From NCBI GenBank assembly GCA_963575745.1, contig CAUYUJ010000092.1, positions 620,001-670,523 on the forward strand: DNA of 50,523 bases. The letters are read 5' to 3'. The position numbers were made by a program, and so were the translations under genes. Below the pieces are notes generated by a model. The model was not told the origin of the DNA, did no database searches, and saw only the letters and a list, made by a program, of their open reading frames with translations. This document shows positions 1 through 50,523 of this stretch, in pieces; the first letter of the stretch is position 1; every line of letters begins with the position of its first letter. The stretch comes from Prorocentrum cordatum. Taxonomy: Eukaryota.

Positions 1-1337
1 CAACTTTGACGGTGAACTGGTCGCACGCGCCGCCTCCAGGAGGCAGCTTCTCTGGGCACCCACGACGCCCAACTTGATGCCAAGGTCGACCTTTTTTCTC
101 GAGAATCCCGCCTTCGACTGCGATGCGCTTGCGCGCCTGGGCACCTGGATCTGCGGGGGCCGCGTCCGCAGGCTTCCCTCCCAACTTTCAAAAGTGAGCG
201 ACCCACTGATCGCCCAAGAGTGCGAAGGCATGCCGCGTGGGCATAAGCACGAAGAGTGCACCCGATGACTGAAATAACAACAAGACCTCTGGACCTCGGA
301 CACGCTCTGTTCACTCAGCTACGCATCAGATGTTCCCTAGCAGTGGGCTTCGTCGAATCTATATGCCCACGTCGCATCGACGCCGTAGGAACCGTAACAG
401 CTCGAGTCCAAGGCTCTGTAACCGTCGTCGGGGTTCAGAGCGTTAGCCGGGCGAAAGAAAAGCTGGCGATTGGAGAGGGGGGCTGCGCCGAACATACCTC
501 GCCCCTTTCAGTGTGATGTCACGGGCGAGCCCTGGGGAGCGGCGGCGGAGGAGCAGAGCAGGGGGGGGGGGGAACCAGGAGAGACGGACGGACGTATCGG
601 TTGACCTAGGAACTCGCAGGCCAAGATGCGGGGTCAGAGTTAAGGGGGGCGTGCCGAACTGCTTCGTCGCAAATTATCGCGGGAGGTCTCGCTGACGCCA
701 GGTCGCTGCGCACGCGTCCTTCGCGAGAACGGCAAAGGTCGGTTATGCCATCCTGCGTCAACTTCCATCACCCCCTATCGGGGCCCACCATCTAACCCTT
801 CCCAAACAATGGACATGAACTGCTGATCTCCCCAAAGGCTCTCCCCGAGCATTGCGCCCCGCAGCTGGAGATTACGAAAGGGGCGGCGAACCGCGCCCTG
901 CCGCCATTTAAGCCGCTGCGCGCGTGACGTGAGAGACACCGACACCATAATCATCTGCAGTAGACGCAGCACCTGCGAATCAGATATTCAAGGTATTCTG
1001 AGTTTCCTCTCTCTCTCTCTCGCACTTGCTCCTCCCACTCGCCTCGCCGCGCAACAGACGTCGAGCCAGTTTCGCTTGGGCACCGTCGACCTTGTGCACT
1101 ATCGCTGAAACAACACCATCGAGACTAATCTATGGGCGGGCCCCCTCGGCAACAGATTCGAACACAATGCCATTGCACCAGCGATTGGTGCAATCTTGCC
1201 AGAACCCCAGGAGCAAATTGTTGCCGAAACGCGCTTTCTGGACGCGTCTGGGGGCCTCCAAGAGAAATAACTACCACCAGCCTGGAGCGCGGGCCCTAAC
1301 TACCTGCAGCTGCGAACAACTTCGGAGGAGGAGGAGG

Positions 1338-3714
1338 GGCACCCCGCGAGTTAGCGCAGCAGGTCAGCCATCCCTCCCCTGGCGAGCAGCACGCGGGCAC
1401 GCCCTTGCGGCGGCCTTGGCTGCGAAGCCGCTGCTCTGACCTCCCCCAGGCGGCAAGAATTAAACGCGGAGAATTTCATGTCAGAGGCGACTGCGCCGGC
1501 ATGCGTGTACTGTCGAGAGGACAGAGCGACGAGGGGGGCCACAGATGCGGAAGGAAACAAAAAAGGCGCCCAATAACCCCGCCCAGGAGGCAGGGACGGC
1601 ATCAGCTGCCTAACGGTTGGGGCGATGACAGGGCATTCAAAGTAGTGGGCGATGCTGTCAGCACCGAAGTTGCAACACCCAAAGACACAGAAAGAGGTCG
1701 GCTGCCTAAAGCGCTTACTTGTGGGCCAGCCATTGAACGCGGTTATTAGGACGCACGTAATTATGAAAATAGGTAGGCGCCTACTCAGAACTTGAAGTCG
1801 AATGACGGCGGTGTCGGCGTCAGCAATGGAGGCCTCGGGGGTCCAGTCGCGAAGCCTGTCGATCAATGAGGGGCCCATGGGAACCTGCGGCTGCTGCTGG
1901 AGGAGGCATCTCGTGATGGCGCTCTGGAAGGTCTTGTTGGGGACAATCATAGGAGCAGAGGAAGGGGCGGTGAACGAGTCGTAGACTTGGGACACCTGAT
2001 GAAAAATGGAGAGCTGATAGCCAGGGCTCCACCTGTAGGCAATCACAGCGTCGTCCCCAGCTTCTACGTTTGCCAACTCATCTCGTAGCCGGCGGAATTC
2101 ATCAGATCGGATATCACATCGAGTATACTGGCCCTACACAGGATCTCGAGCGAACGGCATTCAACTGGGAGGCCGAGGGACTTGAGGTGGCGCATTGCTT
2201 TCGGAGGGGATGAATACCGAGGAGCACGTGGGAGGAGCCGATGAACTTCCCTCTCCTCGTTGAGAAGAGACTTGCTCGGAGGGTAGAACTGGCCGACGTG
2301 CGAGGCCACGGGTAGGGCGTAAACATTGTGGCCCTGCAGCGACTGTGTGAGACTGAGCCCTGAACTCCGTGCCTCCTCGGTCCTGGAACGAAGCACGACG
2401 CGAACGGGTTCCCAGGCGCGTTCTTGGCCTTCTTTGCCCACCACGATCCCGAGAAGCTCCCCAGAGGACTGGATCCTGAACGCCCTGGCGTTCAGCCCGT
2501 GGACACGAAACTTCCGAATGGTCTCATCATCCGAGGAGGCGTGGAGCACGACGATCACACACTTGGCCAGATTCAGCGAGAGGCCCGTGATGCCACTGCA
2601 CGCGACGTGACGCTTCATCACGTGGGGCAGCGAGCAAAACAGGTCACGCGAGATCATATAGATGTCATCTGCGAACGCGCCCAGCTCGAAGGGGGGCCTG
2701 GGCTGGAGCTGCAGCAGGTGCCGCAATATTGGATCTAGCGCGAGCGCGAACAATACACCACTCAATAGGCAACCATGTTTCATACCCCGATTGGCCCAAT
2801 AACCGTGACCCCCCCAATTCCCAAAGAAAATGAACGTCCAGACCTGCTGGTAAAGGAAAAAACCGCTTGCCTGAGAAAACTCGGAAGGCCCATGGACAAG
2901 AGCACGTAGAAGATCCACGAGTGGTAAACGCTCGGGAACGCATTCTTAAAATCGAAGAGGGTGAGCCCGCAGTAGAGCTCACGCTGCACGTACCCCCAAA
3001 CGGAGAGCAACACATCCATGTTTATGATGTTGTCATTCATCATCCGACCACGAACGGAACCACGCTGGACGACATGACAGCGATCGGCGGCGACTTCATT
3101 AAGGACGCTGGTAATAGCGTTGCTAACGACTTTGTTGTCAGTGTTGGAGAGAGAGAGAGAGAGAGAGAGGACGAATGGCAGTTGGGTCTCGAAATTCCTC
3201 CCCCCTGGTTCACCAGATCACCTTTCGGCAAGAACACGGCACGACGATAATTGAACTCTGTTGTGAGAGGATGGCCTTGCATCACGTGCAAGTAGAGATT
3301 ATATCATACTGAACGAACTCGAGGACCTGACTGCTGCCAGACCGAGTACGGGATGCCATCAGGGCCCGCAACGGAGCCTTTCTTCAGATCCAAAAGCTCG
3401 AGGGACTTCGTTTCGGAGAGAACCCAATCGAAGTGCTGGTGGGTACTATTAACAAACTGCTCGGGATTCGGCTCGATTTTCCGGATAAGTTCGAACAGTG
3501 GATGAACCTCAGGGATCGGGACCTCGTCAGAATTGTCAAACACTTTTCCCCAGAATTCGGCTAGTGCCGCAGCAGCTTCGTTCGGGTCGAAAAAACTTCC
3601 TGCTGGGGCCCAAGAGCGCCAACATGACGAATACGCGGGCGCTGGGCAGCCCAGGCGGCAGAAAGACGTCGAACGCGCTGGATGGCAAGTTCTGCAGCGG
3701 CCTCACCAGCCTGC
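1338..3714 (-). mobile_element. Degenerate 5'-truncated L1/Tx1-like non-LTR retrotransposon (ORF2 RT + C-terminal Cys/His motif), multiply frameshifted
   Basis: Successive minus-strand ORF fragments give RT motifs in the right order: AGPDGIPY (3304-3543), AVFLPKG and RPLSLS.NTDNK (3040-3291), LFDFKNAFPSVYH (2780-3043), RGMKHGCLLS, AFADDI and TGLSLNLAKC (2064-2918), then CVFGC...DSIAHYFECP (1351-2076). Bounded by (GGA)n at 1324-1337 and 3715-3772. Confidence 0.9.
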
Positions 3715-3772
3715 AGGAGGAGGAGGAGGAGGAGGAGGAGGAGGAGGAGGAGGAGGAGGAGGAGGAGGAGGA

Positions 3773-4178
3773 AGGGGATACATCGACCTGTCCGGGGCGT
3801 TTTTGTGTTGAGCGCGTGGGCCGAAACGGCGTCAGCGCAGTTGCCGACAGAGGGCGCGCATGCCATGCGCCCCGTCTGGGGCGCGTTTGGGCAGGCGCGG
3901 GCAAGTCCGCAGCGGCCCAGGCATCCATGGCGGAAGACCGCCGCCCATGGTTTTGACGCCGTCTCCAGGCGAGCGATGCCTCGCGCCGACGCCCTGCATG
4001 CGCGCCCGTGGCCGGGCGCGCGAAACATTCTGAGAGGCCACACGACGGCCTGGGAACGCGCGCAGGCGCGCTCGCCAGCACCCCCACCCATCCACCACAT
4101 TGCGGAGGGGAGGAATACTGGCTCTGGCCCGATTGGAAACGACGCCGCCGCGGGGGCTCGAGCCAAAATGGCGACGGA
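3773..4178 (-). mobile_element. Short SL-headed retroposon (SINE-like or retrocopy fragment) with (CCT)n 3' tail
   Basis: The minus strand starts with an SL relic, continues through ~385 nt with no recognisable protein, and ends in a pure (CCT)n run (3772-3715). Confidence 0.55.
4157..4178 (-). other. Relic dinoflagellate spliced leader
   Basis: Reverse complement TCCGTCGCCATTTTGGCTCGAG matches DCCGTAGCCATTTTGGCTCAAG at 20/22. Confidence 0.9.
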
Positions 4179-4483
4179 CCCCGTGTCCCCACGCTCACCT
4201 TTCCTCCCCCTCCTCAGCTCACCATCGCCCCCCCCATTGACCCCGCAGGGAACTCGCCTCCCGCCTCAGTCCTCGTTCACATCTTCATTCCCTCGCCACC
4301 CCCCTGCTCTCCTCCTCCCCCCCGCCGTCCGTTCGCCCATCCCCCTCCGCGCTCCTATGTCATTCCTTCTGTTCTCCCCGCTCTCACGGCCAACCTTTTC
4401 GCCGATTCTATCGGCGGCTGGGAGCGAAGCCCCAGGTCACCGAGGCCGCAGAAATTCCGGGGGGTCATGGGGCGGCTTCCTAT

Positions 4484-4575
4484 GGCCCGATCGGTGTATT
4501 CAATTTCGGCGGGCCGTTTTGCCTGATACCTTCTCATATTTGCGTCGTCCCGAAATTCAATACACCAATCGGGCC
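4484..4575. mobile_element. 92-bp MITE-like inverted-repeat element
   Basis: 26-bp terminal inverted repeat GGCCCGATCGGTGTATTCAATTTCGG / CCGAAATTCAATACACCAATCGGGCC (2 mismatches). No clean TSD. Confidence 0.6.
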
Positions 4576-5744
4576 TTGGATTTTTTCCTATAGTTCTCTC
4601 ATTTTCCAAAGTCCCCCGCGGCCATGGAAAGTAGGCGAACGCATGTGGACGCCCAAGCTGGGACTGCAGGCGAAGCTCCACATGGGGCATAATCTGAATG
4701 AGACGTGCGACGACATTGCCAGGGGTGGGGGGGCCTCCGCGCCAGGGCCATGCGCGGAGCTGCCACACGGAGCGCGATTTGTTCAAACGGAAGCACACGT
4801 TTGCACGAATACGCCACACGCATTCATGACTGCCCCTACTGGGTTCGCAGGTGGCACTCCCAGTGGGATGCCATCCGCTTGACAAGGCGTGCCGAAACGG
4901 GCGCGGAGACTTCATGGGAACTCCAACTGGGGCCCGAAGTGCACGGCCGCGATCTCCCCGAGGGGCGTGCCGACGCGGGCACGAAGACGCAAGTGGAGCG
5001 CCCCCGCGAAGGCCGTGGGCGGAGTTCCCTCAATGGCGCGAGCCACGGGAAGGGCGCGCCGCTATGGCTGTGGACACGCTCCGCGGGCGCCCTCCCTGGG
5101 CCTGGGGGTGGAGCCCACTGCGCGCCACAGTCCGCGCGAGGGTCGCGCCGAACGGACCGCGGAGACGCTTTAGGTACGACGCTGCTGGGACCGCGGATGA
5201 AGCCCCCCCAATTGGGTCGCGATCCGTGCGATGAGCTTGCCGAACTGATCACGACGTTCGCAGCAACGGCAGCGGATGGCATCGACGGTCCACCAGCACC
5301 ATGCAGCAGGCAACGCAGCAGAGGCGGCTGCGAGCGGATGAGGGCGGGGGGAGGCGGATAGAGGAGGAGGAAGGAGCGCAGCGAAAGTAACACAAAACAC
5401 CTACCAACAAAATAATATCGGAAAACCAAGCGGCACCGAGAACAACTCCCTGCTATAAATTCTTAAATCTGGGAAATGGATTGGTGTATATATACAAAAG
5501 GAACTGGGAGGTGAGAGGGCATTCACGGAATTCATCCTGACGAGACTCCTGCGTGTAAGCTCAGACCCTGGTTAAGCAGTCAGGCTCCGCGGAACGTCCA
5601 TGCCATCTTTGGACGGGAGGCTCCTCGCCAGCCTGCGCACGACGTTCTGTTTCCCCGTCTGACTGGGGCACGGGGGGCAGGCAGGCTGTGCAACGCTCAA
5701 CACGGATTCCCCCCCCCCAAACATGGAGGAGCGAGGGGTTAGGA

Positions 5745-5770
5745 GGATGAGGAGGAGGAGGCGGATGATA

Positions 5771-5830
<60 letters not shown>

Positions 5831-5861
5831 CTGATGCTGATGCTGATGCTGATGCTGATGC

Positions 5862-5908
<47 letters not shown>

Positions 5909-5970
5909 GTGGTGATGATAAGGAGGAGGAGGAGGAGGAGGAGGAGGAGGAGGAGGAGGAGGAGGAGGAT
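5745..5970. repeat. (GAT)n/(GCTGAT)n and (GGA)n microsatellites
   Basis: Direct reading of the sequence. Confidence 0.95.
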
Positions 5971-6104
5971 GATGGGGGAGGAGGATGGGGGAGAGGGAGC
6001 CGCAGCGGCGGCGCCAGGAGAGGGAGCACGAGCGGGAGCAGGGCGGAGGAGGACGAGGGCGGCGGGCCGGGGAGGCCGAGGCCGTGGAGGGACGGAGGCG
6101 GGGG

Positions 6105-6295
6105 GGAGCCACGAAACGCTGTACGGGGCGTGGCGGACGCGTGCGGGCGGTCCCACTGGGACCTTCGCTGGGGCTCCCTTTAGGGCCACGGAGCGCTGTA
6201 CTGGGTCGGGGGGGCGCAGCAGTGCCGCTGGGGCCTTCGGTGGAGCTCCCTATGGGGCCCCGAAGCGCTGTAGTGGGTGTGGCGGACGCATGCGG
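6105..6295 (-). repeat. Dispersed copy of the ~90-bp satellite family found at 15.3-15.8 kb
   Basis: GGGGCCTTCGGTGGAGCTCCCTATGGGGCC is the reverse complement of the core GGCCCCATAGGGAGCTCCACCGAAGGCCCC. Confidence 0.8.
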
Positions 6296-6319
6296 GAGAG
6301 GCGGAGTGGGGGGGATGGC

Positions 6320-6416
6320 CTCCAGCTCCTGCAGGGTGCGCGCCGAGCAGCGGTAGCTCGGGGGCAGCTGCCAGAGCAGCCCCCCGAGCACGCCCGCCTT
6401 GTGGAGCTCCGAGTAC
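6320..6416 (-). CDS. DUF72 domain protein, exon 3 (later exons not identified)
   Basis: (R)YSELHKAGVLGGLLWQLPPSYRCS matches DUF72 LG.lL.QlPPSf. AG|G acceptor, phase-consistent; probable GC donor (GAG|GCC). Confidence 0.85.
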
Positions 6417-6999
6417 CTCGTGGCATTCTGCTCCCTACCACTCCTCCATTCCTCCTCCTCCTCCTCCTCCTCCTCCTCCTCCTCCTCCTCCTCCTCCTCC
6501 TCCTCCTCCTGCTCCTCTTCCCTCATCCGTTCCCTGTCCGTATCCTCCCTCTTATCCTCCTCTTCATCATCCCTCATGCTCCCTCCTCTATTTCCCATGT
6601 TTCCCTCATCTCTTCCCTCATTTCCCTCCGCCGTGTTTATCTTTGCCCCGATTCCGCTCCTCCTCATCCAACTGCTCCTTTTCCTTCGCTTCCTCCTCTT
6701 CCTCTTTTTCCTCATCCTTCTCCTCCTTGTCCTCTAGCCTCTCCCCCTCTTGCCTCTCCGCTCCCTCCCCTTCGGCCTTACGGGGAGGGGATGGCGAGAA
6801 CAGTCGAGGAAGAGGGGATGGAAACGGGAAGAGGGAACAGGACGGAGACAGAAGGGGAAGAGAGACATGCGGGGGGGATGAGGACTGGGGTAGGAAGGGG
6901 AAGCTGAGAGGAAACCAATCATCCTCATCATCCTCATCATCATCATCAGCAACATCATCATCATCTCGCTATCACTGTGGCGTTCCTTGCCCTGACAAC

Positions 7000-7070
7000 C
7001 TGGCCCACAGCGCCGGCCACCACTCCTGCGGCGATCGCAAGCGATTCTCGTGCGTAGCCACCCCGGATAC
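7000..7070 (-). CDS. DUF72 domain protein, exon 2
   Basis: AG|GTATCC acceptor; VSGVATHENRL matches DUF72 K....iTH..rL. Ends AG|GTTG, phase 2, compatible with exon 3. Confidence 0.85.
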
Positions 7071-7274
7071 CTTCAGCGCTCTGAAGCAAGGAGAGAAGAT
7101 GTGCGAGGAGGATGAGGATGATGACAATGAGGAGGAGGAGGAGGAGGAGGAGGAGGAGGAGGAGGAGAAAGAGGAGGAGGAAGAGGAGGAGGAGGAGGAG
7201 GAGGAGGAGGCGGTGGAGGAGGGGGGAGGACGAGGCGGAGCAGCAGCAGCAGGAGCAGGATAACAGATACTGAC

Positions 7275-7451
7275 CTTTAGCACCGCCAAGAGCTTCAGCT
7301 CCTTGAGCTCCGCGGCAACGCGTCGGAACTGCTCGGGGGTCCCGTCGCGCTCGTGGAACGTCCAATTGAACTCTACCACGTCGTAGCGCCGCGAGTACTC
7401 CTTGGGGTGCAGGCCCGCCCAGCCCGTGGTGCCGACCGAGACGCGCTCCAT
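7275..7451 (-). CDS. DUF72 (YecE-like) domain protein, exon 1
   Basis: MERVSVGTTGWAG...YSRRYDVVEFNWTFH...LAVLK matches the DUF72 N-terminal GTSGW...Y..F..VEiNsTFY...K pattern. Ends AAG|GTCAGT (phase 0). Confidence 0.85.
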
Positions 7452-7689
7452 GGGCCGCCCCACGCGCGGCGCCCGTCGCGCGGGCCCAGGGGCAGCGGGG
7501 GCGCGGGCTGAGACGGACAGCGAGAGGATGACGAGAAGGAAGGGGAGGAGGAGGAGGAAGGGGAGAGGGGGATAAGAAGGACGGGCTGGGGATGATGGTG
7601 AGGACGAGGAGGACGAGGAGGATGCGGGAGGAAGAGGAGGGGGCGACTGGGGAGGAGACGGGGAGGAGGATGAGGAGGGGGGAGGACAA

Positions 7690-7723
7690 CTAAGTACGAC
7701 GACGACTAGTACTGCTATTACTA

Positions 7724-7776
<53 letters not shown>

Positions 7777-7785
7777 ACTACTACG

Positions 7786-7817
<32 letters not shown>

Positions 7818-7852
7818 GAGTACCACTACTACTACTAATACTACTACTACTA

Positions 7853-7908
<56 letters not shown>

Positions 7909-7945
7909 GCTACTAGTACGACTACTACGACGACAACGACGACGT

Positions 7946-8009
<64 letters not shown>

Positions 8010-8280
8010 GACGACGACTACGACTTCTACGACTCGTACTAGTAGTAGTAGTAGTAGTAAGTAGTATAGTAGTAGTCGTAGTAGTAGTAGTATAGTAGTA
8101 GTAGTATAGTATCAGTGATAGTAGTAGTAGTAGTAGTAGTAGTACTACTACTACTACTACTACTATCACTACGACAACGACAACGAACGACGACGACAAC
8201 TACGACTACGACGACGACGACGACGACTACTACTACCATTACTGCTACTACTGCAACTTACTACTGCTACGGCGACGACG

Positions 8281-8311
<31 letters not shown>

Positions 8312-8397
8312 GTACTACTACTACTACTACTACTACTGCTACTGCTACTAGGACGACTACTACGACGACAACGACGACGTCTACTACTACTACTACA

Positions 8398-8441
<44 letters not shown>

Positions 8442-8471
8442 GACGACTACGACATCTACGACTCGTACTAC

Positions 8472-8524
<53 letters not shown>

Positions 8525-8579
8525 ATCGTAGTAGTAGTAGTAGTAGCAGTAGTAGTAGTAGTAGTAGCAGTAGTAGTAA

Positions 8580-8617
<38 letters not shown>

Positions 8618-8821
8618 CTACTACTACTACTACTACTATCACTACGACAACGACAACGAACGACGACGACAACTACGACTACGACGACGACGACGACGAC
8701 TACTACTACCATTACTGCTACTACTGCAACTTACTACTGCTACGGCGACGACTACTACTACTACTACTACTACTACTCCTACTACTACTACTATTACTAC
8801 TTAAACTACTACTACTACTCT

Positions 8822-8886
<65 letters not shown>

Positions 8887-9016
8887 GTACTACTACTACT
8901 ACTACTACTACTACTGTTACTACGACTAATATTACTACTAATACTACGAAGACTACTACTACTACGACTGCTCCGGCTACTAGTATTACTATTACTACTA
9001 AAGGTACTAAGACGAT

Positions 9017-9058
<42 letters not shown>

Positions 9059-9135
9059 GACTACTACTACTACTACTACGTCTACCCGAACAACTCCTAC
9101 TACTCCTACTCATATACCGGCTCTTACTCAAATTC
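7690..9135. repeat. Compound (CTA)n/(CGA)n/(TAG)n microsatellite field with an internal tandem duplication and strand switches
   Basis: The interrupted landmark CTATCACTACGACAACGACAACGAACGACG...CCATTACTGCTACTACTGCAACTT recurs at ~8163 and ~8636. (CTA)n flips to (TAG)n at ~8040 and ~8472. Confidence 0.9.
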
Positions 9136-9970
9136 CTATCCTTATTCCTTATTAGAATATACTCCTACTCCCCCCTCAGGCCGGCCATTAGGGGCCGCAT
9201 CCGGGTGGTCCCATCCTAACCTGTAAAAAACAATACAAAATCAACATGTTTCTTATTTTTTCCTCTCGACATGGACGTCCTGTCGTCCACGGCGATAATC
9301 CATTGCAAAAAATACCACAAAGAGCACACGCGCGCGTTCATGTCAGAATCCTACCGAACACCGTGTGTTTGCAAGCATTTCAACATACAAACATCAAAAA
9401 CCCAATGCTTTTTCACAAAAATTGTACAAATTTCCCGCCCGGGCTCTCTTGCTGAAATCATAGGAAAACCATAGGAATCTTAAGAATTCGGTCAAATCCA
9501 GCGATTTCACGTCATCGCGCGGTGCACTCGCGATGCTCTGTCATGCACCCAGGCCGCGAATCCTGTGCAAAAAATACCACAAAGAGCACACTCGCGCGTT
9601 CATGTCAGAATCCTACCGAACACCGTGTGTTTGCAAGCATTTCAACATAAAAACATCAAAAACCCAATGCTTTTTCACAAAAATGCTTTGGGGTGTCCTG
9701 TCAGACCGTCGGGCTTCCTCCGGCCACCTCTGGCTTCCTGCGGTGTACCGGGCCATTCTCGACTCGTCTGGCAATGCGTGCGCGGCATTCAACACGCGCT
9801 CGCCAGTTCCCGTCGGCAACCGCCATCGCGGCCGCATCAGCTGTACCAAACCGGCTGGCCGGTGTGACTTCGGCCCCCAGTTGTGCCAGCTTTGCTTCTT
9901 ATGTTGTGGGAGGGCGGGTGGGACTGGGCATGCCATGCTTGACTCGCTCGAGCTGGCTAGCTTGACTCCT
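9135..9970 (+). repeat. ~830-bp non-coding unit, copy 1, followed by (CTA)n
   Basis: Near-identical to 10958-11793 (offset 1823). Contains an internal ~115-bp direct repeat (AAAAAATACCACAAAGAGCACAC...TTTTTCACAAAA) at ~9305 and ~9567. Confidence 0.9.
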
Positions 9971-10026
9971 ACTGCTACTCCTACTCCTACTACTACGACT
10001 ACTACTACGACTACTACTTGTACTAT

Positions 10027-10074
<48 letters not shown>

Positions 10075-10206
10075 AACTACAACTACTACTACTACTCAAA
10101 ATAATACAACTTCTACGACTACCACTACCACCACCATTAATTACTACTACGACTACGACTAAGACTACGACTACGACTACCACTACGACTACTACTACTA
10201 CTACTC

Positions 10207-10257
<51 letters not shown>

Positions 10258-10331
10258 TAACTACGTCTACTACTACTGCTACTACTACTACTACTACTAC
10301 CACCACTACTCCTACTCGTACTCCTACTACT

Positions 10332-10408
<77 letters not shown>

Positions 10409-10604
10409 TACTACTACTACTACTACTACTACTATTACTACTACTACTACTACTACTACTACTACACTCACTACTCACTACGACTACTACTACTACTAGT
10501 AACTACTAATACTACTACGACTACTACGACGACTACTACTACTAGTACTAGTACTAGTACTTCTACTACTACTACTACACAACTACTACTACTACTACTA
10601 CTAT

Positions 10605-10687
<83 letters not shown>

Positions 10688-10709
10688 ACTACTACTGCTA
10701 CTGCTACTT

Positions 10710-10769
<60 letters not shown>

Positions 10770-10821
10770 ACTACTACTACTTACTACCACTTGCTACTAC
10801 TACTTACTACTACCACTACAG

Positions 10822-10854
<33 letters not shown>

Positions 10855-10957
10855 TACCCACCTCAGCCGGCCTACTCACTGACTACTTACTACTACTAAC
10901 TACTACTACTACTTTGGTACTACTAACTAACTAACTACTACTACTACTGCTCCTACT

Positions 10958-11793
10958 CCTATCCTTATTCCTTATTAGAATATACTCCTACTCCCCCCTC
11001 AGGCCGGCAGATAGCGGGCGCATCCGGGTGGTCCCATCCTAACCTGTAAAAAACAATACAAAATCAACATTTTTCTTATTTTTTTCTCTCGACATGGACG
11101 TCCTGTCGTCCACGGCGATAATCCATTGCAAAAAATACCACAAAGAGCACACGCGCGCGTTCATGTCAGAATCCTACCGAACACCGTGTGTTTGCAAGCA
11201 TTTCAACATAAAAACATCAAAAACCCAATGCTTTTTCACAAAAATTGTACAAATTTCCCGCCCGGGCTCTCTTGCTGAAATCATAGGAAAACCATAGGAA
11301 TCTTAAGAATTCGGTCAAATCCAGCGATTTCACGTCATCGCGCGGTGCACTCGCGATGCTCTGTCATGCACCCAGGCCGCGAATCCTGTGCAAAAAATAC
11401 CACAAAGAGCACACTCGCGCGTTCATGTCAGAATCCTACCGAACACCGTGTGTTTGCAAGCATTTCAACATAAAAACATCAAAAACCCAATGCTTTTTCA
11501 CAAAAATGCTTTGGGGTGTCCTGTCAGACCGTCGGGCTTCCTCCGGCCACCTCTGGCTTCCTGCGGTGTACCGGGCCATTCTCGACTCGTCTGGCAATGC
11601 GTGCGCGGCATTCAACACGCGCTCGCCAGTTCCCGTCGGCAACCGCCATCGCGGCCGCATCAGCTGTACCAAACCGGCTGGCCGGTGTGACTTCGGCCCC
11701 CAGTTGTGCCAGCTTTGCTTCTTATGTTGTGGGAGGGCGGGTGGGACTGGGCATGCCATGCTTGACTCGCTCGAGCTGGCTAGCTTGACTCCT
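10958..11793 (+). repeat. ~830-bp non-coding unit, copy 2, followed by (CTA)n to ~13300
   Basis: See copy 1. Identical ORF-track peptides appear at offset 1823. Confidence 0.9.
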
Positions 11794-11809
11794 ACTCCTA
11801 CTCCTACTC

Positions 11810-11974
<165 letters not shown>

Positions 11975-12091
11975 TTACTACTACTACTACTACTAATACG
12001 ACTACTAGTACTACTATTACTACTGCTACTACTACTACTACTACTACTGCTCAAGAAATAAAACTTCTACGGCTACCACTACCACCACCAT

Positions 12092-12122
<31 letters not shown>

Positions 12123-12383
12123 ACGACTACGACTACAACTACGACTACTACTACTACTACTACTACTACTATAACTACGTCTACTACTACTGCTACTACT
12201 ACTACTACTACCGCTACTCCTACTCTTACCCCTACTACTACGGCGACTACTACTACTACTTCGACGACGAAGACTACTACTACCGCTACTACTACTACTA
12301 ATTATACTACTACTACTACTACTACTACTACTATTACTACTGCGGCTACTCCTATTACTACTACGACTACTACTACTACTACA

Positions 12384-12414
<31 letters not shown>

Positions 12415-12546
12415 TTACGACGACTACTACTACTACTACGACTACGATTATTACTACTACTATTACTACTACTACTACTACTACTACTGCTACTGCTACT
12501 GCTACTACTACTACTGCTACTACTACTACTACGGCTACTACTCTTC

Positions 12547-12578
<32 letters not shown>

Positions 12579-12780
12579 GCTAATACTAACTTACTACTAC
12601 ACTACTACTACTAAACTACTACTACTACTACTACTACTACACTCTACTACTACTACTACGACTACTACTACTACTACTACTACAGTTGCTACAAGTACTA
12701 CTACTACTGCTACTACTCCTACTCCTACTCCGATTTCTACAACTGCTACTACTACTACGCTTACTACGACTACGACTACG

Positions 12781-12823
<43 letters not shown>

Positions 12824-12908
12824 TTACTACTATTACTACTATTACTACGTTTACTGCTACTACTACTACTACTGCTGCTACTACTACTAATAATAATAAT
12901 GATACTAT

Positions 12909-12943
<35 letters not shown>

Positions 12944-13040
12944 GTACTACTACTACTACGACTACTACTACTACTACTACTACTAATAATAATAATACTA
13001 CTCCTACTTCTACAACAACAACAACTACTACTACTACTAC

Positions 13041-13112
<72 letters not shown>

Positions 13113-13163
13113 ATTCTACTACTACTACTACTACTGCTACTACTACTACTACTACTACTGCTG

Positions 13164-13196
<33 letters not shown>

Positions 13197-13817
13197 ATAA
13201 TAATAATAATAATGATAATACTGCTGCTGCCACTACTACTACTCCGGCTACTACGACTGCGATTATTACTAATAGTAATACGAAGCATGATCATAATAAT
13301 AAACAAAAGAAGACGATTCGGCCTTGCGCGTGGTCTGTACCGTACACTGCTCGCGCTCGCACACGTGCCAACCGAATCCTACCTCGAACGATCATCGAGC
13401 TCGTGCGGCGAGGTCGTGAAAAGCGCGCACCGTGAAGCCTGCTGTACGCGATCGCACACAAGCAGTCGCAACTCGTGAGACCGCTCGGGGACTGGGGGAG
13501 AGGAGCCCCGCTGACTCCTCATTCTACGCTTCATGCGCCTCTGCGAATCCGAGCAGCATTTGTCTCTAGCCACGTGGCCTCAGTCGGAGCGAAGTAGAAA
13601 CAGCGCGCTTACAGCAAGACCAGCTTGTGCGAGGAGGAGGAGGAGGAGGAGGGAGAAGGAGGAGGGAGAAGGAGGAGGGAGAAGGAGGGGGGAGTTCGGA
13701 GTATGGTTGGTCGAAGAGCGCGCCCGCACGTGAGAGACTGCCGCAGCGATCGAACACAGAAAACCCTCCAACCCTGTGGATGCCAACCGCCCTCTGGGCG
13801 TAGGTGGTTCAGGAAGC

Positions 13818-14035
13818 TACGGTCGGGAGCTCTTGCTTAGCGTGCCGCGGCGGCCTCCCGACGACACGCTATGCCTTGCGAGCGGATAGCGCGTCGCTCC
13901 GCTCCGCATGGCGGGAGGCTCGGGGAAGCTCGGGACGTTTACGCCTCGGCAGCGTGAAGTGGACAGCGTGTCGAGCCGAGGCGCGGTGGGACAGAACCGG
14001 CGGCGCGACACGCTAAGCAACAGCTCCCGACCGTA
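13818..14035. mobile_element. 218-bp MITE, TA target (Tc1/mariner-type), family A copy 1
   Basis: TA+CGGTCGGGAGCTCTTGCTTAGCGTG ... CACGCTAAGCAACAGCTCCCGACCG+TA. A homologous copy of equal length lies at 35710-35927. Confidence 0.9.
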
Positions 14036-14677
14036 ACTCTTCTAAAGCGTACCCGTTTCCCCCTGGAAGGGCTTGCCCTTCCCCATGGGGCCCGGGAGGC
14101 CCTCTCAGAGACGCCTCTCGGGAGGCTCAGCGGCCATCTCGTGGCCTTCCTGGCTTTTCGCTGCCGATGGGCCTCCGAGTCCTCATGATGGGGAAGGCGG
14201 CAGGATCAGTCAGCGTCGAATCAGGAAATTGCGTTGGATCGGGCTGCATCGGTACGAAGTCGAAATCGAATCGGATCGGCTTCGCCGAGCTGCACAATAG
14301 CGTCATGCAAGCATCGGCCCGTATTGGATCGCCCGAACATCGGAACCGAATCGATTCGGGCCCGGTAGAACCGATACCGATCGGATCGATCGGATCGAAA
14401 TGGACCCAGAGGCGGGGGAGGGAAAGGGGGATGGGGGGAGAGACAGGGAGGACGGAAGTTGCAGGCGGCCCGGGGGGTCTGAACTGGTTGGGGCCCCAGA
14501 AAATGGGTCAGGAGGGGGACAAGGCCAAAGCCGCTCAAAACGGGCTCCCGATTCCCACCCAAGGTCCATCTGGCGCAATGTTTCCCCTCGGATCCGTTTC
14601 TGACAGCCCCGGGGCCCGAAAACGGCCCCCTGACGCCGAAAAAGGCAAAACCCTTCCCGAACCCAGAGCCTCGAACC

Positions 14678-14902
14678 TGGTGGGCCTGTTTTCCACTACC
14701 ACCACCAGAAGTTGGAGGGGGAGGGCGTCCTCCTCCTCCTCCTCCTCCTCCTCCTCCTCCTCCTCCTCCTCGTCCTCCCCCTCCTCCTCCTCCTCCTCCT
14801 CCTCCTCCTCCTCCTCCTCCTCCTCCTCCTCCTCCTCCTCCTCCTCCTCCTTCCCCCGTCCAACTTATGGTGGTGGTGGCGGTGGAAAAATCGGGCCCAT
14901 CA
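14678..14902. mobile_element. TG...CA non-autonomous TIR element with 5-bp TSD whose interior is (TCC)n
   Basis: ~45-50 bp imperfect TIRs (TGGTGGGCCTGTTTTCCACTACCACCACCAGAAGTTGGAGGGGGA / TCCCCCGTCCAACTTATGGTGGTGGTGGCGGTGGAAAAATCGGGCCCATCA). GAACC on both sides (14673-14677, 14903-14907). Confidence 0.8.
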
Positions 14903-15296
14903 GAACCTGCCCCCTTTCCCGCTCGCCGGAACCAGTGCTGGGCTACCTCGGGCCCCCAGCCGGCTCCAAGATGAGGGGGGAATGGTTCCAGCAGGCGCGC
15001 CGGCGTGCGCGGCACCGGGCGGAGCTCCTCCGGGCCTTCCTGCCCGCGGCGGCCGCGGCGCCGTTGGCCGGCGAGAGCCGCCTCCCGCAGCGGCGGTCGC
15101 GCCGCCCGGGCTGGAGCGGAGGGGGCGGGGCCGGGGCCAGGCGGTCGGGAGCTGTCCCCCACGCGTTCGATTCCCAACCATCCTGTGGTGTTGGGTCCTC
15201 GTTTTGAGGAGACGGTCCCCGCGTTCATTCCCCATCCTCCTCCCGCTGCCCCTCTCCCTTCCCTCCCCTCCTCTGTGCTCCGCATGTTTTTGTTCA

Positions 15297-15792
15297 GGCA
15301 CGCCCCTCACACGCTTCGTGGCCCCATAGGGAGCTCCACCAGAAACCCCAAAAGCTGCGCTCGCATGACACCACGGCACCCATGTCGGCACACCCCTCGC
15401 ACGTTTCGTGGCCCCATAAAGGACCTCCACCGAAGGCCCCCGTGGTTGCGCTCGCATGACACCACCGCACCCATGTCGGCACACACCCCATACGTTTCGT
15501 GGCCCCATAAGGAGCTCAACCGATGGCCCCAGGGGCTGCGCTCGCATGACACCACCGCACTCATGTCGGCACGCCCCTCACACGTTTCGTGACCCCGCAA
15601 AAAGCTCCACCGACGGCCCGGTGGCTGCGATCGCACGGCACCACTGCACCCATGTCGGAGAACCCCTGACACGCTTCGTGGCCCCATGGGAGCTCCACCG
15701 AAGGCCCCAGTGGCTGCGCTCGCATGACACCACCGCGCCCATGTTGGCACGCCCCTCGCACGTTTCGTGCCCCATGAGGAGCTCTACCGAAG
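15297..15792 (+). repeat. ~90-bp tandem satellite, ~5.5 copies
   Basis: Unit CACGCCCCTCACACGTTTCGTGGCCCCATAGGGAGCTCCACCGAAGGCCCC...GCTGCGCTCGCATGACACCACCGCACCCATGTCGG. Confidence 0.9.
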
Positions 15793-15944
15793 ACGATACC
15801 AACAATCGCAATACTCACAACTGCATATGGTTGGAGCCTTCGCCAGGATCATGGGGTTTTTGTTCTGCTCCCTGCCGCGTCGCACCCGCGTCCTCCCTTC
15901 TGTCCTCTCCTCTCCTCCTCCTCTTCGTTCCTCCCCTCACCCAA

Positions 15945-16345
15945 GCGCAACACATGCACGGCGCGTACATGAGACACGCGTCTACGTATAGCTGCGCGAA
16001 TGCACACACTCGCACACACACACCATACACCGCCAGTGCGCGCCTGGCGTGTTGACTGTATCATACACCCACATCGAGACACGCGTCCGCATGCAGCCGC
16101 ACACACACATCATACACATGCACAAGGCACACATGACACAAGACACGCATGCAGACACACGCGCGCATACGCACACCCACATTGAGACACGCGTCCACCT
16201 ACAGCCGCACACACACACACACATCATACACATGCACAAGGCACACAAGACACAAAACACGCATGCAAACACACGCGCGCACACACAAACTAACAACGCC
16301 AGTGCACGCCTGACGTGCTCACTGCATCACACACACCCAAGACGT
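15945..16345 (+). repeat. CA-rich degenerate repeat with a ~110-bp tandem duplication
   Basis: ACACCCACAT(C/T)GAGACACGCGTCC...CATCATACACATGCACAAGGCACACA recurs at ~16064 and ~16173. Confidence 0.8.
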
Positions 16346-16369
16346 ATGCGCCACGTCAAGACCCAGTCG

Positions 16370-16800
16370 TCCATGCACAGCAGGCGTGGCACTTTCTCTA
16401 CACCATAAGAGGGTGCTCGCGGGATGGTCTCTGAGTGCAGCCGCTACGCACGCCGGTCGTCCAAGGCAAAGCAGGCGTGGTACTTTCTCGACACTATAAG
16501 GGGTGCGCAGGGGGGGGGCCTCTCGGCCACTATGCACGCCGATCGTGCGGGGCAAAGCAAGCTTGGCACTTTCTCGACACCATGGGGGTGCGCATGGGGT
16601 GGTCTCCGAGCGCGGCCGCTATGCACGCCTGTCGTGCACGCTGCGGGGGGGTGCGCAGGGGGTGGCTTTGAGCGCGCACGCTATGCACGACGGTCGCGAA
16701 GGGTTGCGCAGGCGTGGCACTTTCTCGACACCATAAGGGGGTGCGCAGGGGGTGCGGTGTCCCAAGGCCTAGCGCGCGTGGCATTTTCTCGAGGCCACAG
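16370..16800 (+). repeat. Irregular ~90-150 bp tandem repeat
   Basis: GCGTGGCACTTTCTCGACACCAT-like core occurs five times. Confidence 0.8.
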
Positions 16801-16842
16801 TAGCACGCACGCGGGGGGTCGCTATCATCATCACCATCAAGA

Positions 16843-16864
16843 ACTGTAGCCACCCTGGCTCATG
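16843..16864 (+). other. Degraded relic spliced leader upstream of a short MAPK...-starting ORF (16937-17131)
   Basis: ACTGTAGCCACCCTGGCTCATG matches DinoSL at 17/22 with no gaps. Confidence 0.6.
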
Positions 16865-17419
16865 CAGGCTCAGACTGCTCGATACGTGAGCACGGCCGAC
16901 CGCCGGTGACTCTCCGTCAAAAGTACGGTCCCCGTCATGGCGCCCAAATGCGCCATGTCCGCGCTGCCACCGCCTTGCAAGCAGCTCAAGAAATCAATGC
17001 TACACATGGGCGCCGAACTGGCAGGCTCCCAAGGCCTGACCGGCGTCACCACTGGTATCGGCGAAGCAACGGCCACCAGCATCATTCTCACAAGTTTCAC
17101 TTCAGCTATCACCACGCCAGACAGATTATAAGTATGTGGGGTTCCTCGGTAGCGTAAGTTGTTGGTGATGGGCGGGGAAGGGGGATTGTCTGCTGCATGG
17201 CCTGGCCCCTCCCCGCCGAGCCCCCTCGCTCACAGCTCAGGGGGCCCGCGCCCGAGCGGGGTCGGCGTGCGGCCGCCGCCAGGAAGGGGAAGAGGGGCGG
17301 CAGGAGGAGGGAGACGAGGAAAGGTGGGCGAGAGGGGGGAGGGAGAGAGGAGGCAGAGGGGCGTGACACGGAATGCGGGAAGGGGTAGACGACCCGCTGA
17401 GCCACGGCTCTCCCCTATC

Positions 17420-17615
17420 GCCTCCTCCGCCTCCTCCTCCTCCTCCTCCTCCGCCTCCTCCTCCTCCTCCTCCTCCGCCTCCTCCTCCTCCTCCTCCGCC
17501 TCCTCCGCCTCCTCCGCCTCCTCCGCCTCCTCCGCCTCCTCCTCCTCCTCCGCCTCCTCCGCCTCCTCCGCCTCCTCCGCCTCCGCCTCCTCCTCCTCCG
17601 CCTCCTCCTCCTCCT
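17420..17615. repeat. (CCT)n/(CCTCCG) microsatellite
   Basis: Direct reading. Confidence 0.95.
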
Positions 17616-17740
17616 CGGGGCCACTGTCCTCCCAAGCCTGGGCTCGAGCCGCTCTGCCCCCCGGCTGCTCGGCCGAGAGCCCCCTTGACGCGGACAAGTC
17701 TCGTCTCCGCCGGAGCCTGCGACTCGGGGCGCTGGACATC

Positions 17741-17920
17741 TACAGTCGGGGCGTTGACCTAAGGAACGATAAATAAGGAACGAGGCCCCTTTTTCCCATA
17801 AGTTAAACTCCGATGTTCCATGAAAAACCTGGGGAAAACCCAAGGAGCGCTGTAAAACAACTAAGGAGCACGGAGCACCTCCCAAACGAAAAGGGTTCCT
17901 TCCTCAGCGGCCCGACTGTA
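17741..17920. mobile_element. 180-bp MITE, TA target, CAGT termini (pogo/Tc1-like)
   Basis: TACAGTCGGGGCGTTGACCTAAGGAAC ... GTTCCTTCCTCAGCGGCCCGACTGTA. Confidence 0.85.
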
Positions 17921-19212
17921 CCCGTATACAGCCGTCGAGCTACTCTGAGGAACGCTGGCACAGGAACCCGAGGGCTTTACCAGCCACGGCGAGCGCCGGC
18001 TCCGAATCGGCTCCGAGACCTGGGCCTGAGGCCACGGCCCGAACGCCAGAACCCCCTCCTGAGCCCGAAGTGGCCCTTACATTTCCGCGTCTCGAGCGCA
18101 GGATCGGGGCCCCGAGGGGGCCCGATCGCCTGCTCCTCCACCTTGTCGAGCTCACAGGCGGCACCTGTCCCCTGAGGCCGACTGGGGGATATGGAGACAG
18201 CTCGTCGCTGTGACTCGCCGCCGAATCGAGATGGAATGGCTCGTAAGGGGACGGTCGGGTGGCCTCGGACATGCTCTTCCGACCATCAACCCCCGCCGAA
18301 TCGACTAGTATGCGCGACTGGGTTGGTTCCCCAGGGTGGGCGGGCACAAGGCCCCATGGGACTTACGGACCACATGGCCCCACCTCTCGACCCAATGCGC
18401 AATCCCCGTGCCTGATGACCAGCGCGAAGCACTGCACCAGCGCCACGGGTGCAACCAAGGCGCCACATGCCACGGGAAAACTGCTACGCAGCTGGTGCTG
18501 GAACGACGTAAGCCGGTGTGTCTCCCCCGTGCCGCCGCGTGGACTGACTGGCAGTGTCGCCAGAACGTCCAGAGGATGGGGACTAAATGGGCTAAATGCA
18601 AAGCGACCGAGGGGTCGCGCGGGGGGCCACACGCCTAATCGGAGGAGGAGGTGGAGGGGGAGGGCGGCGGCGCGGGCCTGGATGATGAAGCCGCCGAGGC
18701 GCTCGGCGCACCCTCGCTCACGGCCGCCCCAGCCTCAAAATCGCCGACCGACTCCTCCCCTCTCACCACCTGGACCACAGCCTCCTCCGAGGCGTCCTCT
18801 GCAGAAACTTCCTCCGAGGCCCCTCCATCTCCCTCGGGTGGGGGTCCAGGGGCCTGGGGCAAGACGCTGCCTCTTACTAGTGCACGAGCTCGAGCCTCTT
18901 GGGCGGCGTCTCGGTGCGCCGCCTCAGCGATGGCCTTCGAGGGGCCCTTGTGGGAAGGATGCAGGCCCCTGGCAATGCGAGCAAGGACCTCCTTCCCTTT
19001 GGGACTCGGCTCGCCACATACCTCCAAGAGGTTAACAAAACGAAACGTCGCATTGGCCCCACAATGAGAGCAGAACAAAACCCGCCAACGCGGGAGCTCC
19101 ACAAGCTGGTGTGACGGGTGGGCCTCTTGGCCTCTGAGAGTCCTCCCCCGAGCCTCCACAACCACCGCTTCCCCGAAACGACGTGGGCCCTCCTCGGCCA
19201 ATGGGCGCGGAG
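17921..19212 (-). mobile_element. 5'-truncated relative of the 43.4-50.4 kb LINE (ORF2 C-terminus, stop at 18635, plus probable 3' UTR; 3' limit uncertain)
   Basis: GQEAHPSHQLVELPRWRVLFCSHCG...KGKEVLARIARGLHPSHKGPSK aligns with GKAIHPSHTLATIPKWQMFFCVKCG...KGLENLSRIRRGLHPSRSGPSK. Confidence 0.8.
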
Positions 19213-19859
19213 TTTTTTTTTTCTGGAAGGGAATGAACGCGCGACGAAAGCCGGCCGCAGTGCAGAGATGAAGGCAAAATCGTGCAATAGCCCCGGGCCC
19301 GGGCAGAGGGGGGAGCGAGGAAGGGGGGAGAAGAGCACACCTGCCTGAAGATACGAATTCCCGCAAACGTATCATCCTGAATGGGAACATGCCTGCATCG
19401 GCCACGCGGCCGGGACAAGCAAGCGCTATCCGTGACAATCATTGCCCGGGCATTTGCCCAAAGCTGGGGCGACCAAGTGAAACCACGAATGACAACACAT
19501 TCAGAGCCTCGCCCTCAGATGCCAAGGAAGAGGAGGAGGAGGAGGAGGAGGAGGAGGAGGAGGAGGAGGAGGAGGACGAGGAGGGGACGGAGGAAGAGGA
19601 ACGCAAAGGAGGGGGCCTGCAAGAGAGCGGCTCACGCCATCGCCATCATACTGTCGTACCCCGGCACCGGTATCAAGATCTCCCTGCCCATCTTGCTGGT
19701 GCTACGGCTGATGAAGACAATCGGAACCACGATGAAGATTGTTAGTAGCCCTCCCCATGCAGGGTGGAGGCTGCAAGGTGACGGGCACGGGTAGTGGTAC
19801 CGGTGCGCCATGGGCCCAGCAGCGCAACTCCCTGCGCCAGGGTCGTGCATTGAATTCAT

Positions 19860-22440
19860 CCGTTGGGAGGTCGGAGTCGGTGGGGTAGGAGCTGGAGTCG
19901 GGGCCAGCGTCGGAGCAGGAATCGGAGCTGGAATGGAGGTGCGACTGCTCGGCACGGGTGGTGGTAGTGGAAGGGGCGCCGCTGGCGTCTGCGCTGGCGT
20001 AGGCGCCGGTGGTGGCGCTGGCGTCGTAGCTGGGGAGTCGGAACTGGGGATAGAAGTGGTGGGTGGCGCACACGTTATCCCATGTGGTGGGATAAGACGC
20101 TGGGAGCAGGGTTCATTCGATCGCGGGTCAAGTGCAGGTCTAGGCGCTGGCATCGACGTCGGGTTAGGCGTTGGCATTGGTGCTGGCGTCGGTGTTGGCG
20201 TCTGTGCTGGTGTAGACGTTGGCGTCGGTGAAGGCATAGGCACAAGCGTGGGTGCTGGTGTCGGTGCTGGCGTCTGCGCTGGTGTAGTCGCCGGTGGCGG
20301 TGCGGGCGTCGGAGCTGGGCGTCGGAGCTAGAGAGTCGGAGCTGGGGAGTCGGAGCTGAAGGTAGAAGTGATGGGTTGCGCACACATTATCCCATGGGGT
20401 GGGATAAGACGCCGGGGGCAGGGTTCATCCGACCGCGGGTCGAATGCACGTCTGGCGGCGGTGCCAGTGTAGGCGTTGGCGTCGGTGAAGGCATATGCAC
20501 AAGCGTGGGTGCTGGTGTCGGTGCTGGCGTCTGCTCTGGCGTAGGCACTGGCGGTGGTGCTGGCGTCGGAGATGGGGAGTCGGAGCTGGGGATAGAAGTG
20601 ATGGGTGGCGCACTCGTTATCCCACGGGGTGGGATGACACCCTGGGAGCAAGGTTTATTCGACCGCGGGTCGAATGCAGGTCGAGGCGTTGGCAATGGTG
20701 TCGGGTTAGGCGTCGGCGTCGGTGCTGGCGTCGGTGCTGGCGTCGGTGCTGGTGTAGGCGTTGGCGTCGGTGAAGGCACATGCACAAGCATGGGTGCTGG
20801 TGTCGGTGCTGGTGTCTGCACTGGCGGAGGCGCCCGCGGTGGTGCTGGCGTCGGAGCTGGACGTCGGAGTTGGGGGGTCGGAGTTGGGGATAGAAGGGGT
20901 GGGTGGCGCACCCATTATCCCACGGGGTGGGATAAGACTCCAGGGGCAGGGTTCATTCGACCGCGGGTCGAATGCAGGTGTAGGCGGCATTGGTGTCCGG
21001 TTCGGCGTCGGCGTAGGGGTTGGTGTCGGTGCTGACGCATGAATCCTCTGGTGCGTTGTCGTCAGATGGCCGGCGTTGGTGCTGGAGTCGGTGCTGACGT
21101 CGGTGCTGGTGTAGGCGCAGGCGTGAGTGCCGGCGTCGCAAGTCCAAGCGCTGGTGTGATGCGGTGCTGGTGTGGTGCTGGTGCTGATGCGGTGCTGGTG
21201 TGGTGCTGGCGTGGGCGTCAACGTCGGTGTCGGCCTTGTTGTTTTGGAGCGGCTTTCCAACATCGGCTTGGTTGTTGGCGTCGGTGCTGGCGTCGGTGCT
21301 GGTGCGGGCGCTGGCGTCGGTGCTGGCGTCGAGGCTGGTGTGGGTGCCGGTGGTGGTGTCGGTGTAGGCGCCGGCGTTGTTGCTGGCGTATGGGCTGACG
21401 TCGGCGTGGGGGTGTTGGTGCAGCTGCAAGTGGTGCTGTCTCGGGGGGGGAGAGTTGTTGGGCGCACGTGTGGTGCTGTGCCTGGCGCCCTCCTGTCTGG
21501 GGGGGGGCAGGATTTGTCCGCCCACGAATTGTGGTGACTGGCGGATAACTGCCCGAGTTTCCGCCCCACCAGCAGGGCGGCCAAGCGAACCCTACTGCGT
21601 GGTGCAAGCTTTGTGGTGCAAGCCATCGTATCCCAGCCGCATGACCGATGGAGTGCCCAGCCGTAAATATGTAACACGCTGCCTGGTATTCATGTGTCTG
21701 GCGTGGGGATGGCGTTTGTGCCGGTGTATGCGCAGGCGTTGGTGCTGGCGTAGGCGCCGGCGTCGGTGCTGGCCTCGGTGCTGGCGTCAATGCCGGTGTC
21801 CGTGCGGCTGTCAGCGATGGCATCGGGGCTGGCGTAGGCGCTGGCTTTGGTGTTGGCGTAGGCGCAGGCGCTGGTGCCTGCGTTGGTGCTGGCGTCGGTA
21901 CTGGCCTCGGTGCAGGCGTCGGTGCCGGCGTCGATGCTGATGCTATCGATGATGTCGGAGCTGACGTAGGCGTTGGGGCTGGTGCTGGCGTAGGTGCATG
22001 TGCTGGCATCGGTGCCAGTGTAAGCGCTGGCGTTGGTGCTGGCGTAATTAGGTGCCGGTGTTGGCGCTGGTGGCAGTGCTGGCGACGGCGCTGGTGTAGG
22101 CGCAGGCGTTGGTGCTAGCGTCGGCGCTGGCGTCGGTGCTGGCGTCGGTGCTGGTCGATGGTGCTGGTGTAAGTGTTGGTTTTGATGTTGGAGTCGGTGA
22201 TAACAACAGTGCTGGTATAGGCGCTGGTGGAGGCGCTGGCGTTGGCGCCGGCGGTGGCGCCGGCGTTGGTGCTGTCGCCGGTGCTGGACGCTGCGCTGCG
22301 ACAGAGGACAGGTCGGAGTGTCGAGTTGGTGGAGTCGGTGGCGGTGGGAGGTCGGATCGCTGAGGTTGCGGAGGCTGGAGGTCGGCTGGTGGAGGTGGCA
22401 GTGCGAACCCCGAGGGCAATTGCTACTGGAAGTGGTACTG
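19860..22440 (-). repeat. Pro/Thr/Ala-coding-like 12-bp repeats (GGTGCTGGCGTC) with four higher-order ~240-310 bp units
   Basis: A conserved ~110-bp block occurs at ~20030, ~20340, ~20575 and ~20875. Reading frame is not maintained between units. Confidence 0.85.
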
Positions 22441-22443
22441 GAA

Positions 22444-24564
22444 TCACGGCACCCGGGGGAGCGGATGGGAGTCGTGCGCAGTCCAGCGCCGGGTAAGGAC
22501 GCGGGTGGAACGGCCGTGGCCTCGAACACCTTCCCGTACCCATTGTGTCATTGCGTCGTAAAGTGCTGCCGTCGGCAGGGGGGTCTGGGCGCGTCGCTGG
22601 TAATTGGTGCACCTGTACGTCGCATAGACCAGAAGGGCGATGGTCGTGAGCATCTCCGTGGTGCTGGCCAAAGGATTTACCAGAAGAAAAGAATGGAGGT
22701 TCACGAACAGGTGCGGGTCGAAGTGCAAGAACTGCGCAGCAAGCCGCTTCACCACCGGGCACTTCGCGTAATGCTCAATCGCGTCCTGTGTGTGGGGCGC
22801 TCTGCACAGGAGGCATGGTCCACCATGTTGTTGAAAACGACGGGCCGTCGTCCATCGATTCCACATCGTGCTGAAGACCGCCGACTGTACCCTTGGAGCC
22901 ACCAACTTGTTCAACTGCTTAAGGTGATGGAGAGCTGCCCGGCCATGCCAATTCTCTGTGCGCTGCCGGACTGGAAACAAGCTAGTGATGTGAGCGTGGT
23001 CGGGCATGTTGAGGTACCAGCGTCGGTATTTGTGCCGGATGCGGTGTTCGGCTGGCGGGGCGCGCGCCTGTAAGAGTCGAGCATGCACGGTGGCTTGGAA
23101 ACGAGCGCGGATGCGGCCCCATTCTTTCACGGAGTAAGGAGTGGGACGCGTCGGTGCCATGGAGCGGTATAGCTCGGTGGGTGTCCCCAGAAGCGTCGTC
23201 ATGTCCGACAATGTGGTGTCCAAGCGTAGGTGGTAGGAGTGCTGGAACCATTGATCCCACATTGCTTTTTCCTGCAGGCGGTCGGTGGTGCCCAAAAGTG
23301 ATCTGAGGAGCCGGGTGCGTCGGTTGAATGCGCCATTGTAGTTTGTGTTGTTGGGGGCGTGCGGGGGAAGGTCGGCAGGGTTAGCGGGGCGCGCGCCGTC
23401 GCCCGGGAGGTGGAAGTCCAAGGGAGTGCCTGGTTCCGCGGGGTGGTCGCCGCAGGCTGTGTCCCACAATCGTACTCGTAGTTGTGCTGCTTGGGCGGCA
23501 AGCCGGAGACTCCGGAAAGCGCTGGGAAAATTGTACGAATGTTGTAGCCACCATAAATCCTCTGGCGTGGCCCAATTACCGGGGCCGGGAGCGGCTCGTC
23601 GTAGACATTGTAACTCCACGGTGAGAACGTCATCCGTCGGGTCGCTGAGCTGTGCCTCGAAGGTCAACACCGAGATCCCAAAGGTATTGTATGCGAGCGC
23701 AGCGCAATGAAGTCCCAGCGGGTGGCCTGCCCATAAAGATGCGCGTTGTTTGAACTTTGCCTGCGGGTCCTTCCAGAGCAGGTCGCGGCTTCCCGGCCCA
23801 ACGTAGAATCCTAGATACTTCCCTGCAGGGGCCAACTGCGTGGTTGACCAGCTCGGAACAAGGGTGTCGAGGTGAGTCCTCACCGTCAAGAGCGGGGATG
23901 CGAACAGTGGAATGATGACCGTCTTCTGCAGATTAAGCCTCAGCCCAGAGATTGCTGCGAAGTCGTCGAAGAGGGCTGCCAGTCGGGGAGCATCCTCCCA
24001 CAAGTTTGCGGAAACAACGGCGGTGTCGTCGGCGTACGCGCGTGCCAAGATGCCCGGACAAGTTGCCTGGATCTTGTCTAGTAATAGTTCCGCGCAGATG
24101 GCGTACAGTAGAGGGGACAATGGGCATCCTTGCCGGACGCCTGCCGTCAGGGGGAAGCCTGGGAGTGTCTGTCCCTGGCTCACAATTTGGCATCGGTTGT
24201 TGTCGTACAGGTGTTTCACAAAGCTCCGGGCCGACTCCGGTAATTCCAGGTGGCGCAGCACGTCGTGCAAATACTCCTGCGAGAGCGACGGGAACGCGGA
24301 CGCGAAGTCAAAGAGTATGATGGCGCCGGAGTCCGATTGGAGTGCGGTGGCCATGCTGGCAAAGTCGACGTCGAGCACGTTCTTCAAAAGTGATCGGCGT
24401 CGAAGAAAGCCTTGCTGCGGTGGGCCGACCCACGCGTTAATGACCGGTTCCCAGCGCAATCGGGCTGCATTCGCAATGATCCTGTTGTCTGTGTTCACGA
24501 TAGACAACGGACGTGTGCTGTCCGCCGTGTAAACGTCTCCATGGGTTGGGTCGCAAGTCAATTT
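22444..24564 (-). CDS. ORF2 3' part: reverse transcriptase + C-terminal CCHC
   Basis: RPLSIVNTD, QQGFLRRRS, ILFDFASAFPSL, GVRQGCPLSPLLY, AYADD, SGLRLNLQKT, KYLGF; CLLC...EHYAKC. Confidence 0.95.
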   Translation of the reverse strand, partial: KLTCDPTHGDVYTADSTRPLSIVNTDNRIIANAARLRWEPVINAWVGPPQQGFLRRRSLLKNVLDVDFASMATALQSDSGAIILFDFASAFPSLSQEYLHDVLRHLELPESARSFVKHLYDNNRCQIVSQGQTLPGFPLTAGVRQGCPLSPLLYAICAELLLDKIQATCPGILARAYADDTAVVSANLWEDAPRLAALFDDFAAISGLRLNLQKTVIIPLFASPLLTVRTHLDTLVPSWSTTQLAPAGKYLGFYVGPGSRDLLWKDPQAKFKQRASLWAGHPLGLHCAALAYNTFGISVLTFEAQLSDPTDDVLTVELQCLRRAAPGPGNWATPEDLWWLQHSYNFPSAFRSLRLAAQAAQLRVRLWDTACGDHPAEPGTPLDFHLPGDGARPANPADLPPHAPNNTNYNGAFNRRTRLLRSLLGTTDRLQEKAMWDQWFQHSYHLRLDTTLSDMTTLLGTPTELYRSMAPTRPTPYSVKEWGRIRARFQATVHARLLQARAPPAEHRIRHKYRRWYLNMPDHAHITSLFPVRQRTENWHGRAALHHLKQLNKLVAPRVQSAVFSTMWNRWTTARRFQQHGGPCLLCRAPHTQDAIEHYAKCPVVKRLAAQFLHFDPHLFVNLHSFLLVNPLASTTEMLTTIALLVYATYRCTNYQRRAQTPLPTAALYDAMTQWVREGVRGHGRSTRVLTRRWTAHDSHPLPRVP

Positions 24565-24639
24565 TTCCCCACATCCTGAGTGGGGTTCTTGTTTTCCCAG
24601 AACACCCTCTCCTTCTCCTCCTCCTCCCGCGTCCTTCTC

Positions 24640-24832
24640 CTAAACCATACCATACCAAGCCATACCATACCAATACCTTACTATACCAATACCATACCAA
24701 GCCATACCAAGCCATACCATATCAATACCATACCATACCATACCAATACCATACCATACCATACCATACCAAACCAATAACATCCCAAGCCATACCAAGC
24801 CATACCATACCAAGACCATACCATACCAATAC
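24640..24832 (+). repeat. (ATACC)n pentanucleotide microsatellite
   Basis: Direct reading. Confidence 0.9.
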
Positions 24833-24840
24833 CCCTCCCA

Positions 24841-25983
24841 CCCCTCCCACCCCTCCAGGGAGGCCCCGCCTGAGCGAGGAGGGTATTCGCATCACCTGTT
24901 ATTTCTCAGGTTTCGTGCCCCTCCCACCCCTCCAGGGAGGCCCCGCCTGAGCGAGGAGGGTATTCGCATCACCTGTTATTTCTCAGGTTTCGTGCCCCTC
25001 CCACCCTTCCAGGGAGGCCCCGCCTGAGCGAGGAGGGTATTCGCATCACCTGCTATTTATCAGGTTTCGTGCCCCTCCCACCCCTCCAGGGAGGCCCCGC
25101 CTGAGCGAGGAGGGTATTCGAACACAGTGTTATTTATCAGGTTTCGTGCCCCTCCCACCCCTCCAGGGAGGCCCCGCCTGAGCGAGGAGGGTATTCGCAT
25201 CACAGTGTTATTTCTCAGGTTTCGTGCCCCTCCCACCCCTCCAGGGAGGCCCCGCCTGAGCGAGGAGGGTATTCGCATCACCTGTTATTTCTCAGGTTTC
25301 GTGCCCCTCCCACCCCTCCAGGGAGGCACCGCCTGAGCGAGGAGGGTATTCGCATCACCTGTTATTTATCAGGTTTCGTGCCCCTCCCACCCCTCCAGGG
25401 AGGCCCCGCCTGAGCGAGGAGGGTATTCGCATCACCTGTTATTTCTCAGGTTTCGTGCCCCTCCACCCCTCCAGGGAGGCCCCGCCTGAGCGAGGAGGGT
25501 ATTCGCATCACCTGTTATTTCTCAGGTTTCGTGCCCCTCCCACCCCTCCATGGAGGCCCCTTCGCCCTTCCTGAGCGAGGATGGTCTTCGCATCGACCTT
25601 TTATTTATCAGTTTCGTGCCCTCCCACCCCTCCAGGGAGGTCCTCCTGCCTGAGCGAGAGGGTATTCGCATCCACCTGTTATTTATCAGGATATCGTGCC
25701 GCAATACCCACCCCATCCAGGAGGCCCCCGCCTGAGCGAGGAGGGTATTCGCATCACATGTTATTTCTCAGGTTTCGTGCCCCTCCCACCCCTCCAGGGA
25801 GGCCCCGCCTGAGCGAGGACGCTATTCGAACACAGTGTTATTTATCAGATTTCCTGCCCCTCCCACCCTCCAGGGAGGCCCCGTCTGAGCGAGGAGGGTA
25901 TTCGCGAACAGTGCTATTTATCAGGTTCCGTGCCCGTCCCACCCCACCAGGGAAGCCCCGCATGAGCGAGGAGGGTATTCGCA
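24841..25983 (+). repeat. 77-bp tandem satellite, ~15 copies
   Basis: Unit CCCCTCCCACCCCTCCAGGGAGGCCCCGCCTGAGCGAGGAGGGTATTCGCATCACCTGTTATTTCTCAGGTTTCGTG; more diverged toward the right end. Confidence 0.95.
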
Positions 25984-26103
25984 AACCATGTGATAGAAAA
26001 GGATGGAGAGGGCGAGGGCAGGTCGGCAATTTCTCTACAAAATGTTGCTTGATCCCGCTAGCCCAAAAACATCATTATGTGGGGAACTCCGTTAGCATAA
26101 TTT

Positions 26104-29100
26104 CTTGCCCAGGCACACGAGGGTGCCCAAGTTGAAGTCGTGGCCGTCGGGGTCGCTGCCGTCGTTCAGCTCGTGGAGGGAGTTCTCCCCGGAGGTGCTC
26201 TGGAGAGCGTCGGCGGCTTCCCAAAGGGCCCTGATGGCGAGCTGGCCGCTCTGCCGCCAAGCGATATACGGAATACCGTCAGGGCCTGGCATGCTGTTGC
26301 CCGAATGTTTCACCGCTGACTCCACATCTGCCTCTCGTAATGCCCATTTGTCCGGAGATATGTCTAAGGGTGGGCGGGAGTGGTGGCGACGCGGGCGGCC
26401 GGGTCGTTGTCTGGTGGGATTGGAGGTCGGCTGTCGTTGTGGGGGGGGTGCGGGGTGTTGCTGTACGTGGTCTGCGGCGTTAGGGTGGCTCGGGGCGGCG
26501 TCTGACGTAGGCGCCGGGGGTCGGGTCGGTAGGAACTGCGGGAGGGATGCGAGCCAGCGCTCCAAGATGTGAGGGTTGATCGGTTGTCGTGTGAAGACTC
26601 GGCTCCAATGCTTCCCCAGCTCCTGTGCGATGTCGTGGGGCGTGTGTGCTAGATTTCCGTCTGGGGTCTGAATAGCGCCGATGGCGGTGTTGCAGCCTGG
26701 TTGCAAGCGTCGGAGCTTCGTCAGAATATGAGTTTTGCGTTGCTGGTAGTCCCCCGAGGTGATGTCGGCCTCCTGCCGCTGTAATGCAACAAGGTCTGTC
26801 GTGACCGCGTTGTGGGCGAGGTCAACCGCATGTTGTCGGACTGCTTGAAGCAGCCGTGAGAGACGAGCATTCGGGTCGGCGCCGGGGGCCATCGTAGCAA
26901 GGTGGGGGTAGGCAGCCAAGCAGCGATGCATCGTTGGTACGGATATGCGCTCTGCTGCACGGATGTATGCCATTGTCCAGCCTAAATGGTCGTGTGGGTC
27001 ATCGGAGGGGACGTCAAGTCCTTCTTGATGCATCTTCGTCGCCACTCGTGCCATGCACTGCTTCAGAATCCTCAGTCGGCGGAGAGGGTTCTGGGGGTTG
27101 CGGTCGTCGCGCAGTGCTTCGTTGTAGGCGAGGGTCAATCGACGGTTCCAGTCTGGGTGGCGCAAGGGTCCAGTGGGGAAGTTGCCTCCTGCACCTTGGG
27201 ATCGGCTTTTGGTGAGACGGGAAAAAGATAGGGGTCTATGCTGCGAGAGTGGTGTGTGCGGGAGCGCGGTTGCGGAGTACTGGCGGTCCAGCTGGTCGGA
27301 ACCGTGGTGGTTGGAGTAGACACGGTCGATGCGGGAGAGGGCGCGTCCGGACTCGCAAGTAGGGAGTGGTTGGAATAGCTCGTGGAAGCCGTGCCGGCGC
27401 GCGAGGTGACTGTCCCAGTCGTCCGCCTCTCTGTGGTCCGCGGCGCCCGTCCATTGGCCAGAGCGTTTGCACCACCTGTCCTCCGCTGCCGTCACGAAAT
27501 TCCAGTCCCCCATCAGGAGGGTGAGCGTGGAGCCCGCGTCGGCCACCTGGTCAGCGAGGTCCTGGATAAGTTGTCGTCGAGCTGCTGCTTCGTCGTGGCC
27601 GGCGGGGAAATACGCCGCGACTATGTCCAACGCGCCGTTCGGTCCACGTAATGACAATACTGCCAAACGTCCAGGAGAAATTTCCACCCAATCTTCGTCC
27701 CGTACCGGGTTGAACGAGCTGAGGAAGTGATTCGTCAGGATGAGGCCGATGCCCGCGGTCCGTCGTGTGCTGTGGTGCGACCAAAAAATGCGCGTATGTG
27801 CTGGTAGTGTGGATGCGGTCACGTGGCCGAGCGTGCTGTGAGTTTCGCCCAGGCCGACGAAATCATGTTTCTGTAGCAGATTCCATGCGTGATATTGCTT
27901 GTCCTGTTGGGCACGAGGGGCGGCTGCGAAGAGGGCCTGAGCGTTCCAATAGGCGCCTCGGTAGGCCCCTGCGTAAGGGAAGGCGGCTGGTGGAAGTGCT
28001 GGAGGGGGTGGCGTAGGGGGGAGATCGAGAGGGGCGGCGTCGGTTCGCGGTCGTTTCGTGGAGCGTGCCGGAGTCGTGTCGGCAATGATGGTCTGGCGTT
28101 GACGTCGTGTCCTGCTGTGGCGTTCTGGGTCTGTGCTGGGTCGGTCGGCCGGCTGGTCAGTGATCGGTGTGTGGTGTCTCGGGCTCTCTGTTGTCGGGTC
28201 GATCGGCTGGGGGGCATCGGTCGCGTGGTCGTGCGGGGCTTGTTGGAGTCGAGGTCGTTTTGCAAGATTTTGAAGAGTCGTCGGGTTCTCTGGGGCACTG
28301 TAGTTTCGGTGCCGGGTCGTCCTATCCTGGTGGTCCGGGGGCGTGTCTTGGGATGTCGCCATTGGGGTAGTGGTCGGCGTGTGGGATCCGATGCTGCTGG
28401 AGGCCGTGCCGGGCCGAGTAGGGAGTCCACGGGGAGGGCCAGGGGGTGGGGGAGGCTCGGGCGACGGCGTTAGGGGAGGAGGGGTGTAGTGCGGGGGATG
28501 GGGAATAGTAGAGTCGTTGTGAGTAGGACGGGAAGGCCGCTGGAGGTCGATAGTCGGAGGTGGGGGTGCAAGGTCGGATGCTGGAGGTTGGAGGTCGCAT
28601 CGCTGAGCTGTGGGAGGCTGGAGGTCGAGAGGTGGAGGTGGAGGTGGAAGGCCGGGTGCAGGAAGCCTGGAGTCGGAGTGGTGAGCGGTTGGGCGCTGGT
28701 AGTCGCCAGGTTGAGGTGGGGTTGGAGAGTCGTGGGCTGAAGCGTGGCGGTCGGAGCGTCGCGCTGCTGGCCGCTGGAAGTCGATAGATGGAGGCGGAAG
28801 TGGGAAGTCAGACGCCGGAGGCTGGAGGTGGCATCGCTGAGCAGTGGGACGCTCGAAGTCGGTTGGTGGAGGTGGAGGTGGAGGTGGAAAGCTGGATGCA
28901 GGAAGTCTGGAGTCGGAGTGGTGAGCTGTGGGGCGCTGGAAGTCGACAGGTGGAGGTGGGGTTCGAGAGTCTGGTGCTGGAGTGTGGCGGTCGGAGTGTC
29001 GAGCTGCTGGCCGCTGGAAGTCGATAGGTGGAGGTGGAGATGGAAGGTCAGACGTTGGACGCTGGAGGTCGCATCGCTGAGCAGTGGGACGCTGGAAGTC

Positions 29101-29718
29101 GAGAAGAGGAGGTGGAGGTGGAATTGCGGGTGCTGGGAGTTGGAAGGCGGTAGGTGGAGGTGGAGGTGGAGGTGGAGGGTGGGAGGGGTCATGCACATGC
29201 GATGGGAGAATCGCACGAATACAGATACGCAGCAGCGGCCACGTCAAGTCCCGAGTGCATCGTCCCTGGCCGCCTCGAGGGGGGGCGCCGGGGACGGAGC
29301 GGCTGTGTAGGGTGGGATTGGGGGTGCCTGGGGAGCGTCGTGAAAAAGGTTCTCGATCTCGACCAAGCACGGCATGCCGTCGATCTCCATGCAAGTGTTG
29401 TGAGCGTGGTGGTAGAGTACGTTGAGGTCGTCGACGGTGCTGCACTGGACCGTGAGGCGGTGCGCGTTCTCGCTGCGCCAGCGGTGTGGGAGGAGAGGCC
29501 CCCCCTCTTGCTGCATCTGCCAGGGCGTGCCGGTGAGCGCAGAGATCCGCGTCATGAGGCTGCCTGGCAGGGAGTCCGGGTGGCCCGAAGGCGCGTCGGA
29601 AATAACGATGGCAGTGGTCAGGGAGATGCGGCGTGCCTCTGACTGCGTGGCGGGCGCGGGAGATGCTCGTGCCACTGCCCGTCGCCGTGTTGTTGGGAGG
29701 GCCTGCGGCTTCGCCCAC
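26104..29718 (-). CDS. ORF2 5' part: Pro-rich repeat leader, APE-type endonuclease (~27963-27230), linker and start of RT; true start uncertain
   Basis: [55 protein letters not shown]; then [10 protein letters not shown]. Confidence 0.9.
28530..29180 (-). repeat. ~70-80 bp tandem repeats at the ORF1/ORF2 junction
   Basis: Peptide PPPP.DFQRPTA....D recurs about eight times. Confidence 0.85.
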
Positions 29719-31979
29719 GTACGACCGCCCAAGATCGATGGGCGATGCCGCACCCGCGTGATAGCGTCGAGTGGTGTGACTGTACCCTGGTCAGAGAGTT
29801 CATGGATCCAGTGCCCCGCGGACCACGCCGTCCTGATCAATGCCCGGCGTGACGAGACGAGCACCACCTCGTTCGTCCAGTCCCGCATGGCCTCAATCGC
29901 TGTCGGTGAACCCATATCTACCACCATGGCCGTGCGGTCGGTAAACAGCGCGCGTCGTCCGATGAGCGTCCTGTGCAACTCGTCCTGGTTCTTGAGGTGG
30001 TCTACGTAGAGGTGCAGGTCCAAGTCCGTGACGCGGGTCTCCTCGAAGAATCCCACGAAGTACAGCCTTTGTGCCGGGCCCTTGCTGCCGAGGCTGCGCC
30101 GTGGGCCGTCCCAGCGAATCAAGCCAGGAAGAGACAGCTTCTTGAGCGCGCCGTGGACGCCGAGTTCCTCCGCGCCGTAGAAATCCACGATGACTGCCGG
30201 GCCCGCGCTTTCCTCCAGCAGGGTCGGCCGCCAATTGAGTGTGACCGGAGGCGAGGTGGTGCCACAAGTCGACAGACGAAAAACCGCGATCGCTTTCACG
30301 TGGTGAAGCGGACCAGTCTGTCCCGGAAAGACACACCTGACTGGCTGGCGTAAGTATTCCACGCAGGATAAGATCGGTTTCCATTCCGTCTCCATCAAAA
30401 GGAAAAAAAAAAAGAGGGACCAGCAGAAGAAATGAAAAAAGGATATAAAAAAACACAAAAAAAAATAAATAATAAAAATAAAAGTATTAAAACACAAAAC
30501 ACGATTGAAGAGAGAAATATAAACAAAAAAAAACAAAGAAACCAAAAAAAAGAACAAAGAAAAGCTATTTCCCCATAGGTCCTGGATTTCCGTGTGCGTG
30601 CTGCAGCCTGGGTAGACGTCGTGCGGGACCAGAAGGTGCAGAGTGGTCGTGGCGGCAGCTGTGGCCGCAAAGGTTTTGAAAGCACGGGCAAGTCGTGCCA
30701 TGGTCTCCGAATCCATCGGTGCCCACATGTAGAGGTCCTTGCCTGTCATCTCGTGCAGGGCCCCGCGGATGGTCGCAGCGCTCTTGGTGAGAGCCTCGTA
30801 CTGCTGCCGACCAGTGAGCGGCGGGAGTGCCAGAGGAAAATGTGTAAAGTCGATTTCCTGTAGATTGGACGTGTGGAGGAGGAGGGTTGTGGGTCTCGCC
30901 GCGGTGGTCGCCCGGTCGTGCAAGTACTTGAGTAGAGAGGTGCCGGCTTCAAGCCAGCGCGGGCTCCGGGTGGTCGTCCATTTGCGCTTCTCCCGGAGGA
31001 TGTGGGGGAGATCGTTAATGCAGTGCTTGCTTGCGGCGTCGAGTCGGTCCAAGAAGTCCTTGGGCTCTGTTGATTCCTGGAGTCTGCGCCCTGGGTGTTG
31101 GCAGACTGACGTCAGGGTATGGGCCAAGGCCACTCGTCGCATGATCATTTCCGTCGTGGGGGGTGGGCCTTCGTACTTTGGGATGCCCACAAGTGCCCAT
31201 GGATCCGCGGAACTGGGGTCGTAGGCGAGGGACCGGAGGACTGGGATGAGAGATGGCCATGTGCGCAGGGCGTCCAATGTGATCATGGGTCGGTTGTCTG
31301 AAGGCTCGCGGGTGTCCGTGACCGCGCTGATGTAGTCTCCGTGCACCAAGACCTCTTGCTCGATCAGTTCGGCGAGCAGCTCGTCCATGCGTCCCTCCTT
31401 GTCCGGAGCCTCTGGTTGCGCAACGGGTGCGTCGTGGAGTCGGTGAACCTGCGAGGCTTGGGGAGTCAGGGCGGGGAGTCCGGGAGGTGCCGCACGGGAC
31501 GTTGGCGTCGCAGCCCCTCGCGGTGAAGCAGTGCCCTCCTCATGGCCAGGCGTTGGTGGCCCTGGGGCCTGAAACTGCCGTTCCTGGTGGCAGGATGGGC
31601 ATCGGCCCGCGCCCGTTGTCACAGTTCCGAAGAGCGGGCAAGCACCGTGCCGGCAAGAGTGTAACCCCGTGAACAGGGTTTCTGGCCCACCACCGCGGAG
31701 GCGGAGCACCAGGTGCATCGTGGCGTGCTTCTGGATGTTGTAGTCCGTAAGCGTGCGACTGTCCTCCAGCTGCTTGCTGCCGTAAATCAGGCGTTGCTGG
31801 ACAGGGGAGATGTCCTCGGAGTCTTGGATGTTCGCTTTAACGTCCTCGATCGTGGAATTGGCCGCCACGTTGAGCACGATGGTCTTCCCCGTCAGCGTCT
31901 TGACAAAGACCTGCATTCCCCCACGGGGCTTCCTGAGAGTCGTCGTACCCCGTGTGGTGACGACTAACACGAACGCCAC
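29244..31979 (-). CDS. LINE ORF1: ubiquitin + C4 zinc-finger-like + possible J-like domain + possible RRM-like C-terminal region
   Basis: 911-aa open frame directly upstream of, and overlapping, the ORF2 frame; ubiquitin followed by CRHGAC...CPSC. Confidence 0.8.
31689..31916 (-). other. Complete 76-aa ubiquitin moiety within ORF1
   Basis: [12 protein letters not shown]...HLVLRLRGG; 55/76 identical to canonical ubiquitin by manual comparison. L8, I44, V70, K48, K63 and di-Gly are retained. Confidence 0.95.
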
Positions 31980-33478
31980 TTCCGAGACGCAGCACGGAGG
32001 CCAGCCCGCGCGACGTCGACCTCAGAATCCCCCAGTGTGACGTTCGCCCGCTCGAGCTGGCCTCCGTGCTGCCGTTCCTCGGAGTGGCGTCGTGTCGTCG
32101 GCGCGCGCGCCGAAGACACGAACCCACTCCGAGACGCACACGAGGCCAGCTCCGACGCGACGTCCACCACACGGGGCTTCCTGAGAGTCGTCGTACCCCG
32201 TGTGGTGACGTCGCCGTCGGAGCTGGCCTCCGTGCTGCGTCTCGGAGTGGCGTTCGTGTCGTCGGGGGTGCCGACGTGGATGTGGGCGTCCAGGCTGTCA
32301 TGGATGCCTGCGTCGGTGCGAGTGTCAGCCGTGATGATCGCAGAGGTGCACGTGGCTGGTGGCACGGTTTCCGTCAGGGCGGGCGTCCCGCGTCCTGCAG
32401 TGTCGTGGGTACCAGCTCTGGTGATGCTGGCGTCGGTGATGCTGACGTGGTCGTGGGCGCGGTCGTCGTGGGCGTCGTCGCCGTCATTGTGAGTGTTGTC
32501 GCGCACGTAATCTTGCTTGTCGTTGTGGTCGCGGATGTCGGGTCCAAAGGGGCTATTCCGGCCGACCGCCTTCCTTTCTGCTTCCTCCGCCTCCGTCTCC
32601 AACTCCCTGGCGGCTGCGTCCGCGCGGAGCAGAAGTCGTGAGCGCCGTACCTCATGGGTTTCGATCCGCCTGCGCCAGTGCTCTGCCAGTTGCGCCAGCA
32701 AAGCCTGGTTGGTGGCAAGCTGGTGGTGGTGTTGGTCGCTGTATAAGCAGTCGGGCTCCAGGATGAGCATGACGGTCTTCCCCGTGAGTGTCTTCACAAA
32801 CATCTGCATACCCCTGCGGCATTGTGTGCTGGTGGTGCTGCGTCCCGCATCGGTGACCGTGCTGCCGTGGGTGCTGGGGCGGGTGCCGGCGCCCATTGTG
32901 TCGACTTCGGGCCGTCGGCCTCGTGCCGTCCAGCGCTTGCGGGATCTTCCGACCCGCCGTGCACGATGGACAAAATGTTCCTGCCTAACTCGAGGTCCGG
33001 ATGCATCTGTAATGCCCGTGTCCGTGGAGACCACCAGCCAGAACATCATCAGAAGAAGGTGGCCGGTGCTGTGGGGATTCGCGCCGAAGTCGTTGCTCGC
33101 GTCGATGCTGTGGGAGCTGGCGGCGTCGTCGCAGGCGGCGGCCTGAGGAGTCGGACTGTGGAGTTGGCCTGTGGGGCGTGGAAGGGCTGCTCGTGAGAAC
33201 GGCCTGTGAAGTCTGATTATCGAGTCGGGCTGCCGTGGAGTCGGACTGTGGGGTCGGACTGCGGTGCGGTCAGCCTGAAGAGTCGAACTGCTGTGAAGTC
33301 GGACATTGGCGTCGGACTGCTGGAGTCGAGTTGTGGAATCGGACTGTGAGGGCAGGCAGTGGAGTCGTACAGAGGAGTCGGACTGCTGGGCTGGCGTCAG
33401 TGCTGACTGCGGTACTGGCATTGGGACGGGCGTCGGTGCTGGAGTCGGGACTGGCGGAATCGCGCTGGCGTCAGTCAC
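31964..33478 (-). CDS. Upstream ORF, probably the N-terminal part of ORF1: PT repeats, truncated ubiquitin N-terminus, coiled coil
   Basis: [15 protein letters not shown] starts at 32809. Shares the duplicated peptide [12 protein letters not shown] with ORF1. Confidence 0.6.
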
Positions 33479-34914
33479 TGACTGCGTACTGGCATTGGGA
33501 CGGGCGTCGGTGCTGGAGTCGGGACTGGCGGAATCGCGCCCTCACTGTTGGGGGTCGTAAATGTGTGCAGTCTGCGCACGTTGAGTGCAGGTAGGTGGTC
33601 TGTATCCGTACGTTGGTGGTCGGAGTAAATGGCACTCGGCGAGGTGGAGGTGGAGGTGGAGAAGGGAAGTTTCTCTGGGGGGGTGGAAGGAGGAGAAGGG
33701 TTTTGGAGAAGCCAAGCTGTCGACCACTGTGCAGAACCGATAGCCGTGTTTAGCTGTGTCGACCACTGAGCAGTCGGACTGTTGAGCTGGGCTGTGGGTC
33801 GTGGAAAGGCTGCACGTAGAGACGGTCTGTGGAGTCGGGCTGTCAAGTCGGACTGATGTGCAGTCGGACTGTGGAGTCGGACTGCTGTGGAGTCGTCTGT
33901 GGATCTGGACTGTTGTGTAGACGGGCTGGTGCTGGCGTCGCTGACGTCGATGCTGTCGTAGGTGACGGCATCGGTGCTGGCGTCGATGCCGTGGCAACTG
34001 GTGGAGGTGCAGGCGTCAGTGCTGGCGACAGAGCCGTGGAGCCTAGAGCTTGGAGCTGGCGCTGGGCCAATGTGCACGGAGTGGGGGGCGGGCCAGGGCA
34101 CTGCGTGAGCGCCGACTCGTCGAGACGGCAGTCATCAACGAGTAGCCCCATCCAGAGGATGGGGAGGAGGAGGAGGAGGAGGAGGAGGAGGAGGAGGAGG
34201 AGGAGGAGGAGGAGGAGGAGGAGGAGGAGGAGGAGGAGGAGGAAGAGGAGGAGGAGGAGGAGGAGGAGGAGGAAATGAGGAGGGCGATGGCTGGGGAGCG
34301 CCTGGGGGGCCCCGAGGCCGCGTCAGAGATGTGGGGCGCGGGTTGCACGCCAGCGTCAGTGGCGGGGGGCATGGTTGTCGAGCGCGCCTTCTGGCAGAAG
34401 CGCCGGGCGTCAACGGCACTCGCGGGTGAGCAGGCCGAGCTGTTGGTCCGCGTCGGCCACGTTCTGGCGGGCTGCGGACCACCATGGACCATGCCACGTT
34501 CTGGCGGGCTGCTGGCTGCCTGCGGCGGCCCAGGACGAGCTCCTCTATTGAATGCGCGATGCTCCGTCGTCGCGGTATCGACACCACCTGCCACACGGGT
34601 AACAGCATGCTTCGCACGGGCAACCAGAGAAGCCAGACGCATGTGGCATCTGTTCTCCGGGGAGTGGCACGGGGCAGGGCAAGGGGGCGATGGGGGAGGG
34701 TGACAGGGAGGACGGGGGCAATAGGGGGTGGAGAAGCAGGGGGAGGGCGATGCGGGGGGGAGGGTGGGGGGAACCGGATGGACAAGGCGAGCAGGGGGGG
34801 CAGAAGGGAAAGGCTGATGTGGTGACACGCACTTGGGGAGGCACGGGTGGGAGGCGAAATGGGGGAGGGGAGGGAGCGAGGGAGGGAGGGGGAGAAAACG
34901 GCGGAGAGGAGGAG

Positions 34915-34993
34915 GGGATGACGATTACAATGCCGACTACGATGACGATGATGACGACGACGACGATGATGATGATGATGATGATGATGATGC

Positions 34994-35028
<35 letters not shown>

Positions 35029-35191
35029 CTGATGCTGGTGCTGGTGCTGGTGCTGATGCTGATGCTTATGCTGATGATTATGCTGATGATGCTGATGATG
35101 GTGATGGTGATGGTGATGATGGTGATGGTGATGATGATGATGATGATGATGATGATGGTGATGATGGTGATGATGAGGAGTACATGATGAC

Positions 35192-35228
<37 letters not shown>

Positions 35229-35245
35229 GCGATGGCGATGGCGAC
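34915..35245. repeat. (GAT)n/(GGTGAT)/(GACGAT) microsatellite
   Basis: Direct reading. Confidence 0.95.
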
Positions 35246-35709
35246 ATCTGGATCATCATTGTCACAATCGAAGGAGAGATGGACGGATGGTGGGAGGACG
35301 ACCGCGCCGACGCAGCCAGGGCGGGGCGCGCGGCGCACGCACGTTTCTGCCGCCCGCCCGCCGGCCCGCAGCAGTGGCCCAGACCTGCAGCAGGGGGCAG
35401 CGGCGCTGGCGGGTCGCGGCGGCACGGTGCGCCAGCGGCGGAAAACCGCCCTGGCGCGGGCGGGGGAAAACCGGCCCCCGCACGGGCGAGTGGGGGCGGG
35501 GAGGAGGACGGGGACGGGGAACGGGGTGGGGAGTGGAAGTGGGGACGGGGACCGGGAAGGGGAGGGGGACGGGGACGGGGTGGGGGTGGGGATGGGATGG
35601 GGACGGGGACGGGGTGGGGGGTGGGGGGGGAAGGGGACGGGGGACGGGGGCGGGGTGGGGGGTGGGGAGTGGAAGTGGGACGGGGAGAGGGGTGGGGAGG
35701 GGATGGGAG

Positions 35710-35927
35710 TACGGCCGGGAACTCTTGCTCAGCGTGTCGCTGCGGTGGCCCCGGCGACACGCTGTGCCATGCGAGCGGATAGCGTGTCGCTCCGCTCTGA
35801 GGAGCTGGAAGCTCGGGAAAGCTCGGGACTTTGACGCCTGGGGGCCGCGACGTGGATAGCGTGTCGCGCCAAAACGTGGTGGGCCAGAATTGGCGGAGCG
35901 ACACGCTAACCAAAGTTCCCGGCCGTA
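35710..35927. mobile_element. 218-bp MITE family A copy 2
   Basis: TA+CGGCCGGGAACT ... AGTTCCCGGCCG+TA. Interior (GCGAGCGGATAGCG.GTCGCTCCGCTC, AAGCTCGGGAC) matches 13818-14035. Confidence 0.9.
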
Positions 35928-37698
35928 GATGAGCATGGAATGGGATGCATCGTGAAGGGGGTGACGAGAATAGACGGAGAACAGATGGGGAGAAGAAGGC
36001 ATGGGAGGGGGAATGGGAAGGGCCGGGGAGGGGGAGGCGGGGGGGAGGAGAGCAGCTGGGCATGAGCAGGGGAGGGGGTGCCCGCGCGCGATGCGGGAGA
36101 AAAAACAGGCGGACAGCGCTGCTTCGCTACGCGCCGCCCCAGCCGACCCCGACACGTTCCCTCCTCCTTCTGCCGCCCTCTGCTCCCCTCCTTTTCCCCT
36201 GCCTCTTCCTCTTCCACACCATCCTCCTCCACACCCCCCTCCCCTCCTGCCCCCCGTTCCCCCTCACCCCTTCACCTAACATTCACTCCGTCCCTTCCTC
36301 CTTGTCCGGATCAGTATTCGCAGCCAGCTATGAACAAAACGGATTCGCGGGGCGAAACGCGTCCACGGCATATCCGGGGGCAGCGGGTGGACAACAAAGC
36401 AGGGAGGAGCGGACGAGGGAGCGAGGAGAGAGAAGAGCAGTGAGAAGGAAGGGAGGGAAGGAGGAGAAGCACGGCACAGAAAGGAGACAAGGGGATACGG
36501 CGGAAAGCTCATCTCGAGACCGATGCCTGCGGCGAAGACTTCATGGAATACTCCTCCATTGCACCTCCAGCCATCTGCTTCGTGAAGCCTGAGATAAAGT
36601 AGCCCAGCACTGGGCAGGAGGGAGGGGGCAACGAGGATCAGCGGACGACGAGCAGGAGCATGGGGGATTTCTCGAAATAAGGCAGGGAGGATGGGGGGAT
36701 AGGACGATGATGACGACGGCGAGGACGAAGAAGGGCTACTGGACGACGGAGCACCAGGGGGAGGCGCATACGGAGGATCGAACGCAGAGGAGGAGGAGGA
36801 GGAGGAGGAGGAGGAGGAGGACGAGGAGGAGGAGGAGGAGGAGGAGGAAGATGAGGATGAGGATGAGGAGAGGAGGAGGAGGAGGAGGAGGAGGAGGAGG
36901 AGGAGGAGAGAAGGGGAGTAATTAGGAGGGGAGGAGGAAACAACCACGAATGAAGCGTCCGCAGTCCGCAGCGGGGCTACGGGCGCTCGGGCCGGGGACG
37001 GCAGCTCACAAGCAGTCGAGATCATCGTCGCCGTCGCGCACGACCGACTGCCAGAATCAGCCAGTCGCCGAGATAACGCCCGTGGAGGTTTGTGGGGCGG
37101 GCCAGGTCTGGCAGCTGACATCCGCCAGTGGGTGGGGCGCGCTCGCCGCCCGGAAGAAGCCAGAAGAGGGAGTGCTCGCCGCCAAAGCGCGGCAGTGCCA
37201 GGAGGAGGACGTGAAGGAGGAGGAGGAGTAGGAGGAGGAGGAGTAGGAGGAGGAGGAAGAGGAGGCGAGGGAGTGTGAAGGTAGTGGGAGTGGGAGGAGG
37301 TGGAAGTGGTAGGGAGGAGAAGGATGGAGCGATGGAGATAGAGGGGGGCGTAGACATGGCATGAAGGAGCCTCCTCCTCCTCCTCCTCCTCCTCATCCTC
37401 CTCCTCCTCCTCCTCCTCCTCCTCCTCCTCCTCCCCCTCCTGGGGCGAATGAAGGGCTGTGCTCCCACAGACTCGGTGCTGACGCACGTCTGCTGCCGCG
37501 CTGCCCCGCGCCGCGTGCCCGCCCCTTGGACGCGCCGCGCCCCTCTCGAGGCGCTGCCCGCGGTGCGGGGCCTCTCGGTCGTCCGCGGCGCACGGGGCGG
37601 CCGCGCCGCCGCCTCTCGCTCTCCGCCGCTGGCGTGCGCCCGTCTCTCCGTGCCGCGCCGCGCCGTTGACCCGTGCCCCCCCTCGGGCGCGCCGCCAC

Positions 37699-37775
<77 letters not shown>

Positions 37776-38038
37776 GCTGATGATGATGGTGGCGGCGGTG
37801 CTGATGATGAAGCTGATGATGGGGTGCATGATGGAGCTGATGATGATGATGGTGACGGTGATGATCAGACCCCCTCTGGCCGAAGTAGGGGGCCTCTGTC
37901 GGGGGCGCGCAACACACGGATTAGCGATCCATGGACTTGGCGCGCGGTCGCCAAACCCATGGATCGGGGGAGGTGCCCTCCCCCCAAATGCGGCCCGTGC
38001 CGCCGCGCTCGGCGGCGGCAATGCGCGATTTCCTATGG

Positions 38039-38091
38039 AGAGGGGACCGGTCGCTGATCCACGCCTCCCTGGATCCATGTTTGTTTGCTTT

Positions 38092-38122
<31 letters not shown>

Positions 38123-38221
38123 CGCACATATGTATTGCGATACAGGCGATCGTAAAACAAAAACGTGGATCCAGGCGATCGCAAACATGGATCCAGGCGA
38201 TCGCAAACATGGATCCCCTCT
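38039..38221. repeat. Fold-back-like element around (TA)n with 22-bp subrepeats
   Basis: AGAGGGGA...TCCCCTCT ends; GGATCCATGTTTG / CAAACATGGATCC inverted; GGATCCAGGCGATCGCAAACAT in tandem. Confidence 0.55.
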
Positions 38222-39904
38222 TGACCTCTTGACCCGTGCCTGCGATCGCCGGGCTCTGGCCGCCCGCAGCCGCTCCCCGTCGGGCTGCCGCGTGCCCTGC
38301 GCCGTCGGCCGCTGCCCCTCGGCCGGCGGTGCGGGCGCGGCCCCGCGCGCTCCCCTCCGCGACGTGCGCGGCCGCGGCCCCTCCTCGGTGGCGTGGCGCC
38401 TCCGCGGCTGCCGCCCCCTCGGCAGCTGCCCCGCGCCTCGGCCGCCTCGTGCGCCGCCGGGCCTCCGCGGCGGCCTCCGCGGCGCCCGCTGGCCCGCAGG
38501 AGGCGCCCCGCGCCCGCCAGGGCTCGCGCCCCCGGGCGCGCCCGCAGCGGGCACCGCAAAAGTTCCCGCAGAGGGCCTCGCGGTCTGCCCCCGAGGAGAG
38601 GGGGGGATGGAGGTGGAGGGGGGAGGGGAGCTGCAGAGGGAGGGGAGAGGGGTGGAGGGGACATGGACTGAGATGGAAGGGGGGGGGATGGGTATGGAGT
38701 GCAAGGAACAAGACGAACGGAGGGACGGGGAGGCGGACGAGGCGAGGAGCGTGGAGGTGTCGGGGTGGGGGAAAGAAGGGGCTCCGCAGCGGAGCAGGTG
38801 CGGTTCCTCCGCGGAGGCTCCCCGAATGACAATGTTGGGAGGCCACATCCGATAAGGAACGGCTCGCCGTGCACGTGGCGCGGCACGCATCGCAGTCCTG
38901 GACACACCAGAATATCCGTGATGTTGTGGAATGCCAACTTTGGTCGTACCCATGACCGCAAGGTAGCAGGTGAGGGAGGAGAAGGAGGATGGGGGAGGAA
39001 GAGGAGGAGCAAGACGGGGAAATACGCCCCAGATGTTCACCGCCCCGGGTGAGGTCAGGCAGCCTTATGTTTTCGTCTGGATGTTCAGATTATCTCCGTC
39101 TCTCTCTCTCTCTATATCTCTCTGTCCCTCTCGCTCACTCTATCTTCTTCTCTCTTCGTGCATGTATCATTCGTACAGCCTCGTGCTCCAGTCGATGTCG
39201 GAATAATAAAAGAGGAACAGGTGGAGGCACGGGTCGCAGAAAGGAGCTAGACGTGACTTAGCCGAGCCATCCGGCGAGGGTTTGGAAAGTTCAGCTTATC
39301 AAGCAAATTGTGACGCAAGGGAGTCATAGCGAAGAGTCGAGAAGCGAAGACAGCGCGCCAGAGCATACGGCAACGTTCAGGGCGGCAGGGACTGACGACA
39401 TGGGACAGATAATCAACGAGATGGAGAGAGAGAGAGAGAGAGAAATACAGAGGCACTCACATATGAACTTGCTGAGAAACAGACATAGAGAGAAATAGAG
39501 GGATAGGGAGATAACGATATCCACTATAAAACACATCCATACAGTATATGTTTGTGAGAATTTACAAGCACACGTATGTACGTGTACGAACCAGTGTACA
39601 CACACGTGGCGCAGAGAGAAAGCGAGAGTGAGGCACATCAACGTATATACATATACACCACATAAATAATAATACCATGCGCACGAAGGATACATCCGCC
39701 GGCCCCCTTGTGGGGCCACCATGCTGTAGGACAAGGGTTTGCTGTTCCCTGCGCCAGTTCCAGTTTCCAATTTCCACTGTGACAGCTCTGCTTTATGCTG
39801 CCTACTGTTCCTTGTTGTCGACCACGCGAGGCGGGGGGAGCCGAAAAGCATCCTGGTTAGCACCTCCCAGGAAGGGTATCAGAATTTCTGGGGGGGTAGA
39901 AATT

Positions 39905-40550
39905 GACACCGCTCACGCAGATCGGCGGGGTCAGGGTCCGAAAACACATGGGATTTACTATATTTCTGGAATTCGGTGGCACCCCTCACGCAGATCGGCG
40001 GGGTCAGGGTCGAAAACCCAATGGAATTTGCTACATTTTGAAATTTGGCGACACCCATCACGCAGATCGGCGGGGTCAGAATCCAAAAACCCATGGGATT
40101 TGCCACATTTCTGAAATTCGGTGGCATCCCTCACGCAGATCGGCGGGGTCAGGGTCGAAACAGCAATGGCATTTGCCATATTTCTGAAATCCGGCGGCAC
40201 CCCTCACGCAGATCGGCGGGGTGAGGGTCAAAAAACCAATGCGATTTGCCACATTTTGACATTCGGCGGCACCCATCATGCAGATCTGCGGGGTCAGGGT
40301 CGAAAAACAAATGCGATTTGCTACATTTCGGAAATTCGGCGGCACCCCTCACGCAGCTCGGCAGAGTCAGGGTCGAAAAACCAATGGGATTTGCTACATT
40401 TCTGAAATTCGGTGGCACCCCTCACGCAGATCGGCGGGGTCAGGGTCGAAAAACCAATTGGATTTGTCACATGTCTGAAATTCGGCGGCACTCCTCACGC
40501 AGATCGGTGGGGTCAGGTCCAGGGTCAAAAAACCAATGGGATTTGCAACT
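39905..40550 (+). repeat. 72-73 bp tandem satellite, 9 copies
   Basis: Unit CACCCCTCACGCAGATCGGCGGGGTCAGGGTCGAAAAACCAATGGGATTTGCTACATTTCTGAAATTCGGTGG. Confidence 0.95.
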
Positions 40551-40774
40551 TTACTTCGTATAAAAGCTTGTTGCACAGCATACGCGAGCAAGCTCGAAAA
40601 ACACCACCGAATTCAACAAAACCATCAGGATCTCAACTTGTCTTGCCGATTACTCATCGTCTTCGCGTGAAGTGCCGACGCTGCTTCACGGCTGCGCCAA
40701 GGCCTCATGATTTCGCTCCTGCATTGCCCATTATCTGAGAGAGGGGGCCGGCGGCAGGGGGCGAACCCCTTACG

Positions 40775-40935
40775 GATACATACATATACATATATATATA
40801 TATATATTATATATAATATATATATAATATATATATTTTATATATATGCATATATATATATATACATATATATATATATGTATGTATACATACACATATC
40901 TATGAACAATAAGAGAAAGAGAGAGAGAGAGAGAC
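40775..40935. repeat. (TA)n and (GA)n microsatellites
   Basis: Direct reading. Confidence 0.95.
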
Positions 40936-41362
40936 GGAGGGAAACATACCCATACATGTGTACGCATGCCATTGCTATTCTTCCGTTATGTGGACAGAGA
41001 GAACGATACCTATACGTAGATGAGTGTAGCAATATACGTATACATGTATATTTGCACACATTACTGTTCCCGATGACGTGCACCCGTGTGGTCAATGCTG
41101 GTCAACACCTGCTGTCTGTTTGGACCCACCACTGCTGGCGAGCGGTGGAGGGGGCGCAACAGTGCCACCCATCCCAATTTGAATCCTCCGACGGTGATAT
41201 GTTAGCACCATGCGGTGCCGAGTCTCCCGAAGGTGAGACGCGCCGCATTTTCGTATCATAAGAACTACGATGCACAAGGTCCCGTCCCCCCCCCTCCCGC
41301 CCCCTTCTCTACCCCGCCTCCCGCCCCCTCTCCCCTCCCACCCCTCCCCCTCCCCTGCGCTC

Positions 41363-41450
41363 CTATGGCCACGACGACTCCCCCGAGGATCTGGCCGGTG
41401 GTAATCTGCACCTTCACCTCCAGCTCGTCCTCGCCGTCCGCGCTCTTGAC
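41363..41450 (-). CDS. Probable internal exon of an unidentified, possibly membrane, protein
   Basis: AG|GTCAAG...GCCATAG|GA junctions; strong third-position GC bias; VKSADGEDELEVKVQITTGQILGGVVVAI. Confidence 0.4.
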
Positions 41451-41773
41451 CTTCCATGGCGGACGCGGCGGGGAGGACACGATCCGCCGCCGCGCCGCAG
41501 GTGAATGTGATGCTTCGAGGTCTCCGGAGCAGCCAACATTGACAAGCACAACTGCACTTGAAAAGCCCCAGAACTAGATAGAAGTCAAACAACCCACCCC
41601 CATAATAACCACCCCGACACGCGAAGTCGTTGAGCAAACGCTCCCAAATAATGAATCGAACATGGCAGGGCTGTTAATAGACGCCCAGGGCCGTTAGTAA
41701 ACGCCAGTTGTCTGATCCGGGTGGTTCTTCCTCCCTTGACTCGAGGAACAACAGACTGAAGAAACACAACTAA

Positions 41774-41964
41774 GTTGCCCCGATGCGCAACACGCAACAC
41801 GTAGCGTATCGATACGGAGCTCAACACGTAGGCTGAAAACGTGGGTCCGACGCGATACATTCGCCAAAAAGTGGCCCGATACGTGGAGCCAACACGCAAC
41901 GTATTGCCACGGACGTCTTGAACACGGGACGTATTGCGTTTCAAAGCGGGCGTATCGAGGCAAC
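41774..41964. mobile_element. 191-bp MITE with TAA target duplication (PIF/Harbinger-type)
   Basis: TAA+GTTGCCCCGATGCGC ... GCGTATCGAGGCAAC+TAA. Confidence 0.8.
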
Positions 41965-42564
41965 TAAGAGCACAAACAGTCGGGGGTCCGCGAGGGCTTC
42001 TTGGATCGGCGGGGGGCCCCCCTCTCCCTGGCGCCAGGAGCGCACCGGGGACGGCGCCAGAGACGCAACCATGGGGGGGGGGGGGGGGGGCAGCGCCAGC
42101 GCAAGACATCCGCGCGGAGCTCCGACACGTTCTGCGCGTGCCGCTCCTCTGCCTCCCGAGGGGATAGCGGCTCCAGGACTCCTGGGGGTGTGCCGCGCGA
42201 CGCGCCCCCCAGGCGAGGCCTCGGGAGCGCGGTTGGAGGCCCACGCTGCCCGCGTGCCCTGCGACAGGCCTCGGAACAAATTAGCGAACACATGCCACAT
42301 TCATCCGTCAACGCCTCCCCTTCCCCCCAATGTTCAAAGTTGGCGGTGGGTCTGATGAGATGCACTTCGACCGCAGTCTCCCCCGCGCGTGCCAACATTG
42401 ATTTTGGGGTGGAGGGGGAGTGTTCAGTAATTGTTTCCCTCTACCAGATGGCCCCCGAGGACACCGTCCTGGGGCTGCCGTGGGCCTCTTGGGGCTGTCT
42501 CTGAGGCCCCTGCCCCCGCCTGCGCCTCCGGGTCGCCCGCCTCCGCTTCGGCCTCGGCCTCCGC

Positions 42565-43437
42565 TCCTTTCCTCCTCCTCCTCCTCCTCCTCCATCCTCC
42601 TGCTTTCCTCCTCCTCCTCCTCCTCCTCCTCTCTCTCCTCTCTCCTCCTCCTCCTCTCTCCTCCTCCTCCTCCTCCTCCTCCTCCTCCCTCCTCCTCCTC
42701 CTCCTCCTCCTCCCCTCCTCCTCCTCCTCCTCCTCCTCTCCTCCTCCTCCTCCTCCTCCTCCTCCTCCTCCTCCTCCTCCTCCTCCTCCTCCTCCTCCTC
42801 CCTCCTCCTCCTCTCTCCTCTCTCCTCTCGCCTCTCTCCTCTCTCCTCTCTCCTCTCTCCTCTCTCCTCTCTCTCTCTCCTTTCTCCTCTCTCCTCTCTC
42901 CTTCTCTCGCTCTCTCCTGCTCCTCCGTCCTCCTCCCTCCTCCTCCTCCTCCTCCTCCTCCTCCTCCTCCTCCTCATGCCTCCTCCTCCTCCTCCTCCTC
43001 CTCCTCCTCCTCCTCCTCTTTCTCCTCCTCCTCCTCCTCCTCCTCCTCCTCCTCCTCCTCCTCCTCCTCCTCCTCCGTCTCTCCTCCTCCTCTCTCCTCC
43101 TCCTCTCTCTTCTCTCCTCTCCTCCTCCTCCTCCTCCTCCTCCTCCTCCTCTCCTCTCTCTCTCCTCTCTCCTCCTCCTCTCTCTCTTCTCCTCTCTCCT
43201 CCTCTCCTCTCTCCTCTCTCCTCTCTCCCTCTCTCCTCGTCTCCTCTCTCCATCTCTCCTCTCTCCTCTCTCCTCTTCTCCTCTCCCTCTCTCCTCTCCT
43301 CTCTCCTTTCCCCTCTCTCCTCTCTCCTCTCTCCTCTCTCCTCCCTCCTCCTCCTCCCTCCTCCCTCCTCCTCTCCCTCCTCCTCCTCCCTCCTCCTCCT
43401 CCCTCCTCCCTCCTCCTCCTCCTCCTCCTCCTCCTCC
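42565..43437 (+). repeat. ~870-bp polypyrimidine (CCT)n/(CT)n tract
   Basis: Direct reading; abuts the SL. Confidence 0.95.
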
Positions 43438-43459
43438 TCCGTAGCCACTTTGGCTCAAG
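43438..43459 (+). other. Full-length dinoflagellate spliced leader at the 5' end of a LINE
   Basis: TCCGTAGCCACTTTGGCTCAAG, 21/22 match to DinoSL, immediately followed by ATG. Confidence 0.95.
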
Positions 43460-46400
43460 ATGCCTAGTTCCGCAGGGGAGCAAGTGGATACCGCTAGTCC
43501 GCGGCCAGTGCCAGGGCTCTCTAGCCCGACAGTTTTGTTCAACGCTCCGTGTGCCTCCTGCTGCCCGCAGGTGAGCTTTCTCTGTTCCTCAGCTCGTCCA
43601 TGGCGCCTCCGCAGCAGCGCAGCGGCTACGTCAAGTGCTACTCCTGCTCGTACGCCTGGAACTGGAAGACCAAGCAGACGTGCTACTGGTGTGGCAAAGC
43701 TTTGGCGCCGTGGACAGATGCCCCGCCTCCGGTGCAAGGTGCTTGGGCGGCCCGTGTCTCAGCCGCAGCCCAGGCCGAGGCCAAGTGCACCCAGCAGTCC
43801 AGCCCCGAGGGAGGTTGGGAGCCGTGGTCATCATGGCCCAAGTCCCGCCGCCGCCGTGGCAAGGGCAACGACAAGGACCAAGACGACGACTGGTGGGCCA
43901 GCAAGAACGACACCCCCAAGGCTCGCCCCGCCGAGGACATCTTGGCGGAGCTCCAGGCGATCGCCCCCCACATCGACAAGGCAGCCATTGACGGCATCAG
44001 GTCGCAGATTCCGCCGCCCCGGCCGCAGAAGCCAGCCGACCTCAACGACATCTACAGCCGCGCCCAGGCTACGGAGCGCCGCTGCAAGAACAACCTGGAG
44101 AGGCTGCTGGAGAGCGAGCAGAAGGCGCTCAGCTGGTACACAGAGCGCAAGCAGGCGTCGGAGGAGGCCGCCTACAAGTTGGCTGAAGCCCAGGCGGAGG
44201 CCCAAGCGGCTCTCGACGCACTCCCAGCCGCCCGCAAGGGCGGCACAGCTACTTCAACGCCGTCGCAGCAGAACCCGACCTTCAACCTCACCAGCCTCCT
44301 CGAGGACGGCGACATCTCCATCGAAGCGGGTGCAGCGTTCGATCTCCAAGGCCTCGACATCGACGACAGCGACCGCCAGGCATGGGAATCCCTGCAACAG
44401 CGCTTTGCCACGGAGCTCAAGGCCAAGGTCACTGAGCTCTTCGGCAACACCGCCAGCCGCATCAGCCAGCTCCGAGCAGAGGCCAGCACCATGCGCACGC
44501 GCTTCGCCTCCAAGCGGCAGCGCGCTGACGAGGATGGGCACGCCAGAGAGGGAGGTGGATCACCGCCCGCCGCCTCGGCTGCAGCAGGCGAACCCCCAGC
44601 GGCAGCCGCAGCGGATGCTGAGGGCACTGCGCCCTCTCCGCCAGCGGCGCCAAGCGATGAGCCTCCCGCACCTGCTGCTGGCGCTTCTTCTGACGGCGGC
44701 TACGCCACACAGCCTGTGCCTGCACTCAACAAGGACCCCGACCTCGAAGACAAGGCACAGAAGATGCTCAGCCAGATGCGCAAGCCCACTGCTGCCGCCG
44801 CCGCTGGACCGCAGCAGCCTCTTTAGCCGACTACAACCCGACCCTGGGCGGAATGGTGAGACGGGACGCCTACCGTCAGAGACCACGATCTACGACAACC
44901 CACCGATCATCAATACAATGGACGCAGTCCTCGACCCGTTCGACGAGCTGGCCGAGTTGGACGCCCACATCGATTTCGCAGTTTCCGAGCAGTGCGCTAC
45001 CGCCCCGCCCGAGACGCTGTCCTCGGTAGGGGGCGATGAGGCGGCGCAGACCGTCGACCCCGTGGTATGGGACCCAGGGCAGCCGCAGCGTGCTACGCGG
45101 TCCGACCCTGATGCCGCTCCGCCCGAGACGCTGTCCTCGGTAGGGAGCGATGAGACGGCACAAGCTGTCGACGTGCATGTGGTACAGGAACCAGGGGAGC
45201 CTTCGCCAAAGGCAAACCCTGATGCCGCCCCGCCCAAGACGCAGTCCTTGGTAGGGGGTGATGAGATGGCGAAAGCTGTCGACACGCCCGCAGGGAAAGG
45301 GCCATGGAAGCCCAGCAGCCCGAGAGCCGACCCTAGTCCCGCCTACCAAGACGAAGGCCATACGAAGCCCCCGCTGTCAGACCATTCCCTGTTCTTCTCC
45401 AACATTACTCAATGGGGACCACAGTCGGAGAAATGGTTGGCAGGACCAGGCAAGCAATATCAGATGGTAGCATTAGTTGAAACACACATCTCGCCTGGAA
45501 AAGCGCCGCCCCTCTACGACAAGCTAGCAGCGGATGGTTGGAGAATATCATCGACTACGGCCACTCCTACCAATAGATCAGACGGCGGCAACACGGGTGG
45601 CGAGATCATCTTATCCAGGTACCATGTCCAGGCCACCACGTTCAACCACCTCCGTGACCTTGCCATCTCCCAGCGTAGGCCTGACCCGTTCCTCGGCTTC
45701 ACGCCCATGGTATGGCACAGACGTTCTGGCAACTTGGTTGTTATTGCCGCGTATCTGGAACCCCACAGGCAGATCGAGGGTGCAGTACACGATAAGCTAC
45801 TTTCGCTGGGAGCGTTCGTTACTATGCTCACAGACCCTTGGAACATCCTGGCCGATTGGAACATGACACCTGAGCAGCTTGCAGCGACAGAGTGGCTCGC
45901 CAAATGGAATGCTACCATCGTGCGAGCACCTGGATCCGCCACTTGCGACAAGGGCCAGGGACTCACGATTGATTTCGCATTGGTCAAGACTGGCATCGAG
46001 CACACGATCTCCATTCGCCAGTGCCCCACAGTACCCTGGGCCACCCACGTTGGCCTTGAAGTTCGAGCAGGCAGTGCAGACCCCTGGTGGTATCAGTCGA
46101 TCGATGCCCCCAAGTCCTTCCCCATAGTGGACAGACCCAGGATTCCGCCAGACCCCAACAGCAAGACCGCCATCAAGAAACGTAAAACAGCTGAAGCTCG
46201 AGCAGCACGTCTCCGTGATCTACCTCCTGAACTCCAACAAGCAGCAGCACAGCTTCAGCCACAAGACGAGCCCGCAGCACAGGAACCTATCCCCTATGCC
46301 ATCCCGATGGACTTGTGGGAAAAACAATGGCAGGAAGCGGTACCCACACGTTGTAAGCAGCCACACGCGCACTTCGTGTGCAGACACTGGGTGCACGACG

Positions 46401-49400
46401 CCGACGTCCTCAACCTCAAGTACGCCAAATGGGTCACGGCGCTCGAGAACACCATGATCAGCCACCACCAGATTGACCCGAAGGAAGCTGCAGCATACAC
46501 TGGCCGAGCTCAGGGCTACCAGTTATCTTGGAAGAAGACAGCTGCTGCCCCAGGCCGCGTACGCGTACGCGACCCACATTCGGAATGGTGGGCAATTACG
46601 CTCACCCTCATCAAGCGCTACGCCGCGCTTCACGACAAGCCCAAGCACACAGCGCTTATGCAGCAGCAGGCCACCATCATCCAGCAGCGCGCGGACCACT
46701 TCAACACTCACATGCACGACCTTCAGTTCGAGAAGGATGAGGACACCATCTTCCGCTGGTTTGCGCTCGTCTGGGCCCCGCACCTGGACAAGGATGACAC
46801 CGACGACTTGGTCACCATTACCGCTACCTGGGCCTCCAGAGCCCTCCCGGCCGCCCTCGCCAAGTCCAAGAGGGCCTACGGGGCTTGGCTCGCCCAGCAA
46901 TGGAAGCACCGCCCTGGAGTACTACACGCCCATGTCAAGCCAGCACCCGCACGTCACATCGAGGCCTACGCGGCCAACCTGACCATCGCTGACCCCACCG
47001 TCATCATGGACAACAAGAAGCAACAATGGCAGCAAGTATGGCAAGCCACCGAGACCTCCGACGACATCCTCCAGGCCCTGTCAAAGGCCAAGGCAGCAGC
47101 TGCTCATCAACCGCTCGAGCCCATCACAGCCGAGACCGTACACCGCATTCACGGCCGCATGCCACCCAGTAAAGCACGCGGAGTTGACGCCCTAGGACCT
47201 CGCGACCTCCATCGATTACCAGAACCAGCAGTCGAAGCTTATGCAGATATCCTCAACTCAGTGGAGCAAGCAGGCATCTGGCCACTACAAATTTCAGGCA
47301 CCATTGCAGCTCTCGCCGCCAAGAAGTCTGGAGGCGACAGGGTCCTCGGCATGCTCCCTCATATGGCCAGACTCTGGTCTCGCATTAGATCTACCGCATC
47401 GGCAGCCTGGACGCAAGGTCTGGACGACTTTTGGACTACAGCCATCAAAGGCCCTTCAGCTCTCCAAGCCGCCCTACATAGGGCCTTGTTAGACGAGACA
47501 GCCTCAGCACTTGGCATACAGTCGGCCACCTTGCTATTAGACATCCAGAAGTTCTACGACAATATCAAGCTCGCCAACCTCATCATGGTCGGCCTCAACT
47601 GCGGCTTTCCTCCCATCATTCTATTATTGGAGGTGCAGCTATACCTGGCGCCCAGATTCTTGCGCAGTCGGCAATGGGTGAGTATGCCTATCTTCGCCTC
47701 CAAAGGCATCATTGCAGGCTCCCCTCACGGCACCACCCTGGCACGACTTATCTTGCTACCAATTCTTCGACAAGCCCGAGCTCAGGCAGAGCTTGCCCAG
47801 ATGTGGACCTTCGTCGACGACGCTGTTCTTCGAGTCGAAGGAGTCCTACGTGCTTTACAGAAGCACCTCCCCCGTGCCGCCAGGACGCTCTGCGACGGAT
47901 TAAAGGAGTTCGAGCTGCCTATCTCAGACAAGACCGTCCTCATTGGCTCCACTCCCAAGGTCCGCCACTCGCTAGCCAAGAAGATGCGACAGTACGACAT
48001 CCCAGTTACTGCGATCTCCACGGCCGTCGACCTTGGAGTTGACGCGGCCGCGGCTACTCGACGTGTACAAGCCAAAGCCAGGAAGCGACAGATCTCAGCC
48101 ACAGCCAGGTTTCGCAAGATACACCGACTACGGAGCACTGCACAGCAGGCCCGAATCTCAGCTGGACTGTGGCGCACTGGTGCTCTCCCAGAAGGAGTAT
48201 TCGGTCATCAGGTTCGCGGCCTCGCTCGGCACGCTCTACTACGCTGGCGGCGTCAGGCCGCCATTGCAGCCACGGGCGCTGCCGCAGGCCGATGCCTCAC
48301 CTCCCTCCTCGGCGCCACTTTTGACGGCATGGACCCAGGAGTTGCCCTAAGGATCGAGCTCATCGAGGCTTGGCTTCAGCACTGGATACGCCACCCGAGC
48401 ACGCACGCCAGGATCATCAGAGCCTGGCCAAGGATCAAGACCACCTTGCTCGCCGCTGGCCCCAAGCTGTGGTGTAAGGTCAAGGGCCCCACAGGCGCGG
48501 CCATCGCGACCCTGCTGGAGGCTAGTTGGGAGCCGACCTCAGCTACCAAGTGGAGGCGTACGAAGGGCGGCTACATCGAGGAGTGGAACCTCCCCCCTGC
48601 CGACGACCCCGACCTCCTCGACGCCGACATTCACACAGTATTGCAGGACCTCAGCGAGGATTTACACAGGCTCCTCTGGACGCAGGCCGCTACGCATGCC
48701 CATGGAGACACGCTGGCTGGAGGCGCAGACATGGTCACTATCCGCATTGAACAAAGGAGGTTCCTCGCAAACGGCGACTTCAGCGACTGGGCCCTCAACA
48801 ACGCCATCATCAGCGGAGGACAATGGACCAGAGACCGCCTCCACAACGCCGGCTACCAGATCGACAGGAACTGCGACCGCTGCAGCGCTGGAGTTCCTGA
48901 AACCTGGTTTCACCGAATGTGGCAGCGCGAGGCGAACATTGGACCCGAGTTTGAGGCCAGCGACAAGCTACTGCCGCGAGCCTTGGCGGGGGCCGACGCC
49001 GACCCCGCCTTGCGGCTCCGTGGCATTCCCTCTGTTGCTCTCACTACGCCCACGCTCGAGCCATTGACTGGGAGGGACGGGTGGGGGTTTGTTGGTGCGG
49101 TGCGGGAGGGTTTGCCGTCCTGGGAAGGTGCTCGTAACGCAGAGGGTGAATTGTTTCTTTTTGGTGACGGGTCTGGCGGTGCCTTTTCTGACGACGTCAG
49201 GCGACGTCGCGTCGGATCTGGCCTCGCGGCCCTCCGTTGGAACCCTCCCTCGGCCTCCTGGACCCTCCACGCGGGCCTCCTTGCCCCCCTCCCAGGCCCC
49301 CGCCAGACCGTCCCAAGAGGAGAATTATATGCGTTTTGCCTGGCACTCGAGACGTGCCATCAGGATTTCACGTTTGTTACCGATCACCTAGCCTTGCAGC

Positions 49401-50314
49401 GTGGTTGGCAGAATGGCAGATGTCTCAGGCCAGGCTGCCTCAGAGGTAAGAATAAGAATGGAGATCTCTGGCTGAGAATTCGGCATCTCGTGCAGGATCG
49501 ACCTTGCGGCGTCTCCTCGGTCACGGTGCTCTGGACCCCATCTCATGCCGATCCCCAGACTCTTCACGGTTTTCAGAAATTCCTAGCTCTCGGCAATCAG
49601 CAAGCCGATGACCTTGCGGGAAGCGCGGCCCACAAGTCGGCCACCCTTGCCCTCCCGCCTGTGCCCAGGACTGACGAATACGATGCTATCGCAGCGATTG
49701 TCCGACAGCGGGCACGACTAATCCTACGGTCCTTAGGAAAGAATTCAGAGCCTCGAGGACTGTGGCCAGAGAGGCAACCCACGCAGGAGGCAGCCCCTCG
49801 TTCTCTGTTGCAGACCGCGATCGCGGCTTCACAGCACAAATTCGAGCGGTGTGCAGACAAATGGCGATGCTCTGCCTGCCTCATCATCGTCGATGCTTGC
49901 CAGGTTATTCCAGCCGCCGCCACGGAGTGTGTACCGCCTTGCCCCCTTCCCGAGTTTGCTGCGTGGGGCGAGGTGCTGTGGTCGAGGGGTCCCCGTGTGA
50001 TCAGTGGCAAGGCGATACACCCCTCCCACACGTTGGCCACCATCCCCAAGTGGCAAATGTTCTTCTGCGTGAAGTGCGGCCATACGGCCACACACCAGGT
50101 CAAAAGCTTACAGTTCCCTTGCCCTCGCACCCACCAAGTTGGAGAGCGCAGGGCCCTGGGACCCACTGGCAAAGGCCTCGAAAACCTCAGCAGGATCAGG
50201 CGAGGCCTCCATCCGTCCAGATCGGGTCCCAGCAAGTCTGTTCTAGAGGCTATGCATGTTTCGGCAGCCGAAGCCGCGATCGTTTCTCACGCGGCTGGCG
50301 CTGCCTCTGAGTAA
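43460..50314 (+). CDS. LINE ORF2: APE endonuclease (~45385-46060), RT (~47170-48045), zinc knuckle, RNase H (~49150-49615), C-terminal Cys/His domains; start at 43460 or ~44918
   Basis: FFSNIT, ALVETH, ILADWN, TIDFALV; KARGVD, LLDIQKFYD, GIIAGSP, TFVDD, DLGV; LFGDGS, QTVPRGEL, FVTDH, NGDLW, WTPSH, GNQQADDLA. Confidence 0.93.
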   Translation: MPSSAGEQVDTASPRPVPGLSSPTVLFNAPCASCCPQVSFLCSSARPWRLRSSAAATSSATPARTPGTGRPSRRATGVAKLWRRGQMPRLRCKVLGRPVSQPQPRPRPSAPSSPAPREVGSRGHHGPSPAAAVARATTRTKTTTGGPARTTPPRLAPPRTSWRSSRRSPPTSTRQPLTASGRRFRRPGRRSQPTSTTSTAAPRLRSAAARTTWRGCWRASRRRSAGTQSASRRRRRPPTSWLKPRRRPKRLSTHSQPPARAAQLLQRRRSRTRPSTSPASSRTATSPSKRVQRSISKASTSTTATARHGNPCNSALPRSSRPRSLSSSATPPAASASSEQRPAPCARASPPSGSALTRMGTPEREVDHRPPPRLQQANPQRQPQRMLRALRPLRQRRQAMSLPHLLLALLLTAATPHSLCLHSTRTPTSKTRHRRCSARCASPLLPPPLDRSSLFSRLQPDPGRNGETGRLPSETTIYDNPPIINTMDAVLDPFDELAELDAHIDFAVSEQCATAPPETLSSVGGDEAAQTVDPVVWDPGQPQRATRSDPDAAPPETLSSVGSDETAQAVDVHVVQEPGEPSPKANPDAAPPKTQSLVGGDEMAKAVDTPAGKGPWKPSSPRADPSPAYQDEGHTKPPLSDHSLFFSNITQWGPQSEKWLAGPGKQYQMVALVETHISPGKAPPLYDKLAADGWRISSTTATPTNRSDGGNTGGEIILSRYHVQATTFNHLRDLAISQRRPDPFLGFTPMVWHRRSGNLVVIAAYLEPHRQIEGAVHDKLLSLGAFVTMLTDPWNILADWNMTPEQLAATEWLAKWNATIVRAPGSATCDKGQGLTIDFALVKTGIEHTISIRQCPTVPWATHVGLEVRAGSADPWWYQSIDAPKSFPIVDRPRIPPDPNSKTAIKKRKTAEARAARLRDLPPELQQAAAQLQPQDEPAAQEPIPYAIPMDLWEKQWQEAVPTRCKQPHAHFVCRHWVHDADVLNLKYAKWVTALENTMISHHQIDPKEAAAYTGRAQGYQLSWKKTAAAPGRVRVRDPHSEWWAITLTLIKRYAALHDKPKHTALMQQQATIIQQRADHFNTHMHDLQFEKDEDTIFRWFALVWAPHLDKDDTDDLVTITATWASRALPAALAKSKRAYGAWLAQQWKHRPGVLHAHVKPAPARHIEAYAANLTIADPTVIMDNKKQQWQQVWQATETSDDILQALSKAKAAAAHQPLEPITAETVHRIHGRMPPSKARGVDALGPRDLHRLPEPAVEAYADILNSVEQAGIWPLQISGTIAALAAKKSGGDRVLGMLPHMARLWSRIRSTASAAWTQGLDDFWTTAIKGPSALQAALHRALLDETASALGIQSATLLLDIQKFYDNIKLANLIMVGLNCGFPPIILLLEVQLYLAPRFLRSRQWVSMPIFASKGIIAGSPHGTTLARLILLPILRQARAQAELAQMWTFVDDAVLRVEGVLRALQKHLPRAARTLCDGLKEFELPISDKTVLIGSTPKVRHSLAKKMRQYDIPVTAISTAVDLGVDAAAATRRVQAKARKRQISATARFRKIHRLRSTAQQARISAGLWRTGALPEGVFGHQVRGLARHALLRWRRQAAIAATGAAAGRCLTSLLGATFDGMDPGVALRIELIEAWLQHWIRHPSTHARIIRAWPRIKTTLLAAGPKLWCKVKGPTGAAIATLLEASWEPTSATKWRRTKGGYIEEWNLPPADDPDLLDADIHTVLQDLSEDLHRLLWTQAATHAHGDTLAGGADMVTIRIEQRRFLANGDFSDWALNNAIISGGQWTRDRLHNAGYQIDRNCDRCSAGVPETWFHRMWQREANIGPEFEASDKLLPRALAGADADPALRLRGIPSVALTTPTLEPLTGRDGWGFVGAVREGLPSWEGARNAEGELFLFGDGSGGAFSDDVRRRRVGSGLAALRWNPPSASWTLHAGLLAPLPGPRQTVPRGELYAFCLALETCHQDFTFVTDHLALQRGWQNGRCLRPGCLRGKNKNGDLWLRIRHLVQDRPCGVSSVTVLWTPSHADPQTLHGFQKFLALGNQQADDLAGSAAHKSATLALPPVPRTDEYDAIAAIVRQRARLILRSLGKNSEPRGLWPERQPTQEAAPRSLLQTAIAASQHKFERCADKWRCSACLIIVDACQVIPAAATECVPPCPLPEFAAWGEVLWSRGPRVISGKAIHPSHTLATIPKWQMFFCVKCGHTATHQVKSLQFPCPRTHQVGERRALGPTGKGLENLSRIRRGLHPSRSGPSKSVLEAMHVSAAEAAIVSHAAGAASE
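43600..44826 (+). CDS. LINE ORF1 (408 aa): N-terminal RanBP2-like C4 zinc finger + coiled coil
   Basis: MAPPQQRSGYVKCYSCSYAWNWKTKQTCYWCG; heptad-rich ERRCKNNLERLLESEQ...LAEAQAEAQAAL. Confidence 0.85.
   Translation: MAPPQQRSGYVKCYSCSYAWNWKTKQTCYWCGKALAPWTDAPPPVQGAWAARVSAAAQAEAKCTQQSSPEGGWEPWSSWPKSRRRRGKGNDKDQDDDWWASKNDTPKARPAEDILAELQAIAPHIDKAAIDGIRSQIPPPRPQKPADLNDIYSRAQATERRCKNNLERLLESEQKALSWYTERKQASEEAAYKLAEAQAEAQAALDALPAARKGGTATSTPSQQNPTFNLTSLLEDGDISIEAGAAFDLQGLDIDDSDRQAWESLQQRFATELKAKVTELFGNTASRISQLRAEASTMRTRFASKRQRADEDGHAREGGGSPPAASAAAGEPPAAAAADAEGTAPSPPAAPSDEPPAPAAGASSDGGYATQPVPALNKDPDLEDKAQKMLSQMRKPTAAAAAGPQQPL
45001..45285 (+). repeat. Three in-frame ~111-114 bp repeats in the ORF2 N-terminal region
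   Basis: APPETLSSVGGDEAAQTVD-like peptide occurs three times. Confidence 0.85.
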
Positions 50315-50523
50315 ATTGTGAGGCCAGGGGGGCCTGTCGCGGTGTGCCGTGGGATGTCGCCCCCCACGGCTCTCCGAGAAATTCTGGATGGCCCCCCTGG
50401 CGTCTCTGGGTTCCCGAACGGACTACGTCCGATTGCTCCACTCCACTCCTCCTCCTCCTCCTCCTCCTCCTCCTCCTCCTCTTCCTCCTCCTCCTCCTCC
50501 TCCTCCTCCTCCTCCTCCTCCTC

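What the first reader, a model, noticed from the sequence alone, without database searches (positions are those of the whole stretch)
29244..33478. L1/Tx1-like retrotransposon with a cleavable-looking ubiquitin inside its ORF1 polyprotein
Seen: a full ubiquitin (55/76) ending LRLRGG|G and preceded by LRKPRGG|MQ, which resembles a polyubiquitin junction. A second, truncated ubiquitin start ([15 protein letters not shown]) lies upstream. Divergence spares the L8/I44/V70 patch, K48, K63 and di-Gly. Known: ubiquitin fusions are cut by host deubiquitinases; cytopathic pestiviruses use captured ubiquitin for polyprotein processing; NeSL (Ulp1) and Dualen (Josephin-like) encode their own proteases. 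Inference: this element captured polyubiquitin sequence and may use host DUBs to process or regulate ORF1p. I do not recall this ORF1 architecture being described.
Basis: partly seen in the sequence, partly recalled or inferred. Interest (0 to 1): 0.85.

Follow-up and report, generated by a model that had tools for sequence, protein, structure and literature searches.

The report
Ubiquitin fused to dinoflagellate LINE ORF1
A jumping gene (LINE retrotransposon) in a dinoflagellate genome carries a captured, diverged ubiquitin fused to the front of its first protein, and the same fusion recurs in distant relatives, so it looks like a heritable module that may let host ubiquitin-cutting enzymes trim the protein.

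Summary
On the minus strand, a full ubiquitin lies at 31689-31916 (Pfam PF00240, E 5.7e-22; 55 of 76 residues identical to canonical ubiquitin; LRLRGG intact). It is in frame with a 925-codon ORF. A truncated second ubiquitin start lies 893 nt upstream in another frame.

The rest of that ORF belongs to a large, Pfam-less protein family (496 representatives at E<=1e-3). An APE+RT ORF2 follows on the same strand.

The fusion is not a one-off:
- Three deeply diverged family members also carry N-terminal ubiquitin. Two are named Prorocentrum cordatum.
- Contigs from two metagenome studies span the same ubiquitin-to-linker junction.
- Across the six element-borne ubiquitin C-termini, R42, L73, G75 and G76 are invariant. 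K48, K63 and R72 are not.
- Another member carries an OTU protease plus a DNA methylase instead.

This copy is damaged: a 1536-nt satellite splits ORF2, a T-rich insert sits in ORF1, and a palindromic segment lies upstream of the ubiquitin.

Cleavage by host deubiquitinases is plausible (GG followed by Gly-Pro) but untested. L1/Tx1 membership is not established. dN/dS could not be computed. Six literature searches found no prior description.

The parts
31689..31916 (-). Full-length diverged ubiquitin (76 codons, MQVF...LRLRGG)
   Evidence: PF00240 E 5.7e-22. 55 of 76 residues identical to canonical ubiquitin. GC3 is 0.84 against 0.62-0.76 in the rest of the element.
31581..31688 (-). Gly-Pro junction followed by a Cys knuckle (C-x4-C-x12-C-x2-[13 protein letters not shown]...GRCPSCH). 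Weakly A20-zinc-finger-like.
   Evidence: 28 of 36 residues identical to P0037. The motif is shared with P0072 and P0076. The best Pfam hit is zf-A20 at E 0.22. The best two PDB profile hits are A20 zinc fingers at E 0.26 and 0.36. None of these is significant, so this is a lead only.
31389..31580 (-). Pro-rich spacer carrying the PPGL short motif
   Evidence: P[PA]GL occurs in 26 of 56 family N-terminal regions. 30 of 81 residues are identical to P0037.
30570..31388 (-). ORF1 core block 1, starting at Met212 ([12 protein letters not shown]). This is where the closest relative, P0001, starts.
   Evidence: The family HMM matches ORF B residues 173-485 at E 2.4e-91.
30399..30569 (-). T-rich in-frame insert (57 codons replacing 2). 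It is absent from P0001.
   Evidence: GC3 is 0.29. It has no usable AG acceptor, so I rejected the intron reading.
29244..30398 (-). ORF1 core block 2 and C-terminus, with the stop codon at 29244-29246
   Evidence: The family HMM matches residues 542-900 at E 8.8e-127. Weak RRM-type leads only.
31919..31962 (-). 44-nt direct repeat, copy 1, abutting the ubiquitin ATG (encodes [13 protein letters not shown])
   Evidence: family D16: 98% identical to copy 2, spacing 248 nt. Both copies are read in the same codon phase.
32167..32210 (-). 44-nt direct repeat, copy 2, inside ORF A
   Evidence: The stretch 31900-32230 folds into three long hairpins (MFE -215.5 kcal/mol, z -11.8).
32750..32809 (-). 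Truncated ubiquitin start ([20 protein letters not shown]) in ORF A
   Evidence: (D15). Ubiquitin HMM E 4.6e-5.
31964..33541 (-). ORF A (525 codons), in a different frame. It would join ORF B in frame if one 248-nt repeat period were absent.
   Evidence: both repeat copies sit in codon phase 2. It has no relatives in the family apart from the ubiquitin fragment.
28535..29123 (.). 78/240-nt tandem repeat between the ORF1 stop and the first Met of ORF2 (28362)
26101..28362 (-). ORF2 part 1, with the APE endonuclease at about 27307-27948
   Evidence: PF03372 E 7.9e-7, 29.5 bits against a cut-off of 24.5. First Met located.
24565..26100 (.). 1536-nt satellite (5-nt ACCAT run plus a 77-nt unit x14.7) inserted into ORF2
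   Evidence: Contigs of runs X1 and X3 join 24564 to 26101 without it. The joined form keeps the reading frame.
22444..24564 (-). ORF2 part 2: reverse transcriptase (about 23908-24522) and C-terminal region, stop codon included
   Evidence: RVT_1 E 3.7e-25. The best solved relative is human L1 ORF2p at E 3.4e-18; R2 scores 6.2e-12.

Best explanation
The stretch is a damaged copy of a two-ORF, APE-type LINE retrotransposon of a dinoflagellate. Its ORF1 belongs to a large ORF1 family with no Pfam annotation. A host polyubiquitin unit was captured at the 5' end of ORF1 and has become a heritable accessory module in a minority of lineages of that family.

The architecture is ubiquitin (LRGG tail intact), then Gly-Pro, then a small Cys knuckle, then a PPGL spacer, then a two-block core.

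The most likely mechanism is this. Translation gives a ubiquitin-ORF1p precursor. Host deubiquitinases cut after Gly76, as they do for natural ubiquitin-fusion precursors. This releases ORF1p with a Gly-Pro N-terminus just ahead of the knuckle, which is about where ubiquitin-less relatives start.

Shown here: the domain, the in-frame fusion, its recurrence in diverged elements, and the selective conservation of the tail. Inferred: the cleavage itself and any benefit, such as yield, folding or a defined N-terminus.
For: (1) The ubiquitin domain is present and in frame.

(2) The post-ubiquitin part has 496 representatives at E<=1e-3, 266 at E<=1e-10 and 76 at E<=1e-30. They share two conserved blocks, and I found no Pfam family on the core of any of the 152 proteins scanned.

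(3) LINE context. APE and RT lie downstream on the same strand. Contigs of runs X1 and X3 skip the 1536-nt satellite, and the joined form is in frame, giving one ORF2. Family member P0057 has OTU + C5 DNA methylase + the same core. This matches the published SymbioLINE-Dnmt layout, with a methylase in ORF1 upstream of an APE-RT ORF2 (PMC5890265, passages read).

(4) Recurrence. P0037 has ubiquitin at residues 14-90, P0053 has three ubiquitin stretches, and P0109 has the C-terminal half of a ubiquitin. P0037 and P0053 are named Prorocentrum cordatum. These rows sit in at least three separate well-supported clades of the core tree. X2 record 14 covers 31522-31880 with 28 differences and no gaps. 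X3 record 21 covers 31627-31962 with 44 differences and 2 gaps. Both span the ubiquitin-linker junction and come from two other studies.

(5) Between the window and P0037, the module is far better conserved than the core. Ubiquitin is 58 of 76 identical and the knuckle linker 28 of 36, against 62 of 235 and 72 of 249 in the two core blocks. The two ubiquitins share derived residues (V14, N16, A18, A19, N20, S21, S33, S53, H64, A65, M67).

(6) In the 6 element-borne ubiquitin C-termini, R42, L73, G75 and G76 are kept in 6 of 6 and R74 in 5 of 6. GG is followed by Gly in 5 of 6 and by Gly-Pro in 4 of 6. K48, K63 and R72 are each kept in only 3 of 6. This pattern fits a cleavage signal better than a chain-building ubiquitin.

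(7) Some ubiquitin-less relatives begin directly at the knuckle; P0076 starts MPCQH.

(8) That a ubiquitin fused to any residue except Pro is cut by deubiquitinases is established knowledge, which I recall rather than tested here.
Against: - No cleavage or expression data exist. No listed holder run is on record as RNA.
- dN/dS could not be computed because no nucleotide sequences of other copies were available.
- The ubiquitin is 28% diverged from a protein that is otherwise nearly invariant, and K29 and K33 are lost.
- Contigs of run X6 that look like host polyubiquitin still align at >=85% nucleotide identity. One has RLRGG codons directly before the ATG. This implies that most differences from host ubiquitin are amino-acid-changing, so constraint since capture may have been relaxed.
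- Only 3 of 56 family representatives whose N-terminal region is represented carry ubiquitin.
- The closest relative, P0001 (86% identical in the core), starts at the internal Met and shows no ubiquitin. Its contig could not be read.
- P0002-type members truly lack ubiquitin: L001 has an in-frame stop upstream.
- The module/core discordance could reflect module swapping rather than constraint.
- This particular copy is disrupted, so it cannot itself be autonomous.
Confidence: 0.55

Rival explanations
1. The ubiquitin is kept but not cleaved. It serves as an N-terminal ubiquitin-like domain of ORF1p, for example a handle for the proteasome, for shuttle factors or for ubiquitin-binding proteins. 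It might also interact with the adjacent, weakly A20-like zinc knuckle.
For: The fold-relevant residues and the L8/I44/V70 patch are kept in the window copy. The knuckle next to it scores best, though weakly, to A20-type zinc fingers in two libraries (Pfam E 0.22; PDB E 0.26 and 0.36). I recall that A20 zinc finger 4 binds ubiquitin. P0037's ubiquitin lacks its own Met (it starts LQLFLK), with in-frame residues upstream, so there it is internal.
Against: From recalled general knowledge, ubiquitin-like domains that stay attached usually lose the Gly-Gly tail. Here G75-G76 and L73 are invariant in 6 of 6 copies, while the I44 position varies (I, V, F, I, I, L) and K48 and K63 vary. The A20 similarity is not significant.
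Confidence: 0.2
2. The ubiquitin is a passenger. It was captured by template switching onto an abundant polyubiquitin mRNA and is slowly decaying, carried along because it is harmless.
For: It is 28% diverged at the amino-acid level. A truncated second copy and degenerate copies exist (P0109; P0053 stretches at 55-69% identity to canonical). Most family members do without it. Nucleotide likeness to host polyubiquitin contigs stays at >=85% despite many amino-acid changes.
Against: It persists without frame disruption in elements whose cores are only 26-29% identical and which sit in separate clades. The tail is selectively invariant. A 92%-identical metagenome copy spans the junction without gaps.
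Confidence: 0.15
3. The 925-codon ORF is a host gene family with a ubiquitin fusion, not a retrotransposon ORF1. On this reading the APE-RT downstream is a chance neighbour.
For: None of the 152 family proteins scanned contains RT or APE. No contig from another run bridges ORF1 to ORF2.
Against: ORF B and ORF2 lie on the same strand in the expected order and spacing. The family is very large and intronless in appearance. One member combines the core with OTU and a DNA methylase, as in published SymbioLINE-Dnmt ORF1s. This copy carries junk insertions typical of a dead transposon copy.
Confidence: 0.05
4. The ubiquitin-ORF1 link is an assembly or gene-model chimera.
For: The neighbourhood is repeat-rich and palindromic. 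P0037 and P0053 are automatic gene models.
Against: In the window the fusion is a single uninterrupted ORF. The same junction sequence, LRGGGPE(T/S)L, occurs in P0037 and in short-read contigs of two other studies.
Confidence: 0.02

Closest known systems
SymbioLINE-Dnmt retrotransposons of Symbiodiniaceae (de Mendoza et al. 2018, PMC5890265; passages and text-held supplements searched)
   Same: A dinoflagellate LINE with a host- or foreign-derived accessory domain in ORF1, upstream of an APE+RT ORF2. Family member P0057 combines a C5 DNA methylase with the same ORF1 core as the window.
   Different: The window's ORF1 has ubiquitin and no methylase. The paper's main text and its text-held supplements contain no occurrence of 'ubiquitin' or 'OTU'. 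I did not test whether P0057 is one of their elements.
Cytopathogenic pestiviruses (BVDV) with inserted host ubiquitin (PMC13517609, passages read; Meyers et al. 1991 seen only as a reference there)
   Same: Host ubiquitin coding sequence was captured by recombination, in frame and directly upstream of a protein whose free N-terminus matters. One or two copies occur, and acquisitions are independent and repeated.
   Different: That case is an RNA virus polyprotein and the insertions are sporadic. Here the setting is a genomic retrotransposon ORF1, with a diverged ubiquitin inherited across element lineages. That cellular hydrolases cut the viral fusion is recalled, not read here.
Natural ubiquitin-fusion precursors (polyubiquitin; ubiquitin-ribosomal protein fusions eL40 and eS31)
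   Same: An N-terminal ubiquitin with a GG tail fused to a partner. PDB entries of such fusions were among the top matches.
   Different: The element's ubiquitin is only 72% identical to canonical. It is not head-to-tail repeated: one full unit plus a truncated start 893 nt upstream in another frame. Its partner is a transposon protein.
2A-like recoding peptides in the N-terminal region of APE-type non-LTR retrotransposons (PMC3708506, abstract; PMC3894237, passages)
   Same: A short N-terminal device in LINEs that separates an N-terminal piece from the functional protein without an element-encoded protease.
   Different: 2A acts by ribosome skipping at DxExNPG|P. The window has no such motif, and here separation would be post-translational, by host deubiquitinases. 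'Ubiquitin' has 0 occurrences in PMC3894237.
Modular, reticulate ORF1 evolution in Jockey-superfamily LINEs (Metcalfe & Casane 2014, PMC4120745; passages read)
   Same: Accessory domains (PHD, esterase) are scattered across ORF1 lineages, with evidence for domain shuffling. This matches the scattered placement of ubiquitin on the core tree and the module/core discordance seen here.
   Different: The five ORF1 types listed there (RRM+CCHC, coiled-coil+RRM+CTD, PHD, esterase, unclassified) do not include ubiquitin. The core here matches none of their named domains in Pfam.

Membership tests
APE-type LINE (non-LTR retrotransposon) | Reverse transcriptase domain of the LINE type | tested here: met
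   RVT_1 E 3.7e-25. The best solved relatives are human L1 ORF2p at E 3.4e-18, then R2 at 6.2e-12.
APE-type LINE (non-LTR retrotransposon) | Apurinic-type endonuclease N-terminal to the RT in the same ORF | tested here: met
   PF03372 E 7.9e-7, 29.5 bits against a cut-off of 24.5. The satellite-free joined form seen in runs X1 and X3 keeps APE and RT in one frame. In this copy the ORF is split by the satellite.
APE-type LINE (non-LTR retrotransposon) | Element ends: target-site duplication and a defined 3' end | not tested
   Both flanks are similar GC-rich microsatellite arrays. I did not determine the boundaries.
L1/Tx1 clade | Placement within L1/Tx1 in an RT phylogeny with reference clades | not tested
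   No reference RT set was available. The preference for L1 over R2 among PDB chains cannot discriminate L1/Tx1 from other APE clades.
Dinoflagellate LINE ORF1 core family (unnamed; includes the SymbioLINE-Dnmt-like member P0057) | Two conserved core blocks of about 280 and 350 residues | tested here: met
   The family HMM gives E 2.4e-91 and 8.8e-127 on ORF B. 86% identical to P0001.
SymbioLINE-Dnmt | C5 DNA methylase domain in ORF1 | tested here: not met
   No PF00145 hit in ORF A or ORF B. It is present in relative P0057.
Ubiquitin (PF00240) | Ubiquitin-family domain with the C-terminal LRLRGG | tested here: met
   E 5.7e-22. The tail is intact.
Genuine cellular ubiquitin / polyubiquitin gene | Near-identity to canonical ubiquitin, with head-to-tail repeats and no spacers | tested here: not met
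   55 of 76 residues identical. There is one full unit; the second is a 20-codon fragment 893 nt upstream in another frame.
Ubiquitin-fusion precursor processed by deubiquitinases | Ubiquitin in frame upstream of the partner, with an intact GG followed by a non-Pro residue | tested here: met
   [11 protein letters not shown]. GG is followed by Gly in 5 of 6 element-borne copies.
Ubiquitin-fusion precursor processed by deubiquitinases | Actual cleavage after Gly76 | not testable with these tools
   This needs an enzyme assay or N-terminal proteomics.
A20-type zinc finger | C-x2-4-C-x11-C-x2-C finger matching the family model | tested here: inconclusive
   The motif is C-x4-C-x12-C-x2-C. zf-A20 scores E 0.22, 11.9 bits against a cut-off of 21.6. 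A profile of 4 sequences has its best two PDB hits on A20 fingers at E 0.26 and 0.36.

The most novel reading that the evidence does not exclude
A dinoflagellate LINE family uses ubiquitin/deubiquitinase chemistry as its ORF1 processing system, in two interchangeable forms. Some lineages carry an embedded ubiquitin (single or multiple) that host deubiquitinases cut at GG|GP. Others encode their own OTU protease, with an LRGG site about 50 residues before the core (P0057, LPNLRGG|AVP). This would be the first retrotransposon known to rely on ubiquitin-directed cleavage. The ubiquitin + knuckle module would be exchanged between element lineages.
Probability: 0.3. Interest if true: 0.85.

Novelty: new variant of a known kind. 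Interest (0 to 1): 0.7.

Why it matters
LINE ORF1 proteins are known to pick up accessory domains such as PHD, esterase and, in dinoflagellates, DNA methylases. A captured ubiquitin has not turned up in the literature I could search.

If host deubiquitinases do cut it, a retrotransposon would be borrowing the cell's own ubiquitin-precursor pathway to mature its RNA-binding protein. That would be a protease-free counterpart of the 2A peptides of other LINEs and of the ubiquitin insertions in pestiviruses.

It also exposes a large, unannotated ORF1 family in dinoflagellates with variable N-terminal modules (ubiquitin, OTU + methylase, Cys knuckle). Retroposition has shaped these very large genomes, and how these elements express their proteins is essentially unknown.

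The hypothesis is directly testable with a simple cleavage assay and with existing genome and proteome data.

Tried and rejected

- No whole genome is held for this window. Copy counts and dN/dS across genomic copies were therefore impossible.
- A word-index search over ubiquitin + linker was swamped by polyubiquitins. None of the 120 listed proteins has the core.
- A linker-only search found only P0037 among proteins of 508-1619 residues.
- The metagenome scan gave one locus, L001, of the ubiquitin-less P0002 type.
- Viral and prokaryote-genome contig scans gave nothing.
- Exact look-up of four window ORFs found none in the collection.
- Earlier-findings look-ups returned nothing.
- No listed holder run is on record as RNA. 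Run X6 is only guessed to be RNA, so I make no claim about expression.
- No listed contig spans the whole element.

**Core function**
- I found no Pfam family on the core in any of the 152 proteins scanned, or in the 68 members scanned at E<=1.
- The family profile gave no PDB sequence relative.
- The Atlas gave no usable hit for P0001 and only sub-threshold RRM-type leads (0.80-0.85) for P0002 residues 330-710.
The fold of the core and any ubiquitin-knuckle contact therefore remain open.

**Readings I rejected**
- Intron reading of the T-rich insert: there is no AG acceptor, and the only AG would shift the frame.
- Intron reading of the 1536-nt satellite: the skipped part ends in TT..AA, and the joined form is seen in runs guessed to be DNA ('DNA?', not on record).
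- A spliced-leader relic near the ubiquitin: none found; the two relics in the window lie elsewhere.
- A second copy of the ORF1 core in the window: none found.

**Other**
- The first tree run did not finish and used wrong row names. The quick tree is what I use.

Full report
**What is in the sequence**

All relevant features lie on the minus strand. Reading stop to stop, four long ORFs follow one another:
- ORF A, 31964..33541, 525 codons.
- ORF B, 29244..32021, 925 codons.
- ORF C, 26092..29790, 1232 codons.
- ORF D, 22444..24639, 731 codons.

ORF B residues 38-109 match the Pfam ubiquitin family (PF00240, E 5.7e-22). The ubiquitin Met codon is at 31916-31914, Gly76 is at 31691-31689, and the next residues are Gly-Pro.

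Aligned to canonical ubiquitin, 55 of 76 residues are identical. L8, I44, H68, V70, K6, K11, K27, K48, K63, R42, R72, R74 and G75-G76 are kept. K29 and K33 are lost.

The residues before the Met read [10 protein letters not shown] second, truncated ubiquitin start ([20 protein letters not shown]) begins at 32809 in ORF A. A ubiquitin HMM finds it at E 4.6e-5.

One nuance: in this copy ubiquitin is at the N-terminal end of ORF B, with 35 Met-free codons before it. The truncated copy is in a different frame.

**The element around it**

ORF D carries a reverse transcriptase (RVT_1, E 3.7e-25). The second half of ORF C carries an APE-type endonuclease (PF03372, E 7.9e-7, above the curated cut-off).

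Between ORF C and ORF D lies a 5-nt run plus a 77-nt satellite array. I laid contigs of four public runs on 22000-34500. One contig of X1 and one of X3 join 24564 directly to 26101, skipping exactly these 1536 nt. By codon arithmetic the joined form keeps ORF C in frame with ORF D.

Intact relatives therefore have one ORF2 of about 1460 codons, starting at the first Met at 28362. The window's copy is broken by a satellite insertion.

Among solved structures the RT scores best to human L1 ORF2p (E 3.4e-18), ahead of R2 (6.2e-12). That library holds only L1 and R2, so the label 'L1/Tx1-like' is not established.

This copy has two further lesions:
- A T-rich, 57-codon in-frame insert in ORF1 (30399-30569). 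The closest relative lacks it.
- A strongly palindromic stretch just upstream of the ubiquitin ATG, at 31900-32230 (MFE -215.5 kcal/mol, z -11.8, 0 of 100 shuffles as stable).

That palindromic stretch is bounded by two 44-nt direct repeats 248 nt apart. Both repeat copies are read in the same codon phase in ORF A and ORF B. Removing one period would therefore fuse ORF A to ORF B in frame. This could be coincidence (one chance in three). It also fits an ancestral longer ORF1 with more than one ubiquitin.

**What the rest of ORF B is**

The 813 residues after ubiquitin have no Pfam match. An exhaustive HMMER search of 1.84 billion representatives found 496 relatives at E<=1e-3, 266 at E<=1e-10 and 76 at E<=1e-30. 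Most are about 650-700 residues and share two conserved blocks.

The closest is P0001 (86% identical over the core). It starts at the residue equivalent to Met212 of ORF B.

I scanned the 150 listed representatives plus P0001 and P0002 against Pfam:
- 2 have ubiquitin: P0037 (E 3.8e-19) and P0053 (E 8.7e-49, three stretches).
- 1, P0057, has an OTU cysteine protease (E 8.1e-15) and a C5 DNA methylase (E 1.2e-21), N-terminal to the core.
- 1 has a weak, unrelated hit.
- 148 have nothing.

A more sensitive local search added P0109, which has the C-terminal half of a ubiquitin (E 9.5e-5 and 5.8e-6).

P0057's layout matches published work. De Mendoza et al. (PMC5890265; passages read) described SymbioLINE-Dnmt elements, which have a DNA methylase in an ORF1 upstream of an APE+RT ORF2. 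Together with the order and strand of ORF B and ORF2 in the window, this makes ORF B a LINE ORF1.

I could not see DNA context for any relative. The ORF1-ORF2 link therefore rests on the window, the literature parallel, and the fact that runs X1, X3 and X6 hold contigs for both parts.

**Is the ubiquitin a one-off?**

No. The evidence is as follows.
- P0037 and P0053 are named as Prorocentrum cordatum proteins.
- On a quick maximum-likelihood tree of 59 core sequences, the ubiquitin-bearing rows are scattered. The window pairs with P0001 inside a 7-row clade. P0053 pairs with P0083. P0037 pairs with P0128, and P0109 groups with P0054 and P0118, inside one 9-row clade.
- The window and P0037 share ubiquitin at 58 of 76 residues and the following Gly-Pro + Cys-knuckle linker at 28 of 36. 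Their cores are only 62 of 235 and 72 of 249 identical.
- The two ubiquitins also share a set of derived residues.
- Two short-read contigs from other studies span the same junction. X2 record 14 covers 31522-31880 with 28 differences and no gaps. X3 record 21 covers 31627-31962 with 44 differences and 2 gaps.

So the ubiquitin + knuckle module is part of the mobile unit. Either it has been conserved far better than the core, or it has been exchanged between element lineages. The latter would resemble the domain shuffling reported for Jockey-superfamily ORF1s (PMC4120745, passages).

Equally clearly, most of the family lacks it. Of 56 representatives whose model reaches the core start with at least 20 upstream residues, 3 have ubiquitin, 9 have a Cys knuckle, 26 have a P[PA]GL motif and 18 have a GL[ST][QH] motif. 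Fifty-four of the 56 start with Met. The metagenome locus L001 (P0002 type) has an in-frame stop 42 codons before its Met and no ubiquitin.

**What the pattern of conservation says**

Across the six element-borne ubiquitin C-termini (window, P0037, three in P0053, P0109), the counts are:

| Feature | Kept |
|---|---|
| R42, L73, G75, G76 | 6 of 6 |
| R74 | 5 of 6 |
| GG followed by Gly | 5 of 6 |
| GG followed by Gly-Pro | 4 of 6 |
| K48 | 3 of 6 |
| K63 | 3 of 6 |
| R72 | 3 of 6 |

This is what one expects if the tail matters as a cleavage site rather than as a conjugatable, chain-forming ubiquitin.

Some ubiquitin-less relatives begin right at the knuckle; P0076 starts MPCQH. Cutting after Gly76 would therefore yield an ORF1p N-terminus close to theirs.

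The knuckle (C-x4-C-x12-C-x2-C) has zf-A20 as its best Pfam hit (E 0.22). A four-sequence profile has its best two PDB hits on A20 zinc fingers (E 0.26 and 0.36). Neither is significant, so I treat this as a lead only.

The OTU + methylase member has LPNLRGG|AVP about 50 residues before its core (position 1349 against 1403). This is one cluster, and therefore only a suggestion.

**Evidence that cuts the other way**
- The ubiquitin is 28% diverged from a nearly invariant protein.
- Run X6 gave very high depth on the ubiquitin bin. One of its contigs continues upstream of the ATG with codons for RLRGG, which is a genuine polyubiquitin junction, and it aligns at >=85% nucleotide identity. With 18 amino-acid differences in the first 63 codons, this leaves little room for silent differences. 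The branch since capture may therefore have seen relaxed or changed constraint.
- GC3 of the ubiquitin (0.84) is higher than in the rest of the element (0.62-0.76). This is compatible with origin from a highly expressed host gene, and it also means strong codon bias could mask silent divergence.
- I could not compute dN/dS.
- No listed holder run is on record as RNA.

**Mechanism and confidence**

I consider it well supported (about 0.85) that the ubiquitin is a heritable accessory module of a LINE ORF1 family, not a chance chimera.

Whether it works as a cis cleavage signal for host deubiquitinases is the most likely reading, but it is inferred. The overall statement is at 0.55. The rivals are an uncleaved ubiquitin-like domain (0.2), a decaying passenger (0.15), a host gene rather than an ORF1 (0.05) and an artefact (0.02).

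**Comparison and novelty**

The closest known system is SymbioLINE-Dnmt: the same kind of element and the same core family, with a different captured domain.

Functionally the closest analogues are:
- Ubiquitin insertions in cytopathogenic pestiviruses (PMC13517609, passages).
- Cellular ubiquitin-fusion precursors.
- 2A-like peptides of other APE-type LINEs (PMC3708506, abstract; PMC3894237, passages).

Full-text searches for ubiquitin in LINE or non-LTR ORF1 found no description ('SymbioLINE'). 'Ubiquitin' and 'OTU' are absent from the de Mendoza main text and its text-held supplements. They are also absent from a 2026 preprint on retrotransposon methyltransferases and from a dinoflagellate genomics review. 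Subscription journals and Repbase reports were not searchable.

I rate it a new variant of a known kind: a LINE with a novel ORF1 accessory module.

**What could not be done**

The fold and function of the core are therefore unknown, beyond weak RRM-type leads.

Noticed in passing
window 24565-26100: A 1536-nt array (5-nt ACCAT run plus a 77-nt unit x14.7) sits inside ORF2 of this copy. Contigs of runs X1 and X3 join 24564 to 26101 without it, and in frame. The satellite units themselves have very high depth in all four runs laid.
   Followed up: yes
window 31900-32230 (- strand): The 331 nt just upstream of the ubiquitin ATG fold into three long, near-perfect hairpins (MFE -215.5 kcal/mol, z -11.8). 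They are bounded by 44-nt direct repeats 248 nt apart. Origin and effect on translation are unknown.
   Followed up: partly
window 30399-30569 (- strand): A T-rich, Phe-rich, 57-codon in-frame insert in the ORF1 core. It is absent from the 86%-identical relative P0001 and is not a plausible intron.
   Followed up: yes
window 43439-43459 (+) and 43445-50314 (+): A dinoflagellate spliced-leader-like 21-mer (1 mismatch; 0 expected in 100 shuffles) lies exactly at the start of a 2289-codon ORF containing an RT (RVT_1, E 5.3e-8). This looks like a single-ORF retroelement copied from a trans-spliced RNA.
   Followed up: partly
window 4157-4177 (-) and 1351-3426 (-): A second spliced-leader-like 21-mer (2 mismatches) lies about 730 nt upstream of a diverged RT fragment. 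That fragment has RVT_1 at E 1.2e-9 and 24-30% identity to ORF D.
   Followed up: no
protein P0057 (and cluster members P0273, P0275, P0276): A family member combines an OTU cysteine protease, a C5 DNA methylase and the ORF1 core in one 2031-residue protein. It has an LRGG motif about 50 residues before the core. An OTU domain is not mentioned in the SymbioLINE-Dnmt paper's text or its text-held supplements.
   Followed up: partly
window 22000-22440 and 33390-34040: Similar GC-rich 12/36-nt microsatellite arrays (encoding Pro-Thr-Pro-Ala on the minus strand) flank both ends of the element. One X1 contig joins 22152 to 33391, but with only 21 letters on its shorter side. This might mark insertion into an array, or be mere repeat cross-matching.
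   Followed up: no
window 28535-29123: The roughly 880-nt spacer between the ORF1 stop and the first Met of ORF2 is a 78/240-nt tandem repeat. It stays open in the ORF2 frame as a Pro-rich stretch.
   Followed up: no
window 8000-14000: A block of much lower G+C (0.44-0.46, against about 0.6 elsewhere) with strongly negative GC skew. The long ORFs there have no Pfam match.
   Followed up: no
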